A stretch of DNA of 64,000 nucleotides from Thermoanaerobaculia bacterium (GTDB lineage Bacteria; Acidobacteriota; Thermoanaerobaculia; Gp7-AA8), in assembly GCA_963719365.1 (NCBI GenBank), contig OY970380.1, positions 1,038,903 through 1,102,902 of the forward strand, written 5' to 3'. Shown in pieces: positions 1 to 64,000 of the stretch. The notes under the pieces were generated by a model that was not told where the DNA came from, searched no databases, and worked only from the letters and a program-made list of their open reading frames with translations. Within the stretch, counting starts at the first letter, position 1. Each line of letters begins with the position of its first letter. A program made the translations under genes and the position numbers.

Positions 1-204
1 AGCGATGTCAAAGCGCACGACGTTCTGCTGGAACGACAGATTCTTATCCGTAGTTACGAGAACATCGAACTGTTGCTCGGCGAGTTTGAGCAACGCACCG
101 TTGACGGTCTCACTCCATCCCGCCTGACGCACCGTCTTCACATCATGGCCCGGCAGGTCTCGAAGAAGACGCCAATCGACGCACTCATCAAGCAGAATCT
201 TCAT
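1..204 (-). CDS. DUF5615-like (PIN-like/Mut7-C) putative toxin, 3' part cut by window edge
   Basis: Reverse-strand translation from ATG at 204-202 reads MKILLDECVDWRLLRDLPGHDVKTVRQAGWSETVNGALLKLAEQQFDVLVTTDKNL..., typical DUF5615 N-terminus. Its start overlaps the stop of the upstream DUF433 gene by 4 bp (ATGA). Confidence 0.6.
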   Translation of the reverse strand, partial: MKILLDECVDWRLLRDLPGHDVKTVRQAGWSETVNGALLKLAEQQFDVLVTTDKNLSFQQNVVRFDIA

Positions 205-431
205 CCTGCTTCTGCCAGTACGCGCGCTTTGGTTTCCTCGAGAAACGTAATCACTTGCTGGCGGCTCACTGAAGGAAAGCCTTCGAGAAAGTCCTCGATT
301 GATTCGCCGCCTTCCAAATAATCAAGGAGGTTCTCGATCGGAACGCGCGTTCCGGCGAAGACAGGCGTTCCACCCATCACATCGACTGAGGATGCGACGA
401 CCATGCTCTTCATCGCGCGAAGTATCGCCAA
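201..431 (-). CDS. DUF433 family protein (putative antitoxin partner of DUF5615)
   Basis: 76-aa ORF containing GTRVPIENLLDYLEGGESIEDFLEGFPSVSRQQV, characteristic of DUF433. Translationally coupled to the downstream DUF5615-like ORF. Confidence 0.7.
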   Translation of the reverse strand: MAILRAMKSMVVASSVDVMGGTPVFAGTRVPIENLLDYLEGGESIEDFLEGFPSVSRQQVITFLEETKARVLAEAG

Positions 432-504
432 TTTCGTTCGCGATGCAAAGCCCGCCTCCGCGCCTACGAACAGCCTTCCCCACCACCCAACCCCCTGCCC
501 AAAT

Positions 505-535
505 CTTCGAAAAGCGTGTTCGAAAAATCGAAATT
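505..535 (+). promoter_or_regulatory. Conserved upstream motif copy 1 (tcgaaaagcgtgttcgaaaaatcgaaa), upstream of first Che-operon gene
   Basis: Near-identical 27-nt string recurs at 8519-8549 upstream of the second MCP gene. Contains three TCGAAA(A/T) direct repeats. Confidence 0.3.
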
Positions 536-646
536 CACGCCGATTCCAATCTCGATCGTTCGGTCTAATCCATTGAACAGATAGATATTTGCGGTCCGCT
601 GAGACCGTGCCATGACGTGGCCGTGCCGTTGCGATAGACGGCGGTC

Positions 647-1048
647 ATGAACCCTTGCACTCAATCCCGTCCCAGTCCGAGGATGCTGCTCGTTGAAGAC
701 GAGGTCGTCCTTCTTTCGGCTCTCAAGAAGTACTTCACTCGCGAAGGATATGCGGTCGATTGCGCACGTGAGCTTGAGGAAGCGGAAGCGCTGATCGCGA
801 CCTCGTTCTACGACGTCGTCATCGCCGATCTGCGGCTCTCCGGCACCTACGCCGTCGAAGGTCTGGCGATTCTGCGCTTCGTCCGCCACAACTCGCGCGG
901 CACGCGCGTCATCATCCTCACCGCGCATACGGCGCCCGGAATTCAGCGCAGCGCGCACGCCCTCGGTGCCGAGGCGTTTCTGCCGAAGCCGACGCCGCTC
1001 GCTGACATTGCGGCCTGCATTGACCGGCTGATGGGGGTGGCATCGTGA
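647..1048 (+). CDS. Response regulator receiver (REC-only) protein
   Basis: LLVEDEVVLLSALKK...VVIADLRLSG...LTAHTAPG...AFLPKP matches the CheY-like receiver domain. Alternative start at 683 (MLLVEDE). Stop overlaps the GTG start of the EAL gene (GTGA). Confidence 0.85.
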   Translation: MNPCTQSRPSPRMLLVEDEVVLLSALKKYFTREGYAVDCARELEEAEALIATSFYDVVIADLRLSGTYAVEGLAILRFVRHNSRGTRVIILTAHTAPGIQRSAHALGAEAFLPKPTPLADIAACIDRLMGVAS

Positions 1049-1818
1049 CGCGCCACACGCTCATCGACGACATCTTCGCGCCGGGCGGACTCACGATTCT
1101 GTTCCAGCCGATCTTCGAGATCGTGAACGGCGATCCGGTGCTCTTCGCACTCGAAGCGCTGTCGCGCGGACCGAAAGGCTCGAACGTCGAATGCGCGAAT
1201 GTGCTGTTCGAGTACATCCGGCGCAAAGGAAAGGAAACCGAGGTCGATCGTGTGTGCATCGCACGTGCGGTCGCGGCAGCAGCGAGCGTGCCGGGATCGC
1301 CGGCGATCTCCATCAACGTTCATGCGTCGACGCTCGAGCGCGATCCGCATTTCGCCGCGTTTCTTAGCGACGTCTGCAACAGAAACGGCGTGCAGGTCTC
1401 GCGAGTGATTCTCGAGATCGTGGAGCAGCAGAAGTTCTTTGACGAGCGCGCGTTCTTCGCTGCCCTCAGCGACCTGCGCGCACTCGGCGTCCGCATCGCG
1501 CTCGACGACATCGGCATCGGCTACTCCAGCCACCGCATGCTCATCGAAGTCCGTCCTGACCTTTTCAAGATCGATCGTTACTTCATCACCGGAAGCGCGG
1601 AGAACGAGTACTCGCGCGCGGCCATCGAATCGATCGCCCTCCTCGCCACACGGCTCGGCGGCCGCGTCGTCGCCGAGGGCATCGAGGCGCCTGCCGACTT
1701 CGAGACCGTCACCGCGCTCGGCATCGATCTCGTGCAGGGCTACTACTTCGCGCGTCCCTCTTTCCCGGCATCGTTCGGTGCCGCACCCACTCATTACGAA
1801 TCGTCCGCGACTCACTGA
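1045..1818 (+). CDS. EAL-domain c-di-GMP phosphodiesterase (stand-alone EAL)
   Basis: EAL signature residues present: FALEALSRGP, ISINV, ILEIVEQQ, ALDDIGIGYSS, LFKIDRYFI, VVAEGIE, GIDLVQGYYFARP. Confidence 0.85.
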   Translation: MTRHTLIDDIFAPGGLTILFQPIFEIVNGDPVLFALEALSRGPKGSNVECANVLFEYIRRKGKETEVDRVCIARAVAAAASVPGSPAISINVHASTLERDPHFAAFLSDVCNRNGVQVSRVILEIVEQQKFFDERAFFAALSDLRALGVRIALDDIGIGYSSHRMLIEVRPDLFKIDRYFITGSAENEYSRAAIESIALLATRLGGRVVAEGIEAPADFETVTALGIDLVQGYYFARPSFPASFGAAPTHYESSATH

Positions 1819-1833
1819 AAAGGAGCAATGCTC

Positions 1834-2226
1834 ATGAACCGAAAAAAGATTCTGCTTGTCGATGACTCCAGCACGATCCTCATGATGGAGAAGTTCATCC
1901 TGAGGAACGGGCCCTACGATCTCGTCACGGCGACGAACGGCGAGGAGGGCGTGCGGAAGGCTTCCGAACATCTCCCCGATCTCATTCTGCTCGATGTGAT
2001 CATGCCGAAGATGGGCGGCTTCGAAGCCTGCCGGCTGATCCGCAGCGCCGAGGACACGAAGGAAATCCCCATCATCATGGTCACGACGCGCGGTGAAGCA
2101 GCCAACGTCGAAGCCGGATGGGCCAACGGCTGCACCGACTACGTGACCAAGCCGATCAACTCGATCGAGCTGCTCGCGAAAGTCCGCAACTTCCTCGGCG
2201 ACGCTGCCTCGGAGGTGCTCCAGTGA
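1834..2226 (+). CDS. cheY: CheY-like single-domain response regulator
   Basis: KILLVDDSSTILMMEKFIL...DLILLDVIMPKMGG...IIMVTT...YVTKP. AGGAG RBS 8 nt upstream of ATG 1834; an in-frame ATG at 1828 has too short a spacing. Confidence 0.88.
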   Translation: MNRKKILLVDDSSTILMMEKFILRNGPYDLVTATNGEEGVRKASEHLPDLILLDVIMPKMGGFEACRLIRSAEDTKEIPIIMVTTRGEAANVEAGWANGCTDYVTKPINSIELLAKVRNFLGDAASEVLQ

Positions 2227-3078
2227 GCGCGGACGACAAGAACCGCTCGTACGTCACCGTCGTTCGCGAAGAGCTGCAGCAGTACACGCAGGGACTTCTT
2301 CGCGAGAACGAAAAACTCCGGGCCATGGCAACCGCGCTCGAAAGCGACAAGCGCCGCCTGGAGCTGGAGATCATCGAAGCGCGTGTCGTTCTTGATCAGC
2401 AGGAAGAGCTGCGCAAGGCCACGGAAAACTTCGAGGCTGCGCGCGCGGAGATGCTGACCGAGGTTGCGCGGCTCGTGCAGGCGCGCGACGCAGCCACGCG
2501 CGAGCTCGATCTTCTTCGCACTCGCATCGGCGACGTCGAGCGCGAGAACGAAACGTACGCAGCGCAGTACCACCAGATCGAAAACCAGAGCAGCAATCTG
2601 TCGAACCTCTACGTCGCCTCGTACCAGCTTCACGCCAGCGTGGAGCGGGAGACGGTGCTCAGCACGATTCAGGAGATCGTCGTCAATCTGATCGGCTCCG
2701 AGGAAGTGGCCATCTTCGAATTCTACGAGGACGCCCGCGAGTTCCGCCTCTCCTCGTCGTTCGGCGTCGACAGGATGAAGCTGAAGAGCTTCAAAAGCCG
2801 GCAGCGGTCCGATCGGAAAATGCCTCATCGGCGGCGAGGTCTTCGTCAACGATGAAGTCGCCGGTGGTGATGACAAGCTCACCGCGTGCGTGCCGCTGAA
2901 GATCGGCGAGCGCATCATCGGCGCCATCCTCGTCTTCCGTCTGCTCGAGCACAAACAGGGATTGCAGGCCGTCGATCACGAGCTGTTCGAGCTGCTCTCG
3001 ATCCACGCATCGACCGCGCTCTACTGCGCCAATCTTCACAGCCAGGTAGCCAATACGCCGTTGGCGGTGCTGGCGTGA
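2223..3078 (+). pseudogene. Coiled-coil / GAF-domain protein, reading frame interrupted by an apparent +1 frameshift at an A4 run (2793-2796)
   Basis: Frame-0 ORF (GTG 2223, overlapping cheY stop) encodes a coiled-coil N-terminus and the GAF start QEIVVNLIGSEEVAIFEF..SSSFGVD. The frame-1 ORF ending at 3078 encodes the remainder of the GAF domain, GSGPIGKCLIGGEVFVNDE...VPLKIGERIIGAILVFRLL. Removing one A from ttcaaaagcc joins them into one continuous GAF protein of about 285 aa. Confidence 0.55.
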
Positions 3079-3125
3079 GCGCGCTCGAAGCCGGCGGCGA
3101 ACTGCCGATCGACGAAGGCGAGGTG

Positions 3126-3587
3126 ATGAAGCGGGTCTATCTCTATCCGGGACAGATCGTGACTTCGGGCCAGCCGCTCATGGTCAGCACCATCCTCGGG
3201 TCCTGCGTCTCGATCTGTCTCTGGGATCCGGCAGCAAAGATCGGCGGCATCAATCACTATCTGTTGCCCAACAACCCGCTGCCCAACAATTCGAACGGGC
3301 AGTCCGACCTTCGCTACGGCAACACGGCGATCGAACGGCTGATCGAAAAACTCCTCGGGCTCGGCGTGAAGAAGCAGCGGCTCGTGGCCAAGATCGTTGG
3401 CGGCGCGTCGATCCTCACAAGTTTCACCGACACGCGCAAATCGATCGGCGACCAGAACGTCGATGTCGCCCGGACGCTTCTCGCGAAACACGGAATCAAC
3501 GTGAGCGGCGAGCAGACCGGCGGCACGCGCGGGCGAAAACTTCTCTTCCACACCGGCAACGGCTGCGTCTTCAGCAAGGAGATTTGA
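3126..3587 (+). CDS. cheD: Chemoreceptor glutamine deamidase CheD
   Basis: MKRVYLYPGQ...MVSTILGSCVSICLWDPAAKIGGINHYLLP is the CheD signature. About 153 aa. Confidence 0.85.
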   Translation: MKRVYLYPGQIVTSGQPLMVSTILGSCVSICLWDPAAKIGGINHYLLPNNPLPNNSNGQSDLRYGNTAIERLIEKLLGLGVKKQRLVAKIVGGASILTSFTDTRKSIGDQNVDVARTLLAKHGINVSGEQTGGTRGRKLLFHTGNGCVFSKEI

Positions 3588-3589
3588 CG

Positions 3590-5239
3590 ATGAACGCCTT
3601 CCCCATCAGCGACGCCGATCGCCTGCAGCTCATCGATGCGTTCGTCGCCGAGACCGATGACGTCCTCGACGAGATCGAGCAGCTTCTGCTGCGTCTCGAA
3701 CAGAACCCCGAAGAAGATCAGCTCCTGCACGAGATTTTCCGCGGCGTCCACACGCTCAAAGGCAACGCGGCGTGTTTGCAGTTCGATGAATTGACGCGCT
3801 TCGCACACGTCATGGAGGAGTTGCTGGATGGCATGCGCGAAGGACGGCTCGACGCCACCACCGCGCACGTCAGCCAACTGCTCGATGCCGCCGATGCACT
3901 GCGCGACATCGCGGTGCGCTCGGTGAACGGCGACGGCACGCTGAGCGAGCGGCAGGAAGAGCTCCTCGCGCAGGTCGCCGCGTGGCAGACCAACGGCGGC
4001 AAAACGAGCAGCACCCTCGCCGGCAACGGCAACATATCCGCGCAAGAGCCGGCGCGCGCATCGCGTCCGTCGCGCAGTCTCCGCGTCGGCATCGACAAGC
4101 TCGATCGCATGCTCAACCTCGCCGGCGAGATCGCCACGATCCGCGGCACGGTGCGGCAACTCGTCGAGCAGAGCGGCAACGACGAGAAGACGCTCGACGC
4201 CGTTCGCGAGCTCGATCGCCTCAGCTTCGACTTGCAGGAATCGATCATGAACGTGCGGCTCGTGCCGGTCGGGCCGTCACTTCGACATTTTCACCGCGTC
4301 GTGCGCGACCTCGCTTCGTCGCAGGACAAGCGCGTGATGCTCGTGCTCGAAGGCGAAGACGTCGAAGTCGACACGACCGTCATCGAGCAACTGAAAGATC
4401 CGATCACGCACATGATCCGCAACGCGGTCGATCACGGGATCGAACTGCCGAACGTGCGTCTTGGCAAGGCAAAGAACCCCATCGGCACGATCCGCATCGC
4501 CGCGGCGCACGACTCCGGCGGCATCATCGTCCGCTTCTCCGACGACGGCGCCGGCCTGAACGACGCCAAAATCGCCGAGCGCGCCCGCGCACTCGGGCTC
4601 GATCCCGAACGGATGTCGCGTCAGGATCTTTGGGACCTGACGCTCCGTCCCGGATTCTCGACCGCGAGCCAGGTCACCGATCTCTCGGGCCGCGGCGTCG
4701 GGATGGACGTCGTCCGCCGCAATGTCGACTCGATGCGCGGAACGCTCCGCGTCCACTCCGAGCCCGGCGCCGGCACGACCGTCGAGATCCGCCTGCCGTT
4801 GACCGTCGCGGTCATCGAAGGTTTCGCGGTCGGCGTCGCGGACGAGACGTACGTGATTCCGATCGACAACGTCATCGAATGCACCGAGATGCCTGTTGGT
4901 GGCAACGACGCCAGCGGAGTCATCGATCTTCGCGGCGAGCCGCTGCCGTTCCTCCGCATCCAGCGCATCTTCGGACTCGACGCCTCGCCGCACGCTCGTG
5001 AAAACGTCGTGGTTGTGGAGCACAGAGGAGGCGGCGGACGCGCCGGAATCGTCGTCGACACGCTCTTCGGAAGCAGCCAGGTGGTCATGAAACCGATGGG
5101 CCGCTTCCTGCGCCAGGTCGACGGCGTGGCCGGTTCCTCAATCCTCGGAAACGGGCGCGTGGCCCTGATCCTCGACGTCCAGCAAATCATCAACCGGGCT
5201 GCGGAGGCCGCGGCAACACAAGCAAGGAGTCACTCATGA
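3590..5239 (+). CDS. cheA: Chemotaxis histidine kinase CheA
   Basis: HPt motif HTLKGNAA, dimerisation/HATPase region ([20 protein letters not shown]) and C-terminal CheW-like domain. An in-frame TTG at 3584 is an alternative start. Confidence 0.9.
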
Positions 5240-6966
5240 GCTTCAATATCCGCCGCCGGCTCGTCGCCGGATTCCTCACGGTCGTCATCCTCGGCGCCGG
5301 CGTTTGCTTCGCCGTCCTGCAACTGCTCACCACCAGCATCCGCCAGCTCGAGAGCGTCGTCACCGTCTCCGACGCCATTCGCGAACGCGGTCTCAAGCTC
5401 CGCTTCGACATGATGACCATGAGCGACGGCATGCGCGGCTACCTCCTCGATCCGGAGGACAAAAAAGAGCTCCAGCGCAAGCGCGACGCCAACGAGGAGT
5501 TCAACAAGGATGTCCTCGAGATTCAGAGGCTGGCGCCCGCGGGCGAAGTTCGCGACCTGATCGGACGCGCCGCCGAGATGGACTCGCAGTCCGTCAACCG
5601 CCTGGAAGACGAAGTACTGCAGTTAGTCAGCGACAAGAAAATCGAGCTGGCAAAGCAGAAATACATCGCCGAATACCTCCCCGTCCGCCACACGCAGGAA
5701 GAAGTCATCGGCCAGATGGAGAAGGCCACCGACAAGCTGGCAACGCAGGCGTTCACCGCGGCGCAGAGCCGCTATCAAACGGCGCTCATCCTCACCTACG
5801 TGCTGGTCGCGCTCCTCGTGATCATCGGAACGATTCTTTCGATCTTGATCTCCTCGGCCATCGCCAAGCCGGTCGTTCGCATGGCGCAGTCGGTGCGCCG
5901 CGCGGCCAAAGGCGACGTCGGCGATACGCTGGAGTTCGACGATCGCGCCGACGAGCTCGGAGAACTGAGCCGGTCGATGAACGCGATGTACGGGTACCTG
6001 ACGTCGATGGTCGCGACCGCGGAACGCATCGCCGCCGGTGACCTGAGCGTCGACGTGCAGCCCCGTTCCGATGCCGACAGCTTCGGTATCGCATTCTCGA
6101 AGATGGTGGCGCGCCTCGTCGAAGTCATCGGCCAGGTTCGCAGCGCATCCGGCTCACTTTCGTCAGCGGCCTCGCAGGTGTCGGCCACCGCGCAGACCGT
6201 GTCCAGCGGCAACAGCCAGCAGGCCGCGGCGGTGCAGGAGACGACGTCGAGCCTCGAGCAGATGAACGCCTCGATCGCGCAGAACGCGCACAACAGCCGG
6301 CAGACCGAATCGATGGCTGTGAAGGGATCACGCGACGCCGAAGAGACCGGCGCCGCCGTGCAGGAAACGGTGGAAGCGATGAAGTCGATCGCCGCCAAAG
6401 TCTCCATCATCGAAGAGATCGCCTACCAGACCAACCTTCTCGCATTGAACGCCGCAATCGAAGCGGCGCGCGCCGGCGAGCACGGACGCGGCTTCGCCGT
6501 CGTCGCCACCGAAGTCCGCAAGCTGGCGGAGCGCAGCCAGAGCTCTTCGCGCGAGATCGGCGCACTCGCCGCCGCAAGCGTGAAAGGTGCCGACCGCTCC
6601 GGAACGCTGCTGTCCGAGCTCGTGCCGGCGATCCGGCGCACGTCGGAGCTCGTTCAGGAAGTGGCCGCGGCATCGAACGAACAGGCTGGCGGCGTGGCCC
6701 GCATCAATCGTTCGCTGATGCAGGTCGACCAAGTCACCCAACGCAACGCCTCGGCATCCGAAGAGCTGGCCGCAACCGCCGAAGAGATGGCCGCGCAGGC
6801 CGACGGTCTTCAAGGCCTCGTCGAGTTCTTCCGCATCGGAAACGAACAGAAATTGCCGGTAGCGCATAAGCCGGCCGTCGTCGCCGCAAAAGCGCCGATC
6901 GTCGTCAAGCCTTCGAAAGGCAACGGAAACGGCGGCGCGCACTACGCCAACTTCGGGAGCTTCTGA
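5236..6966 (+). CDS. Methyl-accepting chemotaxis protein (two TM, HAMP, MCP signalling domain)
   Basis: Highly conserved MCP core [46 protein letters not shown]-terminal TM, periplasmic region, second TM and HAMP. ATGA overlap with cheA. Confidence 0.9.
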
Positions 6967-6968
6967 AC

Positions 6969-7814
6969 ATGAAACGCTTACTCAGATTCTTCGCCCGAAT
7001 CCTCGCGCGGTTCGCGCCAGGCCGCGCGCGCAAACGCAAACGGTCGGTGCAGTACCTGCTCTGCCTGATCCTCGTGGCGCTGCCGCTCGCAGCACAGACG
7101 CCAACGCCGATCCAGGACAACAGTTTTCTCATCGAGGAGGCATACAACCAGGAAGCTGGGGTCGTGCAGCACATCCAGACGTTCTCGCGCGCCACGCGGG
7201 GCGGCGACTGGGCTTACACGTTCACCGACGAATGGCCGGCACCTGGATTGAAGCATCAGCTCAGCTACACGTTGCCGGTGGCCCAGATCGACGGCGCGCA
7301 CGGTGCCGGAGATATCGCCCTCAACTATCGCTATCAATGGATCGGTGATGGCGACTCGCGCCTGGCCGTCTCGCCGCGAGTAACTGTTCTTCTTCCGACC
7401 GGCAGTTCGCGCCGCGGCCTCGGCAACGGCGGAGTCGGTTGGCAGGTAATGCTTCCTGCCAGCACGGTCCTCTCGCCGTCGCTCGTCGCGCACTGGAACC
7501 TCGGCGCAACAGTGACGCCTTCGAGCAACACACATGCAATCACCGCCGGCCAGAGTTTCGTCTGGCTCGCCAATCCTCGCTTCAACCTGCTCGTCGAGAC
7601 GCTCTGGACTCGAACCTCCGATCGAACGGGACACGAGTCGCAATTCACAGTGAGCCCCGGCGTCCGATGGTCGTATGACCTTCCCCACCATCTCCAGGTC
7701 GTTCCGGGAATCGCCTTGCCAATGACCAATCACGGCGGCGGAAAGTCGCTGTTTCTCTACCTCAGCTTCGAGCACCCATTCAAACAACTACAAGGAGCAA
7801 ACAATGTTCAGTAA
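6969..7814 (+). CDS. Putative outer-membrane beta-barrel protein (MetA-pathway/phenol-degradation-like transporter family, tentative)
   Basis: Signal-peptide-like N-terminus, alternating amphipathic beta-strand pattern, Gly/aromatic-rich sequence with no cytoplasmic motifs. Family assignment from resemblance only. Confidence 0.5.
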   Translation: MKRLLRFFARILARFAPGRARKRKRSVQYLLCLILVALPLAAQTPTPIQDNSFLIEEAYNQEAGVVQHIQTFSRATRGGDWAYTFTDEWPAPGLKHQLSYTLPVAQIDGAHGAGDIALNYRYQWIGDGDSRLAVSPRVTVLLPTGSSRRGLGNGGVGWQVMLPASTVLSPSLVAHWNLGATVTPSSNTHAITAGQSFVWLANPRFNLLVETLWTRTSDRTGHESQFTVSPGVRWSYDLPHHLQVVPGIALPMTNHGGGKSLFLYLSFEHPFKQLQGANNVQ

Positions 7815-8496
7815 CTACAAAACCGTAGCCCGCGCCCTTGCGGTGGCGATCATTTCCATTGCATGCATCACCTCGGCATCCGCGGCAACACTCTCTGCAG
7901 AAACGTGGCGCAAAGCGGTCAACGAGAATGCCGCCAGCCTCAAGAAAGGCGATTACAACAACGCACTCACGACAAGCGATCGCGTCCTCGCCGAAATGGT
8001 CAAATTCCTCGGCGCCGGCACAACCGAAGATGAAATGCTGGCCACTGTATTGACGCAGAAAGCGCTCGCTCAGGCCGGACTCGGAAACATCAACGAAGCT
8101 CTCTGGTATTGGTATATCGCGCAGGAGATTTCGCCGGCCGCGGCGAAGAGCGATCTCTCAGGCTTTGGCGCTCCCGGCGAATTTCTCAAACGGCATCCTT
8201 TTGTGATCGCGGATCCAAATCCTGGTCGCGGAACGACGCCGGCCCGTGTTCTCAAGCAGGTCGTGCCAAGCTTTCCGTCCGGCGCTTCGCGATTTGGCGC
8301 GGGCGATCTCATCGTCCACATCGTCATCGATCGCAATGGCTCGCCAACCTTGCCGCATATCGTTCATCCGCTTCCCGCGCCAACGCTTTCCTTCGTCGCT
8401 CTCGAGGCCCTGAAGCACTGGCAGTTCGCGCCCGCGAAGCAGAACGGCGACTCGGTTTCCTTCCCCTTCAATCTCACGGTTCATTACAAGCTGTAG
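7804..8496 (+). CDS. Secreted protein with TonB C-terminal-like domain
   Basis: Signal peptide (AIISIACITSASA), then C-terminal KQVVPSFPSGASRFGAGDLIVHIVIDRNGSPTL...ALEALKHWQFAPAKQNG resembling the TonB_C fold. Overlaps the preceding OMP gene by 11 bp. Confidence 0.6.
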   Translation: MFSNYKTVARALAVAIISIACITSASAATLSAETWRKAVNENAASLKKGDYNNALTTSDRVLAEMVKFLGAGTTEDEMLATVLTQKALAQAGLGNINEALWYWYIAQEISPAAAKSDLSGFGAPGEFLKRHPFVIADPNPGRGTTPARVLKQVVPSFPSGASRFGAGDLIVHIVIDRNGSPTLPHIVHPLPAPTLSFVALEALKHWQFAPAKQNGDSVSFPFNLTVHYKL

Positions 8497-8518
8497 CCGC
8501 GCGCCGGCCTTGCACAAA

Positions 8519-8549
8519 GACTCGAAAAGCGTGTTCGAATAATCGAAAA
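8519..8549 (+). promoter_or_regulatory. Conserved upstream motif copy 2 (tcgaaaagcgtgttcgaataatcgaaa), upstream of second MCP
   Basis: Matches 505-535 at 26/27 positions. Confidence 0.3.
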
Positions 8550-8732
8550 GCGCGCGCTAGCAAGATCCGCATCGCATCCCCAAGTGATTTCTACCCAATT
8601 AGTTACCTCACATGCCGGAGGTTCGCGCCAAGTGGTCTCCTCGTTGCGATCTTCGGTAGTCAGACAAGCCATTTCCCTTCGTCAATCATCAACCGCCGGA
8701 CCTAACCATTCATCAGGAGCATCGAAAACATC

Positions 8733-10490
8733 ATGTTCACCAACTGGAAAATCGGAAAGAGACTGGGGCTGGCCTTCGGGATCAGCATCATCCTGGTCGC
8801 AGTCGTCGCAGTCGCCGGCTTCTGGGGCCTTTCGCAGGCGGTCCAAACCACGTACGGAATCCTCCATCACGACGCCAAGATGATGGAGCAGGCCTCACAG
8901 GCGCAAGCCAACGGCCTCGGACTGCGCCGCTATGAAAAGGATTACTTCCTCAACATCGGCGACAAAGAAAAAGAAGACGGCTACAAAGACAAATGGAACA
9001 AGGAGCATGCCGACCTCCTCGAGAACATCAACACCCTCGACAAAGTAAGCACGCTTCCCGAGGACAAAGAACTATTGAAGTCGCTTCTGGCGGACATGTC
9101 CACCTACACCATCGGCTTCCAATCGGTGCAAACGCGGATCGACGATAAGAAAATCAAAACTCCCGCCGAAGCGAATGACGCGATGGTGCCGTTCAAAGAC
9201 GAGATCCGGCGCCTCGACACCACTCTTGAGGCCTTTGCGGCCACAAACGTCGAGCGCATGAAAGCCAAAGAGAAGGTCGTGGCCGATGCCGAGGCGCGCA
9301 CCCGCAGCGTCATGTGGGTTGTCTTTGCAATCGGGATCGTTCTCGTTTCCTTTATGACCGTCGCCGTGACCCGCAGCATCACGCAGCCGATTCTCAGTGT
9401 CGTCAAGATTGCTGAGAAACTCGCCGAGGGCCAGACCGACTTCGAGATCGAATCGCGCGGCAAAGACGAAACCGGCGCACTGCTCACCGCAATGAAGCAG
9501 ATGATCGACTCGAATAATGAAATGGTCGCAGCAGCCACCGGCCTCGCCTCCGGAGATCTCTCCGTCCGCGTTACGCCTCGCTCCGATCACGACGCCCTCG
9601 GCACCGCCCTCTCCAACATGATCGAGCGTCTGACCGAGATCATCGGCGAAGTCCGCAGCGGTGCGTCCTCGCTCACCGTCGCCTCGTCGCAGATTTCGCA
9701 AAGCGCGCAGTCGCTCTCGCAGGGCACCAGCGAGCAGGCTTCGTCAGTCGAAGAGACCACCTCGAGTCTCGAAGAGATGAGCGCGTCGATCACGCAGAAC
9801 GCCGAGAACAGCCACCAGATGGAAACGATGGCCGTCAAGGGAACCAAAGACGCCGAGGAGAGTGCGCAGGCCGTCAAGCAATCCGTGGAGGCCATGACTA
9901 AGATCGCCGAGAAGATCTCCATCATCGAAGAGATCGCCTACCAGACCAACCTGCTCGCGCTGAATGCCGCCATCGAAGCAGCGCGCGCCGGCGACCACGG
10001 ACGCGGCTTCGCTGTCGTGGCAACCGAGGTTCGCAAACTCGCCGAGCGCAGCCAGGCTGCGGCAAAAGACATCGGAGCGCTGGCAACATCCAGCGTTGAC
10101 GTCGCCCAGCGTTCCGGCCGTCTGCTCATCGAGCTCGTGCCGACCATCCGGAAGACTGCCGACCTCGTTCGCGAAGTCACCGCTGCGTCGATCGAACAAT
10201 CCGGCGGCGTCGCGCAGATCAATCGCGCCATGACGCTCGTCGATCAGGTCACGCAAAAGAACGCCTCGGCATCCGAAGAGCTGGCCTCGACTGCCGAAGA
10301 GATGTCCTCGCAAGCCGAGGCGCTGCAGCAGACGATCTCGTTCTTCAAGAGCTCCAACGGCGGCCACAACGCCGCGCACCGGCCGCGCGAAACGGCCACT
10401 CCTGTCGCTCCCTTCCGCAACGTTCGTCCGGTCCCCGCCGCCGCGGCCAGCGCCACTCCGGCGACCTACGCCGACTACACGCATTTCTAG
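8733..10490 (+). CDS. Methyl-accepting chemotaxis protein (paralogue of 5236-6966)
   Basis: [45 protein letters not shown]; HAMP; two TM segments. Confidence 0.9.
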
Positions 10491-10493
10491 GAG

Positions 10494-11045
10494 ATGACGA
10501 TGAACAGCACGTTAGTAGTGAAGTCGCTCAATCAATACTTGACATTTTTCCTGGCAGGAGAGGAGTACGCGCTCTCGATCCTGCAGGTCACCGACATCAT
10601 CGAATGCGGCGTTGTGACGCGAGTCCCGGGCACGCCGCCCTGGATCCGCGGCGTCCACAACCTGCGCGGAACGGTCGTGCCGGTGATCGACCTGGCCATC
10701 AAGTTCGGTCTGCCGCCGACCGAGATCACGCGCAGAACATGCGTCGTGATCGTCGAGTTGCACGTCGATGACGAAGCGCTGGTGATGGGCGTGATGACGG
10801 ACTCCGTGCATCAGGTCGTCGAGCTCGCACCCGATCAGATTCAGGCAGCGCCAGCGTTCGGTCCGCGCGTTCGCGTCGACTGCGTACTCGGCATGGCCAC
10901 GAGCAACGGCAAGTTCGTCGTGATCCTCGACATCGACAAGATTCTCGCGACCGAGGAGATTCTGACCGCGGTTACTGCGGCGATCGAGGATCAGCCGAAC
11001 GTTCCTGCCGGGCTTTCCACAAGCGCGTACGTTTCTGTTGAGTAA
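10494..11045 (+). CDS. cheW: Chemotaxis coupling protein CheW
   Basis: QYLTFFLAGEEYALSILQVTDII...IRGVHNLRGTVVPVIDL is the CheW-like domain. Confidence 0.9.
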   Translation: MTMNSTLVVKSLNQYLTFFLAGEEYALSILQVTDIIECGVVTRVPGTPPWIRGVHNLRGTVVPVIDLAIKFGLPPTEITRRTCVVIVELHVDDEALVMGVMTDSVHQVVELAPDQIQAAPAFGPRVRVDCVLGMATSNGKFVVILDIDKILATEEILTAVTAAIEDQPNVPAGLSTSAYVSVE

Positions 11046-11051
11046 AACGCC

Positions 11052-11918
11052 ATGATCGACGCCAACGCCATCCGTCCGCTGTCTGACCGCGAATTCCGGT
11101 CGCTGCAGGAGCTCATCTATCGCGAGGCCGGGATTCATCTGTCCGAGGCGAAGAAAGCGCTCGTCAGCGGACGGCTGACAAAGCGGCTGCGCGCCCTCGG
11201 TCTCGACAATTTCAAGGACTATTACGAACAGGTCGAATCGAATGCCGACGAGCGCACGCTCATGCTCGATTGCATCTCGACCAATGAGACGCGCTTTTTT
11301 CGCGAGCCGAAGCAGTTCGAGTTTCTCGAAGCGACGGTGTTGCCGCATTGGCGCGCCCTCGGCGACGCCGGAACCATCCCGAAGAGAATTCGCGTCTGGA
11401 GCGCCGCCTGCTCCACCGGCGAAGAGCCGTACACGCTCGGCATGGTTCTCGGGACGCATTTTCCGGACAGCGAAGGATGGTCGGTCGAGATCCTGGCGTC
11501 CGATCTGTCGACGCGCGTTCTCTCGGCCGCTCGCGAAGGCGTCTGGCCCATCGAGCGCAGCAACGACATCCCCGAGCGCTTCCGGAAAGCGTGGATGCTG
11601 CGCGGGATCCGCAGCGAAGAAGGCCGCATGCGCGCGCATCCGCGGCTGAAATCGATGATCGAGTTCCGCCGCATCAATCTCAACGATCGCAATTACGCAA
11701 TCCGCGATTCCTTCGATCTGATTTTCTGCCGCAACGTCCTCATTTACTTCAACCGCGAATCGAAAACCGATGTCATCAATCGCCTGACGCAGCACTTGTC
11801 GCCGGCGGGACTTCTGTTCCTCGGACACGCAGAGAGTCTGACCGGAACCACTCACACCCTCGAGCACGCAGGCCCAACCGCCTATCGCCGCGCGCAACGT
11901 CACCAGCAGGCGTCGTAA
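11052..11918 (+). CDS. cheR: Chemotaxis protein methyltransferase CheR
   Basis: N-terminal CheR helical domain plus SAM-MTase motifs IRVWSAACSTGEEPYTLGM and FDLIFCRNVLIYF. Confidence 0.9.
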   Translation: MIDANAIRPLSDREFRSLQELIYREAGIHLSEAKKALVSGRLTKRLRALGLDNFKDYYEQVESNADERTLMLDCISTNETRFFREPKQFEFLEATVLPHWRALGDAGTIPKRIRVWSAACSTGEEPYTLGMVLGTHFPDSEGWSVEILASDLSTRVLSAAREGVWPIERSNDIPERFRKAWMLRGIRSEEGRMRAHPRLKSMIEFRRINLNDRNYAIRDSFDLIFCRNVLIYFNRESKTDVINRLTQHLSPAGLLFLGHAESLTGTTHTLEHAGPTAYRRAQRHQQAS

Positions 11919-11933
11919 AGAAAAGGAGCATCC

Positions 11934-13016
11934 ATGCGAGCGTTCCATCCGTTTCTCAAGCCACTGGCCTGCGCAATCGCGCTCTTCGGCAGCGTTGCCG
12001 TCAACGCACAAACGCCGCCGTCGCCTGCCGACGCGCCATCTTTCAAAATCGGCGCGACGATTTTCGGCGACTACACCTACGTCGCCAATCCCGTTTCGAA
12101 AGACAGCGACGGCAACGTCATTCATCCCGATTCATTCAACGTGAGCCGCGCATACCTCAATCTGACCGGCCAGCTTAATCACTACATTTCATTTCGAATT
12201 ACTCCCGACATCGCCCGCGAAACAGGCAGCGGAAGCTCGCTCAATGGCTCGCAGACGTTCCGTTTGAAATACGGTTTCGCGCAACTGAATCTCGACGATT
12301 GGACGACAAAAGGCTCCTGGGTCCGCCTCGGCGTGCAGCAAACGCCGCTGCTCGACTACACGGAAGGGATCTATCGTTATCGCTTCCAGGGCACGATGTT
12401 CATCGAGCGCGAAGGATTCGTTACGTCGTCCGACGCCGGACTTTCGGGTCACTACAACATTCCCAACGACTACGGCGATATTCACGCCGGCATCTATAAC
12501 GGCGAGGGCTACAGCAAAGCGGAAGCGAATAATCAGAAGGCGCTGCAGATTCGCGGAACCCTGCGTCCACTGCCAAAGTCCGCGCTCGGAAAAGGACTGC
12601 GCGTTACCGCCTTCTATGACGATGACAATTACGTAAAAAGCGCCGTGCGTGAGCGGTTTTTGCAGCAGGTGACTTACGAACACGCACGCTTTACCGCCGG
12701 TTTCGAACATCTCAACACGAAGGACCAGACGTCCGCGGCGGGACGCGAAGTCACCGGCAACGGCTGGTCGGTGTGGCTCACTCCCCGTCTGACGAATGGC
12801 TGGGAATTGCTTCTGCGCCACGACGAAATGAAGCCCGATTCGTCCACGTCGCAACAACGCCGCCGCAACATCGCCGGCATTGCCTACTGGATTCCGAATC
12901 TGCAGAAAATGTCGTCGTCAGTCCTGCTGGATTACGACTCGCTAGAACAACAGAACTACAGCGTGCCGCGCCCGCGCGACACGCGCGTCGGACTGAAAAT
13001 GCTCGTGCAGTTCTAA
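11934..13016 (+). CDS. Putative outer-membrane porin-like beta-barrel protein
   Basis: Signal peptide (AIALFGSVAVNAQ), beta-strand-rich alternating pattern, C-terminal aromatic residue (..MLVQF) typical of OMP barrels. Confidence 0.55.
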   Translation: MRAFHPFLKPLACAIALFGSVAVNAQTPPSPADAPSFKIGATIFGDYTYVANPVSKDSDGNVIHPDSFNVSRAYLNLTGQLNHYISFRITPDIARETGSGSSLNGSQTFRLKYGFAQLNLDDWTTKGSWVRLGVQQTPLLDYTEGIYRYRFQGTMFIEREGFVTSSDAGLSGHYNIPNDYGDIHAGIYNGEGYSKAEANNQKALQIRGTLRPLPKSALGKGLRVTAFYDDDNYVKSAVRERFLQQVTYEHARFTAGFEHLNTKDQTSAAGREVTGNGWSVWLTPRLTNGWELLLRHDEMKPDSSTSQQRRRNIAGIAYWIPNLQKMSSSVLLDYDSLEQQNYSVPRPRDTRVGLKMLVQF

Positions 13017-13028
13017 CGGCAGATCACG

Positions 13029-14102
13029 ATGACACCGCGGCTGCAGCTTCTCGTCGTCGACGACTCGGCGGTCATGCGTCAGGCCATGATCGCCATCTGC
13101 CGCCGCGATCCCGGCATCGAAGTCAGCGTCGCCGCCGATCCGCTCATCGCCCGCAACAAGATGCGCCACAACCGGCCCGACGTGATCCTGCTCGACATCG
13201 AGATGCCGCGCATGGACGGCCTGACATTCCTTCGCCAGTTGATGGCCACCGATCCGATTCCGGTGGTCATCTGCTCGGCGCTGGCCGGACGCGGAACGCA
13301 GACTGCGCTCAAGGCGCTCGAAGAAGGTGCGGTCGAGATCGTGGCCAAGCCGCGCGTCGCGCTGCACGACTTCCTCAACGAATCGACGGAGATGCTGATC
13401 GAAACGATCCGGGCCGCCGCACACGCCCGCGTCCTCCCGCGCCTGCCGGCGATGGTCATCGAGAAGCGTCACTCTCCCGACGTCATCCTGCCGGCAGCGC
13501 GCGCGTCGCTCGCACGCACCACGCGCAAAGTCGTCGCAATCGGCGCATCGACCGGCGGCACCGAGGCGCTGCGCGAGATTCTGGAGAGCATGCCGGGCGA
13601 TGCGCCGGGCATGGTCATCGTGCAGCACATGCCCGAAGTTTTCACCGCCGCGTTCGCGCAGCGCCTGAATCAAACCTGCCGGATGGACGTGAAAGAGGCC
13701 GCCGACGGCGACCGCATCATCGACGGCCGCGCGCTCATCGCTCCTGGCAATCGCCACATGCTCGTCCAGCGCGACGGCGCTGAGTATCGCGTCGCACTCA
13801 ACGACGGCCCACTCGTCTCGCGCCACAAACCTAGCGTCGATGTCCTCTTCCGCTCGGTCGCGCAATCGGCGGGAAGCAACGCCATCGGCGTCATCCTCAC
13901 CGGCATGGGCAACGACGGCTCCACGGGCCTCCTCGAAATGCGCACCGCCGGCGCCATCACCTTCGCGCAGGACGAAGCATCATGCGCCGTCTTCGGAATG
14001 CCCCGCGAAGCCATCGCCTGCGGCGCCGTGCAATCGGTGCATTCGCTCAGCGCAATGGGAGGCGCAATTCTGTCGGCCAATGAGCGAATGCGGGGAAGGT
14101 AA
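13029..14102 (+). CDS. cheB: Chemotaxis response regulator protein-glutamate methylesterase CheB
   Basis: REC domain ([10 protein letters not shown]...[12 protein letters not shown]) plus CheB methylesterase motifs ([28 protein letters not shown]). Confidence 0.9.
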
Positions 14103-14108
14103 ATCGCC

Positions 14109-14345
14109 TCACCGCACGGTGACGCCCATGAGTTCTCTCATCTTCCGAACGTCTTCTACAGAATCACCACGACCCACCTTGATCCGCCCTTGGCGATCGA
14201 GGAATGAGCGTCTGGCAGCGCTTACCAGAACGCGGTTCCCCACCAACTCCCACTTCAACACATCGCCAGGTCCGACTGCCAGTGCCTTTCGAATTTCTTT
14301 CGGCACCGTCGTTTGATGGCGTTTTGTAATCGTGGATTTATTCAT
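14109..14345 (-). CDS. AbrB/MazE/SpoVT-type DNA-binding protein (antitoxin-like), no adjacent toxin gene
   Basis: MNKSTITKRHQTTVPKEIRKALAVGPGDVLKWEL matches the swapped-hairpin AbrB-type domain. Start placed at the internal MNK (14345) rather than the longer ORF start (14393). Confidence 0.55.
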   Translation of the reverse strand: MNKSTITKRHQTTVPKEIRKALAVGPGDVLKWELVGNRVLVSAARRSFLDRQGRIKVGRGDSVEDVRKMRELMGVTVR

Positions 14346-14389
14346 CGGGTCCTCTCTGAGCCTAGGTGGTTCCTGTTCCCGCCGCCGAA

Positions 14390-14540
14390 GCACTCGGGCG
14401 GGACGCCCGAGTGCCCGCGGGCGAAGACGCCCGCACTCCTCAGATTACCGCGAACGCAAAAGGAGTGCGGACGTCTCGTCCGCGGCCGGCGGGCGTCCTC
14501 GCCCGCCGGTGTGTCCCGACCGAAGCCGGCACGCTCGTTC
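14390..14540. other. Cluster of four stable GC-rich hairpins in an intergenic region
   Basis: cactcgggcg-gga-cgcccgagtg; gcgggcg-aaga-cgcccgc; actcct..aggagt; ccggcgggc-gtcctc-gcccgccgg. Lies between the exonuclease stop and the AbrB-like start on the minus strand. Confidence 0.3.
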
Positions 14541-14543
14541 TCA

Positions 14544-15365
14544 TCAAGAACACAGGCGAGAAACTCTTGCAGACAACCGCGCATCGCCGGTCTTCTCCGC
14601 CATCGCTGCGAATGACGATGTCGCTCCCTGCCAGTGCAGCTCTTCAACGTCATCGAACAGTGGCGCATCGATTCGCAGTGTTGCCAGGTTCTTGAACAGC
14701 AGGGCCAGTTCGCGGCGATCACCATCCAGCACCGAAGCGGGAAACTTCTCGATCGGACCGTGTCGCTTAATCAAATCCGCGGCCGTCTTTGCTCCGATGC
14801 GCGGAATGCCTGGATAGCCGTCCGCGGCGTCGCCGACCAGCGCGAGGTAGTCGGGAATCAGCGCAGGGGCCACGCCGAACTTCGCGCGGACGCCGGCATC
14901 GTCGCGGATCTGGCCGCTTTTGCGATCGACTTGCACGACACGGTCGTCCACCACGCATTGCGCGAGATCCTTGTCCGGCGTCCAGATGCAGACTTTCTCC
15001 ACACGTGAATCGGCTGCCGCGAGATGTGCCGCCGAGGCGAGGGCGTCGTCGGCTTCGAGCTCGATCATCGGCCAAGTCGTTACACCCATCGCCACCAACG
15101 CTTCTTCCAGCGGATGGAACTGCCGCCACAGGGCGTGATCGATTCCCGCGCCGGTCTTGTAGCCGGGCCAGAGATCGTTGCGGAAGGACTCGATGATGTG
15201 ATCGGTGGCCACGCCGACGTGCGTCGCGCCCCCTTCGAGCATCTGCACGACGGTACCGAGAACGCCCGCAACCGCGCCGAACGGCGGATCGCTCTTCTTG
15301 AAACGGCGGATTCCGTAGAAGTGGCGAAACAGCTCGTAAGTGCCGTCGATGAGGTGAACGATCAT
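14544..15365 (-). CDS. 5'-3' exonuclease / flap endonuclease family (Pol I N-terminal-domain-like)
   Basis: MIVHLIDGTYELFRHFYG (N-terminal catalytic region) and H3TH region LVGDAADGYPGIPRIGAKTAADLI. Start set at the internal ATG 15365 with GGAGG RBS; the 388-aa ORF has a non-homologous N-extension. Confidence 0.8.
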   Translation of the reverse strand: MIVHLIDGTYELFRHFYGIRRFKKSDPPFGAVAGVLGTVVQMLEGGATHVGVATDHIIESFRNDLWPGYKTGAGIDHALWRQFHPLEEALVAMGVTTWPMIELEADDALASAAHLAAADSRVEKVCIWTPDKDLAQCVVDDRVVQVDRKSGQIRDDAGVRAKFGVAPALIPDYLALVGDAADGYPGIPRIGAKTAADLIKRHGPIEKFPASVLDGDRRELALLFKNLATLRIDAPLFDDVEELHWQGATSSFAAMAEKTGDARLSARVSRLCS

Positions 15366-15374
15366 GTTCTTAGT

Positions 15375-15440
15375 ATGGGGGTGGGGAGTTGGGGGTGGGG
15401 AGTGGAAGTTAGAACTCCCACTCCCCACTCCCGACACCCC
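15375..15440. repeat. GGGGAGT-heptamer-based imperfect palindrome (G4-capable G-tracts on + arm, C-tracts on - arm)
   Basis: gggggtggggagttgggggtggggagtggaagttagaactcccactccccactccc. About 20-bp arms with one mismatch. Same family as 38965-39055. Confidence 0.5.
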
Positions 15441-15536
15441 ACTCCCCGTAAAGAATGTAAGGCCTTCGTGACGGACCTGTGTATCCGTCGAACTATCGCG
15501 AGATCCTGCCGTACTCATCGGCCAAGGAGAAACACC

Positions 15537-15698
15537 ATGGACTTCGTAGCGGTGCTGCTGTTGGTTGCGTCTCTTTCCGGTGTGACGGCGTTTGCGACGA
15601 CCGATCGAGGAGCGGGGCTCGATCCGAACGGAGGCGCTTCCGTGACCTCGGCTTCGGCGAATACCGACAAAGGATTGGGCGTCGATCCGAACGGGTAA
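15537..15698 (+). CDS. Small ORF 1 (53 aa): hydrophobic N-terminus + repeated G-x-G-(L/V)-DPNG motif
   Basis: AAGGAGA RBS 7 nt upstream of ATG. MDFVAVLLLVASLSGVTAFATTDRGAGLDPNGGASVTSASANTDKGLGVDPNG. Paralogous to small ORF 2. Confidence 0.45.
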   Translation: MDFVAVLLLVASLSGVTAFATTDRGAGLDPNGGASVTSASANTDKGLGVDPNG

Positions 15699-15721
15699 GG
15701 CGTCAGTCAAAAGCGGTCACG

Positions 15722-15785
15722 CGGAGGCGCGGAGATGCGGAGAAAAGCATCTTCGCGCCTTCGCGCCTTCGCGTCTTCGCGTGAC
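15722..15785. repeat. CTTCGCG-heptamer palindromic repeat (REP-like) immediately after small ORF 1
   Basis: gtcacgcggaggcgcggagatgcggaga-aaagca-tcttcgcgccttcgcgccttcgcgtcttcgcgtgac. Tandem CTTCGCG units with an inverted copy upstream. Confidence 0.5.
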
Positions 15786-15904
15786 ACGTCAACGTCTCGG
15801 CAAGCAAGAGCCGCGTATTCGCAACGACCGCGGCGTTGCGATCGATCAGATGGCGGCCGGTCCGCAATACTCACGAAGCTCATTTCACAATAGGAGAAAC
15901 GCCA

Positions 15905-15988
15905 ATGGATCTCGCAGCTCTGCTTCTGCTGATTGCCTCCCTCCTCGACGGCACCGACGCCGGACCCAGAATCGATCCTGAGGGTTGA
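15905..15988 (+). CDS. Small ORF 2 (27 aa), paralogue of small ORF 1
   Basis: AGGAGA RBS 8 nt upstream of ATG 15905. MDLAALLLLIASLLDGTDAGPRIDPEG shares N-terminal MD(F/L)xA(V/L)LLL(V/I)ASL and C-terminal (L/I)DP(N/E)G with small ORF 1. Below the 60-aa cutoff of the supplied ORF track. Confidence 0.4.
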   Translation: MDLAALLLLIASLLDGTDAGPRIDPEG

Positions 15989-15998
15989 GTTGACGCCA

Positions 15999-16048
15999 GC
16001 GCGGAGAACGCATCGTCGCGTTCTCCGCGCCTCCGCGTGAAATTCAGA
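15999..16048. repeat. Perfect 13-bp hairpin plus CTCCGCGTGA tail (variant of the CTTCGCG repeat family) after small ORF 2
   Basis: gcgcggagaacgc-atcgtc-gcgttctccgcgc followed by ctccgcgtgaaa. Confidence 0.4.
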
Positions 16049-16077
16049 AACGAGCCCCAACGTATACTCCCCACCTC

Positions 16078-16749
16078 ATGGGTCGCCTCCACCTCGGCAC
16101 GATTTTCGGCACCACCATCACGCTCGATTTCAGCTTCCTCCTGCTCATCGCGTTTTTCATCATCTTCAACATGCAGGCGATGGGGATGCCCAACGCGTTG
16201 CTGTGGGCGCCGGTGATTCTGGTCAGCATCCTTTTCCACGAATTCGGGCACGCCATCATGATCGGCGTTCTCGGTTTCGGATCGAGCTCCATCGTTCTCG
16301 AAGGGATGGGCGGCGCCACCTACAACGAGCGCCGCGCCAGACCGTGGCAGGATCTACTCATCAGCGCCGCCGGCCCGGCTTCGAGTTTCCTGCTGGCCTT
16401 TCTGACCAACCTGGTCCTTGCCAATGTTTCCTACGTCTGGCATGACCGCTTCCTCATCGCGCTCCTGCCGATGCTGGCGCAGGTAAACGTCTGGTGGGGT
16501 ATATTCAACCTGCTTCCGATCGGGCCGCTCGACGGCAACGGCATCCTCCGCAACTTCTTTCGACTATTTCTTCAGGAGCGGCTGGCCTTCACGATCTCGA
16601 TCTGGATTTCGATGTTGGTTGGGCTGGCGGTTTTCATCTACTGTCTGATCGCGCGGCAAATCTTCATCGCCATACTCGTCGCGTTTTACGTCCGGTCGAG
16701 TTGGATGCAGTGGGAGTTCTTCCGATCCCACAACCGCACGGACGATTGA
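16078..16749 (+). CDS. M50 family (site-2-protease-like) membrane metalloprotease
   Basis: HExxH zinc motif in TM helix (ILFHEFGHAIM) and the second conserved motif NLLPIGPLDG. Multiple TM segments; 223 aa. Confidence 0.85.
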   Translation: MGRLHLGTIFGTTITLDFSFLLLIAFFIIFNMQAMGMPNALLWAPVILVSILFHEFGHAIMIGVLGFGSSSIVLEGMGGATYNERRARPWQDLLISAAGPASSFLLAFLTNLVLANVSYVWHDRFLIALLPMLAQVNVWWGIFNLLPIGPLDGNGILRNFFRLFLQERLAFTISIWISMLVGLAVFIYCLIARQIFIAILVAFYVRSSWMQWEFFRSHNRTDD

Positions 16750-16793
16750 AACAAAACGGACGGAACTCACCTAAAATAGCCTCGCCAACCCGC

Positions 16794-19700
16794 ATGGAAG
16801 TCCATCCCCCTCATCTCGCGCATGCTCGAAGCGCGCTCGCCAAGTGGCTTCGCGGCGGCCGGACACGCGCCTCCCACGAATCGTTGCGAACGACCGTGGC
16901 CATCTTGCGTGCGCAGCAGGAAGCCACGCTCGACGGCATCCTCGTCGTCGATGACAAGGGCGCGATCCTCTCGTACAACCGCCGTTTTCTGGAGATGTGG
17001 GGCATCCCCGAGGATGCCGCGAAAGCCGCGGATGACAACGAGCTCCTCGGATTTGCATCGGAGAAAGTGAAGGACTGGGACGAGTTCATCGAGCTCGTCA
17101 ACCATCTCTACACGCATCCCGACGAAGTGCGCGGCGACGACACGGTCGTGCTGAAAGATGGCCGCGTACTCTCCCGATCCTCCGTACCGATCGTCTCCGG
17201 ACGACGGATTCGCGGGCGCGCCTGGTACTTCCACGACGTCACCGAAAGCGTCCGCAACGAAGCCATGCAGTCGGCGCTCTTCCGCATTGCCACGCTCAGC
17301 CGCGAGGCGCGCAACCTCAAAGAATTTTACGGCGCCGTCCATCGGGTCGTGGCCGGCCTCATGGAAGCCACGAACTTCTACATCGCCGAGTACGACGCAG
17401 AACGCGACATCGTCACGTTCCCCTACTTCGTCGACCAGTTCGACGCCATCGCTCCCGAAGGCCGGCCGGTCGGACATGGATTGACCGCGTACGTGCTCCG
17501 CACCGGAAAACCGCTGCTTGCCACACCCGAGGAATTCGAAGACCTCAAGAAGAGTGGTGAAGTCGAATCGATCGGTGCGCCGTCTGTCGATTGGCTCGGC
17601 GTTCCGCTGGCTACGGGCGATCGCACGTGGGGCGTGCTCGGAGCGCAAACGTACGACGAAAGCGTTCGCTACACCGAGCGCGATCGCGATCTCCTCGTTT
17701 TCGTCGCCCAGCACGTGGCCTCGGCCGTCGAACAGAAACGCCAGGAAGACGCCGTGCGCGAGAGCGAGCGCCGCTACCGGCAGATGTTCGAGAACAACCG
17801 CGCCGTGCAGATCCTCCTCCATCCCGACACGGGCGCCATCGTCGACGCCAACGTCGCCGCCGTCGAGTTTTACGGCTGGGACCTCGACACGCTGCGCTCG
17901 ATGCACATCTGGGAGATCAACACGCTCGATGAGGAAGCCATTCGGCGCGAGATGGTGAACGCGTCCCAGCAGAAACGCAGCTATTTCGTCTTCCAACACA
18001 GGCTCGCCAACGGTGACCTGCGCGACGTCGAAGTGCATTCCGGACCGATCGTCACCGGCGGCCGCACGCTTCTCTACTCGATCATCCACGACGTCACCGA
18101 GAGGAAGATCGCCGAGGAAGCGCTGCTGCTGTCCGAGCAGAAGTACCGCAACATCGTCGACTACGCATCGGTTGGCATCTATCGCTCGACGCCCGCCGGC
18201 AAGATTCTGATGGCCAATCCGGCCCTCGCGCGCATCCTCGGGTACGACTCCACCGACGAGCTGCAGGGACGCAATCTCGCCACCGACGTCTACCTCGACG
18301 AGCGCGAGCGCACCAACGCGCTGGAGCGCTTCGCCGCGAACGACTTCACGATCGAACAGGAATTGCTCTGGCGCAAAAAGGACGGCACGCCGATCTGGGT
18401 GCAGCTCAACGCACACGCCATCGACCTCCAGGCCGGCGCTGAAGTCTTCGAGGGTTTCGTCTTCGACATCACGGAGCGCAAGCTCGCCGATCAGCAGGTC
18501 GCCGCGGCGAACGCGCAGCGCAAAGCGGTGCTCGATGCAGCCACGCGCGTCTCCATCATCGCCACCAACCCGTCCGGCATCATCACAGTTTTCAACTCCG
18601 GCGCGGAACGGATGCTCGGCTACAGCGCGAGCGACGTCATCGGCGTCCGCAACATCACCGAGCTCCATCTCGAAGCCGAGCTCGATCAGCATGCGCGCCG
18701 CCTGGCGTTCGAGCTCGGCGAAAAACTCACCGGCTTCGAAGTGCTCGTGCGCCGCGCCGCGCGCGAGGGACTCGAAGAACGCGAGTGGACCTACATTCGC
18801 GAAGACCGCGAGCCGCTCACCGTTCTCCTGTCGGTCACCGCGCTGCGCGACGAGCACGGCCACCTCACTGGATACCTGCACGTCGGCACCGACATCACGG
18901 AACGCAAGGTGGCCGAGGAAACGCTACGGCAGCAGACGGCGGCGATGACGGCATCGATGGACGGCATCGGCATTCTCGACGGCCGCCTCGACTTCACGTA
19001 CGTCAACGACGCACTGGCGAAACTCTTCGGCTATCACGATCCGCAAGAGCTCACCGGCCGCTCGATCTGCGATCTTTACGAACCGCCCGAGCAGGTGCGC
19101 GTGATCACGAGTGTCGTCCCGCTCGTGCAGCAGCGCGGACGCTGGCGAGGCGAGGCCACCGGCGTCCGCAACGACGGCACCACGTTTCCGCTGGAGATCT
19201 CGCTGACGGCGATCGACGGCGGCGGCATGGTTTGCGTCGTCCGCGACGTCACCGAGCGCACGTATGCCGAGGAGCAGATCAAACACCTCGCGTACCACGA
19301 TGCATTGACGACGCTGCCGAATCGCCTGCTGTTCAAAGATCGCGTCACGGTCTCGATCTCGCACGCGCAGCGCCACAACGGCCGCGTGGCTGTCCTTTTT
19401 CTCGACCTCGATCGCTTCAAAGTCATCAACGATTCCCTCGGCCACAGCATCGGCGACCAACTCCTGCAATCGGTGGCTGCACGCGTGCAGTCCTGCGTCC
19501 GCGACAGCGACACCGTCGCCCGCCTCGGCGGCGACGAGTTCACGCTGCTCCTCCCCGATCTTGTGCACGCCGAGGATGCCGCGGTCGTTGCGCAGAAGAT
19601 TCTGGAAGCCGTCCGCTACCCGTTCCACATCGAAGGCCGCGAGTTCTACATCACCACCTCGATCGGCATCAGCGTCTATCCCGAGGATGGCCCGGACGCC

Positions 19701-20591
19701 GAAACACTGATCAAGAGCGCCGATACGTCGATGTATCAGGCCAAAGAGCAAGGCCGCGACAATTACCAGCTCTTCAATGCCTCGGTCAATGCAAGAGCCT
19801 TACAGCGCATTGCACTGGAGCACGGCCTGCGCCGCTCCCTCTCGCACAATGAACTGGCCGTACATTACCAGCCAATTTTCGACCTACGTACGAACCGCAT
19901 CACCGGCGTCGAAGCGCTCCTGCGCTGGACCGATCCCGAAATGGGCAACATTCCGCCAGCAACGTTCATCCCGATCGCCGAAGCCATCGGCATGATGATT
20001 CCGATCGGAACGTGGGCATTACGCGAGGCCTGCATCCAGGCCAAGAATTGGCACGACGCCGGCTTTAACACGCTGTCGCTCGCAGTAAACCTTTCGGTCG
20101 TCCAATTACAACAGATCGATCTGACGGAAATCGTCCGCGACATTCTCGCCGAAACCGGCCTGCCGCCTCGCCTGCTGGAGCTCGAGATCACCGAGTCCGG
20201 CGCCATGCTCAGCCCCGAATTGAGCATCCGCACACTCTATGACTTGAAGAAACTCGGCATCCGCATTTCCCTCGACGACTTCGGCACCGGCCACTCATCG
20301 CTCGCCTATTTGAAGCGCTTCCCGATCGACACGCTCAAGATCGACCAATCCTTCGTCCACGACATCACAAGAGACCCCGACACGGCCGCCATCGTCACCG
20401 CCATCATCGCCATGGGCCACAGCCTCCGCCTCAAAGTGATCGCCGAAGGCGTCGAATTCACCGACCAGGCCGTCTTCCTGAAACGCCACAACTGCGACCA
20501 AATGCAAGGCTACCTGATCAACGTGCCAATGCCGGCCGAGGAGCTGAGCGCAATATTGGCTGTGGGCGAGGCTAAGGCGGATGTGAGGTAG
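16794..20591 (+). CDS. Multi-sensor PAS/GAF - GGDEF - EAL signalling protein (about 1266 aa)
   Basis: Several PAS repeats (e.g. HDVTERK, FDITERK, TDITERK, RDVTERT boundaries), GGDEF active-site RLGGDEF, EAL domain (EALLRW, DDFGTGHSSLAYL, KIDQSFV, AEGVEF, QGY). Start set at ATG 16794; the longer ORF from 16494 overlaps the M50 gene. Confidence 0.9.
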   Translation: MEVHPPHLAHARSALAKWLRGGRTRASHESLRTTVAILRAQQEATLDGILVVDDKGAILSYNRRFLEMWGIPEDAAKAADDNELLGFASEKVKDWDEFIELVNHLYTHPDEVRGDDTVVLKDGRVLSRSSVPIVSGRRIRGRAWYFHDVTESVRNEAMQSALFRIATLSREARNLKEFYGAVHRVVAGLMEATNFYIAEYDAERDIVTFPYFVDQFDAIAPEGRPVGHGLTAYVLRTGKPLLATPEEFEDLKKSGEVESIGAPSVDWLGVPLATGDRTWGVLGAQTYDESVRYTERDRDLLVFVAQHVASAVEQKRQEDAVRESERRYRQMFENNRAVQILLHPDTGAIVDANVAAVEFYGWDLDTLRSMHIWEINTLDEEAIRREMVNASQQKRSYFVFQHRLANGDLRDVEVHSGPIVTGGRTLLYSIIHDVTERKIAEEALLLSEQKYRNIVDYASVGIYRSTPAGKILMANPALARILGYDSTDELQGRNLATDVYLDERERTNALERFAANDFTIEQELLWRKKDGTPIWVQLNAHAIDLQAGAEVFEGFVFDITERKLADQQVAAANAQRKAVLDAATRVSIIATNPSGIITVFNSGAERMLGYSASDVIGVRNITELHLEAELDQHARRLAFELGEKLTGFEVLVRRAAREGLEEREWTYIREDREPLTVLLSVTALRDEHGHLTGYLHVGTDITERKVAEETLRQQTAAMTASMDGIGILDGRLDFTYVNDALAKLFGYHDPQELTGRSICDLYEPPEQVRVITSVVPLVQQRGRWRGEATGVRNDGTTFPLEISLTAIDGGGMVCVVRDVTERTYAEEQIKHLAYHDALTTLPNRLLFKDRVTVSISHAQRHNGRVAVLFLDLDRFKVINDSLGHSIGDQLLQSVAARVQSCVRDSDTVARLGGDEFTLLLPDLVHAEDAAVVAQKILEAVRYPFHIEGREFYITTSIGISVYPEDGPDAETLIKSADTSMYQAKEQGRDNYQLFNASVNARALQRIALEHGLRRSLSHNELAVHYQPIFDLRTNRITGVEALLRWTDPEMGNIPPATFIPIAEAIGMMIPIGTWALREACIQAKNWHDAGFNTLSLAVNLSVVQLQQIDLTEIVRDILAETGLPPRLLELEITESGAMLSPELSIRTLYDLKKLGIRISLDDFGTGHSSLAYLKRFPIDTLKIDQSFVHDITRDPDTAAIVTAIIAMGHSLRLKVIAEGVEFTDQAVFLKRHNCDQMQGYLINVPMPAEELSAILAVGEAKADVR

Positions 20592-20980
20592 GAGTTGCGC
20601 AGTTGGGACGGAACGCCGCCGTCCCGGCGGTTGGCCGGTGGCGTCTCGCCGCCGCGCGTGCACGAAAGAACGCTCTCAGGACACGACATCCGAATAGCGG
20701 CGCATCGCAAGGTATCGACGACGCTGATCCACACTCACGTTCTGAGAAGGGAGCAGGCAGCATACAAAGCCACCTGTATCCGCCACGAGCACTCGCGCCG
20801 CCTTCCGCACCCGTTGCGGCCCGCGCACGCGATCACCCGAATCATCCTATTCCACACGCCTCCGCCAAGCCGCAATTCCCTTGGGGCAGACTGGGGAGCG
20901 ACACCGGAAATCCTCACGCTTTCCAGCGGAACGCGCTAATGTGAATACTTGCGCTCGGCGGTTGAAAGGAATGTGACCTG

Positions 20981-22366
20981 ATGCGGTGTCAGCGTACGTC
21001 CCGTGTCGTTCTCGCGTTGGTCCTAGGAACAGCAGCGATTCTAGGCCAGTGGTCAGTTGCTCATGCAAGCATTGACACTATCGGCCCAAGGGGTACCCGT
21101 GTGTACTTTGCTCGTGCCGCTACCGTAGATGAGCCCCCATACGTCAAAGATACGTACACGCTCCTATCTGTATACTTAACCGCGCGAGGCTACACAGTTA
21201 CCAGCGTACGCTCTGCTGATTTTCGCCAGATTCTGAAGAATAACGCCGCGTTTGTGATCATAGTCAGCGGGACCTCGCGTCACGTAACTGGGGAAGTATT
21301 TGTCAGGACCGATGACAATCCGCGGTTGTTCCGCGAAGATGCACCCGACGCGGAGGGCAAACTTGCCGCGACCGTCTTCCGATACATCACGGTCACTCCG
21401 TTAGATACTCGGCAAACATACGGTAGCTTCCCCATCACGGCGACTACTCCGACAGCTCTCGCAACGAGTGAAACGGCCGAAGACCTAAGACGCTTGGCGG
21501 CGCGCCAACTTCAGCAGCAACGGTACGAGGAAGCACTGGATCTCTATCGTAGCGCGGATCTTCAGTCGCCACCGGGCAACGATGACCTGTTTAACGTTGC
21601 TGCTTGCCTCGACAATCTTAACAGGAAATCAGAGGCGCAAGGTATTCTCGAGCAGATTTATCGCCAAGATCCTGACCACGAAGAAGCAGCGCTTTCCCTG
21701 GCCAATCACTATCTTGACGAGAAGCGATTTACAGAAGCAATCGCGATCTATTCTCGCTGGTCGGACTCTCCGAGAAACGGTCCCGTCGCGCGTTTTAATC
21801 TAGGAATTGCATATTGGCAGAGTGGAAACCTTAGCCGGGCGCGCGAACAAATGGCGACGATAGCGCCAAACGACAGGCTATATGATGAAGCAGCGCGCAA
21901 TCTTATCGTAATCGACCGCCTAATCGCAGACGCTAACCGTCCTCATCCTGCCGCGTCGAAGAAGCACGCCATCTCTTCCGCGATCGATCCTATTTTGAAG
22001 TACTGGACGCCGATTGTGGTAGGCGTCCCCCTCATCGCACTAATTGTTTTCCGCCAACGCGTGCGCCCTTCGATCGTAGTAGAACTAGCGGTAGCAGACA
22101 GCGGCAGGTCGATTCGGGTACGCAATACGTCGGCGGCCGACGTGGCGGTGTTTGACCTCAAGATCGATGTCTATGCCTCCAAAACAGATGGCGAACAAGA
22201 GCTTGCATCGTTGACTTCTGACCTCCGCGCCGATGGCGAGTGTCTTGTGCCAATCACCGCGGAAGCGGAAGGGATTCGCGTAGCGTTAGCTGGTGTTTAC
22301 TACCTGTTTCCCAAGGTCCGCGTCGGAGCATTCCGTTTCCGGAAGGTTGTTCTCCTCGTCCGTTAG
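20981..22366 (+). CDS. TPR-repeat protein with signal peptide and one internal TM segment
   Basis: Signal peptide, TPR-like helical repeats (YEEALDLYRSA.., AQGILEQIYRQDP.., FTEAIAIYSRW..), hydrophobic segment IVVGVPLIALIVF. Lower GC than surroundings. Confidence 0.65.
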   Translation: MRCQRTSRVVLALVLGTAAILGQWSVAHASIDTIGPRGTRVYFARAATVDEPPYVKDTYTLLSVYLTARGYTVTSVRSADFRQILKNNAAFVIIVSGTSRHVTGEVFVRTDDNPRLFREDAPDAEGKLAATVFRYITVTPLDTRQTYGSFPITATTPTALATSETAEDLRRLAARQLQQQRYEEALDLYRSADLQSPPGNDDLFNVAACLDNLNRKSEAQGILEQIYRQDPDHEEAALSLANHYLDEKRFTEAIAIYSRWSDSPRNGPVARFNLGIAYWQSGNLSRAREQMATIAPNDRLYDEAARNLIVIDRLIADANRPHPAASKKHAISSAIDPILKYWTPIVVGVPLIALIVFRQRVRPSIVVELAVADSGRSIRVRNTSAADVAVFDLKIDVYASKTDGEQELASLTSDLRADGECLVPITAEAEGIRVALAGVYYLFPKVRVGAFRFRKVVLLVR

Positions 22367-22482
22367 CCAGTTGATCGTCCGGCCGCCCAACTCCTGAGCC
22401 GCCCGAGGAGTGATCGGCCCGGAACTTGGCCACTGAAGTGGGCAGGGCTGAGCGCTGGACAGTCACGGCGCAATCGCTATAG

Positions 22483-22926
22483 TTGAGGCTATATATGTCC
22501 CACCGTAGCGGATTTCTATCGCGTCTGCTGGCCGTCTTTCTCCTGATCCCTGCATTCGCCGCATGCGCTCACGGGCCGAGTCAACCTTCCACGCCAACAC
22601 CTTCCGCCGAGATACCCGGTCCGTATGAGGGGCAGCTCGTCATCGCGCGAGTGGAACGTCTCGAGTTCAAAGTCCATGAAGAGTTTTTATCGGACGGTGG
22701 CGTCATCGTCTCGAACCTCGTGGCGTTCGCCATCGTGACGCCCGAGGGCTTCGATACCCTGCTCTTCGCGCACGTCAGGGACCATCCTCACATTGGCGAT
22801 CGTCCAATCCTACTGGGCGACGCGGTGACCTTCGTGCTGCCCCGCAACTGGAGGAATCGAGATCTGTCGCTCGATGAGCTCGACGGCCTTGCATTTGTCA
22901 ATAAAGGGTCGTCACAAGAGCCGTGA
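22483..22926 (+). CDS. Hypothetical lipoprotein
   Basis: Lipobox-like LIPAFAAC after hydrophobic leader; no recognisable domain. Confidence 0.5.
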   Translation: MRLYMSHRSGFLSRLLAVFLLIPAFAACAHGPSQPSTPTPSAEIPGPYEGQLVIARVERLEFKVHEEFLSDGGVIVSNLVAFAIVTPEGFDTLLFAHVRDHPHIGDRPILLGDAVTFVLPRNWRNRDLSLDELDGLAFVNKGSSQEP

Positions 22927-23082
22927 TCAATAGAGCTGGCGCGCGTTACGATATCGCTTTGCGGCCGCACTGTGGAGGCTCCCGGTCGTTTGGGCGTCAT
23001 GGCCAGCAGGTGAATTCGCATGCGCGACCTCATTTCCGCTTTCTGGCAATGGGTCCGACGCTAGCCATTAGAAGGTGAGCGC

Positions 23083-23445
23083 ATGGCGTATTTCTTCATC
23101 CTGCCCGCTTTCGTTATCTGGTTGGTCGTGGCGGCGATCGGACTCGTGATCGTCCGTACGAGCAGCCGGCTTTCTCGCGCGTACCCATACGCTTGGCGTG
23201 TCGTTCTCTGGTCGACTGCCGGTTTCTCCGTCGCAAATGTCTTTCTGGTCGTGGCCGTTGCCGGTATCGCCAATATGCTCGGCCCAGGATCGCCCGAGCG
23301 CACATTCGCGAACGATGCGCTGCAACTGATCGTGGGTCTCGGAGCGATCGTGGGCCCTATACCTGCGTCACTCGCTGGCTGGCTAGGGGGAGCTGCAGTT
23401 GGAGCGCTTCTGGCCCGGCGCGCGCGACGAAAAGTCGTCGTCTAA
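23083..23445 (+). CDS. Hypothetical small membrane protein (3-4 TM)
   Basis: Strongly hydrophobic 120-aa ORF. GTGAGCGCATGG RBS context. Confidence 0.5.
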   Translation: MAYFFILPAFVIWLVVAAIGLVIVRTSSRLSRAYPYAWRVVLWSTAGFSVANVFLVVAVAGIANMLGPGSPERTFANDALQLIVGLGAIVGPIPASLAGWLGGAAVGALLARRARRKVVV

Positions 23446-23511
23446 CTCGGTGCTGGACCAGACTGGGAGCGCGTTGCCCGTCACAAGAGCGTACTATTTC
23501 GCTCGCGGGCC

Positions 23512-24111
23512 ATGCCACTAGAGCGCAGGTCCGTTGGGCGGCAGAGGCGAACGATGATGGTCACTATGGCGGTTCCGGACGTAACACTTCCTCCGACATG
23601 GCCCTTGGGCGATCTCCGGCTTCGCCCGCTCCGGGCCGGCGATGCGCCCGGGTGGCTTGCATACCTCTCCGATCCGGCCGTCATCGAGCACACAAGCTTT
23701 CCAGAACTTGACCTGGCGGGTGTCGAAGCCATGATCTCCAGCCAAATAGCGGGCTATGCGTCGGGTTCGTCGTGTCGCTGGGCTCTTGCGGACCGCAGCG
23801 ACCGGCTCATCGGCACCTGCGGCTTTTCGAATTGGTCGCTACCGCATGCACACGCGGAGCTGGTCTACGATCTGGCTCCGGCCTTCTGGCGCCAAGGTCT
23901 GATGGGCAGTGCCGTCGGTCGAGTGATTGCCTGGGCGTTCGACACCGCACGGTTCAACCGCGTGCATGCGTTTGTCATGACCAGCAATACACCATCGATC
24001 CGGCTCCTCGAGTCCCTCGGCTTTCAGCGTGAAGGTACGCTGCATCAGTACCGCATCGCCAGGGGAATCGCGCGAGACTTCCACGTGTACGCATTGCTTA
24101 ACTCCCGCTAA
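23512..24111 (+). CDS. GNAT family N-acetyltransferase (RimJ/RimL-like)
   Basis: LRPLRAGDAPGWLAYLSDP..., CGFSNWSLPHAHAELVYDLAPAFWRQGLMGSAV... is the acetyl-CoA binding region pattern. Alternative start 23554. Confidence 0.75.
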   Translation: MPLERRSVGRQRRTMMVTMAVPDVTLPPTWPLGDLRLRPLRAGDAPGWLAYLSDPAVIEHTSFPELDLAGVEAMISSQIAGYASGSSCRWALADRSDRLIGTCGFSNWSLPHAHAELVYDLAPAFWRQGLMGSAVGRVIAWAFDTARFNRVHAFVMTSNTPSIRLLESLGFQREGTLHQYRIARGIARDFHVYALLNSR

Positions 24112-24144
24112 GCTGATACCGCGTTTCCGCCGCAGCAGCCCCGC

Positions 24145-24348
24145 CTATTCTTTGTATTCCAAAATATCTCCAGGCTGGCATTCGAGCGCGTTGCAAATCG
24201 CTTCCAGTGTCGATAGACGGATTGCCTTGGCCTTGCCGTTTTTCAACACGGAGATATTCGCCATCGTGATGCCTACTTTTTCGGCGAGCGTGGTCACACT
24301 CATTTTTCTCTTCGCCAGCATAACGTCGATGTTGATGATGATTGGCAT
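24145..24348 (-). CDS. Cro/C1-type (YozG-like) HTH transcriptional regulator
   Basis: MSVTTLAEKVGITMANISVLKNGKAKAIRLSTLEAICNALECQPGDILEY is a canonical small XRE-like HTH that pairs with DUF2975. Confidence 0.8.
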   Translation of the reverse strand: MPIIINIDVMLAKRKMSVTTLAEKVGITMANISVLKNGKAKAIRLSTLEAICNALECQPGDILEYKE

Positions 24349-24352
24349 CGTT

Positions 24353-24853
24353 CTATACCGTTAAGTCGTTCTCGGACTTTATGTCCACGGCATTTTGCAA
24401 AAGCCTCTCAAACACAGCGGCTGCGGTGCCGATTACAGAAGAGAGAAAAATCATCATCAGACCCATGGCCACGCCACCTGCGATGTCATCCTTGTGGCGC
24501 ACAAAGATGAACAGGTACGCGACAGCCGCTCCAATCATCGTGGCCAGTGCGATTGCGCAGTATTTTATGATTCGCAGAGCCCTGACCGAATCCAGTGAGA
24601 ATACTTGATTGCGCCTGATGTAACCCAATAACGTGAACGCCTGGAAGAGCGCCACGAAAAACGCAATCGACGCCAAATATGCGTACGCCAGAAAGGGATC
24701 TTTGAAGTAGATTTCAAAGGTTGTGGCGTGCGCGTTTCTGCCCTCGAGATGCGGTTCCCAAAGCATGAGAGCAAGAGCGCCGATGCCGATGAGCACAATG
24801 ACAGCCTGAAGAAAAATTGTCGGGATTCGCTTTGTCGATGCCGGTGTGTTCAT
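24353..24853 (-). CDS. DUF2975-like multi-TM membrane protein (partner of YozG-like HTH)
   Basis: Four hydrophobic helices; gene order (membrane protein then HTH, 4-nt spacing) matches the widespread DUF2975/HTH pair. Confidence 0.65.
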   Translation of the reverse strand: MNTPASTKRIPTIFLQAVIVLIGIGALALMLWEPHLEGRNAHATTFEIYFKDPFLAYAYLASIAFFVALFQAFTLLGYIRRNQVFSLDSVRALRIIKYCAIALATMIGAAVAYLFIFVRHKDDIAGGVAMGLMMIFLSSVIGTAAAVFERLLQNAVDIKSENDLTV

Positions 24854-24944
24854 ACCTCTGCATCGTAGTTCGCGATTTATCGTTTGTCAATATGTTTTTA
24901 TCGTTACTTGCAACCAGCGATCGCTCAGTTCCCGCACCGAGGTC

Positions 24945-25033
24945 TACAACTCACGCGAAGACGCGAAGGCGCGAAGATCAAAGGGCAGGGCTCCCTTCGC
25001 GTCCTCGCGCCTTCGCGTGAGCGCCTTCGCGTG
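24945..25033. repeat. CTTCGCG-heptamer palindromic repeat copy
   Basis: cacgcgaagacgcgaaggcgcgaaga-[19 nt]-ttcgcgtcctcgcgccttcgcgtgagcgccttcgcgtgac. Inverted arms of the same unit seen at 15722-15785. Confidence 0.5.
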
Positions 25034-25035
25034 AC

Positions 25036-27150
25036 CTACTTCCGCCAGCCCCGCACCTTTTCCGCGACCGCCTCGGGTGTGAATCCGAAATGCGTTTCGA
25101 GATCGGCCAGTGGCGCAGAAGCGCCGAAGCGGTCGACGCCGATGACCAGGGCGTCGTGGTTGACGTACTTGTACCAGCCGGAGGAGCGGCCGGCTTCGAT
25201 GGCGACGATGCGGCTGCGGTCGCCGAGGATTTCGTTCTGGTAGTCAACAGGTTGACGATCGAAGAGGTCGAGCGATGGCGCGGAGACGACGCGGGCTCGA
25301 ATCCCTTCCTTGCGCAGCAGCTCGGCGGTGCGGACGGCCAGTGTCACTTCGGAGCCCGTGGCGATGAAGGTGAAGTCGCCGTCGGTGTAGCCGTCGAGCA
25401 CGTACGCGCCCTTCCAGACCTCGTGCGGATCGAAATCGGCGCCGTGAGGGATGATGTCGACCTTCTGCCGGGTGAACACGAGCAGCGTCGGGCCTTCGTG
25501 TTTGCTGCCGATCGCGTACGCCCACGCCATCCCCGTCTCCATGCCGTCAGCCGGCCGGAAGAGCGTCATGTTCGGGATCAGGCGGAGCGCGAAAAGCTGC
25601 TCGACTGATTGATGGGTTGGACCGTCTTCCCCGAGGAAGATGGAATCGTGCGTGTAGACGAAGATCGACGGGATCTTCATCAGCGCCGCCAGACGAATGG
25701 CCGGGCGCATGTAGTCCGAGAAAATCAGGAACGTCGAGCCGTGCGCGCGCAACGGACCGTAAAGAGTCATGCCGTTGATCTCCGCGCCCATCGAATGCTC
25801 GCGAATGCCGAAGTGCAGGTTCTTGCCTTTGAACTCATCGAACGGCGGCGGATCGTTTGTGTCGCCCTTGGCGCGCTCGATCGAACCGCCATTCTTGAAG
25901 TTCGTTTTCGTCGATGAGGCAAGATCGGCCGCGCCGCCGACGACGAACGGAGCGATCTCGCCGATTTTCTGGATTACCTGATTCGACAGCTCGCGCGTCG
26001 CGATCGCCTTGTCGGTCTTCCCCGCCTCGGCCAACTGCAGTTCGTAACCTTCCGGCAGCGCGTGCGACCAGTAGCCGTCCCACTCCGCGGCCAGTTGCGG
26101 ATTGCGCGCGCGCCAGTCCGCCATTCCTTTGTCCCAATGCTTACGCGCGCGAGCGAGTTTCTTCACCTTGCGCGTGAACTCGGCTTGCACTTCGTCGGGG
26201 ATGTAGAACGTTGGCTCCGCCGGCCATCCGAGCGCCACTTTCGTCGCCGCGGTTTCCTCGGGACCGAGAGGTTCGCCGTGCGCGCGCGAGGTGCCGTGAA
26301 ACTTCGGACTCCCCTGCCCGATCACCGTCTTGGCCATGATCATCGACGGCTTGTCGGTCACCTTCTGCGCTTTACGAATCGCTTTGCGGACGGCATCGCG
26401 ATCGTGGCCGTCGATCTTCTGCACATGCCAGTGCGCCGCTTCGAATCGTTTCTTCACATCCTCGGACATCGACAAGCGCTTGTCGCCATCGAGCGTGACG
26501 TCGTTGTCGTCGTAGAGGTAGATCAGATTGCCGAGGCCGAGGTGACCGGCGAGCGACGCGGCCTCGGAACTGATGCCTTCTTCGAGATCGCCGTCGGAAC
26601 AGATGACGTAGATCCAGTTCTGGACGGGCTTGAACGGATCGTCGGTGTTGAAACGCGCCGCCATCATCTTCGAGGCGATGCCCATCCCTACGCCGTTCGC
26701 GAATCCCTGGCCGAGCGGACCGGTCGTGACTTCGATGCCGGGCGCGTCGCCATATTCAGGATGTCCGGCGGTCTTCGAGCCCCACTGCCGGAAGCTCTTC
26801 AACTGATCGATCGTCATCTCCGGATAGCCGGTGAGATGCAGCAACGAGTAGAGCAGCATCGATGCGTGACCGGCGGACAAAACGAAACGGTCGCGGTCCT
26901 GCCACGATGGCTGCTTCGGATCGTGACGCATGAAATCGGTCCAGAGAACGAAGGCCATGTCAGCCATGCCCATCGGCGCGCCGGGATGGCCGGACTTCGC
27001 CTTCTCGACGCCGTCGATGGCGAGGAAGCGGATCGTGTTGACGCAAAGCTCTTCCAGCTTGTCTTTCGTTCCGATCTTCGGCTCGTTGTGCGATTCCGCT
27101 TCCGCGATGGCGGCGCTGGCCTCTGCCGCACCGCCTGTCTGTTCGTCCAT
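25036..27150 (-). CDS. tkt: Transketolase
   Basis: N-terminus aligns to TktA (..IDGVEKAKSGHPGAPMGMADMAFVLW..); TPP/pyrimidine-binding and C-terminal domains present. Start set at ATG 27150 with GGAGG RBS; the longer ORF to 27450 is a non-homologous extension. Confidence 0.95.
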   Translation of the reverse strand: MDEQTGGAAEASAAIAEAESHNEPKIGTKDKLEELCVNTIRFLAIDGVEKAKSGHPGAPMGMADMAFVLWTDFMRHDPKQPSWQDRDRFVLSAGHASMLLYSLLHLTGYPEMTIDQLKSFRQWGSKTAGHPEYGDAPGIEVTTGPLGQGFANGVGMGIASKMMAARFNTDDPFKPVQNWIYVICSDGDLEEGISSEAASLAGHLGLGNLIYLYDDNDVTLDGDKRLSMSEDVKKRFEAAHWHVQKIDGHDRDAVRKAIRKAQKVTDKPSMIMAKTVIGQGSPKFHGTSRAHGEPLGPEETAATKVALGWPAEPTFYIPDEVQAEFTRKVKKLARARKHWDKGMADWRARNPQLAAEWDGYWSHALPEGYELQLAEAGKTDKAIATRELSNQVIQKIGEIAPFVVGGAADLASSTKTNFKNGGSIERAKGDTNDPPPFDEFKGKNLHFGIREHSMGAEINGMTLYGPLRAHGSTFLIFSDYMRPAIRLAALMKIPSIFVYTHDSIFLGEDGPTHQSVEQLFALRLIPNMTLFRPADGMETGMAWAYAIGSKHEGPTLLVFTRQKVDIIPHGADFDPHEVWKGAYVLDGYTDGDFTFIATGSEVTLAVRTAELLRKEGIRARVVSAPSLDLFDRQPVDYQNEILGDRSRIVAIEAGRSSGWYKYVNHDALVIGVDRFGASAPLADLETHFGFTPEAVAEKVRGWRK

Positions 27151-27295
27151 GTTGCCTCCGATGCGCGGCTTGCGTGCGGAGGTTCCGCGTTGCTGCCGGA
27201 ACGCCGTCCGCTGCCCGCGGGAGCGTGGATTATACTCAGCGCATCCGGTCAAACTCGCAGCGAGTGGAGGACTTCCCTGGCACGAGATGAGAGCG

Positions 27296-27846
27296 TCACC
27301 GTCAAAGGCTCGCCGGTTCGCAGCCTGCAGAAATTTCTCGAAGCGGAGCTTTCCGCCGAGCAGCGCACGGCCGCGTTGCAAACGCTTCCCGCCGAGTACG
27401 CCAAACGATTGGGCGGCATCGTGCTGGCCACCGAGACGATCCCCGTCCACATTCTCAATGAGCTGACCGCCGAGGCCGCGAAGGCGAAAGGCGAGCCGGT
27501 GGAACAGTTCGCCCGGCGCGCGGGACGCGAGGGAGCGTCGGATGCAGTCAAAGGCATCTACCGATTCTTCGCGCTGATCCTCACGCCGGCGGCGCTGATC
27601 AGCAAGGCTTCGAGCATGTGGAGCACGCTCTACAACCGCGGGCAGATCCGCATCGAGAATCAGACCGATCGCGGCGCGACGATCAAGCTGCTCGACTTTC
27701 CATCCGAGACCGCCGGCTGCGCGCGCATCACCGGATGGATCGAGCGCATGGCCGAATTAACCGGCGTGAAGGACGTGCGCGTCCAGCAAACGCAGTGCTA
27801 CGCGAAGGGAGCGCCGCATTGCGAGTGGAACGTGAGCTGGAAGTGA
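27296..27846 (+). CDS. Hypothetical protein (possibly V4R/TIGR02265-like small-ligand binding protein); start uncertain
   Basis: Only the 3' third of the long + ORF 26062-27846 lies outside the antisense of tkt. C-terminus has paired Cys (CYAKGAPHCEW). No in-frame ATG; GTG/TTG starts at 27422/27377 are possible. Confidence 0.4.
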
Positions 27847-27897
27847 GGCATCAATGATTGCCTTCGGCGTTATGGGTTCTCGATAGATCAAATCACA

Positions 27898-28213
27898 GTA
27901 GCCCTGTCCAAAACAGGTCACCCTGGAAGGGTGAATGACGGTAGCCGGTGGCCGCGCCGGAGGTGCTGCCACCGGTAACAGTCGCGGCAAAGCAGCACCC
28001 CGGAGGGGGTGCGTGAAGAGCCACGATCAGCCTATCTGTGAGGAGCAAGGCGCCTCGGAGAGAAGGCCTTTCGACGCAGTCTTTTTGAATGTTCACGCAC
28101 CCCTGCCGGGGTGCTTTGAATGCGCGCGATTGTTCCGGTGGCAGCGCCTCCGGCGCGGCCACCGGCTACCTTCATTCACCCTTCCAGGGTGACCTGTTTT
28201 GGACGGGGCTACT
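27898..28213. mobile_element. MITE-like element (about 316 bp) with about 75-bp terminal inverted repeats and an internal nested palindrome
   Basis: Left arm ccctgtccaaaacaggtcaccctggaagggtgaatgacggtagccggtggccgcgccggaggtgctgccaccgg is about 96% identical to the reverse complement of 28135-28210. Inner pair gcaccccggagggggtgcgtg / cacgcacccctgccggggtgc. No transposase ORF. Confidence 0.5.
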
Positions 28214-29549
28214 TCGCCGAACGATGCCGCGAGAGATCGTTCACGTGAATCGTGACCGGCTGCGTTGCCGTCAGAGTGCCGCTCGTCAGCGTGACCTGGA
28301 ATTGATAGGCACCGGGCGTCGTGCGAGACGTCGTGTTGGCGGTGACTCGAATGGACCCGCCGGCGGCGACGGACGCCGCATCCGCGGTAATCGTTCCGTC
28401 AAAACCGCTCGGAGGCTGCACCGCGACCGCCGCCGTTCCACTAAATCCATTGACGGCGACGAGCTGATAGTTGGCGGCGATCGATGCTCCGCGGCTGACC
28501 GTGAGAGATGCCGGACCGGAAATAGCGATGCTGGCCGCAGGCGCGGGTGGTGCCGCGGCGCCGGACGAGCTCGAACCGCGGATCACGTTCCAGAGCGCGG
28601 GATCTTCGACGCCGGCGCTCCAGGCGGCGAAGCCGGCAATGGACGCGTGCCGCTCTTTCAGCAATTGCACTTTCTTCGCGTAGCTCGCCGCATCCTGGAA
28701 AAACACGGTGTGACCGCTGTAAGAGAACGTTGCTTCGCCGTTGGCGTCATGCGAGATCGTCGCGCCGTTGCTCTGCGCCAATTGCATGGCCGCGGCGTAG
28801 GTCAGGTCTGTGGCGGTGCCTGCGCTCCAATCGTATCCGTACCAGGGCAGCGCGATCATGATGCGATCGTTGGGAATGACGTTTTGCGCGTATGTGGCCA
28901 CGCGGTCGATCCAATCGAGCGGCGCGATAGGACCCGGCGCGCTGCCCGAATAGCTGTAGTCGTACGCCATGATTTTCACGGAGTCGGCAATGCGGCCGAT
29001 TGCCGGCCAATCTTCGCCACCCGGACCATTCCAGTTGTCTTTCTCTCCGGTCTTTGCGTAGACGGTGACGGAGAGCTTCTTGTTCGCCGCGTGGAGTTTT
29101 TGTCCGAGGGTCGTCAGAAAAGCCGTGAAGTTGTCGCGAGACGCCGTCGGGACACGTTCGTAGTCGATATCGATCCCGTCGAACGCCTGCGCGATCGCGA
29201 GCTGCGAGATCGCTGCGGCCGACGATTCGCGCGACGCTGGCGACGCGAGCATAGCGGCTGCTGCATTGCCGTCGAAACTGCCATTGACGATGTTCTGTAC
29301 GGTCGGGATCAGCAGCGTCCCGGTCATCGACGATCGCCATGACGCGTTTTCTGCGTTCCAGTTCTTCAGCGGCGTTCCATCGGCGTTCCAGCTATACCAG
29401 ACGGGATTCGTTTCGCTGAGCGCGCCGAGGTTGGATTGGAGAGACTTGAGGGCATCGGCATTCCAGGGCGGAATCCAGGCCGACTCCTGGTAGGCGAACG
29501 CTGAAGCGGCAAATGAGAACAGCAACGCAGCGATCGCGGCAATACGCAT
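28209..29549 (-). CDS. Secreted glycoside hydrolase family 18 (chitinase-like) with C-terminal Ig-like/beta-sandwich region
   Basis: Signal peptide; GH18 catalytic motif DGIDIDYE; C-terminal Ala/Ser/Thr-rich beta domain. Stop codon lies inside the right arm of the MITE-like element. Confidence 0.8.
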   Translation of the reverse strand: MRIAAIAALLFSFAASAFAYQESAWIPPWNADALKSLQSNLGALSETNPVWYSWNADGTPLKNWNAENASWRSSMTGTLLIPTVQNIVNGSFDGNAAAAMLASPASRESSAAAISQLAIAQAFDGIDIDYERVPTASRDNFTAFLTTLGQKLHAANKKLSVTVYAKTGEKDNWNGPGGEDWPAIGRIADSVKIMAYDYSYSGSAPGPIAPLDWIDRVATYAQNVIPNDRIMIALPWYGYDWSAGTATDLTYAAAMQLAQSNGATISHDANGEATFSYSGHTVFFQDAASYAKKVQLLKERHASIAGFAAWSAGVEDPALWNVIRGSSSSGAAAPPAPAASIAISGPASLTVSRGASIAANYQLVAVNGFSGTAAVAVQPPSGFDGTITADAASVAAGGSIRVTANTTSRTTPGAYQFQVTLTSGTLTATQPVTIHVNDLSRHRSAK

Positions 29550-29758
29550 CAGGCTCCTTCGCCCTGCGATCCGCTATGCCGTTCTCCAATGCGGAGATAA
29601 ACGTCCCAAAATCACGTTCGGCAGTCCAGCCGTCTGATGTCAGACCTGAGACTTTGCGTCCTCCCGTCGCCGGAAGTATGCCTTTGTCGCGCGATCGCGG
29701 CTTTTTAACGACTCACAATAATAGATCCCGCGCGCTGGTCATTCCAGCTCGGCCATAA

Positions 29759-29789
29759 ACAAAAAGAGCGGCCTCAGCCGCTCTTCTGA
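29759..29789 (-). terminator. Rho-independent terminator downstream of the KaiC-like gene
   Basis: Minus-strand reading agagcggc-tgag-gccgctct followed by TTTTTGTTT. A second hairpin agctcgctcg-tttca-agcgagct lies at 29797-29820. Confidence 0.5.
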
Positions 29790-29828
29790 TGCACCAGCTC
29801 GCTCGTTTCAAGCGAGCTCTTGGCTCGA

Positions 29829-31517
29829 TCAGGCGTTGTGCAATTCGAATCCGCGCTCCGTGTCGCGCAGGCGTGTGCCGAGCTTTTCGTTCAGCCGGCT
29901 CTCGAAGCCTTTCACGCCATTCTGGTCGGCGCCGGTGAGGATGGCCACGAACTCGCCGTCGCGATTGTGGCAGACGATGTCTTCCTGACGGCACAACCTG
30001 GCCAGGTCGCGATTGAGATCGGCATCTTTTTCGTCGGCTTTGATCCAATAGAGCGCGAAGGGCTGATCGAGCTTGCGGACCGTATCGACATTCCGCTGCA
30101 GACGCTCGTTGAATTCCGGCTCAAAGTTGACCTTGCCGCTCTTTGCTTGAAGCATCGGACCGCGCTTCTGATCGGTCTGATTGTCCGCCGCATTCATCAA
30201 AGACGACATCTCATCGGGCGTAATCGAGTGCAGCTTCGAGCCGCGCAAGTTGAGGCGCCGGCCGCTGCGGCGGATAAGCGCATCGACGCGGGCACGCAAT
30301 TCCGATGGCGAAAATGGCTCCGTGATGAAATCGTCCGCTCCGGCGCGCAGATAAAGAACGCGTTCCGACTGACGATGCGCGTTGGGGGATAAGAATGCGA
30401 TCGACGACGTCGAGCTGTGCGCAAGATCGAGAATGGCAGCGATGGCGGTCACGGAGCGGGATGGCGTCACCAGCACGAGGCCGGGCCGTTCGCGCTTGAC
30501 GCGCTCGACGCCGGTCTTGAGGTCCGGTTCCGACTGCACCTCATATTCGTCGCCGAGCGATTCCTTCACACGGCGCAGCGTCTCCTGGCTGGCACCGAGA
30601 ACCAGGACTTTGCGCGATGTCTCGCGCGACGTTTCCCACGGCTTGGTTACATCGACCGTGCGCTCGTCTTCGCCGCGGTAATTGATCAGGCCGCGCCCGT
30701 TGAGAATGCGATAGTGCGATGTCAGATCATCGTTGCTGGCATAGCGCAAATTGGAGGCACGCATGAGCCGGCCGCCCGTTGCCGCATCGTGGGTTAGCGA
30801 AACGACGCCGGCCGCATTGTGTTCGAGCTGCCTTGTGACCGCGTTCAACTCCGGATCATCCTCTTCGCCGACGAGCAGCGTCGTCACCGGCAGATCTTCC
30901 AGCGCATTGATGAGCGATTGCGTGATCGACGTCGCGAAGTGACTGGAAAACGATGTGTTGATCAGCGTATAGACCGGATCGATGACGAGGCGGCGCGCTC
31001 CCATCTTCCGGATCAGATCGCCGAGCTCGCCGACAATGGCCATGACGTCTGCCGGACTCTCGACCAGTTCGAAGTAGCGATTGCTGGGGTTGAGAATGGC
31101 GAGCTGGCCGCGTTTGACTGCTTCGTCGATTCGGAATCCGATTCCGCGCGCTTGCGCCAGAACATTCTCCGGTTTCTGATCCGTAATCAGTATCCCCGGC
31201 TCCTGATGCTCCAGTCCGCGGGTAAGGAACTGCAATCCAAACAGCGTCTTGCCAACGCCGCCTGCTCCTTTGACGAGATACACCTTCTGTGGCATCAGTC
31301 CGCCGGCACCGTAGTCCAGAAGGTCGATGCCGCTGATGCAACGCTCACAGTCAGCCGGCGTGGCCTGCGAAGACGCCGCGGAATCAGGAGTGGGCTCGAC
31401 AATGGGATCGCCGAGCGGGAGCTCTTTGTCGGTCTTGAGAATGGTTGGATTGGTGGGGTTGGGTGGTTCGTAGCCTGGGGTTGATTTGCTCGATCGCACG
31501 TCCGTGGAACCGTTCAT
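29829..31517 (-). CDS. KaiC/RecA-like ATPase - pseudo-receiver - degenerate GGDEF-like three-domain signalling protein
   Basis: KaiC-type ATPase domain (GIDLLDYGAGGLMPQKVYLVKGAGGVGKTLFGLQFL). Receiver-like fold lacking the acidic pocket (VLVLGASQ...LVLVTP...AGADDFITEPF). C-terminal GGDEF-like half with HNRDGEFVAIL in place of RxGGDEF. Confidence 0.7.
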   Translation of the reverse strand: MNGSTDVRSSKSTPGYEPPNPTNPTILKTDKELPLGDPIVEPTPDSAASSQATPADCERCISGIDLLDYGAGGLMPQKVYLVKGAGGVGKTLFGLQFLTRGLEHQEPGILITDQKPENVLAQARGIGFRIDEAVKRGQLAILNPSNRYFELVESPADVMAIVGELGDLIRKMGARRLVIDPVYTLINTSFSSHFATSITQSLINALEDLPVTTLLVGEEDDPELNAVTRQLEHNAAGVVSLTHDAATGGRLMRASNLRYASNDDLTSHYRILNGRGLINYRGEDERTVDVTKPWETSRETSRKVLVLGASQETLRRVKESLGDEYEVQSEPDLKTGVERVKRERPGLVLVTPSRSVTAIAAILDLAHSSTSSIAFLSPNAHRQSERVLYLRAGADDFITEPFSPSELRARVDALIRRSGRRLNLRGSKLHSITPDEMSSLMNAADNQTDQKRGPMLQAKSGKVNFEPEFNERLQRNVDTVRKLDQPFALYWIKADEKDADLNRDLARLCRQEDIVCHNRDGEFVAILTGADQNGVKGFESRLNEKLGTRLRDTERGFELHNA

Positions 31518-31605
31518 AAGAAGCCTCTTCTCTCTCCGATGAGTGGGTGGTACGTCTCAGGGGTTCTTACGGCAGAGCAGCGAGAAAGCAATGACTGCGC
31601 CACCG

Positions 31606-32742
31606 TCAATCCGCCGCCGGCCCCAGCTCGCGAATACGTTGAAGGAGCGGAGGAGGCGTTGCTGCAAACTGAATCTGATCACTCGTGGATACCTGTTGTT
31701 CGCTGGAGAAAATCGACGATTCCAGGTGCTGAAGATCCTGGAAGCTGCCGTTGCGCGTGCGGACCGCTTCGCCCGGCTCGCTCAAACGCGTCACCTCGAA
31801 TGGTTCCGTCAGCGGTTTGAGCGACACATGCCGGATCTCTCCCGGCTTGATGTCATGAAACGTCCGATAGAGCGAGAGCATTTGCGACGGCGTCAAGTTT
31901 GTTCCGGCCGCGCTCGATAACGACGTAAGAGCCTGCACGACGCCGAGCGCCTGCTGCGGCTGCATCCGCTGCAATTTCTCCCGAAGCGCGCTGATGACCT
32001 GCTGCTGCCGCAGCTCCCTCGCGTAATTGTCGCCCTCCGGCCCGATCACATAACGATAACGAGCGTATGCCAGTGCCCGCTTACCGTTCAGATGGTGCCA
32101 GCCCTGCGCAAACCCGTCGTGAAAGAGATAGTCGTAAAAGCCATGCTGGCAGTAGACATCAATACCGCCGAGGCTGTCGATCAGCTTCTCGAAGGCAACG
32201 AAGTCGATGCGAACGTATGCATGGACCGGTTGATTAAAGACTCCCGAGACGGTGTCACACAACAGTCCGGGACCGGCACCGGGATACCCGCCCTGCTCGC
32301 CAATTTCGTGTGAGTAATTGATGCGATGCGATCCGTAGCCGTTGATGTGAACCCACAAATCCCTTGGAATGGAAACAATTGCCGCCTGCCTGGTCGAGGG
32401 TTTCAGGCTGACGAGCATGATGGAGTCGGCAAGATTGTCGTGCTTGGGATGATTCGCTCCTCCAACACCGAACAACACGATGTTCACTCGATCCTGCGCC
32501 CATCCCTCGGCCACTCGATTCGGCACGACTCTCTGCGATGGCGAGAAACTCGTGTAGACCGCAATCAGCGCGAGACTAATCAGCAGTCCGGCCACGACAA
32601 ACATCGTCATCTCGACGACAGTCTGGGCCTTCGTAGGTTTCGGCGGCCCTCCATTCGCGCGGACGAAGCGGCCGCTACCATCGGGGTTTTGCCAGCGCGT
32701 ATGGCGCAAGCGCAGGGAATCGAGATCGTTGTCGGGTGCCAT
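31606..32742 (-). CDS. LytR-CpsA-Psr (LCP) family protein
   Basis: N-terminal TM anchor, then LCP core DRVNIVLFGVGG...DSIMLVSLKP...AIVSIPRDLWV...SLGGIDV. Confidence 0.8.
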   Translation of the reverse strand: MAPDNDLDSLRLRHTRWQNPDGSGRFVRANGGPPKPTKAQTVVEMTMFVVAGLLISLALIAVYTSFSPSQRVVPNRVAEGWAQDRVNIVLFGVGGANHPKHDNLADSIMLVSLKPSTRQAAIVSIPRDLWVHINGYGSHRINYSHEIGEQGGYPGAGPGLLCDTVSGVFNQPVHAYVRIDFVAFEKLIDSLGGIDVYCQHGFYDYLFHDGFAQGWHHLNGKRALAYARYRYVIGPEGDNYARELRQQQVISALREKLQRMQPQQALGVVQALTSLSSAAGTNLTPSQMLSLYRTFHDIKPGEIRHVSLKPLTEPFEVTRLSEPGEAVRTRNGSFQDLQHLESSIFSSEQQVSTSDQIQFAATPPPLLQRIRELGPAAD

Positions 32743-32817
32743 TGCTGAAGTGTGGCGACGCGGGAATTTGCATTCGCGGTGCCATCGTCGTTGGCAGACC
32801 GCTTGAACGTGCGCCGC

Positions 32818-33644
32818 GCATGAAAGCCCACGTCCTATCCCTGCTTCTTATCCTGTGTGCAACCACGACGCTCGCCGGCGACTGGACCCCCATCGTCCCC
32901 GGCCTCGACTATCAGGAGTTCGCTGAAGGCAATATCGATGTCTATGTTGCGCGAGTCGACCTCAGCAATGAGAACCTAATGGTCATTTCGACGCCTCAGT
33001 CCGAGAAAGGAATGAAGGTCAGCGACTTCGCGAAGAAAAACAATGCTCTTGTCGCGGTCAACGGCGACTACTTCGACGATCACTTCAATCCAATCGGGCT
33101 GGTGATCGGTCCCTGCGGCCAATGGGAAGGAACGAAAGACACCAGCCGCGAAGGTGTCGTCGCCATCGGCGGGCACCGGGCGGAGATCAGGACGCAATCC
33201 GAAGTGATGGATCCGCCCGAGGATTGGATTGAAACGGCTCTGTCCGGCTGGCCCCTTCTTGTGAAGAATTGCACGCCACTCTCGGCGAGCCTTCCGGGCA
33301 GCGCGGGGTTCACTCGCTCGCCGCATCCGCGCACCGCCGCTGGCGTCTCGAAGGATGGCAAGACTCTCTATCTGCTCGTGGCGGACGGACGGCGCGCCAA
33401 TGCGCCGGGCATGACGCTGGCGGAGCTTGCCGCGTTCATGAATCACCGTCTGGACGCATGCTGGGCGATCAACCTGGACGGCGGCGGATCGAGCACGATG
33501 TGGCTTGAAGATCACGTCGTCAATCATCCCAGTGATGGCTTCGAGCGGCCGGTTGGTGACCATCTCGCCGTTGTGCTCAGGAGCGATTACGCCGGCTGCG
33601 ATGTTCCTGCTTCGCCGGCGACTGCACCGGCATCGCAACACTGA
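32818..33644 (+). CDS. Phosphodiester glycosidase family protein (DUF2233/NAGPA-like)
   Basis: Signal peptide, LVAVNGDYFD and AINLDGGGSSTM motifs typical of the family. Start at MKAHVLSL. Confidence 0.7.
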
Positions 33645-33746
33645 ATTGGAATATCCGTTGCAATGCGGCCAACGCGGAGAGAGGCCGTACCAATTCTTCA
33701 GCATCACATCCATTGACAATTTATCTAGTTCAGGGAAGGACGCCCA

Positions 33747-36323
33747 ATGAGGCTCGCCGGAAGCTTCCTCGCCGTCGCAATCACAATCGTGTCTGCAACG
33801 GCATTACACGCCCAGCAACAAAACACCTCCTACGTTAGAATCACGACACTCGAATCAGCAGTGGCAAGAGGTCAGGCCACGCGCGGAGAGCAGCTCGAGC
33901 TTGCCGGCCTCTACAATCAGGCAGGCCGCTATTACGAGGCGTCGAAGCTGACCGATGCTCTCCTCGCGTCGAATCCGAATGACGCCGAGGCAAAGGCCGC
34001 AGGCGAGATCGCGGCGAACGGGAGACGCGATACCGCTACGCGCAACGTCGCGGCTGCCGAAGCGAAGGCAAATGCCGGAAGCGCGACGGATCAGGATCGC
34101 CTTGCGCTCGCGGATGCGTACTTTGACGCCGGAAGTTACGGCGCCGCGGCTTCGATTTACGAGCGCCTGCCCCAAGCGATGCGCAACCGCGACGTGCGCT
34201 TGCGCGAGGCGCGCGCACTGGCCTGGTCGAGCCAGACCGATCGCGCCGAGCGCGCATATGCCGCACTTCTCAGTGAGCAATCCACGCCTGATCTTCAGCT
34301 CGAATACGGCCGCGTGCTGACCTGGATGGGAAACTCGCACGCCGCCATCACCGCGCTCAATGATGTCTATACCAGCGCGCCGAGTCAGGATGCTGCCATC
34401 GCTCTCGCCAATGCGCGGGCGTGGAGCGGTGACCGGGAGGGCGCGATTGCGCTTCTCAATGAGTATTACGCCGCGCATCCCGACGCGCTGCAGGCGCGCG
34501 ATCTTTCCGCGCAGCTCACCTCCTCACCCGATCTGCGCCTTGAGAAAGTGGGCAAGATGATCGCCGCACAGCCGTACAACCTCGCCCTTCACGTCGAGCG
34601 CGCCAGGATGTTGTATGACGCGGGCAGATATGCCGAGGCGCGTAATGAGGTGACGTTCGTGAGGGAGCACTCCCGCGCGAAAATCGCCGGGCTCGATGCC
34701 CTCGACAGTCAGATCGAGCAACGACGCCACGAAGAGTTGGCGAAACTCGATCAGCGGCGCGCCGCGCTCGACTCCCAGGCAGCGACGGCGATGGCCTCAT
34801 CGTCCGTCAACAATGCCGACGAGATCCTCTCGCTGGCGAAGGCCTACACGGGGCTCGGCGCCTACGATCAATCCATCAGCCTCTATGACCGCTATCTGCA
34901 ACTGAAATCGGACGACACGGACGCTCGCATCCAATACGCCCGCGTTCTTTCGTGGGACAAGCGCTGGAACGCGTCGGAGCGTCAATACGAAATTCTGGTA
35001 AAGCAGCAGCCCGACCGCGCCGATCTCCGTTATGAATACGGCCAGGTGCTCTCCTACGAGCCCGATTATCCCAATGCGGTCACAGTCTTTTCGCAGTTGT
35101 CGGATCTTCACGGCAATCCACGAGCGAACCTCTACACTGACGTTCCGGAACACGCACACTACAGCCTCGGCCAGATCTACCGCTGGTTCGGCTGGAACGA
35201 GCATGCCGTCGCGGAGCAGAATGCCGCAATCGCTCTCGATTCCTCGTATGCAGCCGCGCACGAGGAGCTCGATCTGGCCCGCCACTCCCGTCCCGCCTCG
35301 GCGGTGGACGCGCGCGTGACCTATGCGACCGACTCGAGCGACTTCACGATGAAGCGCCTGGATCTCGAAGGCAATCGGTGGGTCTCGCGCCGGTTGGACG
35401 CTGATGTCTCGATAGGCCGTCACGAATTCGAGCACGCAGGCGACAGCGTCAGCGCGAACACAATCAGCGCCGGTGCTTCGTATCGCTACACAGACCGCAC
35501 CACAGCTCGCGGGCGCGTCGGACTCGATTTCTACGACCGCGGACTCGGCACCCGTCCCTATTTTGCCCTCGGCGCCGAATTCATGCCCAGCTTCCAGAGC
35601 CGTGCATCCGTCGACTTCAATCACTACGACCTCGTGTACGACGTCTTCACACTCACATCCCTTGGCACACCGGGTCCGTCATCGCAAATCAATCTGCACG
35701 ATCCCCTTTCGATCAATGACCTTCGCGGTCATTACGACTGGAACGGCGGCGGATTCTTCTCCTGGCTGGCGGACGGCTCGTATGGCTTCGTTTCAGACAG
35801 TAACAAACGCGCAGGCGCTCACGGTCTGGCAACGTTCCGCGTTCTGAAGTCGCCATTCCTTGCCTTCAAAGTGGATGGCCGGTATCTCGCCTACGACTTC
35901 CGCACGAGTCGTTACTGGTCTCCCGGCGATTACCGATCGATCGCTGGCGTTGTGCAGATTGGCCAGACCGTGCGGCAGAAGTTCCGCTGGGATTTCGAAG
36001 TGAAGGCCGGGAAAGGGTACGAGTCGGGCTTCAGCTCCGACCTTCGCGCTTACGAAGGAAATATCACCGTACCTTTGACCGACTCGTTCGATCTGATCGG
36101 CAATTACGGCTACGGCAAGAGCGGCCGGCTCGATTCTGTCTTCGCGGGCAACACGAGCTCGAACGATTTCGTGAATTACTGGCAACGGCACTGGTTCGTT
36201 GGCGTGCGTGCGAAGCAGCTTTTCGCCCGCGCCAGCGAGCGCAATCCTCGCAACCAGTATTACTACGACGCGCGGCCATTGAGTGAGTCGCCGGTCGTTC
36301 CGCCGCTGGGAGGAACAAACTAA
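33747..36323 (+). CDS. TPR-repeat + C-terminal beta-barrel outer-membrane protein (PgaA/BcsC-like polysaccharide export porin)
   Basis: Signal peptide, about 550 aa of TPR-like repeats, then a Gly/Tyr/Asp-rich beta-strand C-terminal domain of about 300 aa. Immediately upstream of a GT2 synthase (TAATG overlap). Confidence 0.6.
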   Translation: MRLAGSFLAVAITIVSATALHAQQQNTSYVRITTLESAVARGQATRGEQLELAGLYNQAGRYYEASKLTDALLASNPNDAEAKAAGEIAANGRRDTATRNVAAAEAKANAGSATDQDRLALADAYFDAGSYGAAASIYERLPQAMRNRDVRLREARALAWSSQTDRAERAYAALLSEQSTPDLQLEYGRVLTWMGNSHAAITALNDVYTSAPSQDAAIALANARAWSGDREGAIALLNEYYAAHPDALQARDLSAQLTSSPDLRLEKVGKMIAAQPYNLALHVERARMLYDAGRYAEARNEVTFVREHSRAKIAGLDALDSQIEQRRHEELAKLDQRRAALDSQAATAMASSSVNNADEILSLAKAYTGLGAYDQSISLYDRYLQLKSDDTDARIQYARVLSWDKRWNASERQYEILVKQQPDRADLRYEYGQVLSYEPDYPNAVTVFSQLSDLHGNPRANLYTDVPEHAHYSLGQIYRWFGWNEHAVAEQNAAIALDSSYAAAHEELDLARHSRPASAVDARVTYATDSSDFTMKRLDLEGNRWVSRRLDADVSIGRHEFEHAGDSVSANTISAGASYRYTDRTTARGRVGLDFYDRGLGTRPYFALGAEFMPSFQSRASVDFNHYDLVYDVFTLTSLGTPGPSSQINLHDPLSINDLRGHYDWNGGGFFSWLADGSYGFVSDSNKRAGAHGLATFRVLKSPFLAFKVDGRYLAYDFRTSRYWSPGDYRSIAGVVQIGQTVRQKFRWDFEVKAGKGYESGFSSDLRAYEGNITVPLTDSFDLIGNYGYGKSGRLDSVFAGNTSSNDFVNYWQRHWFVGVRAKQLFARASERNPRNQYYYDARPLSESPVVPPLGGTN

Positions 36324-37642
36324 TGGCAACCGTCAAGAAGCCACTTCGCCCAGCAACACAGTTAATCATTTCTGTTGCGATCATCGCCATCGTGGTGCTC
36401 GCCACGCTTTTCCTGTTCCGCTATCCGCAGCAGTTGGGGCCGATCTTCATTACGGCCCTCGTCGTGACGCTCGCCTCGTTCCTGCTGCTTCTCGTGCTGC
36501 GGCATTTCGTGTTGATCTGGTTCAGCTATCTGCATCAGCGTGAGCTCGCGAGCCAGGCGCCGGTGGAGTCCTATCCGTTCGTGTCGATCGTCGTTCCGGC
36601 GTACAACGAATCCGAGGTCATCCATGCGTCTCTTTCGTCGCTGCTGGAGCTCCGCTATCCGTATTACGAGATCATCGCGGTCGATGACGGATCGACTGAT
36701 TCCACGTTCGACAAGATGAAGGAGTTCGAAGGGAATCACTATGGCGTGAAGGTTTCCGTCTATCGCAAAGAAAACAGCGGCAAGGCGGATACGCTCAATT
36801 ACGGGATTCGGCGCTCCCGGGCGCCGATCGTCGTCTGCATGGACAGCGACTCGCGGCTCACTCCCGACGCGTTGCGCTATGCGATCCGGCCATTTTCAGA
36901 CCCGAATGTCGGCGCGGTTGCCGGAAACGTCAAGGTTATCAACCGGCACAATATCTGGACGAAGCTGCAGGCACTCGAGTACATCGAAGGCCTCAACATT
37001 GTGCGCAAGGCACAGGCGTTCTTCCGCACGGTCAACGTGATTCCCGGTCCGATCGGTATTTTCCGGCGCTCGGCGTTTGATGCGACGGGAGGCTACGACA
37101 GCGACACGTTTGCCGAGGACTTCGACATGACGGTGAAGATCCTGGCGGACGGCTGGAAGATCTATTACGAGCCGAAAGCGATTGCATACACCGAGGCGCC
37201 GGAGGAGTTGCTCGACATCATCAAACAACGCTATCGCTGGAGCCGCGGCATTCTCCAGGCGCTGCGGAAACAGAAACGGCTGCTGGTATCGGGCGGAAGG
37301 AGCATTACCACTCCCCTTTCGCTCTGGTACATGGTGTTTGAGGGTCTTGTGTGGCCGGCCATGAATATCTTCGCCAGTGTGTTCTTCGTGTGGATCGCGC
37401 TCATCTACGGCATGACGAAGTTGCTCGTGTTGTGGTGGATGCTGCTGACTGCTCTCGATCTGCTCATCGCCATTCACGCCATCGTGATGGAGGGCGAGCA
37501 GATGAGTCTTGCGCCGTATGCGATTTTCTACCGTTTCTTCTACATCACCATCATCGACGTCACAAAGGTTTTCGCCACGCTCGAGGAGCTCGTCGGGCTC
37601 GACATGTCGTGGGGAAAGCTGGCGCGGAAAGGACGCATTTAA
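36323..37642 (+). CDS. Family-2 glycosyltransferase, processive synthase type (PgaC/IcaA/cellulose-synthase-like)
   Basis: N-terminal TMs, VSIVVPAYNES...IIAVDDGS (DxD region), CMDSDS, QRYRWSRG (QxxRW), C-terminal TMs. Confidence 0.85.
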   Translation: MATVKKPLRPATQLIISVAIIAIVVLATLFLFRYPQQLGPIFITALVVTLASFLLLLVLRHFVLIWFSYLHQRELASQAPVESYPFVSIVVPAYNESEVIHASLSSLLELRYPYYEIIAVDDGSTDSTFDKMKEFEGNHYGVKVSVYRKENSGKADTLNYGIRRSRAPIVVCMDSDSRLTPDALRYAIRPFSDPNVGAVAGNVKVINRHNIWTKLQALEYIEGLNIVRKAQAFFRTVNVIPGPIGIFRRSAFDATGGYDSDTFAEDFDMTVKILADGWKIYYEPKAIAYTEAPEELLDIIKQRYRWSRGILQALRKQKRLLVSGGRSITTPLSLWYMVFEGLVWPAMNIFASVFFVWIALIYGMTKLLVLWWMLLTALDLLIAIHAIVMEGEQMSLAPYAIFYRFFYITIIDVTKVFATLEELVGLDMSWGKLARKGRI

Positions 37643-37645
37643 ATC

Positions 37646-37831
37646 ATGAGATTCGATTGGGTCAATATTCTGGCAACGGTCATCTTCGTTTCGATCGTCA
37701 TCACACTGATTCTCGCCGTCGCTTCGTATTTCGCATACAAAGTGCGCGAGGCGCGTCGTCCCAAGACTGCCGCCGAGCTGCGGCAGGATGGCGAGACAAA
37801 AGTGTTCTTTACCCAGTACGTGCCGAAATAA
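37646..37831 (+). CDS. 61-aa single-TM protein following the GT2 synthase (possible PgaD/IcaD-like accessory subunit)
   Basis: MRFDWVNILATVIFVSIVITLILAVASYFAYKVREARRPK.. has one TM plus a basic cytoplasmic tail; 4 nt after the GT2 stop. Confidence 0.45.
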   Translation: MRFDWVNILATVIFVSIVITLILAVASYFAYKVREARRPKTAAELRQDGETKVFFTQYVPK

Positions 37832-37894
37832 CGGACTGTGGCCTGTGCTGGCCGGAGCTCCCGGTCAGCACAGGGACTTGTTCGCAGCACCTGA

Positions 37895-38956
37895 ATGCCC
37901 CGTCATCATGATGCGCACGTCCATTGGAAGCATCTCGCCAGTTACGGCGCGGTGATGATGCTGGTGGCCGCGGCCGGCGCAATTGCTCTCTGGTCCTTTT
38001 TCGAAAAGCAATCGCTCGTGACGGTGCCGGATCCGCTTCCGAAAGTCACGGTTGTGACGATGAACGTCAATTCGCGGCTGGCCGCGGCGTGGGTGAATCT
38101 GCTGACGCGGGCGGGGCTTCAGGCCACGCTCGTGCCGATGGACAAGCTCGATTCGATCGAAGGCGTGGTCGTCCTCTGTGATGTTCCTGCAATCCCTCCG
38201 AAGCCTTCCGCTGCGCTCGATGCGTTTGTCCGCCACGGCGGTTCATTGGCGTTCGCCGGCATCCCTCCGTCAACGGCGATCGGCAAACTGCGGCTGAGCG
38301 CCGAGGAGGGCTCGTCGGACACAGCCATCAAGTTGTCGGAGCCCGCCTCGCCGATCCTGGCGCGGCTCAATCCTGGCTCCGAGGTGCAGATGCGCAGCGC
38401 CAGTGTCGCGCTATTGAAAGAGTCGCCGGAGATGAACGTCGATGCGCGCTGGCGCGAGAAGGCGCGCGCGGCGGTGATGCACATGGAGCAGGACGGCGCC
38501 CGCTTCCTGTGGATGGGATTCGATCCGGACGCGCTGGTGGAGAAGGACGATCGGCAGATGTTGTTGCTGATTCGGAGCGCCTTTCGATGGGCGGCAGGAC
38601 AACCGGTGTCCGAGGGAGCCGTGGGCGACGCAACAACGGCTCGGACGCTTACGCCCGAATCGCGGCGCGATGCACGCGCCGCGCGCTTCGCCTTCGGCGT
38701 CGACCGCCTGACGAATCCTCGCCTCTTTCTGCTTCACGTCGCGAACCGCGGGCCGAAGCCGATCGGCAATCCGAGTGTGATGATCTGGATGCCGCCGCAC
38801 ACCTCGGACGCCGCCGTCGCCGGAGACCTCTTCATGAGGCGCAATGTTTCGCTGACCGCGATTCAGGGCGAGCGCGCCTGGGTTGTATCCGTGCCGCGGC
38901 TCGGCCCCAACGAAGAACGGATCGTCAAGTTGAAAGTCGAAGGGGCGCAACGCTGA
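37895..38956 (+). CDS. Hypothetical membrane-anchored protein (N-terminal TM, possible GATase1-like fold domain)
   Basis: TM near N-terminus (AVMMLVAAAGAIALW); VVVLCDVPAIPPKPSAALDAFVRHGGSLAFAG resembles class-I amidotransferase-like/DUF4159 cores. No NodB deacetylase motifs. Confidence 0.5.
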   Translation: MPRHHDAHVHWKHLASYGAVMMLVAAAGAIALWSFFEKQSLVTVPDPLPKVTVVTMNVNSRLAAAWVNLLTRAGLQATLVPMDKLDSIEGVVVLCDVPAIPPKPSAALDAFVRHGGSLAFAGIPPSTAIGKLRLSAEEGSSDTAIKLSEPASPILARLNPGSEVQMRSASVALLKESPEMNVDARWREKARAAVMHMEQDGARFLWMGFDPDALVEKDDRQMLLLIRSAFRWAAGQPVSEGAVGDATTARTLTPESRRDARAARFAFGVDRLTNPRLFLLHVANRGPKPIGNPSVMIWMPPHTSDAAVAGDLFMRRNVSLTAIQGERAWVVSVPRLGPNEERIVKLKVEGAQR

Positions 38957-38964
38957 GCAGGAAG

Positions 38965-39055
38965 GGAGTGGGGAGTAGGGTGTGGGGGGTGGGAGCTGGA
39001 TCTCAAGTCCTCCCACTCCCCACTCCCTACTCCCTACTCCCCACTCCCTTCGATT
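38965..39055. repeat. GGGGAGT-heptamer-based imperfect palindrome, second copy
   Basis: gggagtggggagtagggtgtggggggtgggag-ctggatctcaagtc-ctcccactccccactccctactccctactccccactccc. Confidence 0.5.
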
Positions 39056-39106
39056 TGATTTCCCTTCCTGCCAAATAACAACAACACGCCTTACAATCTC
39101 GCGACC

Positions 39107-40804
39107 GTGAATCCCGAGGTGAAGGATCTTCAGCCGAAACTGAAGGAAGTTCTTTACGACTGCGCCGTGGAGATCCGCGCCACGAAGGCTGCGCTGTTTC
39201 TTTACGACAGCATCGGACGCTACGAGATCGTGGCCGAGTACGGATTCAAAGGCGCGATCCGGCAGTCGGTCGATCGCAAAGATCCGATCGTCGATCGCTG
39301 CGGCCGCGGACGGTCGGCCTTTTTCGTCAACGGCCTCAGTGCCGAGCCGCGGTTCTCCGAGGTCATGTACGAGTCGTCGAGCGACCGGCTGCTGGCAGCT
39401 CCGATCTACAGCCGCGGACAGCTCGTCGGACTGATCGACATGCGCGACAAAGCGCAGAAGCAACTGTTCGATAACGCCGATCTTCCGAAGGCACAAAAGA
39501 TCGCCGAGCGCATCGCCGAGCTTTTCGCAGGCAAGAACGTGTTCGGACAGCGCTTCATCTCCCTCGCGCATCCAGACGATCCGCAAAATCCAGTCTCGCG
39601 CACCTCCACGATTCCGTCCGCGCCACTGCCATCGGCGGCCGCAGACGTAGCGCGTGCCCCGGTTCCTTCGTCGCCACCCAAGCCGTCCGCACCGCCTCCG
39701 GCCGCGACGGTGAAAACGCCGCCCGAGCAAGGCGCCCGCGTTCCTCGGTTATCCGCATTGATCATCGACGGCCGCGCCGCCGCGAACCGCATTGTGCTGC
39801 CGCCCGCGCCGGAATCGCTGACCGAGAACGAGCTCGCGGCGGTTCGCGACGTGCTCCGCGCCATTCTTCTGATTCCGAGCGTGGCCGTCGTGTCATTCGC
39901 GGCGTTCGGTCACATGGGCGGCATCCAGGAAGTGGCGGCAAAAGGTGTGATCTCCGAGGAGGCGTCGGCGTTTCTGCAGTCGAAGCTCAACATCTGGCTG
40001 GCCAAGCGCGGCGAGTCGGCAGGACACACGCGCCGGAACGTGCAGTTGCCATTCGGACCGGGAACGGCGTCGATCCAGGCCGCGCAGATGGTGAAAGTAT
40101 TCACGGCGCCGGTAGTGGCCGGATCGCTGCGATCGCTTTATCTGACGGTGGCATTCACGGCCAACCCCGACCGCAATGCGCACGAACTTCTGGCGGCAAT
40201 GCTGACGCAACTGCAAGCGGTCATCGAACGCTCGATGGATCGGGCGTCGCTGCAATCGTTGCGCGAGCGCGCCGCCTTCTCGCTGATCGAGCCCGACTTC
40301 GCAAAGTACCCGGAGTTGCGCACTCATTCCGAGTTGGTGGCGTCGCGTTGCGAATCGCTGGCGCGTTATCTGGAGATGTCGCCGGCGGAGATCGAGAACG
40401 TGCGCATCGCGGCGCTCGTTCACGATGTGGGGATGCGTCTGCTCGACTACGACCGCCTCTATCGCAAGCCCGACATTTCGCTGGATGAGATCCATATTCT
40501 CCGCGAGCACACCACGGTCGGCGCCGCCCTCGTCGAGCCGGTTCTGGGTCACGAGATCGCCCGCGCCGTGCTCTGTCATCACGAACGCTGGGACGGTACC
40601 GGCTACCCCAACGAGCTGGGCGGCGAAGAGATCCCGCGCTTGGCCCGCATCATCCATGTTTGCGACGTCTACGAGTCGATGATCGCGACCGAGAACTACA
40701 AACCCGCACAACCGCGCAACGCCGTGCTGACGATGATCGCCGAAAATGGCGGTACGCAGTTCGACGCCGCAATCGCGAACCGGTTCATCGAGATGGTTCG
40801 GTAG
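39107..40804 (+). CDS. GAF-like N-terminal domain + HD-GYP c-di-GMP phosphodiesterase
   Basis: HD-GYP motifs IAALVHDVGM and CHHERWDGTGYP. N-terminal about 150 aa GAF-like; central Pro/Ala-rich linker. GTG start. Confidence 0.85.
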   Translation: MNPEVKDLQPKLKEVLYDCAVEIRATKAALFLYDSIGRYEIVAEYGFKGAIRQSVDRKDPIVDRCGRGRSAFFVNGLSAEPRFSEVMYESSSDRLLAAPIYSRGQLVGLIDMRDKAQKQLFDNADLPKAQKIAERIAELFAGKNVFGQRFISLAHPDDPQNPVSRTSTIPSAPLPSAAADVARAPVPSSPPKPSAPPPAATVKTPPEQGARVPRLSALIIDGRAAANRIVLPPAPESLTENELAAVRDVLRAILLIPSVAVVSFAAFGHMGGIQEVAAKGVISEEASAFLQSKLNIWLAKRGESAGHTRRNVQLPFGPGTASIQAAQMVKVFTAPVVAGSLRSLYLTVAFTANPDRNAHELLAAMLTQLQAVIERSMDRASLQSLRERAAFSLIEPDFAKYPELRTHSELVASRCESLARYLEMSPAEIENVRIAALVHDVGMRLLDYDRLYRKPDISLDEIHILREHTTVGAALVEPVLGHEIARAVLCHHERWDGTGYPNELGGEEIPRLARIIHVCDVYESMIATENYKPAQPRNAVLTMIAENGGTQFDAAIANRFIEMVR

Positions 40805-40809
40805 GCCAA

Positions 40810-40850
40810 GATTTTCTTCGCGTCTTCGCGTCTTCGTGTGAAACGCCTCT
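40810..40850. repeat. CTTCGCG-heptamer repeat copy after the HD-GYP gene
   Basis: ttcttcgcgtcttcgcgtcttcgtgtgaaacgcc. Confidence 0.4.
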
Positions 40851-40913
40851 CGCCCTCCCTTAGAATGCGCCGTCGTCCATCCGCCGCCGCATCAAAACGA
40901 AAGGGAATCGCTC

Positions 40914-41291
40914 ATGGCTGAATGTCCGGAGTTTGTGATCTGGAGTCCGTTGAAACCCGGCTGGAAGTTTTTCGCGGAGGCAAGTGCCGCAACGAAAAAC
41001 GGGACGCCCAGCAACGACTTCGACGCCAGCATTCACGTCGTGCAGCCTGGCGGCAGCGCGATCGATTGGCTCAAAGCGGACCTCGTTCCGGGAGCGTCAT
41101 CGATCGATGCCCTGGTATCCGGCGGCTACGGCGCGAGCGCGAGATTGCTCAGCGGTCCGAGCGGCCCGAAGGTCACGCTGCGCGCCTGGATCGTCGATGC
41201 CGAAGGTGCGAAACCATTCGACTGCACGTGGACGAACTCCGACGCGGGAACCGAATTTAACGTGTCGATCGTGCTGGTGGTGAAGGCGTGA
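40914..41291 (+). CDS. Hypothetical protein (125 aa)
   Basis: ORF with RBS-like GGGAATCGCTC context; no recognisable domain. ATGA overlap with next gene. Confidence 0.45.
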   Translation: MAECPEFVIWSPLKPGWKFFAEASAATKNGTPSNDFDASIHVVQPGGSAIDWLKADLVPGASSIDALVSGGYGASARLLSGPSGPKVTLRAWIVDAEGAKPFDCTWTNSDAGTEFNVSIVLVVKA

Positions 41292-42667
41292 TGCGCAGAT
41301 TCTTCTGTTTGTCTCTCTTGACGATGGCCATCGCCGCCAGCGCGGTTGCCCAGCAATGCACTCCCGACGACACGCTTCTCATCTGCTGGCGGAAGTACAA
41401 CAGCGTTGCCGCGAAAACCGCGCAGAACGTTGCCACGACAAACACAGGCACGCCGTCAGCGACCACGCAAGCGACAGCCACTGCGTTGCGCGATTTCCAG
41501 AGTTTCTTCTCCGCCGGCTTCGACGCCGGCACCATCATCGAGAACGCTACCTCGGTCACACTCGACTGGAACATCCCCTTCCCATTCGTCGAGAACGATG
41601 ACCGCGTCAAGCTGCAGACGTTCTTCACCGATCCGTCGCTGGCCGCCGATGTTGCGAGGCCGCTCGGATCGTCTGCCTCGAACACGAAGTCGCAACTGAC
41701 GAACTTCGACGATGTGACCACGCTCATCTCGTATTCGCCAGTCAACCAACGCTTCGGACGCTCGATCGCGCCCCACATTGATTTCCTCCGCTATCTGGAA
41801 GCCTCGGCGGATTCCAATCCCGCCGCGGAGTTGGCGAAACTCGGCCAACTCCTGAGCGACGTCCCGCAGACGATCCTCGCAGGCTCCAAGTTTTCGGAGA
41901 TTACCGACCCCACGCAGCAGGCGGAGGTGATCGCACAGGTCGAAGCCGCCGCCTCGGCGGAACAGAAATCTTCGACGCGCGCGACGACGATCGTGAAGGC
42001 GCTGACGAAAGTGATCAACAATCAGCCGCAGGCATACGCCGGCGGGACGTACCACTACCGCAATTCGCTGGTCGGGCCCGACGAGATGTCGGTGAAAGGC
42101 ACGTTCGAGCTCTCGCCGAAAAGCCTCAACCGATTCCTGAAGAACAACGACAACGTTTGCGATCCCGCGAAGAACACGACCTCAGGAAGACCAAACGCCG
42201 CCAACGCTGCGGCGTGCGTGAGCCGTCTGGTCGCGTTTTCCGATACCGCGTCCCAAGCCAATGCCGGCGATCGCCTCGCGTTCGCTATCGAGTACAAACG
42301 CGCCAGCGCGGAAAGCGTCAACCTCACCAAATTCATGGTCGTGCCACCCAACACGCCGGTCGTCCGCCCCGAAACGAAAAGCTTCATCTATTCGCTCACG
42401 TACGGCCATCCGCTCACGAATGCGAAGATCAAAGATGCACGCGTCGATCTCGCCATCAACTACTGGAACATTTCCAACGATCCGGCGAAGAAGGACCGCT
42501 TCGTGGCGTCATTGACGTTCTCGCAAAAAATCAGCGACACGATGACGTTGCCACTCTCGATCACGTACGCCAACCACACGCAATACATACCCCAAACCGA
42601 TCGCCGCGTCGGCATCCGTTTCGGGGTGTCGTACAAGATCGCGAATAGTGGGAGCGGGCGGTATTAG
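41288..42667 (+). CDS. Hypothetical secreted protein (459 aa)
   Basis: Signal peptide (LLTMAIAASAVAQQ), Thr/Ser/Asn-rich; no recognised domain. Confidence 0.5.
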   Translation: MMRRFFCLSLLTMAIAASAVAQQCTPDDTLLICWRKYNSVAAKTAQNVATTNTGTPSATTQATATALRDFQSFFSAGFDAGTIIENATSVTLDWNIPFPFVENDDRVKLQTFFTDPSLAADVARPLGSSASNTKSQLTNFDDVTTLISYSPVNQRFGRSIAPHIDFLRYLEASADSNPAAELAKLGQLLSDVPQTILAGSKFSEITDPTQQAEVIAQVEAAASAEQKSSTRATTIVKALTKVINNQPQAYAGGTYHYRNSLVGPDEMSVKGTFELSPKSLNRFLKNNDNVCDPAKNTTSGRPNAANAAACVSRLVAFSDTASQANAGDRLAFAIEYKRASAESVNLTKFMVVPPNTPVVRPETKSFIYSLTYGHPLTNAKIKDARVDLAINYWNISNDPAKKDRFVASLTFSQKISDTMTLPLSITYANHTQYIPQTDRRVGIRFGVSYKIANSGSGRY

Positions 42668-42681
42668 CCGCGCGGTCGCCA

Positions 42682-43557
42682 TTAATGCCCCCGTACACCC
42701 CGGAGTCGCGGCGCCGGAGCCGGTTGGGCGACTGCAGTCATCGAGGCAAGCACCACATCACTCATGGGCGATGCCACATTCGCAGTGCTGATGACCAGAG
42801 AGAGGCTCGGCTGATCCACGGTTACGATCGCATAGTAGGAGAAGCCGTTGGCAAGGACGGTGCGGGCTGGCGTGTCGCACCCGACTTTCAGAGGCAACGA
42901 GATGGTGTTGGCGCTGTTCGCCGCGAGTAACGTCGTGCGCTCGTCGATGATCGTGTCGTCGCAGGCGCGAAAGAGCTGCACATGAGCGGATCCGGACGAG
43001 CTACCGGCATTGAAGACGATCGCAGCGACCGTCGCGTCCCGCGTTCCCGCGTCCGCGATGAGATGCCGTTGAGCGACGTTGGCTGCTACAAGAGCACGGA
43101 AGACTGGCAATGCGACCTGACCCCGATTCGGCGCGAAAGTGGGAGGCTGCGGCACCGAGCAGTTGGTAGTCCCGAGGTCCAGAGCGCTGGCGATGACGAC
43201 TGCCTCGGGAACGTCGAGATGAACCGCCCACCACTTTGCTGCCGGATCGTGCGTAAACCACATCGGCCGCGCGTAGTCGATCGTCATCGTACGCCCGCCG
43301 GGAACCGTAACCACAGCCCCGGCGTCAACTTCCGTTCCGTTGCTTATTCCCCGTACAACCACGCTCGCATCCGCCGCTTTGGTGTTCTGGAGGAGCAGTT
43401 CATCACGGGTTTCAAGCGCGCTACAGGACCCAGCAATCTGAACGGAATCGTGGTTGCGCAGAACCCAAACATCAGAGGCGTGCAACGGCGCGCACCATAT
43501 GTTCAGGACGAGAAGGGCAAAGACAACAATAATCCGGCTGTTCATCATCGAATCCAT
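42682..43557 (-). CDS. Hypothetical secreted protein (291 aa)
   Basis: Signal peptide IIVVFALLVLNIWCAPLHA; no recognised domain. Confidence 0.5.
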   Translation of the reverse strand: MDSMMNSRIIVVFALLVLNIWCAPLHASDVWVLRNHDSVQIAGSCSALETRDELLLQNTKAADASVVVRGISNGTEVDAGAVVTVPGGRTMTIDYARPMWFTHDPAAKWWAVHLDVPEAVVIASALDLGTTNCSVPQPPTFAPNRGQVALPVFRALVAANVAQRHLIADAGTRDATVAAIVFNAGSSSGSAHVQLFRACDDTIIDERTTLLAANSANTISLPLKVGCDTPARTVLANGFSYYAIVTVDQPSLSLVISTANVASPMSDVVLASMTAVAQPAPAPRLRGVRGH

Positions 43558-45308
43558 GTGAAATAAAGGTCAGATACGAAGTTACCAGTGGTTGGCTCAC
43601 CAATCCACGGATTGTTCCAGACTCCATTCCAACGCCAAACGTCATGATAATCGCCTATGAATCCACCGCTAGGCGCCTGCGAGTCGAAATGTCCCACGTC
43701 CGTTGTCCCGATGGTGCTATTGACCAGTCCTCCTGATGGGGTGATGTAACGAACCACCTGTCGCCATTGGACGTTGGATGGGCTAAAGCGCGTATCGAAC
43801 CACGATACGAGGAGATTCCCCGAAGCGTCGAAGTCGAGGCCAGCCTGAAACTGATCCCGGAACGGGCTGTAGTCGAGCTGGGTTCCTTCGCTGTACGTCC
43901 AATTGCCGTTGCTGTCCCCACTGTTGAGATAGATCTGTGAGTAATAAGTTCCCGAAAAGTTCACGGCGGATGACCACACCACCTCGATACGGTCCGTCTG
44001 CGGGCTGTGCCGGGCGCGAATGGTGTTGATGCTGCGAACAGTCCCGTTGGCTGCCTGGTAGCCCGGCATTTCGGTTTCCCAGCCAATCACCCGTGGCCCA
44101 ATGGTGAACGCAATGTTCTGCGTCGAAAGATCGGCGACCGGCGGGGCGACGCGCTCCTCGATCGCAAAACGCCCGTTGCTGACGTTTCCGTAGTTCAAAT
44201 AGAAGACGTGAACGGCGCCTGAGTTATCGACGACGGTCTGCGGCGTCGCCACGTTGCCGTGAACGACATCGACCTCAGCGTCGAAAGACGGGAGACATCC
44301 GTAGGGACAGACGACTTCACATCTTCCGATGCACATGACTCCGCCACGGCTGCGCCGAATGCGGATATAGGTGTCGGGCCGGTTGTTCAAATTGAACTGC
44401 GTGTATGCCGTATATACAATTCCGTTTGTGGCTGGATAGCCCGAGGGCGGGGTTGTCGACCACGATACGGCTACATTTGGTTGATCGAGCAGGATGTTGC
44501 CGTCGTTGCTATTCGCTGCTTGGACGGGTCCCGCCCATCCCCGTCCCCCGTTGGAGGAGGCGTAGATGAAGATCCCGCTTTGTCCACTCGATCCTGGATC
44601 GGTAGTGTGATAGCCAGCCTGGGCAAAGTATTCGCGCGGAAGGGCCGTCCCATCGCCCATGGCAACTCCGATGGTGGGATCCCCGGTAAATGCGAACGAA
44701 TCTGTGAATCCGGTCGGCAGTGCAAATTGCGAAGGAGGACTGGAGAAGTTAACTCCGTCCGTTGACCACTGATAGTACCCATATGGTCGACCGTACAGGC
44801 CGCCGTACTCAGTCCAGAAGAGATTCGTATACACAGTGCCGTACTGGTCGGTAACTGCGGTCGTCGTTGGTTCTACGTCCTGGTTAAAATTGTTTGTCGT
44901 ATTGCTCGCGGGGTTCAGGTGCTCAAGGAAGGACGGCAGCGCAGTAACGGACGGATGCAGACGGCTCGGTTCCTTCGCCCGATCAACATGAAAAATGGCC
45001 GAATTGACCGATGCGAAAGACGGCTCCGCGAGAGTCGTTGTTGGGAGTTTGAACCTCTTAAGGAGCTCGAAATATACAGTCCCGGAAAACGGCTGACGAT
45101 TCAGATCGTCGATCGTATTCAGCCATGTGGCTGGACGGGTGTGATCCTGTTTCGGAATCGGCGCCCCGATCGAATTGTAGATGGGTTCGACGACGGGCCC
45201 GGCGTGTGTCGGAAGTTCCGTGGCGAAGAGCGGGAAGCCGATCACCATAACAAGGGATACAGTCGCGGAGCGGACGAGCAGTAATTGTCTTTTTATTAGA
45301 GTTCTCAC
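43545..45308 (-). CDS. Hypothetical secreted protein (587 aa), possibly beta-propeller/sialidase-like fold
   Basis: N-terminal TM/signal, Asn/Gly/Trp-rich repeats (SSNGGRGWAG, SWSTTPPSGYP). Overlaps upstream gene by 13 nt. Confidence 0.5.
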   Translation of the reverse strand: MRTLIKRQLLLVRSATVSLVMVIGFPLFATELPTHAGPVVEPIYNSIGAPIPKQDHTRPATWLNTIDDLNRQPFSGTVYFELLKRFKLPTTTLAEPSFASVNSAIFHVDRAKEPSRLHPSVTALPSFLEHLNPASNTTNNFNQDVEPTTTAVTDQYGTVYTNLFWTEYGGLYGRPYGYYQWSTDGVNFSSPPSQFALPTGFTDSFAFTGDPTIGVAMGDGTALPREYFAQAGYHTTDPGSSGQSGIFIYASSNGGRGWAGPVQAANSNDGNILLDQPNVAVSWSTTPPSGYPATNGIVYTAYTQFNLNNRPDTYIRIRRSRGGVMCIGRCEVVCPYGCLPSFDAEVDVVHGNVATPQTVVDNSGAVHVFYLNYGNVSNGRFAIEERVAPPVADLSTQNIAFTIGPRVIGWETEMPGYQAANGTVRSINTIRARHSPQTDRIEVVWSSAVNFSGTYYSQIYLNSGDSNGNWTYSEGTQLDYSPFRDQFQAGLDFDASGNLLVSWFDTRFSPSNVQWRQVVRYITPSGGLVNSTIGTTDVGHFDSQAPSGGFIGDYHDVWRWNGVWNNPWIGEPTTGNFVSDLYFTWIR

Positions 45309-45403
45309 ATCTCTACGTAACTGAATCTTGATGTCTATCTATTTCAAAAATAACTCTAGATCGATCTTGCTCCATATTTCCGATCTTCCTTTATCACCTC
45401 ACA

Positions 45404-46756
45404 TCAACGCCGTTGAGAAGCATGTCGCTCATGCCAGAGCTCGTTCGGTTGGCCTTTTTCCCATGGTTTGTAGGCGAGGACGAAGTCGATCCGGCGGCCT
45501 AGGGATGGGTGCGAGTAGCGCCACCATTCGATGAAGCGTGGGGGGCGCGGATCGGCTTTTGAATCCTCGGCGAATTTTACGAACGAGCTGGCCATTGCTT
45601 CGTTCTTGTTTGTGAGCTCGAGGCCGAAGATGTCGGCTTGATGCTCGACGTGGCGCGAGTAGCCGGAGTAGACGGGCGACAGGAGGAAGGCGAGCAGGCT
45701 GCTGACGGCGAGCAGCCACGGGAGCGCTGCCGGATCGCCGCGCGGGCTCGCGCTCCAGCGCACGCCCCAGCGCGCGAGACCCCATTCGAAAAGGTGTTGG
45801 GCGATCCAGAATCCGAGGAAGGAGATGGCGACGCCGAAGGCCATTCCCCACCAGAGGTGATTGAGAACGTAATGGCCCATCTCGTGGCCCATCACGGCCA
45901 GGATCTCGTCGCGATCGAGCTTCGCCAGCAGCGTGTCCCACATGACGATGCGCGCCGAGGGACCGATGCCGGTGACGTAGGCATTCATTTCTTTCGTCTG
46001 CTTCGATTTGTCGACTTCGTAGACACGGCTCTGCTCGATGCCGGCGCGCGATGCTTCGTCGAGCAATGCTTGCCGCAGTGACGCGTCGCGCAATGGACGG
46101 AAGTCGTTGAAGAGCGGATCGATGATCAGCGGCGTGGCCAGGACGCCGAGGAGGATCAGGGGAATCGATCCGAGCCAGAGCACGACCCACCAGCGCCGGA
46201 TGCAGCGAATGCCGAGGAGCGCAAGCGCGGCGATCGGCGCACCGATGACGAGATTGACGCCGAGCCCTTTGGCGAAATCGCCGAACCAGCCCGCGAAACT
46301 TTGATTCGTCAGATCGAATTGATGCGGCACGATGAAGCTGCCGTAGAAGTCGAGCGGAAACGTCAGCGCGGTCGTGACGAGCGACAGGAGGACGAAGTAC
46401 AACATCGCCGCGACAAATGACCAGCGCGCCCATCGCTTGGCAAGATCGCGCATCCGTCCCGACCAGCCGGTGGCCAGAATGAGAAGCAGGATGCCAATGC
46501 CGTAGACGACATCGGTGAAGTAGAGGACGTCGTAGATCCGGCTGTGGCGGATCATTTCGGGAGTGACGTGGATTGTTCCGGGGGTCGGTTTTGCGGGAGT
46601 CGTTCGTCGGGTGTCGGGAGTCGGAGCAGGCTTGGTCGTTGGCGCTTGCGACGAAGCGGTCGAAACAGCAACCGTTTGAGGGACCGCTAACTCGGACGCC
46701 CGACTCCCAACCGACACCCCGACAACGATCACGCTCATAACAATCAACGCACGCAT
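45404..46756 (-). CDS. M48 family zinc metallopeptidase (Ste24/HtpX-like)
   Basis: HEMGHYVLNH zinc motif, multiple TMs. Start set at ATG 46756 (MRALIVMSVIV..). Confidence 0.85.
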   Translation of the reverse strand: MRALIVMSVIVVGVSVGSRASELAVPQTVAVSTASSQAPTTKPAPTPDTRRTTPAKPTPGTIHVTPEMIRHSRIYDVLYFTDVVYGIGILLLILATGWSGRMRDLAKRWARWSFVAAMLYFVLLSLVTTALTFPLDFYGSFIVPHQFDLTNQSFAGWFGDFAKGLGVNLVIGAPIAALALLGIRCIRRWWVVLWLGSIPLILLGVLATPLIIDPLFNDFRPLRDASLRQALLDEASRAGIEQSRVYEVDKSKQTKEMNAYVTGIGPSARIVMWDTLLAKLDRDEILAVMGHEMGHYVLNHLWWGMAFGVAISFLGFWIAQHLFEWGLARWGVRWSASPRGDPAALPWLLAVSSLLAFLLSPVYSGYSRHVEHQADIFGLELTNKNEAMASSFVKFAEDSKADPRPPRFIEWWRYSHPSLGRRIDFVLAYKPWEKGQPNELWHERHASQRR

Positions 46757-46777
46757 CCAGATATCATCGCATGCACG

Positions 46778-47251
46778 ATGGCATTCGAAATTCGAGAGGC
46801 AACGGAATCCGACGTCCCGCAGATCCTCCAATTCATCCGCGATCTTGCTGAGTACGAGCGGCTCGCGCACATGGTCGTCGCGACCGAGGAGCAACTCAGG
46901 TCAACGCTGTTCGGAGCGGTGAGGCTGGCCGAGGTGTTGATTGCTTCGGAGGATGGCGCGCCGGCCGGCTTCGCGATCTTCTTTCACAACTACTCGACGT
47001 TCCTCGCGCAGCCGGGCATTTACCTCGAGGACCTTTTCGTCAAGCCGGAGTTTCGCGGGCGCGGCTACGGCAAGGCGCTGCTGGTTCGTCTCGCGCAGAT
47101 CGCGCGCGACCGCAACTGCGGGCGCGTGGAGTGGGCGGTTCTCAACTGGAACGAGCCTTCCATCGCGTTCTACAAGTCGCTCGGCGCACGACCGATGGAG
47201 GATTGGACGGTGTTCCGGCTGACGGGCGAGGCGCTGAAAAAAATGCAGTAG
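46778..47251 (+). CDS. GNAT family N-acetyltransferase
   Basis: FRGRGYGKALLVRLAQIARDRNCGRVEWAVLNWNEPSIAFYKSLGA is the GNAT motif A/B. Confidence 0.85.
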   Translation: MAFEIREATESDVPQILQFIRDLAEYERLAHMVVATEEQLRSTLFGAVRLAEVLIASEDGAPAGFAIFFHNYSTFLAQPGIYLEDLFVKPEFRGRGYGKALLVRLAQIARDRNCGRVEWAVLNWNEPSIAFYKSLGARPMEDWTVFRLTGEALKKMQ

Positions 47252-47566
47252 CTACTTCCTCGTCCAGCGATCGGCGTCGCGCGTTCGATACTTCGTCATG
47301 GCTGCCGCGAATGCGTCATCGAGATTGATGCCGAGAGAATTTGCGAGGCAGACGGCGACGAAGATCAGATCGCACAACTCGTCGGCCACCTCGCCTGCCG
47401 GCTCGCCGCTCTTTGGCTTCTTGAATCCGGCCTGATGGCTCAGTGCGCGCGCCAGCTCGCCCAACTCCTCGGTCATCCGCGCCAGCATCGAGAGCGGCGG
47501 GAAGTAGCCTTCCTTGAATTGCGAGATGTAGTCGTCGACTTCTTTCTGGACCGGCGCGAAGCTCAT
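47252..47566 (-). CDS. MazG-like nucleotide pyrophosphohydrolase domain protein
   Basis: MTEELGELARA...EVADELCDLIFVAVCLANSLGINLDDAF matches the MazG EExxE/D pattern. Confidence 0.75.
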   Translation of the reverse strand: MSFAPVQKEVDDYISQFKEGYFPPLSMLARMTEELGELARALSHQAGFKKPKSGEPAGEVADELCDLIFVAVCLANSLGINLDDAFAAAMTKYRTRDADRWTRK

Positions 47567-47582
47567 GGACGAAGTCTACCGG

Positions 47583-47945
47583 TCACTTTGCCTTCGCGGT
47601 GACATTGAATGCGACGGTGACCGGCTTGCCGGAATAGTTGAGTGCCGGGCGGAACGTCCATTGCCGGAGCGCGATGAGAGCGGCGCGGTCGAACTCGGGA
47701 TCGAGACCGCGAAGAACGCGCGCCGCGCAGACGCGGCCAGTCGTATCGATGATCAGCTCGATGATGGCGATGCCGTGCAGGTGTTTTTTCTCCGCGACAG
47801 CCCGATACGGTTCGTCGACACGCGTCAGAAGCCGCGGCGCATCGCGGCAACATCCGACCAGACCAATCGGTCCCGCGGGACAGCCGGGCGGAGCGGCCGT
47901 CGAGGTAATGACAGCAAAGAGAAAGGCGGCGATCACCGATTGCAC
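47583..47945 (-). CDS. Secreted TonB C-terminal-like domain protein
   Basis: Signal peptide, then GIAIIELIIDTTGRVCAARVLRGLDPEFDRAALIALRQWTFRPALNYSGKPVTVAF is the TonB_C fold pattern. Confidence 0.6.
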   Translation of the reverse strand: MQSVIAAFLFAVITSTAAPPGCPAGPIGLVGCCRDAPRLLTRVDEPYRAVAEKKHLHGIAIIELIIDTTGRVCAARVLRGLDPEFDRAALIALRQWTFRPALNYSGKPVTVAFNVTAKAK

Positions 47946-48517
47946 ATTGCGTAGGCCTCGCGGAACGTCGGGTTCTCGACGAGGTTGCGGTTGATCTCGA
48001 AGTAGCTGCTGACGACGTCGTTGGTCTGGAGCAGGCGCCGGCGCAGCTCGACGGCGATGGCGCGCCAGAATTTGCTCGCGGCGGTTGGATGCTCCTGAAG
48101 AAACTGCGCCAGGGACTGCATGGGCATCGACAGGATTTCCGTCTCCGACACCGCGCGCAAGGTGGCGGATGCCACTCCGTCCTCAATGATGGAAAGCTCT
48201 CCAAATGTCTGACCGGCAACGAGATCGCAGAGCGAGACTTCGCTGTCGCCTACGCGGCGCGACACGCGGATCCGCCCGCTGCGTAGCACGTGCAGCGCGC
48301 GATTGGCATTCCCTTCTTCGAGGATTGCGTCCCCCTCGGCGAACCGGCTCATGACCATCGACCGGCCGACGGCAGCCAATTCTTCGTCGTCAAATTCGAG
48401 AAACAACATCACGCTTCGAATAAAAGTTGACTCTTCCACGAAATCTCCCGCCGATTCTGGGTATAATGCGGCCACAATTAAATAGCTTAATAGCCGGACC
48501 GGATTGCTGAACCGCAA
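47933..48517 (-). CDS. Cyclic-nucleotide-binding domain protein
   Basis: FAEGDAILEEGNANRALHVLRSGRIRVSR...AGQTFGELSIIEDGVASATLRAVSETEI matches the cNMP-binding beta-roll. Confidence 0.75.
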   Translation of the reverse strand: MRFSNPVRLLSYLIVAALYPESAGDFVEESTFIRSVMLFLEFDDEELAAVGRSMVMSRFAEGDAILEEGNANRALHVLRSGRIRVSRRVGDSEVSLCDLVAGQTFGELSIIEDGVASATLRAVSETEILSMPMQSLAQFLQEHPTAASKFWRAIAVELRRRLLQTNDVVSSYFEINRNLVENPTFREAYAMCNR

Positions 48518-48558
48518 GGGTACAGCGGCTCGCCCGGCGCTTCAACGAGGAGGCCCCG

Positions 48559-48936
48559 ATGGATGGGCTTTTGCGCAGCTTGATCAAAACCGTTCGCCGC
48601 CGCATGAAAGCAGACGAAGAGCTCACGGTGGAAGCCGTGACGAAGGAGCTCGGCTACACGAGGCAATATGTCTCCGGCCGCTTCCACCGCATCACCGGCC
48701 GCTTGCTCAGCCACTTCCTGAAAGAGAAGCGGCTGGAGAAAGCGGCCCGGCTGCTGAAGGGCGGAAACATGCGCGTGTCGCAGATCGCCCGCCGCTGCGG
48801 CTTCGATTCGGAGAACTATTTCCGCCAGCAGTTCCGCGAGCGCTTCGGCATGTCGCCGCGCCAGTTCCGCGCCAATGGCACGCTGCGCGCGCTATCCGAC
48901 CGGCCGCTGGTGCAGGCGCAGTCGCAGATGGCGTAG
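48559..48936 (+). CDS. AraC-family HTH domain protein
   Basis: MRVSQIARRCGFDSENYFRQQFRERFGMSPRQFR is the AraC-type second HTH. Confidence 0.75.
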   Translation: MDGLLRSLIKTVRRRMKADEELTVEAVTKELGYTRQYVSGRFHRITGRLLSHFLKEKRLEKAARLLKGGNMRVSQIARRCGFDSENYFRQQFRERFGMSPRQFRANGTLRALSDRPLVQAQSQMA

Positions 48937-49010
48937 ATGGGCGATTTGGTACCATGTGCACGGGCTGACGTGACGAATGGTCGCCTGCTCATCTCTCAGC
49001 GCTGCGCCCG

Positions 49011-50459
49011 CTACATCGCCGCCGCTTCGGCCAGCCTCGCTGCGCTTTCATCATGCGCGCGCATGAACGACGCGGGATCGCTGAGGACGGAGCCCATGCG
49101 CATTCCTTTGCGGATCGCGGTCAGCGTCACGCGACGTGTCGCGATTGCGGCCAGCAGGCCGAGGTTGGTTTTTAGTTTGCCTTCGATCTGGTAGCGGACG
49201 TCCATGGCGTGTTGCCAGAGGCCGGCGTATTCGCGGTAGAACTCTTCGAGCGGGAGTTTCGTCGGGAGAACGGTGTGGGCGATGTCGTATAGCTCCCAAT
49301 CGCGGGTGTTTACCTGGCCTTCGACTTCGTCCCAGAGGTCCGTTCCGGGGAGCGGAGTGAGGACCGAGAAGCCGGAGTTGTAGGCGCCGGTGGCGTCGAT
49401 CCAGCGTTTCAGTTTCTCGAAGTCGGCCTTCTCCCAGGTCGGGTCGATGATGAAGTTTGGCGTGTAGCCGACGCCGAGGTCCTGGAGGATTTTGATGGCG
49501 CGGTTGTTGTGGTCCGCCGTGTTCCGTTTGTTGACCGACTTGAGGCCGGCGTCGTCGATTTTCTCGAGGCCGAGGAAGACGGTCATACGGCCGCAGCCCT
49601 TCCATTGCTCGATGAGTTGCGGGAACTTGCAGATGATGTCGCTGCGGGTCTGGATCGTGTAGTGCTTCTTGATTCCGGACGCGATCAGCGCCTGGCCGAG
49701 CTCGCGGCCGCGCTTCACGTTCATCCAGAAGATGTCGTCGGTGATGAAGATGTTCGGCGCCTCGATCTGCTCGATCTCCTTGACGACGCGCGCCGGCGAT
49801 TTCTCGCGGAACGTGCTCTCGTGAAACTTCCAGACCGAGCAGAAGTTGCATTTGAAGGGACAGCCGCGCGCCGTCTCGAGCAGCGCGAGTGGACGGCGGA
49901 AGTTGATGTAGTACTCCGAGGCATACTCTTTGATGAGATGGCGCGCGGGAAACGGCAGCTCGTCGATGTTGGGACGGGCCGGCGCCGCGGCGGTGCGGAT
50001 CGGTCCGGACGGCGCGTTGATGAGCAGGCCGGGGACGTTTTTCAGATCCTTATTCTTCTGCCACGCGGCGACGAGTGGCGTCATGACTTCCTCGCCGTCG
50101 CCGACGACGACGACATCGATCGACGGCTTCACGAACCAGTTCGGATCGCGCGACGCGTCGTGCCCTCCGAGTACGATCAGCGCCTCGGGTACTTCTGCCC
50201 GGACCATCTTCGCCAGACGCAGCGCGCGAAACCGCTCCGTAGTGAAGTTGCACTGCAACCCGACGATCTCAGGCCCGAAGGCCTTCATCTTGGCGAGGCC
50301 TTTCTCGATTCCGTCAATCCTCATGTCCACGATCTGGCACGTATGCCCCTCGGCTTCGAGGCCGCCGGCGATGCATTCGAGCCCCAGCGGCTCGACGAAC
50401 GTGATCATCTCCAGGCCGATGATTCCGCCGATGGGTGCTTTCAGAAATGAGACCTTCAT
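49011..50459 (-). CDS. B12-binding domain radical SAM protein
   Basis: N-terminal cobalamin-binding fold, radical SAM CxxxCxxC (ARGCPFKCNFCSV). Confidence 0.85.
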   Translation of the reverse strand: MKVSFLKAPIGGIIGLEMITFVEPLGLECIAGGLEAEGHTCQIVDMRIDGIEKGLAKMKAFGPEIVGLQCNFTTERFRALRLAKMVRAEVPEALIVLGGHDASRDPNWFVKPSIDVVVVGDGEEVMTPLVAAWQKNKDLKNVPGLLINAPSGPIRTAAAPARPNIDELPFPARHLIKEYASEYYINFRRPLALLETARGCPFKCNFCSVWKFHESTFREKSPARVVKEIEQIEAPNIFITDDIFWMNVKRGRELGQALIASGIKKHYTIQTRSDIICKFPQLIEQWKGCGRMTVFLGLEKIDDAGLKSVNKRNTADHNNRAIKILQDLGVGYTPNFIIDPTWEKADFEKLKRWIDATGAYNSGFSVLTPLPGTDLWDEVEGQVNTRDWELYDIAHTVLPTKLPLEEFYREYAGLWQHAMDVRYQIEGKLKTNLGLLAAIATRRVTLTAIRKGMRMGSVLSDPASFMRAHDESAARLAEAAAM

Positions 50460-50564
50460 GGCTTGATCTTCACGTAAGCGTGCGTTTGAGTCAATCCAGT
50501 GGCGGACTCAAGCTACAATTTCATCTCCCACCCCGGACAACCGAATCAACTGAGGAGAAGAACC

Positions 50565-51164
50565 ATGCGTTGCAGAATCCTGGCCGCCACTGTTCTAATC
50601 ACATTCACCGCCGCCCTCGCCGTTGCCGCTGATGACCCGAAAGCGAAAGCCGCCCAACAACAGGCGGCGATGGAAGCGATGATGAAAGCCGCCACACCGG
50701 GCGACGCGCACAAGAAGCTCGGCGCGATGGTGGGCACGTTTAACACCGACGTAAAGATGTGGATGGATCCGGCTGCTCCTCCCACCGGCGGAACCGGCGT
50801 GTCGGAAAATACGTGGGCGCTCGACGGCCGCTTTGTCGAGCAGCGCTTCAACGGCACGTTCATGGGCATGCCCTTCCACGGCATCGGCTACACCGGCTAC
50901 GACAACATCAAGAAGCACTACATCGGCTCGTGGATGGACAACATGACGACGTCGATGATGGTGTCGGAAGGCACCCCCGATGCCAGCGGCAAGTCGATCA
51001 CGTTCATGTCAACGATGGACGATCCGATGACGGGCAAGTCGTCGCCGGTCAAAGAAACAGTGACCGTAGTCGACGGCGATCACCATACGCTCGAGATGTG
51101 GGGCCCCGGCCCGGACGGCAAGATGTTCAAGATGATGGAGATTGCGTACTCGCGGAAGAAGTAG
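50565..51164 (+). CDS. Secreted hypothetical protein (DUF1579-like, tentative)
   Basis: Signal peptide MRCRILAATVLITFTAALAVA; Met-rich mature part. Start at ATG 50565. Confidence 0.5.
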   Translation: MRCRILAATVLITFTAALAVAADDPKAKAAQQQAAMEAMMKAATPGDAHKKLGAMVGTFNTDVKMWMDPAAPPTGGTGVSENTWALDGRFVEQRFNGTFMGMPFHGIGYTGYDNIKKHYIGSWMDNMTTSMMVSEGTPDASGKSITFMSTMDDPMTGKSSPVKETVTVVDGDHHTLEMWGPGPDGKMFKMMEIAYSRKK

Positions 51165-51222
51165 TTTCTTTTTCGCGGAGCGTCGAAGATTGACGGCGCT
51201 CCGTCCTTCTCAGCGCCTCGGC

Positions 51223-51648
51223 TCAGGAAACGGCACGCGGTCCCACGCCAGCACTCGTGATTCTTTGAACGCCTGGATATCGGTCTAATCCCCGATCGAA
51301 TGAGAGGATGCGCTCGACACCGTGCTTCTCCATCACAGCAAGGTGAATGGCATCCCTTGCGGAGAAGCGGTATTTCCCTAACAGCACCGTCTTGGCACGC
51401 TGTACGTTTTCGATCTCGATCGGGAAGACCTCGTCGACCAGCGCGAGAAGAGCATCGAACGCCGGCTGGATCGCATCGAGCCTGCCGATCGCTGCGTATC
51501 GATGGAGGATTTCCTGAAGCACCTCTGCGTCGCTCACCAACTTCTCTCGCCGGTTGACCAGCGCGGCAACGGCTTGCTCGGCGGCGACCTTGTTGGGATG
51601 TGGAGATCCCACCAAGTACATCGGAATATTCGAGTCGACGAAGATCAC
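51223..51648 (-). CDS. vapC: PIN-domain toxin VapC
   Basis: MIFVDSNIPMY...DAIHLAVMEKHGVERILSFD: conserved acidic residues of the PIN domain. Confidence 0.85.
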   Translation of the reverse strand: MIFVDSNIPMYLVGSPHPNKVAAEQAVAALVNRREKLVSDAEVLQEILHRYAAIGRLDAIQPAFDALLALVDEVFPIEIENVQRAKTVLLGKYRFSARDAIHLAVMEKHGVERILSFDRGLDRYPGVQRITSAGVGPRAVS

Positions 51649-51899
51649 TCTGCCTCGTCGGCGTAGCCTCTCTCAATCTGGGCGAGCATTTCCTCGATGT
51701 CCGCAGTTGGAAACGAATGGGAGGTTGCTACGCGAAGAGCGTGTAGTTTTCGCTGTGGATCCGTCGCCGGCTCCTCGGCCTTTGCCGCTCGAAGCGCGCC
51801 TCGCACCCACGCAGCGACCGTCATCCGCCTGCGCCGGGCAATCGTACGAATCTCCTTCATCTCACTATCGTCGAGTATGACTTGAAGGCGCTTACTCAT
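51645..51899 (-). CDS. vapB: VapB-type antitoxin (ribbon-helix-helix-like)
   Basis: MSKRLQVILDDSEMKEIRTIARRRRMTVAAWVR..; ATGA overlap with vapC. Start set at ATG 51899. Confidence 0.7.
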   Translation of the reverse strand: MSKRLQVILDDSEMKEIRTIARRRRMTVAAWVRGALRAAKAEEPATDPQRKLHALRVATSHSFPTADIEEMLAQIERGYADEAE

Positions 51900-51985
51900 G
51901 ATGATGAGTATAACGGATACTTGATATGAGGTAGTCCAGAGTCCAGCACCACGGCGGTAGGTCGCTGTGGCCGTGCGACTTCCCC

Positions 51986-53212
51986 TCACTCCACCACCAC
52001 CTCGTTACTCGCGTTCCAGTTCACGCGTGCGGTCATCTGCATCACCAGGAAGAGCGAGAGGATTGCGCCGATTGTGACCGTGAGGCCTGTGAAGCCCTCG
52101 AAGAAAAACGCGTACGAGAAGCCGACGAGGTAGACGAGTTGCGCCAGGGCGGCTTCGACGAACGCGAAGCGCGGACCGGCGACGATGCGAAGGTAGCTGA
52201 TGACGAGAAAGAGCGACACCGCGGAGCAGATGACAAAGGCCAGATGAATGGAGACGTGGTCCGCGAGGTAGGCAAGCAAGAGATGAAAGGCGAAGAATGA
52301 TGTCGCCAGGAAAAAGTAGTGCATCGGGTGCAAGGCGATGTGCCGGATGTTGGCGATCATGAAGATCAGGAAGAAGAAAAAGAGCAGCGAGACGGGAGCG
52401 AAGAAGCTGATGCGGCTCGCCAGCGGTCCGGGCTGAAGCTTTTCGGGCATGATCATTCCGATGCCGGAGCCGGTCACGAGGCTCGTGTACTTCCATGTCA
52501 GCAGCCAGCCGCGTGCGGTTTCCTTCTTCTCGGTTGGCGAGAGAGTGCCGGCCGGAAAATCAATCGCCCGGAAGTTCGTGGTCATGTTGACGACGACGTC
52601 GTGAACCTGCGTGACGTTCTCGCCGAAGCTGTAGTTCCACGTTGCCAGTCCCTGCGAGCGATAGCCGACGTCGAGCCGGATCAGCGAACCGGATGCGTGA
52701 GGAACCGTCGCGCTGACCGCGCCTCCGGCCATCGTTACGATCACGGGTTTGCCATCGACGAGAAAAACAAGGTCGTCGTAGATCGCATCAGGAGCCGGAA
52801 ACTGGAGCTTCAGCGTGACCTGATCACCCGGACTCGTGTTGCGAAAGACGTAGCTCCCGTGAAAAGCAACGCGGTATGTCGCGAACCAGAGTAATCCCTT
52901 CTGCCGCTGCTCAAGATCGAGATTCACTGCGGCACGCGTCTGCTCCAGCGGCAAGTTGTCGATGACCGTTTCGTTCACCGCCTTCGTCACGGTGACGCCA
53001 TTCGTTTTCTCTTCCGTGATGCGAGGTACAACGTGCGTTGCGGTTGCCGCCGGCGGCGTCTGCGTCTGCGGCTTTCCCCAACTCGACCCGACGCGGTCGC
53101 TGAGGCTCGATCCGGCCGAATCGGTGCGGGCGACGATGCTTCCGCCGAGGAAGGTCCATGCCGCGGTGGTGCAAAGAAGGATGGCGATGATTGCGAGGAC
53201 ATTTCGTGTCAT
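51986..53212 (-). CDS. CreD-like inner-membrane protein (tentative)
   Basis: N-terminal TM, large periplasmic domain, C-terminal cluster of 5 hydrophobic helices; 408 aa. Confidence 0.5.
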   Translation of the reverse strand: MTRNVLAIIAILLCTTAAWTFLGGSIVARTDSAGSSLSDRVGSSWGKPQTQTPPAATATHVVPRITEEKTNGVTVTKAVNETVIDNLPLEQTRAAVNLDLEQRQKGLLWFATYRVAFHGSYVFRNTSPGDQVTLKLQFPAPDAIYDDLVFLVDGKPVIVTMAGGAVSATVPHASGSLIRLDVGYRSQGLATWNYSFGENVTQVHDVVVNMTTNFRAIDFPAGTLSPTEKKETARGWLLTWKYTSLVTGSGIGMIMPEKLQPGPLASRISFFAPVSLLFFFFLIFMIANIRHIALHPMHYFFLATSFFAFHLLLAYLADHVSIHLAFVICSAVSLFLVISYLRIVAGPRFAFVEAALAQLVYLVGFSYAFFFEGFTGLTVTIGAILSLFLVMQMTARVNWNASNEVVVE

Positions 53213-53333
53213 GACATGGTCTCCCTTTCATTTCTGAAGGGAGGCTACGAAGGGAATCAGGCTTCGCAGTGACGCAATCAAGGCAAAGTGATGGCAACGG
53301 CTTTTTTCACTGCCGTGTCCGCTGACGAAACAC

Positions 53334-53362
53334 CTTCCATACCGCGCGGTATTGACAAACCA
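53334..53362 (+). promoter_or_regulatory. Sigma70-like promoter candidate (TTGACA-17-TATTTT) followed by a 5' UTR hairpin
   Basis: ttgacaaaccagtagcttcgatctatttt; hairpin ccgtac-cgacta-gtacgg at 53364-53383; GGAGG RBS before ATG 53419. Confidence 0.3.
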
Positions 53363-53418
53363 GTAGCTTCGATCTATTTTCCGTACCGACTAGTACGGAA
53401 CAACGATTGGAGGCCTTC

Positions 53419-54267
53419 ATGTCACGCCGCATTCTCTTTGCCGCACTCCTCGGAATGGTCTTGTTGCTTGGATGCAGCTTCGCGCGTCAGGTGCACCGGC
53501 GCAGCAATCTGATGTCGTATCTCTACCCGAAAGCGACGGAGGCGCCACTGCCTTCGGTACAGGGAGTGAGGCTGCGGCTGCCGCTGCGGGTGGGGATTGC
53601 GTTTGTGCCTTCCGAGGGGGCGTCGTATGGGTCTTACGGAGGAGGGGCCGCAGGTTTGCCGGGGACGGTGGAGAAGAACCTGTTGAACGTCTTGCGCGAC
53701 GCATTCAAGTCGCGGGATTGGGTGAAGGAGGTCGTAGTCATTCCGTCGACCTACCTGACGCCGGGCGGCGGTTTCACGAATCTCGATCAGATCTCGCGGA
53801 TGTTCGGCGTCGATGTCATCGCGCTCGTCTCCGTCGATCAGTTCCAGTCGAGCGATCCCTATCCGATCTCGTTTCTCTATCTCTCGATCGTGGGAGCCTA
53901 TGTGCTGCCGCTCGATCACAACGATACGCGCACGCTGATCGACGCGGCGGTCTTTTATGTGCCGGCGCGGCGATTCCTGCTGCGTGCTCCCGGGCAGAGC
54001 CGGATCACCGGACACTCGACGGCGGTGGACGTCAATGAGTCGATGCGCGAGCGCTCGGTGAAGGGGCTGTCGATGGCGATGACCGATCTTTCCGTGAATC
54101 TCTCGAAGGAGATCGATGCGTTCAAACAGGACATCATCAGCGGCGAGCGCAATGACGTCGAGGTGATTAACAAGCAAGGAACTTCGATCCGTACGAGCGG
54201 AAGCATTGGCTGGTTGTGGGCGCTGTCGCTCCTGTTCCTTATGGCGATGCGGAGATGGTGGTCATGA
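53419..54267 (+). CDS. Lipoprotein with GlyGly-CTERM-like tail (rhombosortase target candidate)
   Basis: Lipobox LLLGCS; C-terminus SGSIGWLWALSLLFLMAMRRWWS (Gly-rich, TM, basic). Immediately upstream of a rhombosortase-like gene. Confidence 0.6.
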   Translation: MSRRILFAALLGMVLLLGCSFARQVHRRSNLMSYLYPKATEAPLPSVQGVRLRLPLRVGIAFVPSEGASYGSYGGGAAGLPGTVEKNLLNVLRDAFKSRDWVKEVVVIPSTYLTPGGGFTNLDQISRMFGVDVIALVSVDQFQSSDPYPISFLYLSIVGAYVLPLDHNDTRTLIDAAVFYVPARRFLLRAPGQSRITGHSTAVDVNESMRERSVKGLSMAMTDLSVNLSKEIDAFKQDIISGERNDVEVINKQGTSIRTSGSIGWLWALSLLFLMAMRRWWS

Positions 54268-54782
54268 ACGCGGAGCTGTTTGCGCTAACGCCGGCCGCGG
54301 CTCACGGTGAGGTTTGGCGGTTATGGACTGGGCACCTCATCCATTACGACTTCCGGCACTTCCTGACCAATGCAATCGCGATCGCGGTCCCGATATCGCT
54401 CATCGATCGCCGCAGCCGCCGTTCGATCCTGCTATCGATGTCATTTCTCGCGCCGGTGATCAGCCTCGCGCTGCTTATGGGCGCGCATTTCGATGAGTAC
54501 CGGGGCGCATCGGCGCTTGCGCTTGCCGTCTGGGTGGCATCGGCACTCACACTTGTGCGTGCGCAATCGGCGAGCGACCATCACACGGGCGCTGCCCTGA
54601 TCGTTATGGCAATCGGCAAGCTCGTCTTCGAAACGGCGGGGGCTGGCCATCTTTGGACGGAGGTTGCGCCACTGCCGCTCGCGCATGTCGCCGGCGCTAT
54701 CGCGGGCGTCATTGCATTCGTCAGCACCCAGCACCAAAAACTCTTGATCAAACCATCAATACCGCTCAGTATTGAGAAATGA
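54255..54782 (+). CDS. Rhombosortase-like rhomboid-family intramembrane serine protease
   Basis: EVWRLWTGHLIHYDFRH (rhombosortase WR..H motif), GASA serine region, AHxxGxxxG histidine helix (LAHVAGAIAGV). Confidence 0.65.
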   Translation: MVVMNAELFALTPAAAHGEVWRLWTGHLIHYDFRHFLTNAIAIAVPISLIDRRSRRSILLSMSFLAPVISLALLMGAHFDEYRGASALALAVWVASALTLVRAQSASDHHTGAALIVMAIGKLVFETAGAGHLWTEVAPLPLAHVAGAIAGVIAFVSTQHQKLLIKPSIPLSIEK

Positions 54783-55381
54783 CGAAGAAAGCGCACACGC
54801 GTCTCGGCGTTCCCACACGAACGGCAGAGGATTGGGAGGAAGCGGCACTCGATGCAATTGCAGCGCGCGGCGCCGCCGCCGTCTCGATTCCGGAGCTGGC
54901 GCGAACTCTGGACGTGACCAAGGGCAGCTTCTATTGGCATTTCGCCGGTCTTGACGATCTTGTGCGGCGCGCGGTGGCGCGGTGGGACAGACTCGATAGA
55001 GAAACGCTCGATCAGATCCGCGCGATCGAAGATCCGGCCGCGCGATTGCAAACTCTGTTTGCCGAGGCGATGGCGGCAAAGAGGGCGCAATCGCTGTATC
55101 TGGCGCTGGCTGTCTCACCGGCGCCATCTATCGCGACTGCATTACGCAAGGTCTCGAGCCGCCGATTGAAACTCCTCGCAGACACGTATCAGGAGCTTGG
55201 CATGACGGAGCTTGCCGCACAACAGCAGGCCCTGCTCGCGTACAGCGCGTACATCGGCGGCGTGCACTTGCGCAGTAATGACGCGCCCTGGCTTCGGGAC
55301 GCGCGGGACGTGAATGCGTATGTGGAGCACGCGTCGATGGCACTGATCGAGACCGCGAGGAAAACCAAAGCGAAGCGGTGA
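54779..55381 (+). CDS. TetR/AcrR family transcriptional regulator
   Basis: VSIPELARTLDVTKGSFYWHFAGLDDL is the TetR HTH. Confidence 0.8.
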   Translation: MTKKAHTRLGVPTRTAEDWEEAALDAIAARGAAAVSIPELARTLDVTKGSFYWHFAGLDDLVRRAVARWDRLDRETLDQIRAIEDPAARLQTLFAEAMAAKRAQSLYLALAVSPAPSIATALRKVSSRRLKLLADTYQELGMTELAAQQQALLAYSAYIGGVHLRSNDAPWLRDARDVNAYVEHASMALIETARKTKAKR

Positions 55382-55494
55382 CTCGGATCACCGCGAAAAT
55401 CTCACACCGCGGAGACGCTGAGGGAACAGAGCCTTTGCGCCCCTGTGGTGCTTGGTTCGTCTCCCCTATACTCCCGCACGACAGGAGACGTCCC

Positions 55495-57615
55495 ATGCAA
55501 TTGATTCGTCCAATCCGCGTTAGCCTTCTCGCCGCGACCGTACTGACGATGTCCAACATTGCGTTTGCAGAGCCCGTGACCGCACCGGCGCCACCGGCGA
55601 CGGCGAAGAAGCCGCACGTCACGAAGATCCACGGCGACACGCTGACCGACAACTACTTCTGGCTGCGTGAGAAGAGCAATCCGGACGTCATCGCGCACCT
55701 CGAGGCGGAGAACGCGTACACCGCGGCGATGACGGCGGACACGCAGCCGCTGCAGCAGAAGCTCTACGCCGAGATGCTCAGCCACGTGAAGCAGACCGAC
55801 GTCAACGTTCCCTACCGCCTCGGCGGGTACTACTACTACTCGCGCACCGAGGAGGGGAAGCAGTACCCGATTTACGCGAGAAAAAAAGGGAGCATCGATG
55901 CCGCCGAGGAGATCACCCTCGATCTCAACGAACTGGCGAAGGGTCTCAAGTTTCTCTCGCTTGGATCGTATCGGGTCAGCGATGACGGCAACCTCCTCGC
56001 CTACTCCACCGACACCACCGGCTATCGCCAGTACACGCTCGTCATCAAAGATCTGCGCACCGGCGCGCTTCTTCCCGAGAAGATCGAGCGCGTCGATACC
56101 GTCATTTGGGCGACGGACAACAAGACGATCTTCTACGTGACTGAGGACGCGGTCACCAAGCGATCCGACAGCTTCTACCGCCACGTCCTCGGCACCGCGG
56201 TCAACGATCTCGTCTTCCACGAGCCGGACGAGCTTTACGACATCGGCGCCTCTCGCACGCGCGACAAGGCCTTCATCATCGTCGAGTCGCAGAGCAAGAC
56301 GACGTCCGAAGCACGCTGCCTTCCTGCGAACAAACCGACGGAAGCGTTGCGCGTCGTCGTTCCGCGCGCCACCGATCACAAGTACTTCGTCGACCATCGC
56401 GGCGACCTCTTCTACATCCGCACGAATGACCACGCCAAAAATTACCGGATGGTGACCGCGCCCGACTCCGCCCCGGAGATGAAGAACTGGAAGGAGATCA
56501 TCGCGGCGCGCGAGGATGTGAAGCTCGACGATTTCGATCTCTTCAAGGACCACATGGCCGTGTCGGAGCTGCAGGGCGGATTGCAGACGATTCGCGTGAT
56601 CGATTTGAAGACGAATCAGTCCACACCGATCGAATTTCCGGAGCAGGTCTACTCGGTTTTTCTCGACACGAATCCCGAGTTCGATTCGACAGCGTTGCGC
56701 TATCGCTACCAGTCACTCGTCACGCCGAGCTCCGTTTACGACTACGACATGGCGAGCCACTCCAGCAAGCTGCTCAAGCGAGTGGAGGTTCCAAACTACG
56801 ATCCCTCGAAGTACGCCACCGTGCGTGTGTACGCGACGGCGGCCGACGGAACGAGAATCCCGATGTCGATGGTCTTCAAGAAGCCACTGGCACGAGACGG
56901 CAAACGCCCGGTGTTGCTCTATGCGTATGGTTCCTACGGCTCGCCGACGTGGCCAACGTTCAATTCCGCCAGGCTGACACTGCTCGATCGCGGCGTGATG
57001 TTCGTCATCGCTCATATTCGGGGCGGCGGCGAGCTCGGCGAGCCGTGGCGGGAGGCCGGGCGGATGATGACGAAGCGGAATACGTTCACGGACTTCGTGG
57101 CAGTGGCCGAGCACCTGGTCAATAACCACTACTCGTCCCGCGACCGGCTCGTGATCCAAGGCGGCAGCGCGGGCGGATTGCTCATGGGCGCGGTGGTGAA
57201 CATGCGTCCGGATTTGTTCAAGGCCGTCGTCGCGCAAGTCCCCTTCGTCGACGTGATCAACACGATGCTCGACGCCAGCCTGCCTCTGACCACGAGCGAA
57301 TACCTGGAATGGGGCAATCCGAACATCAAGAAAGAGTACGACTACATCAAGACGTACTCGCCCTACGACAACATCGCCGCGAAGGCGTATCCAGCGATGC
57401 TGGTGAAAGTGTCACTCAACGACAGCCAGGTGCCGTATTGGGAAGGAACGAAGTTCGTGGCGAAACTGCGCGAGATGAAGACCGACTCGAACCCGCTGCT
57501 CCTCAAAGTAAACATGGGCGCCGGCCACGGCGGCTCATCCGGACGCTACGACGCACTGCGCGAAACCGCGGCGGATCAGGCGTTCATGCTGAAGGAAATG
57601 GGGATCAGGGAGTAA
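55495..57615 (+). CDS. S9A prolyl oligopeptidase family, oligopeptidase B-like
   Basis: Signal peptide; beta-propeller N-domain; catalytic GGSAGGLL (Ser), later D and H regions; about 706 aa from ATG 55495. Confidence 0.85.
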   Translation: MQLIRPIRVSLLAATVLTMSNIAFAEPVTAPAPPATAKKPHVTKIHGDTLTDNYFWLREKSNPDVIAHLEAENAYTAAMTADTQPLQQKLYAEMLSHVKQTDVNVPYRLGGYYYYSRTEEGKQYPIYARKKGSIDAAEEITLDLNELAKGLKFLSLGSYRVSDDGNLLAYSTDTTGYRQYTLVIKDLRTGALLPEKIERVDTVIWATDNKTIFYVTEDAVTKRSDSFYRHVLGTAVNDLVFHEPDELYDIGASRTRDKAFIIVESQSKTTSEARCLPANKPTEALRVVVPRATDHKYFVDHRGDLFYIRTNDHAKNYRMVTAPDSAPEMKNWKEIIAAREDVKLDDFDLFKDHMAVSELQGGLQTIRVIDLKTNQSTPIEFPEQVYSVFLDTNPEFDSTALRYRYQSLVTPSSVYDYDMASHSSKLLKRVEVPNYDPSKYATVRVYATAADGTRIPMSMVFKKPLARDGKRPVLLYAYGSYGSPTWPTFNSARLTLLDRGVMFVIAHIRGGGELGEPWREAGRMMTKRNTFTDFVAVAEHLVNNHYSSRDRLVIQGGSAGGLLMGAVVNMRPDLFKAVVAQVPFVDVINTMLDASLPLTTSEYLEWGNPNIKKEYDYIKTYSPYDNIAAKAYPAMLVKVSLNDSQVPYWEGTKFVAKLREMKTDSNPLLLKVNMGAGHGGSSGRYDALRETAADQAFMLKEMGIRE

Positions 57616-57781
57616 CGGGCCGAGGGCGCCGGGACGGCGCCCTGCCAGCCGGCGAGACGCCAGCGTTCCGCAACATGGAACGCCGCCGTCCCCGGCGGCT
57701 GGCCCGGCGGCGTCTCGCCGCCGAACGTTACACTTCCGCGGCCTCAGCCAAATTGTTATAGACCGGGAGGATCGATGCGTC

Positions 57782-58165
57782 TCACTTCTTCGTCATGTTG
57801 ATCTGAACACTCTCGGGAACCCGGTTGTACATCGCTCCATCGGCTGCGTCGATGATCCATCCCGGAATACCGCCGATGGCAACATTGCCCCAAATCCAAC
57901 CAGAAATAGTCTTTGCAAAGGTGGCTGAGGCGTCTTCGTAACCGTCGTGGACCAACGACAATGCACACTTGTCCGCGTTGCGCTTGAGCTTCACGGTGAT
58001 CGGCGTGACGCCGGCGTTTTGGAGACCATTTCCGCAATCGACACTGACCGCCGCCCCCGCGGGAGTGGAGTTCACTGGCACTTCCTGATAGCGGCCATGA
58101 GCCACCGTCGCGCAACGCGCGCAGACCGACAGCACGGCTAGAGCAAGTAGCGTTCGCATCATCAT
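57782..58165 (-). CDS. Hypothetical secreted protein
   Basis: Start at MMMRTLLALAVLSV (58165) with AGGAAGGGAA RBS context; no recognised domain. Confidence 0.45.
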   Translation of the reverse strand: MMMRTLLALAVLSVCARCATVAHGRYQEVPVNSTPAGAAVSVDCGNGLQNAGVTPITVKLKRNADKCALSLVHDGYEDASATFAKTISGWIWGNVAIGGIPGWIIDAADGAMYNRVPESVQINMTKK

Positions 58166-58240
58166 CGTTCCCTTCCTTGGCCCATTAAGACACCAAGCCA
58201 TTAAAAAGGTGGGCGGCACGATGCGTCGTTCAAGATCGAG

Positions 58241-58315
58241 GTCGAACGTAGGTCGGACTCTCTAGTCCGACTATGAAACGGCCGGAGTCGGACTGGAGAG
58301 TCCGACCTACGTTTG
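58241..58315. other. Nested perfect hairpin element
   Basis: aacgtaggtcggactctc ... gagagtccgacctacgtt (18-bp perfect stem) enclosing agtccgact..agtcggact. Confidence 0.35.
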
Positions 58316-58418
58316 CCTTTTCATGACGAGTCCGAACGTTGCCCGAAGAACTAACTCTGCGGTTGAAGCACCACCGCTGCACGAAACATGGTGATGGAAA
58401 TGGCGACGATTAGGCCAG

Positions 58419-59150
58419 TCACGACAACAGCTCGTCGAGCATCTTCTTACGATGATTCAGGAAGTCCCGCGTAACGAGGTAATGGTCCGTCTCCTCGTAG
58501 GCAACCTCGCGCATTCCGTCGTCGAGCTGAAGGATTGTCGCATTGGGATATGCCATCACGATTGGCGAATGCGTGGCGATCAGGAACTGTGAGCCACGCT
58601 GAATGAGCTGGTGAATGCGGGCCAGCAGGGCGAGCTGGCGAGCGGGAGAAAGCGCCGCTTCAGGCTCGTCGAGGATATAGAGCCCATCACCAAGAAAACG
58701 ATTCATCAGCAGCGCCAGAAACGCTTCGCCGTGCGACTGCTCGTGCAGCGACACGCCTCCGTAGCCCCTCGTTACGCCAAGCCGGTCGATCTCCGTTGCC
58801 ACGTTGAAGAAGGATTCGGCGCGAAGGAAATAGCCATCGGAGGGAAAGCGTGGCGATCGAATGAGGTGAAAGAACAGCGGCCGTTCGCTCTCCTCTTCGC
58901 GGCGTACGGTCTCGAACCGGAAGTTCTTTGAGCCGCCTTCTTCATTGAATCCCGCCGCGACGGCGAGCGCTTCGATGATCGTTGATTTGCCGGATCCGTT
59001 CTCACCGACAAAGAACGTCACCGGCTTGCGAAATTCGATGCCTTCGAAGCCGCGCATTGCAGGAACAGCGAGCCGGTAGTCGCGCGGCGCGCTTGGACCA
59101 AGCTCCGCCCGAATCACGAAGAGTTTCGAATCGAGGGCCTTTGCGTTCAA
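58419..59150 (-). CDS. Stand-alone ABC-type ATPase (AAA_21/RecF-like minimal ATPase, 243 aa)
   Basis: Walker A GENGSGKST, signature-like QSHGEAF, Walker B LYILDEPEAALSP, H-loop ATHSP. Confidence 0.8.
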   Translation of the reverse strand: MNAKALDSKLFVIRAELGPSAPRDYRLAVPAMRGFEGIEFRKPVTFFVGENGSGKSTIIEALAVAAGFNEEGGSKNFRFETVRREEESERPLFFHLIRSPRFPSDGYFLRAESFFNVATEIDRLGVTRGYGGVSLHEQSHGEAFLALLMNRFLGDGLYILDEPEAALSPARQLALLARIHQLIQRGSQFLIATHSPIVMAYPNATILQLDDGMREVAYEETDHYLVTRDFLNHRKKMLDELLS

Positions 59151-59156
59151 GTGATC

Positions 59157-59354
59157 TCACGCGTTTCGAAGGTCAGCGAGGTTTGTAACGGCGCCGCTTT
59201 GATAATCCTCTCGAGCTTCGCGAATTGATTCGAGATACGACGCCGAGCTGAGTGCTTCGAGGTGCTCAAAGTAGTCCTCGATGGTCCGGCGGACTGTGCT
59301 CTCAATCAATCGCTCCAACTCGCCGGTCGTCAGGTCTGCTACCCGTTGCGACAC
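59157..59354 (-). CDS. 65-aa hypothetical protein co-transcribed upstream of the ATPase
   Basis: 6-nt gap to ATPase start; helical, acidic; no recognised family. Confidence 0.45.
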   Translation of the reverse strand: MSQRVADLTTGELERLIESTVRRTIEDYFEHLEALSSASYLESIREAREDYQSGAVTNLADLRNA

Positions 59355-59363
59355 GCTACAAGT

Positions 59364-59891
59364 CTACTCCGACGATAAGCTGAGACGGATCAACGCGGCG
59401 GCAACGAGCGCCATCATGAGCAGCAGCATTGCCGTGCGTGACATCGCGGGAAGCTGCGGCACGACGGTCAGCGTGGCGCTGCCGCCGCCGAGGCTTGTGC
59501 CGGCGCCCGTGAACAAACTGCCGGTGTCGTTTTGGTAGCTGCCTGGCGTGGCGCTGAGGACTGGCGCGGTGATCGTGCAACTCCCATTCGCAGGGATCAC
59601 GCCGCTGACCATGATCAATGACGTTGAGTTGGGAGCGACAAAGCCATTGGGGCAGGTTGTCGACGCGGTGCCGGGAAACGGGCCCGCGTTCACCAGACCG
59701 GCCGGAAACGTATCCGAGATCGATGCGCCGGGCAGCGTGAACGCGTTCGGATTCGTGAGCGTGATGGTCATCGTCGCGATCTGATTGACTGCGACGATCG
59801 AAGGCGTAAACGACTTTGTGACGACGGGCGGAAAGCCGGTGGCAAACGCGGGTACCGCAAGAAGCACGAGCAAAGCAATGCTCCGTTTCAT
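59364..59891 (-). CDS. Secreted beta-rich protein (DUF11-like repeat, tentative) with C-terminal TM + basic tail sorting-signal-like segment
   Basis: Signal peptide ALLVLLAVPAFA; TMTITLTNPN..; C-terminus VVPQLPAMSRTAMLLLMMALVAAALIRLSLSSE. Confidence 0.5.
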   Translation of the reverse strand: MKRSIALLVLLAVPAFATGFPPVVTKSFTPSIVAVNQIATMTITLTNPNAFTLPGASISDTFPAGLVNAGPFPGTASTTCPNGFVAPNSTSLIMVSGVIPANGSCTITAPVLSATPGSYQNDTGSLFTGAGTSLGGGSATLTVVPQLPAMSRTAMLLLMMALVAAALIRLSLSSE

Positions 59892-59895
59892 CGTT

Positions 59896-60657
59896 CTACC
59901 TTTCTGTTTCGTTTCTCCTCGTCCGGAACTTTGCGCTCAGATAATCGCGGTTCATTCTGGCGATGAAATCCGTGGAGATCTCTTTCGGGCAGACCGCCTC
60001 GCATTCGCCGTACATCGTGCAACTGCCGAAGTGCTCCTCCATGATCTCGACCATGCGAATGACGCGCTCGTAACGCTCGGGCTGACCTTGCGGCAGGAGG
60101 CCGAGGTGCCCGATTTTGGCGGAGGTGAAGAGTTGCGCGGCGCCGTTCGGACACTGCGCGACGCATGCACCGCACTGGATGCATGCAGCAGCGTCCATCG
60201 AACGATCCTGCACGGCTTTCGGAATGAGCAGCGTATTGGCTTCGATCGCGCTGCCGGTGTTGACGGAGATGTAGCCGCCGGCCTGGATGATCATGTCGAG
60301 CGGGCTGCGGTCGACGATGAGATCTTTAATGATCGGGAACGCGCGCGCACGCCACGGCTCGACACGGATGTTGTCGCCGTGACTGAAGTGGCGCATGTGC
60401 AATTGGCAGGTGGCTGTGCCGCCGGCGGGACCGTGGGCGACGCCGTTGATCATCATGCCGCACGAGCCGCAGATGCCTTCGCGGCAATCGTGCTCGAAAT
60501 GGATCGGCTGCTCGTTTTTTTCGGTGAGGCGCTCGTTGACGACGTCGAGCATCTCCAGGAACGATGCGTCGGGGCTGATGTCCTTCGCTTCGTAGGTGAC
60601 GAACTTTCCTTCAGCGGTTCGCGAGGGCTGCCGCCAGACTTCCAGTGTGAGGTCCAT
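59896..60657 (-). CDS. sdhB: Succinate dehydrogenase/fumarate reductase iron-sulfur subunit
   Basis: 2Fe-2S ([16 protein letters not shown]) and 4Fe-4S/3Fe-4S ([24 protein letters not shown]) cysteine clusters. Confidence 0.9.
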
Positions 60658-62571
60658 TTACTTGTAGCTCCTCGTGGCCAGCTTCACTTCCTCATAGACG
60701 AGCGGTTCCTTGTGCAGCTCCGGCGCGCTTTGCTCGCCCTTGAACTGCCACGCGCCGACGTAAAGGAACTTGTCGTCATCGCGTTTCGCTTCACCATCCG
60801 CTGTCTGATATTCGGCGCGGAAATGGCCGCCGGCGGATTCTTCGCGGTGGAGCGCGTCGATGCACATCAATTCGCCGAGGTCGAAGAAGTCGGCGACACG
60901 GCCAGCGCGCTCGAGCGCCTGATTCGGCTCTTCGTTCGTGCCGAGGACGCGGACGTCGCGCCAGTACTGCTCGCGCAAGGTTCGTATGTCCGCAATCGCG
61001 GACTTCAGCCCCTCGGCGGTGCGGGCCATGCCGCAGCGCTCCCACATGATGTTGCCGAGCTCTTTATGGAACGAGTCGACGCTGCGGCTCCCCTTCGCGG
61101 AGACCAGCTTGTTGATGCGCTGCTCGACGTCGCTCTGCGTCTGTTTGAACTCCGGCGCTGTAGCGGCCACTTTCTTGCCGAGCTGACCGGCGAGGTAATC
61201 GCCAACGGTCACCGGCAGCACGAAATAGCCGTCGGCCAGACCCTGCATCAACGCGCTGGCGCCGAGTCGGTTGGCGCCGTGATCGGAGAAGTTTGCTTCG
61301 CCGCCGACGTAGAGGCCGGGAATCGTCGACATGAGGTTGTAGTCGACCCACAGTCCGCCCATCGTGTAATGCGGCGCGGGATAAATGCGCATCGGAAGCG
61401 AGTACGGATCTTCGGCGGTGATGTCGGCGTACATTTCGAAGAGATTGCCGTAGCGCTCCTCGATGACGGGACGCCCGAGGCGTTTGATGGCGTCGGCGAA
61501 ATCGAGATAGACGCCGCGGCCGCCCGGCCCGACCCCACGCCCTTCGTCGCAAACTTCCTTTGCTCCTCGGCTGGCAATATCCCGCGGCGCGAGATTGCCG
61601 TAACTCGGGTATTTGCGCTCGAGGTAGTAATCGCGCTCGTTCTCCGGAATCTGATCGGCACGGCGCGTGTCGCCGCCTTTTTTCGGAACCCAGATGCGGC
61701 CGTCGTTACGCAGCGATTCCGACATCAGAGTCAGCTTCGACTGGAAATCGCCGCTCTGCGGGATGCACGTTGGATGAATCTGCGTGTAGCAGGGATTGGC
61801 GAAGTACGCACCGCGGCGATACGCGCGCCAGATGGCGGTGGTGTTCGATGCTTTGGCGTTCGTCGAGAGATAGAAGACATTGGCGTAACCGCCCGTGGCG
61901 AGGACGACCGCGTCGGCGGCATACGAGCCGATCGTGCCGGTGACGAGGTTGCGAGTGATGATGCCTTTGGCCTGGCCGTCGACGAGAACGACGTCGAGCA
62001 TCTCGTGGCGCGGGAACATCTTCACGCGGCCGAGTGCGATCTGGCGCTCGAGCGCCTGGAACGCGCCGAGAAGAAGTTGTTGTCCGGTCTGGCCGCGGGC
62101 GTAAAACGTTCGTGAGACTTGCACGCCGCCGAACGAGCGATTCTCGAGCGTGCCGCCGTACTCGCGGGCAAACGGCACGCCCTGCGCGACTGCCTGATCG
62201 ATGATGTTGACGCTGAGTTGCGCGAGCCGGTAAACGTTCTCTTCGCGGGAGCGATAGTCGCCGCCTTTGACCGTGTCGTAGAAGAGGCGGTAAACGCTGT
62301 CACCATCATTCTGATAATTCTTGGCGGCGTTGATGCCGCCCTGCGCGGCGATGGAATGGGCCCGGCGCGGCGAGTCGTGATAGACGAAGCATTGGACGTT
62401 GTAGCCAAGCTCCGCCATCGTAGCCGCGGCGGCAGCGCCGGCCAGTCCGGCACCGACGACGATGACGTCGTACTTCCGTTTGTTGGCCGGATTGACGAGT
62501 TTGTAGTGGGCCTTGGCGTGCTCCCACTTCTGATCGATCGGTCCGGGCGGGATCTTGCTGTCGAGAGTCAT
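60658..62571 (-). CDS. sdhA: Succinate dehydrogenase/fumarate reductase flavoprotein subunit
   Basis: FAD-binding [28 protein letters not shown] (covalent FAD His region), RxxAxEVC... capping domain; 637 aa. Confidence 0.95.
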
Positions 62572-62614
62572 CGAGTCGTTCCCTGCCTGTGTGGTGGTGC
62601 GGAGGTTGTCGGGG

Positions 62615-63340
62615 TCAACGCAGGATTCCTATGAGGACGGCGATCGGAAAGGAGACGTTGCCGGCCGTGACGACGATCGCGAAGGTAGTCGCGAAGGCGC
62701 GCTTCCACGGATTGAATCCAGGATGATTGAGTCCCAGCGAATTGAACATGCTCCAGAGGCCGTGGTAAAGGTGCGTCCCCAGCGCGAGATTGGCGATGAT
62801 GTAAAACGCGCTCACCCACCACACCTGAAAGCCAGTGACGAAGTTGTGGTAGACGTCGCCTTCGATGAAATCAGGATGGAACTTACCGAAGGTGAGGTGC
62901 CCGAGGTGGTAGAAGACGAAGAGAAGGATGATGACGCCGCCCCAGCGCATCGTCCGCGCCGCGTACGAGCCCACCACGTACTCGCGCTCACGATACCCAA
63001 TCGGCCGGGCCTTCCGATTCATGATCGTCAACTGTGTGGCCGCGACGATGTGCAGGATCGCCGCGATGATCAGGAGCGTGCGCACGATGACCAGAGCCGT
63101 TTTGTTCGGCAGCAGCGGCGCGCCCATCGTGATCAGGAATCGTGCGTATTCGTTGTAATGCTCGGGGCCGAGGTAGACCTTCAGATTGCCGAGCATGTGC
63201 AAAAGGATCCAGCCGAAGAGGAAGATGCCCGTAATCGCCATGACGGCCTTCTTGACGATGGCGGAGCGGTAGAGGGCGATGATCCAGGGTACGCGCGGCG
63301 GACGCTGAACGGTCGGTGTCGCGGGAGCGGCAGCGGTCAT
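62615..63340 (-). CDS. sdhC: Succinate dehydrogenase cytochrome b subunit (b558-type, 5 TM)
   Basis: Five hydrophobic helices with conserved His residues; positioned first in sdhCAB order on the minus strand. Confidence 0.7.
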
Positions 63341-63486
63341 GGCTGCATCATATCGAGGACGGGCGTGGGGTCAAGGATGAGGGATCACTGGCGCCGGTGA
63401 GGTAGGAAACAGAGATCAGGTGAAGCAGCGATCAGAAGTTCACGCGACAACTCGGGTGTTCCTCACTCTCTTTTCACGATTCCCTC

Positions 63487-63695
63487 TCATCGAGCGCCTT
63501 CTCCCCCACGCTTCTTGTGGGGGAGAAGGCGCTCGATGAGAGGGCGTTGGACTTCGCGGCAAAGGTGCCAAACAGGAGCCGCGCGATGACTTCACGGCGG
63601 GAACTTTGTGTCGTCGATCGCACCACACCCCTCATCCGCCTTCGGCACCTTCTCCCCTCGAAAAGCACGAGGGGAGAAGGCGCTCGATGGGAGAG
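63487..63695. repeat. Two copies of a palindromic hairpin repeat (ccttctcccc...ggggagaaggcgctcgatg)
   Basis: Copy 1 at 63487-63545 has perfect 26-bp arms (ccctctcatcgagcgccttctccccc / gggggagaaggcgctcgatgagaggg). Copy 2 at 63643-63695 has shorter arms but an identical right-hand tail. Confidence 0.45.
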
Positions 63696-63776
63696 TGCTG
63701 CAAGGAATGGAAGGGTCAAAAGAGCGTGTAAGAAATGCAACTAAGCTTTCTTCGCCTGATCTCTTGTCTCTAATCT

Positions 63777-64000
63777 CTACAAGCTCCCGCTTGCCAGCCT
63801 CTTCCTCACCTCTTCGCGCACATGCAGCCCGTGAGCCTCGGGTGTCAGGCCGGAAAAGAAATCGCGGTAGCCGGCGGCAGTTCTGGCGAGAAAGTCGGTC
63901 GTTGCGACGCGGTAGGTTTTCTGCGGATCGATGAAATCGGGTCTTGCGACGATTGCGACGGAATCGCTTCCTTCGCGCGAGTGCCCGTATGCGAGCAGCT
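63777..64000 (-). CDS. C-terminal fragment of a 5'-nucleotidase/metallophosphatase-family protein (gene continues beyond window)
   Basis: Minus-strand translation ends ...TYRVATTDFLARTAAGYRDFFSG..., resembling the 5'-nucleotidase C-terminal domain. TAG stop at 63777-63779. Confidence 0.4.
   Translation of the reverse strand, partial: LLAYGHSREGSDSVAIVARPDFIDPQKTYRVATTDFLARTAAGYRDFFSGLTPEAHGLHVREEVRKRLASGSL

Follow-up and report, generated by a model that had tools for sequence, protein, structure and literature searches.

Gene content and organization of the locus

The window analyzed here, a stretch of 64,000 nucleotides, harbors 14 genes at positions 647 to 14102, all of which lie on the plus strand according to open reading frame calls and domain profiles. 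Their order is REC (REC1), EAL, CheY, coiled-coil/GAF (gene X), CheD, CheA, MCP1, OMP1, TonB_C protein (TonBC), MCP2, CheW, CheR, OMP2, and CheB. This includes every gene named in a preliminary description of the region and, judged by its sequence, the locus is a complete Che-type cluster. The tight spacing noted there holds for most genes, but not at one place, where a 236-nt spacer separates TonBC from MCP2. For comparison, approximately 50 orthologous loci from Thermoanaerobaculia-like metagenome-assembled genomes (MAGs) were used, across which the cluster occurs in modular variants; the full 14-gene architecture is repeated in L151 and L152. The GC3 values of the envelope genes (0.68 to 0.73) are lower than those of the Che genes (0.76 to 0.84).

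CheA (positions 3584 to 5239) carries Hpt, H-kinase_dim, HATPase_c, and CheW domains. Specifically, P1, P3, P4, and P5 are present, Pfam detected no domain between P1 and P3, and a C-terminal REC domain is absent. CheW (10494 to 11045; PF01584, 121 bits), the methyltransferase CheR (11052 to 11918; CheR_N and CheR), and the methylesterase CheB with its REC domain (13029 to 14102; Response_reg and CheB_methylest) follow further downstream. CheD (3075 to 3587; PF03975, 95.5 bits) starts with a GTG codon overlapping the stop codon of gene X; this start at 3075, rather than one at 2886, was assigned by comparison with orthologs of 165 to 172 amino acids. The best NCBIfam match of the gene was CheD with 128.8 bits, which is under the cut-off of the equivalog model.

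Gene X (2223 to 3078 after correction), encoding a coiled-coil and GAF protein, is a universal core component of the cluster, its orthologs comprising 279 to 284 amino acids with GAF_2/GAF_3 domains. The gene was correctly recognized before, but it is not intact in the window, being split by a 1-bp insertion in a homopolymer at 2793 to 2796, which reads AAAA here versus AAA in L085, L089, L090, L091, and L125. Consistently, the intact ortholog of L084 matches two frames of the window in a tblastn search. If the indel is real, the cluster could be decaying in this genome.

Two receivers and a stand-alone EAL protein

The first three genes encode the putative output. REC1 (683 to 1048; PF00072, 69 bits) is a single-domain receiver whose open reading frame opens at 647; its true start is probably the ATG at 683, which gives a protein of 121 residues matching those of L151 and L152. 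Across 27 orthologs, residues D61, T92, and K114 do not vary. The EAL gene (1045 to 1818; PF00563, 154.6 bits), whose start overlaps the end of REC1 by 4 bp, encodes a stand-alone EAL protein, and a second, CheY-like single-domain receiver follows (1828 to 2226; PF00072, 86.7 bits), in which D56, T86, and K108 are likewise invariant among orthologs. In EAL, 13 catalytic and metal-binding positions were checked, and each is invariant in 29 distinct orthologs, in agreement with the c-di-GMP phosphodiesterase announced for this cluster, and the enzyme is predicted to be active. Among solved structures, the stand-alone VcEAL (PDB 6ifq) comes closest to it. Orthology to RimA was rejected because EAL reached 118 bits with the RimA model, against a cut-off of 430. 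EAL outputs had been called uncommon in Che clusters, and a survey of CheR-TPR clusters bears this out, listing one EAL regulator versus about 20 GGDEF regulators (PMC3447774).

Relatives of EAL elsewhere occur as REC1-like–EAL and EAL–CheY-like fusions, and the CheY-like receiver is 52 to 59% identical to the C-terminal REC domain of EAL-REC fusion proteins. The suggestion that REC and EAL had once been fused nevertheless finds no support in this lineage: in the window as well as in five relatives (L001, L083, L084, L085, and L151), they are two genes that overlap by 4 bp, and the distant L031 has them in different frames, fusions being found only elsewhere. The fusions therefore point to a functional link, not to a direction of evolution.

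Candidate sigma54 promoters

A sigma54-type promoter-like motif, TGG-N8-TTGCG, is located upstream of REC1 on the plus strand (618 to 633). TGG-N8-TTGC was present at the equivalent position in all 36 orthologous loci checked (33 of them distinct), even in the distant L031 and L057. By count alone such motifs are not above chance, with seven in the window versus 4.5 expected. A second motif of this type on the same strand (TGGTCTCCTCGTTGCG; 8633 to 8648) lies in the spacer between TonBC and MCP2; TGG and TTGCGAT are invariant among eight relatives, while the intervening bases vary. It is confined to the clade in which this spacer measures 228 to 276 nt, as opposed to 11 to 60 nt in most lineages. 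Each of the two motifs is preceded at a distance of 111 nt by a candidate enhancer-binding-protein site, again on the plus strand. Site 1 (TCGAAAAGCGTGTTCGAAAAATCGAAA; 507 to 533) recurs as a near-identical block at 8522 to 8548 (site 2), which falls inside a highly conserved block of the eight-sequence spacer alignment. Just upstream of the cluster, L001, L083, L085, L151, and L152 encode a PAS kinase together with a sigma54 activator. Taken together, the cluster is probably under sigma54 control.

Receptors and their envelope partners

Both chemoreceptors are transmembrane proteins of the 34H class. MCP1 (5236 to 6966) features HAMP and MCPsignal domains and the C terminus ANFGSF, and its alignment with the 36H receptor Tsr reveals two symmetric 7-residue deletions. 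MCP2 (8733 to 10490) possesses a 4HB_MCP_1 sensor and ends in ADYTHF. The cytoplasmic parts of the two receptors align without gaps. A role in motility control, as in the F8 class, would also fit the 34H receptors and the single-domain CheY (PMC11253619, PMC7184735).

OMP1 (6969 to 7814; PF13557, 27.5 bits, cut-off 22) is predicted to form a 12-stranded barrel of the COG4313/FapF type in the outer membrane. Its AlphaFold model (pLDDT 82.6) gave FapF and the COG4313 channel 4rl8 as top Foldseek matches, with TM-scores of about 0.6 and E values down to 1.7e-9. The FapF-like fold would fit export equally well. Profile and phmmer searches against PDB sequences returned no credible relative of OMP1. 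Among OMP1 homologs of at least 56% identity, 20 of 26 are encoded directly downstream of MCP1, and MCP1 orthologs remain 69 to 70% identical even where CheA is only 44 to 47% identical. Outside Che clusters, the closest homolog (in L003) is encoded immediately next to a PAS hybrid histidine kinase.

TonBC (7804 to 8496; PF03544, 42.7 bits) overlaps OMP1 by 11 bp, as originally reported, and is a predicted secreted protein in which a TPR-like helical domain precedes a TonB C-terminal domain (CTD). The model (pLDDT 86) places helices at residues 32 to 129 and the TonB CTD fold at residues 148 to 228, the latter with a target-normalized TM-score of 0.81 to 6i97_D; the PDB profile match was TonB2 (2k9k, 3e-10). 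All 44 homologs of at least 50% identity reside inside this Che cluster, 42 of them directly upstream of MCP2 and the other two at a contig end, whereas homologs of at most 48% identity lie outside Che clusters.

The idea of OMP1 and TonBC as a single envelope-spanning unit had to be abandoned because each occurs without the other: 11 fully covered loci contain TonBC-MCP2 but no MCP1-OMP1, whereas L001, L031, L057, and L153 have MCP1-OMP1 but no TonBC. In L057 and L153, MCP2 is present without TonBC, and each accessory module is absent in some lineage. Instead, each protein accompanies its own MCP, so that, as far as gene order can tell, each of the two receptors is repeatedly paired with its own envelope protein in related genomes. 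We found no description of such an arrangement in the literature, and the pairing of a COG4313/FapF-type channel with an MCP is new.

The second porin-like gene noted between CheR and CheB is OMP2 (11934 to 13016; PF07396, 23.6 bits, cut-off 20.9), a porin of the OprO/P family. Its paralogs, which are 61 to 64% identical, are located directly upstream of pstS-pstCAB-phoU-phoB. The order CheR-OMP2-CheB also occurs in L085, L089, L125, L151, L152, and L153; OMP2 is limited to two lineages.

Proposed pathway and alternative readings

The pathway model builds on what the sequences show, namely the genes and domain folds present, the intact catalytic residues, the conserved pairings, and the promoter motifs; from these we infer phosphotransfer routes, EAL regulation, ligand gating, and co-sensing. 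In this model, to which we assign a probability of roughly 60%, a sigma54-controlled pathway of soil Thermoanaerobaculia-like Acidobacteriota would use its two paralogous 34H transmembrane receptors to sense periplasmic signals, with envelope proteins as ligand gates or co-sensors and c-di-GMP hydrolysis as output. OMP1, translationally coupled to MCP1, would admit or report the cue of MCP1; TonBC would assist MCP2 in the periplasm as a co-sensor or adaptor; and OMP2, as a paralog of a Pho-regulon porin, may be a further gate in some lineages, for an anion such as phosphate. Signals would pass through CheW and CheA, with adaptation by CheR, CheB, and CheD. CheA would then phosphorylate REC1 and CheY, the single-domain receivers encoded on either side of the EAL gene, and these would regulate EAL, making c-di-GMP hydrolysis the proposed output. 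A non-flagellar output is plausible, and this chemotaxis-like cluster of a soil acidobacterium probably controls the biofilm messenger c-di-GMP.

Alternatively, the cluster could serve F8-type taxis, with the single-domain CheY steering flagella or pili; REC1 and EAL would then act as a phosphate sink or form a side branch, and the envelope proteins would do no more than improve ligand access. 34H receptors have been assigned to F8 systems (PMC11253619, PMC7184735), and the complete CheR/CheB/CheD set, the CheY protein itself, and the pentapeptide-like C termini of both receptors would be in accordance with such a role. We nevertheless regard it as unlikely: the scanned open reading frames of at least 250 amino acids in the window include no flagellar or pilus gene, other organisms have CheY-like receivers fused directly to members of this EAL subfamily, REC1-EAL-CheY forms the invariant head of the cluster at the orthologous loci, and the taxis role of F8 systems is itself unclear (PMC11253619).

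Less probable still is a sensor of envelope state (surface or stress), resembling an inverted Wsp system, in which the TonB_C domain of TonBC contacts outer-membrane proteins and its TPR domain contacts MCP2, OMP1 touches MCP1, and c-di-GMP is lowered; the pathway would then report envelope perturbation or transporter occupancy instead of a diffusible chemical. The canonical TonB CTD fold, which binds TonB boxes of outer-membrane proteins, its combination with a TPR-like protein-binding domain, the strict adjacency of TonBC and MCP2, and the precedent of Wsp (PMC8846402) speak in its favor, but the 11 fully covered TonBC clusters mentioned above lack an OMP gene in the interval between CheA and MCP2, and any outer-membrane partner would therefore have to be encoded elsewhere.

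That the envelope genes are unrelated nutrient-uptake passengers, inserted into a permissive operon and kept by linkage with no signaling role, is very improbable, since their lower GC3, the location of most of the wider OMP1 and OMP2 families outside Che clusters, and the presence or absence of modules even between very close relatives (MCP1-OMP1 is missing from L089 and L125, whose CheA is 93 to 94% identical to that of the window) are opposed by a TonBC subfamily confined to this cluster at constant position down to 53% identity, by an MCP1-OMP1 adjacency that persists in L031 and L057 at 44 to 47% CheA identity and recurs in the Gemmatimonadaceae cluster L047, where an OMP1 relative lies between cheA and an mcp, and by start-stop overlaps or gaps of 0 to 60 nt suggestive of translational coupling. 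The orthologous clusters show the envelope genes to be conserved parts that recur as modular partners, not fortuitous insertions.

Comparison with known systems

The Wsp system of Pseudomonas (ACF class; WspA-F and WspR), also of the Che type, has a 4HB_MCP receptor, responds to surfaces, and regulates c-di-GMP (PMC8846402). It has in common with the present cluster a 4HB-type transmembrane MCP, CheW, CheA, CheR, and CheB, as well as, according to our model, a change in c-di-GMP rather than flagellar rotation as output. However, its output is a REC-GGDEF cyclase, whereas the cluster described here has a stand-alone EAL phosphodiesterase and two separate receivers; unlike Wsp, it also features a CheA without fused REC, CheD, the coiled-coil/GAF protein, 34H receptors, and envelope proteins encoded within. 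A link between a Che cluster and an EAL domain likewise exists in the REC-EAL response regulators associated with ACF-type clusters (Wuichet and Zhulin 2010, as cited in PMC3447774); the difference is that REC and EAL are separate and translationally coupled here, and fused only in more distant relatives.

The F8 system of Pseudomonas syringae cluster II resembles the present one in its 34H receptors, its compact che cluster, and a receptor with a C-terminal pentapeptide (PMC11253619), the MCPs here having pentapeptide-like C termini. We came across no reports of F8 clusters with 34H receptors that contain EAL, GAF, OMP, or TonB_C genes. RimA of Pseudomonas and VcEAL of Vibrio cholerae are, like EAL, single-domain proteins of about 250 residues with the full set of catalytic motifs, but EAL is partnered with receiver proteins of a Che pathway. 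The OMP1 model shares its fold with the COG4313 channel Pput2725 (PDB 4rl8) and FapF (PDB 5o65) at a sequence identity of just 11 to 17%.

Indirect chemoreception is known from E. coli, where LamB, MalE, and Tar act in sequence, and from P. aeruginosa, where PstS acts with CtpL. In these cases, the channel and the binding protein belong to uptake operons and not to the che cluster, and a solute-binding protein serves as the periplasmic partner. The logic would be the same as that proposed here, with an outer-membrane channel admitting the ligand and a periplasmic protein presenting it to the MCP, but in the present cluster this partner is a TPR-plus-TonB_C protein that is encoded inside the che cluster itself.

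Gene content of the Che cluster

ORF listing and Pfam scans of the window yielded 14 consecutive plus-strand genes at 647-14102, among them every gene named in the preliminary description of this locus. The cluster opens with a receiver gene, REC1 (ORF from 647; likely start, ATG 683), a stand-alone EAL gene (1045-1818), and a gene for a CheY-like receiver (1828-2226), which are followed by the coiled-coil/GAF gene X (2223-3078, corrected), by cheD, whose start codon GTG 3075 overlaps the stop codon of X, and by cheA (3584-5239), whose product comprises Hpt, dimerisation, HATPase, and CheW-like domains. The first of two transmembrane chemoreceptor genes, MCP1 (5236-6966), precedes OMP1 (6969-7814; PF13557) and the gene of the TonB_C protein, TonBC (7804-8496; PF03544). 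The second, MCP2 (8733-10490; 4HB_MCP_1), is followed by cheW, cheR, OMP2 (11934-13016; PF07396), and cheB (13029-14102). Junctions within the cluster are 4-bp overlaps or gaps of 2 to 15 nt, and the claimed 11-bp overlap of OMP1 and TonBC is real; the tight spacing attributed to the operon thus applies to most junctions, but not to the 236-nt spacer before MCP2. Intact orthologs of X match the window in two reading frames, and positions 2793-2796 read AAAA where five relatives read AAA; X was therefore assigned to 2223-3078, with an insertion of 1 bp in the homopolymer, the result of either a sequencing error or very recent pseudogenisation. The GC3 values of the three envelope genes (6969-8496 and 11934-13016) are 0.68 to 0.73, compared with 0.76 to 0.84 for the che genes; the lower values could reflect the codon usage of secreted proteins or a separate origin.

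CheA, CheW, and the MCP signalling domains scored well over their Pfam cut-offs, as is expected for a Che-type pathway. The adaptation proteins CheR and CheB, together with CheD, were also above the Pfam cut-off; the CheB subfamily model scored above its own cut-off, and the CheD equivalog models matched below theirs. Compared with the 36H receptor Tsr of E. coli, MCP1 shows one 7-residue deletion on each arm and is thus a 34H receptor, and the cytoplasmic part of MCP2 aligns with MCP1 without gaps. Judged by heptad class, both receptors are therefore of the type seen in the F8 class, the rare 34H class being assigned to F8 systems (PMC11253619, PMC7184735). Both MCPs end in a conserved pentapeptide-like motif, D[FY]xxF, a possible tethering site for CheR and CheB. 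These C-termini (6940-6966 and 10464-10490) follow Pro/Ala-rich linkers and read ADFGSF and DYTHF in orthologs. No GGDEF domain was found in the cluster, nor a fused c-di-GMP-turnover response regulator of the ACF/Wsp-like kind, and CheA ends at its CheW-like domain without a fused, WspE-like C-terminal REC. A hybrid CheA with a C-terminal REC is typical of the ACF/Wsp-like class, though not strictly defining.

Conservation and modular architecture

Loci for comparison were obtained from a scan of a genome collection with an OMP1 alignment, a scan of a metagenome collection with a TonB_C alignment, and single-contig look-ups, and the window proteins were placed on all of them by tblastn. The closest homologs of OMP1, TonBC, and OMP2 came from soil metagenomes and from MAGs labelled Thermoanaerobaculia or Acidobacteriota by NCBI; for OMP2, a protein encoded on a 5.9-Mb contig matched with 100% identity. 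The cluster is kept in approximately 50 loci, in which the OMP and TonB_C genes described as embedded in the operon recur. The head, REC1-EAL-CheY-X-CheD-CheA, and the tail, CheW-CheR-CheB, are invariant across these loci, and the flanks are often common as well, with a PAS histidine kinase and a sigma54 activator upstream and a 5'-3' exonuclease downstream. In the window and in locus L085, the downstream flank also encodes an M50 peptidase together with a large PAS/GAF-GGDEF-EAL protein; in the window the latter (16494-20591) is 1365 aa long and has multiple PAS and GAF domains, GGDEF, and EAL, and L085 has it at the corresponding position. On visual inspection, two small ORFs on the minus strand at 1-410 of the window, between REC1 and the expected position of the sigma54 activator, resemble a DUF433/DUF5615-type toxin-antitoxin pair; other toxin-antitoxin genes surround the cluster in loci L151 and L152.

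The middle of the cluster is modular. This was evident from a census of 29 loci covered from CheA to CheR, some of which are near-identical, so that the counts are not fully independent. Between CheA and CheB, 11 loci have the order MCP1-OMP1-TonBC-MCP2, eight have TonBC-MCP2 only, three have MCP1-OMP1-CheW-TonBC-MCP2, and three have TonBC-MCP2 with CheR-OMP2-CheB further downstream; the remaining four each represent a different single variant. L151 and L152, which lie outside the census, share the full architecture of the window exactly, with X intact at 284 aa. Locus L153 is arranged as MCP1-OMP1-CheW-MCP2-CheW-CheR-OMP2-CheB, without TonBC, and locus L124 has lost MCP1 and kept OMP1. In L001 (7882-8286), an orthologous cluster on a 550-kb contig, a deletion extends from inside X to the start of MCP1, so that CheD and CheA are gone, and REC1-EAL-CheY, MCP1-OMP1, and CheW-CheR-CheB are kept; this variant may be decaying or may use a CheA encoded elsewhere.

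Each receptor gene is paired with its own envelope gene

All 44 TonBC homologs of at least 50% identity were mapped by tblastn to the cluster, 42 of them as the gene immediately before MCP2 and two at contig ends. The gap to MCP2 is 11 to 60 nt in most lineages. The gene before TonBC varies, being CheA in 19 cases, OMP1 in 17, and CheW in six. None of the homologs of at most 48% identity lies in a Che cluster; they adjoin metabolic genes, not sensors.

OMP1 is linked to the other receptor: 20 of 26 homologs of at least 56% identity are located directly downstream of MCP1. The other six comprise one directly after CheA (L124), two at contig ends (L045, L137), and three outside Che clusters (L003, L004, L005). 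Outside Che clusters, the closest OMP1 homolog (71% identity) is that of L003 (9836-13834), where the gene of a membrane PAS-PAS-HisKA-HATPase-REC hybrid kinase follows immediately, a hint of a broader association between the OMP1 subfamily and sensors. In the Gemmatimonadaceae locus L047, an OMP1 relative is positioned between cheA and an mcp gene. Homologs of at most 55% identity, from Holophagae, Terriglobia, and Gemmatimonadota, mostly show no linkage to signalling genes. A general MCP linkage of the wider OMP1 family was rejected: an MCP gene adjoins the OMP1 homolog in only 6 of 80 genome-collection loci, four of the six being of the same cluster type.

The pairings indicate that the envelope proteins go with one receptor each. 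Across loci, OMP1 also occurs without TonBC and TonBC without OMP1, and the single envelope-spanning unit that had been suggested for the two genes is therefore rejected. To our reading, no clearer comparative-genomic case was found that envelope partners can be dedicated to chemoreceptors and inherited together with them.

Predicted features of OMP1, TonBC, and OMP2

OMP1 matches PF13557 with 27.5 bits (gathering score, 22). PDB sequence searches with OMP1 (profile) and OMP2 (single sequence) gave nothing useful, and a fold search was therefore needed for OMP1. Its AlphaFold model is a β-barrel (pLDDT, 82.6), for which the best PDB matches were the 12-stranded FapF and the COG4313 channel Pput2725 (4rl8), with TM-scores of approximately 0.6. 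OMP1 accordingly has both features of the COG4313/Phenol_MetA_deg family, a PF13557 score above gathering and a predicted 12-stranded barrel.

The model of TonBC (pLDDT, 86) consists of a signal sequence, three TPR-like helical hairpins (residues 32 to 129), and a TonB C-terminal domain (residues 148 to 228), the latter with a target-normalised TM-score of 0.81 to the FoxA-bound TonB C-terminal domain in Foldseek. The protein matches PF03544 and TIGR01352, its sequence profile also matches TonB C-terminal domains in the PDB, and its N terminus reads as a signal peptide ending in ASA. While this C-terminal fold is common to TonB energy transducers, TonBC has neither an SxxxH anchor or conserved His nor a proline-rich spacer, in whose place the TPR-like helical domain is found, and exbBD genes were absent around TonBC from all compared loci. 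Lacking anchor, spacer, and ExbB/ExbD partnership, TonBC is not an energy-transducing TonB.

OMP2 matches PF07396 marginally (23.6 bits; gathering score, 20.9). In the window it is encoded between cheR and cheB; its paralogs of 61 to 64% identity are located directly upstream of pstS-pstCAB-phoU-phoB, near ppk and ppx. The Che-linked copies fall into two groups and the pst-linked copies into a third, and these three groups are approximately 51 to 63% identical to one another. In loci L149 (8001-9098) and L150 (8001-9104), OMP2-like porins precede duplicated pstS genes, pstCAB, phoU, and phoB, and probably serve these Acidobacteriota as their phosphate porin.

The EAL protein as predicted output

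Over its entire length, the cluster EAL protein can be aligned with VcEAL, a stand-alone protein, and all catalytic motifs (EAL, N, ExxE, DD, KxD, EGxE, and QG) are preserved. In 29 distinct orthologs, 13 of 13 key EAL residues are invariant; the phospho-acceptor residues of REC1 and CheY (Asp, Thr, and Lys) are invariant among orthologs as well. From these residues, the protein is predicted to be a catalytically active phosphodiesterase. That EAL outputs are uncommon among Che clusters, as the preliminary description had it, agrees with the literature, in which they are documented but rare (PMC3447774).

REC1 and EAL had been described as genes that may once have been fused. They are two distinct genes that overlap by 4 bp in the window and in L001, L083, L084, L085, and L151, and the recent frameshift that would have split a REC-EAL gene is therefore rejected for this lineage. 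In an exhaustive search of 1.8 billion representative proteins, EAL relatives were mostly stand-alone proteins of 250 to 280 aa, and fused forms were confined to more distant relatives. The REC domain of the REC-EAL fusions P0378, P0396, P0410, P0446, and P0473 best matches REC1 (up to 41% identity), and the C-terminal REC of the EAL-REC fusions P0363 and P0375 is 52 to 59% identical to the cluster CheY, arrangements that mirror the gene order REC1-EAL-CheY. This fusion pattern supports the notion that REC1-EAL-CheY form one functional unit with EAL as the regulated output.

As context only, the window also encodes, besides the PAS/GAF-GGDEF-EAL protein, a GAF-HD-GYP protein and a TPR/GT2 exopolysaccharide-like pair. 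The region 31606-40804 encodes a LytR_cpsA_psr protein, a NAGPA phosphodiester glycosidase, a TPR protein of 858 aa and, after it, a GT2 glycosyltransferase, and the GAF-HD-GYP (HD_5) protein; it is a possible exopolysaccharide and c-di-GMP neighbourhood.

Sigma54-like promoters

A sigma54-like motif, TGG-N8-TTGCG, is located just upstream of REC1 (618-633), and a second copy lies in the spacer before MCP2 (8633-8648). Exactly 111 nt upstream of each there is a near-identical 27-nt block, TCGAAAAGCGTGTTCGAA(A/T)AATCGAAA, at 507-533 and 8522-8548. The number of such motifs in the window (7 found, 4.5 expected) is not above chance; the evidence for sigma54 is positional. All 36 orthologous loci examined, of which 33 are distinct and which include L031 and L057, have the REC1-proximal motif. 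When the spacers are aligned, TGG and TTGCGAT show no variation, unlike the intervening bases. In L001, L083, L085, L151, and L152, the cluster is immediately preceded by genes for a PAS kinase and a sigma54 activator; the activator gene was seen in orthologous loci only, as the window begins downstream of its position. The second sigma54-like promoter is restricted to the clade with the long spacer, and judging from these motifs the cluster probably consists there of two co-regulated sigma54 units.

Counts from a scan for sigma70 promoters and intrinsic terminators were at or below shuffle expectation and hence uninformative on operon structure. No Rfam RNA family was detected in window positions 1-17000, which leaves a c-di-GMP riboswitch in the spacers unsupported.

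Discussion

The best-supported model, to which we assign a probability of roughly 60%, is a sigma54-controlled Che pathway with 34H receptors, c-di-GMP hydrolysis as output, and dedicated envelope accessories for both receptors. In this model, OMP1, and OMP2 where present, would gate the entry of ligands, and TonBC would serve in the periplasm as a co-sensor or adaptor; the CheA-driven pathway is predicted to end in hydrolysis of c-di-GMP by the EAL protein. A bolder version, which we regard as tentative and less likely than not, holds that the secreted TPR-TonB_C protein is an obligate periplasmic co-receptor of the 4HB chemoreceptor and, together with the COG4313/FapF-type channel of the sister receptor, represents a new class of chemoreceptor accessory. 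If true, this class would directly tie outer-membrane transport or transporter state to a c-di-GMP-degrading Che pathway.

Three other readings were considered. A motility pathway of the F8 class, with EAL as a side branch, shares the 34H receptors and is at odds with EAL as the regulated output of a REC1-EAL-CheY unit; we consider it unlikely. A sensor of the state of the envelope is less probable still. That the envelope genes are passengers without a signalling role is very improbable, since their pairing with the receptors is conserved over deep divergence, a strong argument against it.

In literature searches, neither outer-membrane barrels paired with MCPs nor TPR-TonB_C proteins were found described for Che clusters, nothing relevant emerged on Che clusters with porin or TonB genes or on chemotaxis in Thermoanaerobaculia, and no account of this system in Acidobacteriota was found. 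The host group, abundant and uncultured soil Acidobacteriota, is almost unstudied with respect to signalling. The strict gene pairings point to two pairs of proteins that can be tested directly (MCP1 with OMP1, TonBC with MCP2), and bear on the questions of how ligands pass the outer membrane to chemoreceptors and how indirect sensing evolves.

To our knowledge, nearly all that is known of Che pathways controlling c-di-GMP comes from Wsp, in which the messenger is made by means of WspR, a fused REC-GGDEF protein. The cluster, with separate REC and EAL genes, is a well-conserved natural counterpart that is predicted to destroy c-di-GMP through a split REC/EAL/REC output. In E. coli, LamB-MalE-Tar constitutes a route of indirect sensing. 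Wsp, with its output of opposite sign, and LamB-MalE-Tar are the closest functional analogies to the system described here.

Follow-up and report, generated by a model that had tools for sequence, protein, structure and literature searches.

The locus lies in a 64,000-nt stretch of DNA from a Thermoanaerobaculia bacterium (GCA_963719365.1 OY970380.1:1038903-1102902), hereafter the window, in which we studied the interval 15366-20591. Its divergent neighbour, on the minus strand, is the gene for a 273-aa 5'-3' exonuclease (14544-15365; Pfam 5_3_exonuc_N and 5_3_exonuc). Next to it is a G-rich palindrome of tandem heptamers (TGGGGAG units, 15377-15446), recognized by its inverted and direct repeats and by its fold. 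All the features that follow are on the plus strand. Two small ORFs, smORF1 (53 aa, 15537-15698) and smORF2 (27 aa, 15905-15988), have each their own Shine-Dalgarno sequence AGGAGA, at 15525-15530 and 15892-15897, respectively, with a hairpin 3' of each ORF. Then come a TATACT hexamer (16063-16068), a gene for an M50 site-2-protease-like protein (223 aa, 16078-16749), and a gene for a PAS/GAF-PAS(x4)-GGDEF-EAL protein (1265 aa, 16794-20591). The spacers are 89 nt between smORF2 and the M50 gene and 44 nt between the M50 and GGDEF-EAL genes. A previous sequence-only reading of this DNA had named both smORFs with their AGGAGA ribosome binding sites, the hairpins, the M50 and GGDEF-EAL genes, and the palindrome, and we found all of them. 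Its positions, however, were 1 nt off, and the GGDEF-EAL protein has 1265 residues, not 1266.

Coding status of the two small ORFs

A repeat search of the window showed that smORF1 and smORF2 are both preceded by AGGAGAAAC(A/G)CCA; the AGGAGA element is kept in all orthologues of smORF1. The smORF1 product starts with a hydrophobic Sec-like leader (MDFVAVLLLVASLSGVTAFA), putative by sequence reading, which has a 15-residue hydrophobic core and AFA ahead of TTD. Two D-x-G-x-G-[LV]-D-P-N-G repeats follow, whose DPNG units are encoded by an internal 46-nt direct repeat, and the C-terminus is exactly DKGLGVDPNG. The smORF2 product has a hydrophobic N-terminus and one repeat, and ends in DAGPRIDPEG. 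Within the tandem pairs of the family, it corresponds to the second gene type, of which it is a short paralogue; full-length second-type genes with the DAGPRIDPEG ending were found at loci L049 and L081.

Searching 5.8 billion proteins retrieved orthologues and paralogues of smORF1 and smORF2 with E values of 1e-19 to 1e-30. Orthologues of smORF1 occur at loci L029, L032, L040, L041, L042, L076, and L077, and those of smORF2 at L029, L040, L041, L042, and L076, with a 27-aa counterpart at L077. Comparison of the smORF1 orthologues gave pN/pS ratios of 0.0-0.55, and all indels were in frame and fell only in the linker between the repeats. For smORF2, the L076 orthologue differs from the window by only three synonymous changes and by a TGA to TAA change of the stop codon. 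smORF2 is missing at L032 and three codons shorter at L042, and its 3' half is nearly invariant in nucleotides, so that selection on DNA or RNA and selection on the peptide are inseparable in most pairs. The notion of two paralogous small ORFs sharing a hydrophobic N-terminus and a DP(N/E)G turn was thus borne out by the family matches, the pN/pS ratios, and the in-frame indels, which indicate that smORF1 and smORF2 are real, conserved coding genes, paralogues of one family.

Both leaders start with MD, without a positive charge, and that of smORF2 has no obvious signal-peptidase site; Sec export of the smORF products is therefore a heuristic assignment. A lipobox or a cysteine was looked for in both leaders and found in neither. 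The AF2 model was confident only for the N-terminal helix (residues 2-13 of smORF1), with pLDDT values of 55-66 elsewhere, suggesting that the smORF1 product beyond this helix is a flexible peptide.

A family of repeat peptides

The family spans the Thermoanaerobaculia/Acidobacteriota. In its best 120 clusters, the members are 51-129 aa long (median 70 aa) and consist of a hydrophobic N-terminal leader and one to six copies of D-x-G-x-G-[ILV]-D-P-N-G. Within the same set, an uncharged hydrophobic 11-mer lies near the N-terminus in 95 of the 120 clusters, a C..xDPxG..C loop is present in 25, and a stop codon directly follows the motif in 60 of its 321 instances. The cysteine pair that closes the loop in some members fits an extracytoplasmic location. 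Throughout the family, the DPNG repeats are conserved and the hydrophobic leader is variable. Tandem arrays are common, with four genes at L043 and two each at L049, L060/L081, L071, and L077. No Pfam or NCBIfam model matched the family, and the peptide motif was nowhere described in a literature search. On these grounds, it appears to be an undescribed family of small, putatively exported repeat peptides of soil Acidobacteria.

The M50 protease and the paired GGDEF-EAL gene

The M50 gene product matched Pfam PF02163 with 48.8 bits (cut-off 27.2). In 17 homologues, H54, E55, and H58 of the HEFGH motif (residues 54-58) are invariant, and so are N144, P147, D152, and G153 of NLLPIGPLDG (residues 144-153). 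The latter corresponds to the second S2P motif, NxxPxxxxDG (LDG), the source of the third zinc ligand. The C-terminal tail, QWEFFRSHNRTD, is also invariant in the homologues. PDB profile matches were to MjS2P, over the entire 3B4R chain (E = 6.7e-15, residues 4-206), and, in addition, to SpoIVFB (E = 7e-6). The protease proposed from HEFGH and LDG thus holds up: by its profiles and motifs, the product is a minimal-core site-2-protease-like intramembrane metalloprotease with intact catalytic motifs. It resembles MjS2P and SpoIVFB in its HExxH and NxxPxxxxDG motifs and its length of about 220 aa, but it has neither a PDZ nor a CBS domain, carries its own invariant tail (QWxFFRSHNRTD), and invariably has a GGDEF-EAL gene next to it.

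The GGDEF-EAL protein, recognized by Pfam and NCBIfam models, scored 2.8e-54 for PF00990 and 1.1e-70 for PF00563, and the RDSD (RxxD), GGDEF, EALLR, and DDFGTG motifs are intact in its translation, in which no hydrophobic segment was evident. Its gene lies 3' of the M50 gene at 24 of the 24 genome loci with downstream DNA, with 62-99% identity, as expected from the proposal of a cytoplasmic PAS/GAF-GGDEF-EAL gene just 3' of the protease gene. The two genes were paired at every related locus tested, M50 identity ranging from 56 to 100%. This points to a conserved M50-GGDEF/EAL bicistron across the class, in which the protease most likely acts in concert with the c-di-GMP enzyme. An S2P-c-di-GMP pairing was nowhere described in a literature search.

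Hairpins, upstream palindrome, and transcription units

The hairpin downstream of smORF1 (15716-15785) is built of 8-mer units (GCGCGGAG / CTTCGCGC). It folds at -58 kcal/mol (z = -6.2 versus shuffles); as RNA, it is more stable on the plus strand than on the minus strand (-58 versus -47.9 kcal/mol) via G.U pairs. The CGCGGAG/CTTCGCG 8-mer unit has 12 matches in the window, versus 4.1 expected, a number reached in 0 of 100 shuffles, and the unit recurs at about 24950-25040 and at 40816-40840. Downstream of smORF2, a perfect 13-bp stem-loop (15999-16030; -37.4 kcal/mol, z = -5.9 versus shuffles) with a CTCCGCG tail occupies 15999-16040. Hence, a GC-rich hairpin of the CTTCGCG family follows each smORF, as had been described. 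No T-run or U-tract was found after the hairpins. At all of the related loci (L029, L033, L040, L076, and L077), a hairpin likewise lies 3' of the last small gene, with stem sequences that differ between loci; at L077, it is present though no M50 gene lies downstream. The 15716-15785 hairpin is likely a terminator or an mRNA-stabilizing, REP-like element. Like REP-like palindromic elements and hairpin terminators, these hairpins are GC rich, lie after genes, and have copies dispersed in the genome; unlike them, they are made of tandem 7- to 8-nt units, have no U-tract, and change unit sequence from relative to relative at a constant position.

The upstream palindrome (-70 kcal/mol, z = -8.3) had been regarded as G-quadruplex capable. 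It is present, and its position is kept in relatives, but the heptamers differ there, and neither unit sequence nor G-run content is kept (L029, L040, L076, and L033); the G-quadruplex capacity is thus not conserved.

Within the clade whose M50 identity is 70% or more, almost every locus has a ACGTATACTCC box at a fixed distance, 9 nt 5' of the M50 ATG, whatever the upstream context, and even where the intergenic distance to a divergent gene is as short as about 40 nt. In the window, this is the TATACT at 16063-16068, a likely -10 box, and TATACTC precedes other gene starts as well. There is no Shine-Dalgarno sequence before the M50 start, so that the mRNA would be leaderless or nearly leaderless. 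The conserved box before M50 and the hairpin after the last small gene suggest that the small genes and the M50-GGDEF/EAL genes form separate transcription units. Lacking a U-tract, the hairpins may nonetheless let transcription of the small genes read through into M50.

Linkage between the peptide genes and the M50 gene

We looked for the smORF-M50-GGDEF/EAL gene order in relatives. The smORFs were conserved and M50 remained paired with GGDEF/EAL, but of the roughly 22 M50 loci with enough upstream DNA in species-representative genomes, no more than 5 had a family peptide gene within 6 kb of M50, with varying orientation. None of the loci in the deeper clades (52-64% M50 identity) had one within this distance. 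Two related clades have the synteny: in one, the peptide genes and M50 run in the same direction, in the other they diverge, and another gene sometimes intervenes. In both clades, no more than about 1 kb separates the peptide genes from the M50 start despite the inversion, which could reflect selection for proximity. Thus, conserved co-occurrence and co-orientation of the peptide, M50, and GGDEF-EAL genes were not found across relatives, and the peptide-M50 link is confined to one lineage.

The two parts were also found apart. In the MAG GCA_034664845.1, the smORF1 and smORF2 orthologues lie beside the exonuclease gene on L077 and M50-GGDEF/EAL on contig L003, and GCA_035482045.1 shows the same split, with the peptide pair on L081 and M50-GGDEF/EAL on L012. 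Exonuclease synteny is kept at L029, L033, L004, L040, L076, and L077, and the small-gene pair keeps this neighbour in relatives where M50 sits elsewhere. Tandem pairs ending in DKGLGVDPNG and DAGPRIDPEG, as smORF1 and smORF2 do, also occur at loci unlinked to M50. No ORF with S2P motifs or GGDEF was present within 5-8 kb of unlinked peptide loci (including L049, L060/L081, and L077), a scan that covered contigs other than L043 and L071, both under 2 kb. Among metagenomes, M50-GGDEF/EAL adjoins a peptide gene at about 16 of 41 peptide loci, a share biased toward these clades because the loci were retrieved by the DKGLGVDP motif.

Discussion

The reading that we favour, and hold to be reasonably probable, is that the smORF pair and M50-GGDEF/EAL are separate units, which are neighbours by inherited gene order and do not form one cassette. 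A first unit would consist of smORF1 and smORF2 in tandem, each with its own Shine-Dalgarno sequence, and the hairpins would probably end or stabilize each small-gene transcript. The leader would serve as an export signal only, and the functional part of the peptides would be the exported, flexible repeat region, which may act as a ligand, bind metal, or serve as a precursor with several copies of one peptide. The second unit would be the M50-GGDEF/EAL bicistron, probably transcribed from its own TATACT promoter. What the analysis shows is that the small genes are coding and belong to one family, how the loci are arranged in relatives, the catalytic motifs, and the RNA folds; the roles in export, initiation, and termination, like any biochemical function, are our inference.

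The sequence-only reading had instead proposed a peptide-protease-c-di-GMP cassette, in which the neighbouring M50 protease would mature the peptides, as its substrates or as precursors, and the PAS/GAF-GGDEF-EAL enzyme would be controlled either by the product or by the cleavage itself. S2P enzymes do cleave signal peptides, the catalytic motifs of M50 are intact, and smORF2, a 27-aa peptide made of a single hydrophobic segment with a short tail, would be shaped broadly like an S2P substrate. Moreover, the parts adjoin both in the window and in two clades of relatives, an adjacency that outlives the change of orientation. Yet most species, among them those of all deeper clades, have M50-GGDEF/EAL but no peptide gene close to it; in two genomes, the small-gene pair and the operon are on different contigs; and peptide arrays occur in unrelated contexts. 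A promoter-like box of its own precedes M50, and hairpins separate the units. Finally, what is conserved is the putatively exported repeats and not the membrane segment that a site-2 protease would cut. Overall, the sequence-only proposal found partial support, but that of one functional cassette did not, and we regard such a maturation as unlikely. The analogy behind it was signal-peptide cleavage by Eep or Escherichia coli RseP, with which the locus shares an M50 intramembrane protease and small peptides with hydrophobic leaders. However, Eep-type pheromones derive from lipoprotein signal peptides, with a lipobox cysteine. Here, neither smORF leader has a lipobox or cysteine, the repeats and not the leader are conserved, a PDZ domain is absent from M50, and the genetic linkage is not kept; the locus does not fit this type of maturation. 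The peptides may also be compared with the Sec-exported Phr pro-peptides of Bacillus: precursors of about 40-70 aa, a signal-like N-terminal leader, and, in many members, a short motif at the C-terminus. The present peptides differ in that no Rap/RRNPP-type receptor gene adjoins them, the motif is repeated one to six times, and they belong to another phylum.

That the small ORFs do not encode functional proteins, being either regulatory uORFs or attenuator leaders for M50 or, for smORF2, the decaying remnant of a duplication, seems very improbable to us. They are short, lie just 5' of M50, and are each followed by a strong hairpin; the loss of smORF2 at L032, its shortening at L042, and its near-invariant 3' half would also agree with this reading. 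However, homologues with the same motif lie far from any M50, on either strand and with two to six repeats, smORF1 pN/pS is well below 1 with in-frame indels, and smORF2 differs from L076 only synonymously, its stop being kept via TGA to TAA. In addition, L077 keeps the 27-aa counterpart with no M50 downstream. Least probable of all, in our view, is that the repeats are an RTX-like calcium-binding module or that the peptides are RiPP precursors matured, daptide-like, by an HExxH membrane protease. The G-x-G-x-D core looks like a portion of the RTX nonapeptide (a resemblance only), but Pfam searches with nine family members at E values up to 10 gave no match, HemolysinCabind (PF00353) included, and the repeats are spaced by about 21 residues, versus tandem GGxGxDxUx nonapeptides. 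Similarly, M50 weakly matched the NCBIfam model of the daptide HExxH intramembrane protease (NF041824, E = 1.7e-4), but the score, 20.8 bits, falls short of the cut-off of 300, and genes for modifying enzymes lay near the peptides in none of the contexts examined. Both proposals were rejected.

The family of repeat peptides and the M50-GGDEF/EAL pair, conserved as an operon, are each of modest interest by themselves.

Two conserved small genes precede the M50-GGDEF/EAL operon

All the parts listed by the sequence-only reading were present in the interval, with starts shifted by one base. On the plus strand, two small ORFs of 53 aa (smORF1, 15537-15698) and 27 aa (smORF2, 15905-15988) preceded a gene for a 223-aa site-2-protease-like (S2P) M50 intramembrane metalloprotease (16078-16749) and a PAS/GAF-GGDEF-EAL gene of 1265 aa (16794-20591). 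The divergent neighbour was a 5'-3' exonuclease gene on the minus strand (14544-15365). Pfam bore out the M50, GAF, PAS, GGDEF and EAL assignments, and likewise that of the exonuclease. The sequence AGGAGAAAC(A/G)CCA precedes smORF1 and smORF2 alike, and a 46-nt direct repeat inside smORF1 codes for its two DPNG units. A 117-aa minus-strand ORF at 15707-16060, matched by a 72-aa gene call in the related locus L029, was judged to be spurious antisense because it crosses the repeat hairpins and because the substitution pattern matches the plus-strand frame. Further upstream lie an AbrB/MazE-type antitoxin-like gene (14109-14393, minus strand) and a CheB methylesterase gene (13029-14102, plus strand), the latter being the end of a chemotaxis cluster. 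L029, L076 and L077 share the syntenic block made up of the che cluster, the toxin-antitoxin module and the exonuclease.

Both small ORFs proved to be conserved genes. Source-named M50 homologues were labelled Thermoanaerobaculia, and the related loci came from Thermoanaerobaculia or Acidobacteriota MAGs. Both small ORFs were found in L029 (M50 92% identical) and smORF1 only in L032 (91%); L033 and L004 (84-85%) carry a single four-repeat gene of 93-95 aa, and L005, L008, L016 and L017 (70-77%) a three-repeat homologue of ~70 aa on the opposite strand. In orthologue comparisons, smORF1 showed a pN/pS of 0.0-0.55, and its indels were 100% in frame, all within the inter-repeat linker. smORF2 and its L076 orthologue are set apart by three synonymous changes and a stop codon switched from TGA to TAA, and by nothing else.

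The DPNG peptides form an unannotated family

With an E limit of 10, a family profile search matched 516 proteins. The best 120 of these 516 were all of 51-129 aa, all devoid of Pfam domains and all named hypothetical proteins at the source, and they originated from Thermoanaerobaculia/Acidobacteriota or soil metagenomes. A relaxed motif scan added further homologues to those seen on contigs with close M50 relatives. Members share an N-terminal hydrophobic leader followed by one to six copies (mode 3) of D-x-G-x-G-[ILV]-D-P-N-G, often with the stop codon immediately after the motif, and Cys residues flank the DPNG loop in 25 of the best 120 clusters. AF2 modelled the leader helix alone with confidence; the remainder had a pLDDT of 55-66, with no confident fold past the leader. 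Very short members (about 21-27 aa) occur at L073 3685-3800 and L075 about 8028-8285; they have a hydrophobic N-terminus of ~10 residues, apparently not long enough to be a canonical Sec signal, and one Cys-bracketed loop, C-G-I-D-P-N-G-C.

The DPNG peptides are probably exported. Three features point that way: a hydrophobic leader, an AFA-type cleavage site in smORF1, whose predicted mature product is TTDRG...DPNG (33 aa), and loops bracketed by Cys in relatives. The DPNG loops would then probably be the acting part, outside the cytoplasm. No NCBIfam or Pfam family was found, permissive thresholds included, and our literature search returned nothing on IDPNG in bacteria or on a DPNG peptide motif. 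An RTX reading of the repeats failed for want of a Pfam family at permissive thresholds, and a RiPP reading failed against NCBIfam. A PDB profile search with the peptides yielded only weak matches, to designed beta-trefoils, at E 0.003 or worse and with no single stretch passing; we regard these matches as compositional. The nearest functional analogy is to Phr-like pro-peptides, yet no receptor gene adjoins the small genes here.

Repeats and promoter-like boxes around the small genes

The hairpins 3' of each small ORF and the G-rich upstream palindrome stood up to folding analysis, with z-scores of -5.9 to -8.3 against shuffles. Among relatives, the stem sequence of the small-gene hairpins differs and a stable stem-loop is kept at the same position. 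The hairpin 3' of smORF1 is steadier as plus-strand RNA, owing to G.U pairs, which is consistent with a role at the transcript level. A terminator scan gave nothing above shuffle expectation. Matches of the palindromes to microRNA precursors in Rfam, at a permissive threshold, were sub-threshold and of the generic hairpin kind, and this identity was rejected. Across the window the CGCGGAG/CTTCGCG 8-mer occurs in excess. Further hairpin or partial copies of this CGCGAAG/CTTCGCG element lie at 24950-25040 and 40816-40840, which suggests a dispersed REP-like family of short tandem units. Long tandem short-unit repeats, similar in style to the window elements, fill the intergenic region upstream of M50 in L014 (5269-5703) and L003 (5800-5990); in translation they give MLECFVS or FDARVFR strings, repeated many times over.

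A tandem-heptamer palindrome always separates the first small gene from the start of the exonuclease gene (window 15377-15446; L029 5312-5390; L040 about 5335-5480; L076 about 4090-4330; L033 5393-5520). Its position is kept, while the sequence of the two arms changes together; the units are TGGGGAG, GTGAAGT/TAGAAGT, GTCGGGA and GTCGGGT. Because the heptamer changes between relatives, the G-quadruplex capacity initially attributed to this palindrome is not conserved. A non-coding block, GAATGTAAGGCCTTCGTGACGGACCTGTGTATCC (15446-15480), located about 65-100 nt before smORF1, hardly varies among the window, L029, L040, L076, L033 and L004; it might bind a regulator or serve as promoter for the small genes.

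In the clade with M50 identity of at least 70%, nearly all loci have a ACGTATACTCC box 9 nt before the M50 ATG. The box is there whichever neighbour lies upstream: a small peptide gene, one that is LOG-like, or a divergent gene as close as ~40 nt. We take it for a putative -10 box, so that the M50 mRNA would be leaderless or nearly so. TATACTC occurs at 16058-16068 (M50), 55467 (+), 51912 (-) and 27231 (+), 7-22 nt 5' of the start codons of M50, a 706-aa ORF and an 84-aa ORF (7 nt before the ATG in the last case); in the exonuclease gene, CATACT stands 6 nt ahead of the ATG. A TATACT -10 box with a leaderless or short-leader mRNA may thus be a frequent arrangement in this genome. A sigma-70 consensus scan found no promoter. 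Each small gene has its own Shine-Dalgarno sequence and downstream hairpin, and the best-supported arrangement is one of separate units for the small genes and for the operon.

The M50 protease and the GGDEF-EAL protein are a conserved pair

Wherever a genome locus extended downstream of M50 (56-100% identical), the same PAS/GAF-GGDEF-EAL gene came next, usually after 40-90 nt. The GGDEF-EAL protein is better conserved than the protease (e.g. 85% vs 70%). Between the window and L002-L028, it is 82-96% identical where the adjoining M50 is 70-92%, an identity that, for a multi-sensor signalling protein, reads as strong constraint. Its translation, as read, shows no evident hydrophobic segment. 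The nearest solved structure to M50 is the minimal S2P core 3B4R. In the homologue alignment the catalytic residues are invariant, and likewise the C-terminal tail QWxFFRSHNRTD. This tail (SWMQWEFFRSHNRTD, 16720-16746) is almost invariant down to 60% overall identity, and could serve to dock a partner protein. We found no published account of an S2P with a diguanylate cyclase or with c-di-GMP. The gene pairing points to a possible link of intramembrane proteolysis with c-di-GMP signalling, and the bicistron probably couples the former to c-di-GMP turnover.

Peptide-M50 linkage is real but limited to a lineage

The sequence-only reading had proposed a cassette of peptide precursor, processing protease and c-di-GMP output module. 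This proposal is partly supported: its genes and their synteny are real. The synteny, however, is lineage-limited: among species representatives, a set drawn via M50 and hence unbiased for peptides, a family gene lay within 6 kb in only 5 of about 22 M50 loci with enough upstream DNA, and none did in deeper clades (M50 identity 52-64%). Orientation also varies. Peptides are co-directional with M50 in the window's clade and divergent from it in the 70-77% clade, directly adjacent in L038 and L059, and separated in L008 by a 155-aa gene with no family assigned (SRPBCC-like by eye). In a peptide-centred metagenome set, M50-GGDEF/EAL stood alongside in about 16 of 41 loci, a retrieval biased towards close clades by its alignment on DKGLGVDPNG (DKGLGVDP motif); the M50 genes found there fall in the same two clades.

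Two genomes keep peptides and operon on separate contigs. MAG GCA_034664845.1 has a smORF1 orthologue and a 27-aa smORF2 counterpart beside the exonuclease on JAXDGW010000084 (L077); after them come a hairpin of like kind and an unrelated gene, in that order. The M50-GGDEF/EAL operon of this MAG is on JAXDGW010000122 (L003). GCA_035482045.1 carries a tandem peptide pair on DATHRD010000009 (L081) and the operon on DATHRD010000064 (L012). In both the L081 pair and a pair in L049, the C-termini are DKGLGVDPNG and DAGPRIDPEG, as they are in smORF1 and smORF2; the module of two peptide genes therefore predates, and is independent of, M50 adjacency. Further arrays occur in unrelated contexts (four genes in L043, two in L071), together with single members. 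The flanks of the unlinked loci scanned, a set without L043 and L071 (contigs <2 kb), held no S2P-motif or GGDEF ORFs. The simplest history would need a single ancestral juxtaposition and a single inversion, plus several losses or translocations.

Evidence for functional coupling of the peptides with the operon is weak. The suggested analogy with Eep, a protease that matures peptide pheromones, fails: the leaders here lack a lipobox, the leader is variable and the exported part conserved, and this M50 has no PDZ domain. We consider it unlikely that exported DPNG signals, recruited to the operon in the window's lineage, act via the S2P on the GGDEF-EAL enzyme. Under such recruitment, DPNG proteins would possibly be precursors carrying several copies of one peptide. 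The S2P would cut either a leader that stays in the membrane or the 27-aa product of smORF2, or else exported repeats would gate the protease, and the outcome would reach the PAS/GAF-GGDEF-EAL enzyme through the invariant cytoplasmic tail of the protease. If true, regulated intramembrane proteolysis would here connect c-di-GMP with a peptide outside the cell. Few Thermoanaerobaculia have cultured representatives, which makes testing hard.

The interest of the interval, moderate to low in our estimation, rests on the unannotated small-peptide family and the class-wide operon, and the results on both hold irrespective of the fate of the cassette. One is an abundant family of repeat-loop peptides of soil Acidobacteriota, very small and apparently exported, for which we found neither Pfam/NCBIfam model nor literature and whose tandem arrays and varying repeat number recall signalling or ecological-interaction peptides. 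The other is a class-wide pairing of a minimal site-2 protease with a highly conserved multi-PAS GGDEF-EAL protein.

Follow-up and report, generated by a model that had tools for sequence, protein, structure and literature searches.

A V4R-like gene, which ends at 27846, and a GH18 gene on the minus strand (28209-29549 in the ORF list) converge in the window, the 64,000-nucleotide stretch of Thermoanaerobaculia DNA that was analyzed. Between them, at the convergent intergenic site that a first-pass annotation of this DNA had pointed out, lies a palindromic element of 317 bp (27897..28213, not assigned to a strand), delimited by its inverted repeats, its folding z-scores and its related copies, in which two inverted multi-hairpin arms surround a 74-nt core. 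A repeat search of the window places the inverted-repeat arms at 27897-27975 and 28135-28213; they are 79 nt long, 96% complementary and 159 nt apart, and an inner inverted pair of 24 nt with 92% complementarity is found at 27994-28017 and 28092-28115. The palindrome of about 316 bp described by the annotation, with terminal inverted repeats of about 75 bp and about 96% identity and with a second inner pair, is therefore real. No other inverted repeat in the 64-kb window comes near it in length. A 37-mer of the arm occurs at two sites of the window, both in the palindrome, while 0 are expected from shuffles, and within the window alone the element is present in one copy. The same peptide, GAATGY.HSPFQGDLFWTGLL, is read on both strands in the ORF list as well as in a six-frame translation, as had been observed before, and the element is indeed a non-coding, gene-less copy. 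The folding that the annotation had proposed as a check was carried out for both strands. The plus strand folds to -275 kcal/mol against a shuffle mean of about -134 (z = -26) and the minus strand to -262 kcal/mol against about -129 (z = -25), so that both are far more stable than their shuffles, and each strand forms a single near-continuous hairpin.

The TAG stop codon of the GH18 gene (28209..28211, minus strand) falls within the terminal 5 nt of the right arm, and the gene thus terminates inside the element, as had been claimed. The further claim that the element provides this stop codon did not hold. The orthologues in contigs L005, L006 and L007, where the element is absent, finish at the same codon, with ...SAK/R-TAG; every close GH18 orthologue (79-91% identity) has 446 aa. 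The DNA homology between the window and L005 stops exactly after the GH18 TAG and restarts exactly after the stop of the V4R-like gene. Because the orthologues without the element share the TAG and the homology ends after it, the stop codon is ancestral and the element only abuts or overlaps it. The window copy is symmetric, and its symmetry includes 5 extra complementary nt (AGTAG/CTACT) that overlap this stop. The consequence for GH18 is small: the protein is unchanged, and the mRNA gains a very stable hairpin from the stop codon on.

The intergenic region is completely different in L005, L006 and L007, and no clean empty site was obtained from them. The spot appears to be an insertion hot spot. 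In L005, a PhdYeFM-type toxin-antitoxin pair (7352-8079) is located where the window has 50 nt and the element. The contig of the closest GH18 orthologue, L007, breaks off 97 bp past the stop, and its end is a core fragment of 30 nt (6193-6222) in the opposite orientation and without arms. Several models of the ends and the target (a TA duplication, insertion between AGT and ACT, overlap with TAG) were considered and rejected, each being supported by at most one copy. Elsewhere in the window, the GH18 gene has a c-di-GMP-I riboswitch aptamer in its 5' leader (29617-29692, minus strand; 59 bits with a gathering score of 35), which is the only gathering-level Rfam match in the window; the glycoside hydrolase is therefore probably under c-di-GMP control. 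A second inverted repeat is located at 38961-39051, with 33-nt arms that are 91% complementary, 25 nt apart, and G-rich (GAAGGGAGTGGGGAGTAGGG...) on one side and C-rich on the other.

The two arms share one ordered architecture. On the plus strand, a terminal module CCTGTCCAAAACAGG (27903..27917; mirror CCTGTTTTGGACGGG at 28193-28207), recognized by its sequence and by comparing the ends across copies, is followed by hairpin A (27918..27934; mirror 28176-28192) with the sequence TCACCC-TGGA-AGGGTGA, for which paired changes are seen across arms. The family-wide end motif is GCYGTCCAAAACAG, and the terminal module of the window type is GTCCAAAACAGG. The tetranucleotide GTAG (27941..27944; mirror CTAC at 28166-28169), located from the sequence and the arm alignment, stands directly 5' of the foot of hairpin B (27945..27975; mirror 28135-28165). 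The palindrome of hairpin B, CCGGTGGCCGCGCC-GGAG-GTGCTGCCACCGG, is imperfect and has an internal mismatch that is conserved. Hairpin C (27995..28012; mirror 28097-28114) reads GCACCCC-GGAG-GGGGTGC and is followed by GTGAA; it corresponds to the inner inverted pair at 27994-28017 and 28092-28115.

In an alignment of 21 arms, the order is hairpin A, linker, GTAG, imperfect hairpin B, spacer, hairpin C and GTGAA. The consensus of hairpin A is CACCC...GGGTG and that of the linker is (A/G)TGAnG; hairpin B follows CCGGTGGCC.CGCC-GGAG-G.G..GCCACCGG and hairpin C follows GCACCCCGGCAGGGGTGC, with a variable spacer between B and C. Across hairpins A, B and C of these arms, 96.7% of the cells are paired, compared with 38-55% in slid controls. 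Compensatory change occurs at 4 pairs, with 24 cells against 9.2 +/- 2.0 in shuffles. Both sides have changed in 3 of the 7 pairs of hairpin A, with G-C/U-A at its foot and C-G/G-C/U-A within it, and a G-C/A-U change is found in hairpin B. In the latter, 99.2% of the cells are paired and pair 46-58 changes from G-C to A-U in 8 arms; its internal C/T mismatch (columns 45/59) was read from the alignment, outside the pair scoring. Hairpin C hardly varies and is thus uninformative for covariation. As the 21 arms were collected with an anchor containing GTAG, the invariance of this tetranucleotide is partly by construction. GTAG is also found in the Y1 loci L018 and L014, and L017 has TTAG.

A covariance model of the arm, called R1, has only the two arms as matches in the 64-kb window. 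The left arm (27910..28024, plus strand) scores 120.3 bits with E 3.8e-27 over model positions 1-115, and the right arm (28085..28200, minus strand) scores 125 bits with E 2.9e-28 for the same architecture. When the span of the right arm is read on the plus strand, R1 gives only 26 bits. For either arm, the score drops by about 100 bits on the reverse strand, and we therefore regard the arms as polar units and not as simple palindromes.

The arm belongs to a dispersed repeat family. Of the four genome matches to an exact 20-mer from it, three are true copies, so that one Thermoanaerobaculia MAG has at least three, each on a contig of its own (L002, L003 and L004) and with 93-95% identity to the window copy. 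The remaining match, in a member of the Polyangiaceae (L001), was rejected as a chance match within coding sequence. With a broader arm pattern, soil metagenomes yielded a copy in L011 that is 93% identical over 411 bp, a contig that ends within a copy (L013), a divergent copy in L010 and a cluster of partial arms in L009 that resembles a mosaic REP array; another divergent copy is present in L008. Since the L010 contig is a mirror image of itself (1400-3330, around position 2365), its two copies are probably one, duplicated by an assembly artefact, and were taken as one. The metagenome match L012 was again a chance match within coding sequence, and the arm pattern found no match in viral contigs. 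All copies seen are intergenic and at unrelated loci. The first-pass annotation had named a single copy without target-site duplication, homologues or transcript as the finding that would count against it; homologous copies in fact exist at unrelated loci in other genomes. The window copy is short at both ends. Its closest relatives are short at one end and about 100 bp longer at the other, and two of them have internal deletions, so that the copies are mosaic.

Further repeats surround several copies. Short-repeat arrays of the TGTTGAATG type flank the copy in L002 (7240-7304 and 7714-7790) and are inverted on the two sides; the copies in L004 (400-460 and 823-870) and L011 (615-645 and 1047-1061) have likewise inverted arrays around them. 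The element may have inserted into a palindromic repeat that was already there, or the arrays could be an outer layer of the element. Tandem arrays adjoin the divergent copies in L008 (5890-6460, 43-bp units) and L009 (300-420 and 920-1050, units of about 20 bp). A long palindrome of a different family, GCGCGAAGCGC...GGTGGCCGCAGCCACC..., is located at 367-510 of L008, and GCGCGAAGCGC-like motifs flank copies in L003 and L014.

The central core (28018..28091, 74 nt) sits where relatives that carry a gene have a Y1 transposase gene. It is conserved among the closest copies only and differs between subfamilies, and its pattern GATCAGCCTATCNGTGAGGAGCAA had no exact match in the metagenome or viral collections. 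A part of the core (28032-28088) is weakly similar to Rfam Cyano-1 (17.1 bits, E 2.2), with UGUGAGGAGC in common. In addition, the core contains GAGGAGCAA, and the Y1 gene of L018 has a similar sequence in its ribosome-binding region. The core may be a remnant of the 5' region of a transposase gene.

When the concatenated six-frame peptides of the element were used as a query, there was one weak match, P0121. This is a spurious ORF of 359 aa across the divergent copy in contig L008, near a gene for a Y1/HUH transposase (8649-9095). The gene encodes 148 aa and matches Pfam Y1_Tnp with 83 bits and NCBIfam transpos_IS200 with 63.2 bits (cutoff 55); the nearest solved structures of the protein are the TnpA proteins of ISDra2 and IS608. 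The gene lies exactly between an arm at 8437-8538 and another at 9096-9198; over a stretch of 58 nt, the two arms show 98% complementarity. The window arms show 79-81% identity to these flanks over 90-120 nt, with E from 1e-17 to 1e-22. Homologues of the Y1 protein are numerous, and 5 loci beyond L008 were examined. Full-length inverted arms bracket the Y1 gene in five of the six loci (L008, L015, L016, L017 and L018), a REPtron-type arrangement that is thus shown for genomes other than that of the window. In L015 the gene is surrounded by 99-nt arms that are 89% complementary, with the same bracket in L016, and in L018, an Acidobacteriota MAG, the arms are 98 nt long and 89% complementary. 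The same hairpin B and hairpin C modules are found in L017, a complete Verrucomicrobiota genome. The sixth locus, L014 (Thermoanaerobaculia), has clustered, partly related arms, with hairpin A and GGGTAGCCGGTGG in common. L017 and L018 were outside the building set of R1, and the model nevertheless gives 62.5 and 43 bits on the Y1 flanks of L017 and 57 and 56.9 bits on those of L018, and in both loci the matches are full-length, with the two flanks of the gene matching on opposite strands. In the Y1 loci, hairpin C directly borders the transposase gene or its 5'UTR. A tblastn search found no Y1 gene in the 64-kb window.

The six Y1 proteins read DHVH ... WQEGY ... Y(I/V)xxQE(E/R)(H/Q)H. They are without the Y---NP motif and thus fall outside the RAYTs, class 2 of Quentin et al.; E. 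coli TnpA-REP gave no match to the partner proteins even at E <= 10. With 148 aa, DHVH, WQ and Y---Q--HH, they agree with TnpA-Y1 subclass 1.2.

Since homologous arms also flank a Y1/HUH gene in related soil bacteria, we interpret the element as a miniature mobile element of the REP/REPIN type. We consider it probable that it is a non-autonomous REPIN-like doublet with GTAG-tagged, REP-like arms, belonging to the family of a small, IS200-like Y1/HUH transposase that acts on single-stranded DNA. This reading draws on the family of related copies, the arm architecture, the conservation of the structure and the association of the arms with Y1 genes in other genomes. The symmetry of the window copy, with asymmetric closest relatives, and the oversized arms and B-B distance count against it. 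So do the single copy and the absence of a Y1 gene in the 64-kb window, the complete difference of the orthologous intergenic regions, which gave neither a clean empty site nor a target motif, and a partner enzyme that does not have the RAYT signature. By analogy with IS200/IS605 and TnpA-REP, we infer that a Y1 enzyme which recognizes GTAG and hairpin B mobilizes the element in trans. Local hairpins would form when the DNA is single-stranded, for example in the lagging-strand template. A Y1 enzyme encoded elsewhere in the genome would then bind the unit of GTAG and hairpin B, and by cutting and rejoining single strands it would excise and reinsert the doublet or copy it. At its present site, the element would be transcribed into the 3' ends of the two convergent genes as a very stable hairpin, and this 3'-UTR hairpin may stabilize the mRNAs or act as a weak bidirectional terminator.

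The same location could also be read in terms of RNA alone, with the element as an immobile relic that is now a giant shared 3'-UTR hairpin and works as a terminator, an mRNA stabilizer or a ribosome block at the GH18 stop. It lies between the convergent V4R-like and GH18 genes, both of its strands fold to about -260 to -275 kcal/mol, and the hairpin begins within the GH18 stop codon. A terminator scan flagged hairpin A followed outward by CCTGTTTTGG at 28176-28192 (plus strand) and 27934-27918 (minus strand), and terminator-like sites in the region scanned number 6 against 2.4 +/- 1.5 expected. However, the T-run at the outward ends is short, the U-tract having 4 consecutive T; terminator function leaves unexplained why these modules are also found in clusters and on both sides of a transposase gene; and the orthologous loci do without the element. 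We find it unlikely that the element is such a feature only. A role at the RNA level is compatible with the REPIN-like doublet, as a secondary effect and not as an alternative origin. On the other hand, strong conservation of structure with some covariation might be expected of a gene for a large structured ncRNA, which the first-pass annotation had named as an alternative, or of a pair of small RNAs like Acido-Lenti-1, and the link to the transposase would then be incidental. One arm is weakly similar to Acido-Lenti-1 (16.7 bits, E 0.17-0.33), as the core is to Cyano-1. Nevertheless, nothing in the element reaches the gathering score in the Rfam scan, so that the alternative lacks Rfam support at this level; the match to RF01687 (Acido-Lenti-1) at 28150-28191 is below the gathering score of 37, and the plant microRNA models MIR1858 and MIR1223, which were far below gathering, merely reflect long GC-rich hairpins. 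No promoter-like site was found in 27200-29800, equal folding of both strands is expected of a DNA palindrome, and the core differs between subfamilies. The bracketing of the Y1 gene by full-length inverted arms in five of the six loci, with related clusters in the sixth, also speaks against an RNA gene, and so do the bona fide Acido-Lenti-1 matches in L015, which form an inverted GTAG dimer. An RNA gene of either kind seems to us quite improbable.

The long terminal inverted repeats, the small size and the lack of coding capacity would fit a classical MITE, that is, a deletion derivative of an IS with a DDE transposase that moves by cut-and-paste with target-site duplication, and the copies in L002 and L004 have direct repeats of 10-12 bp next to them. 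These repeats were rejected as target duplications because the flanks there are the TGTTGAATG-type short-repeat arrays. The check for a target-site duplication that the annotation had suggested found none at the window copy (flanks ...CACAGT and ACTTCG...). Moreover, the arms are polar and internally structured, unlike simple terminal inverted repeats, and the only gene found between homologous arms is that of the Y1/HUH transposase. We give a DDE-type origin hardly any credence. From the earlier description as a MITE-like or non-autonomous element, the non-coding, non-autonomous dispersed repeat stands, and the classical MITE class is abandoned, as the window copy has no target-site duplication and the transposase is Y1 and not DDE.

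REP/REPIN elements with their RAYTs are the standard example of a vertically inherited, domesticated partnership between a transposase and a repeat, with most known cases in Proteobacteria and Cyanobacteria. If the REPIN-like reading is correct, the element would extend the REP/REPIN principle to the Thermoanaerobaculia in the Acidobacteriota, with much larger composite arms and a different Y1 branch. There are also practical consequences. Such repeats break assemblies, as in L013 and L007, which end inside a copy and in the 30-nt core fragment, respectively; they generate spurious ORFs, for example the 359-aa P0121, and can be mistaken for sRNA genes.

The comparison with known systems begins with the REPs, in which TnpA-REP uses GTAG and the imperfect hairpin 3' of it as recognition and guide unit; the E. 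coli enzyme needs GTAG and the hairpin to bind single-stranded DNA and cut it at CT (PMC3479197). GTAG REPs are predominantly arranged as inverted dimers that have GTAG on the outside and can fold as one large stem-loop; most are located downstream of genes, and in REPtrons they flank Y1 genes (PMC3733652). The present element likewise has GTAG and an imperfect hairpin, and its arms are inverted and form one long hairpin. It has in common with REPINs and REPtrons (Bertels & Rainey 2011, PMC3116915; Di Nocera et al. 2013, PMC3733652; Messing et al. 2012, PMC3479197) the imperfect palindrome with GTAG at its 5' foot, the inverted pair with GTAG outside, the single long hairpin, the intergenic position downstream of genes, the inverted units that flank a Y1/HUH gene, and mosaic and clustered variants, here in L009. 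The differences are in size and in the enzyme. A REP measures 20-40 nt, while the arm of the element has about 115 nt with three hairpins and a terminal module and is too large by this measure; the spacers of REP dimers are mostly 20-100 nt, compared with 159 nt from B to B in the element; and the associated enzyme, unlike the partner of REPINs, is not a class-2 RAYT.

Acido-Lenti-1 (RF01687; Weinberg et al. 2010, PMC2864571), which the catalogue lists as an sRNA, consists of a hairpin, CUA(C), a linker of about 8-12 nt and a second hairpin. This layout is the complement of hairpin A, linker, GTAG and hairpin B in the arm, and the motif is without hairpin C and the terminal module. Two Acido-Lenti-1 matches in L015 (182-386; 60 and 46.6 bits) are inverted with GTAG outside, in the layout hairpin A, linker, GTAG, hairpin B ... 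B', CTAC, linker, A'. From this inverted GTAG dimer, the catalogued sRNA motif looks like a REP-like DNA repeat.

Some Y1 genes, including a group in Acidobacteria, are flanked by long inverted repeats and are called TIRtrons (PMC3733652). TIRtrons and their TIRYTs share with the present family a tyrosine transposase gene and long inverted repeats, some of which are self-complementary, and their repeats likewise form moderately abundant families with dimers or clusters, including in Acidobacteria (PMC3733652). However, the TIRYTs carry the RAYT-type Y...NPV (supplement alignment, PMC3733652), which the Y1 proteins here do not, and the TIRtron repeats are described as unrelated to GTAG REPs (PMC3733652), while the arms here hold a GTAG-tagged hairpin. 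With IS200/IS605 elements and their PATEs, the common features are hairpin-bearing ends and an IS200-like transposase, which passes the NCBIfam transpos_IS200 cutoff. The ends of IS200/IS605 elements have two different subterminal hairpins on one strand and no terminal inverted repeat. The gene-carrying units here differ from this pattern in that their ends are inverted repeats with 89-98% complementarity.

For TnpA-Y1 subclass 1.2, a median length of 148 aa and the motifs DH[IV]H, WQ and YIKNQKEHH have been reported (Quentin et al. 2018, PMC6006769, Table 1). The subclass was described as an orphan group of IS200-like proteins that has no known role and is low-copy, not IS-like, without REPs or typical IS200 ends, and mostly from Cyanobacteria and Bacteroidetes (PMC6006769). 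A limited full-text search found no later papers that discuss it, and a DNA partner of this Y1 branch has been previously unreported. We tentatively propose, with slightly less credence than we would give to the opposite, that subclass 1.2 is the partner of widespread polar, three-hairpin GTAG arms in Acidobacteriota and Verrucomicrobiota, that these arms spawn large REPIN-like doublets, and that Acido-Lenti-1 is the same kind of DNA repeat. If this is true, there would be a second, independent lineage of REP-mobilizing Y1 enzymes beside the RAYTs. In contrast to the published description of the subclass as being without REPs, structured arms are found at the gene in all six loci examined here, from Acidobacteriota and Verrucomicrobiota.
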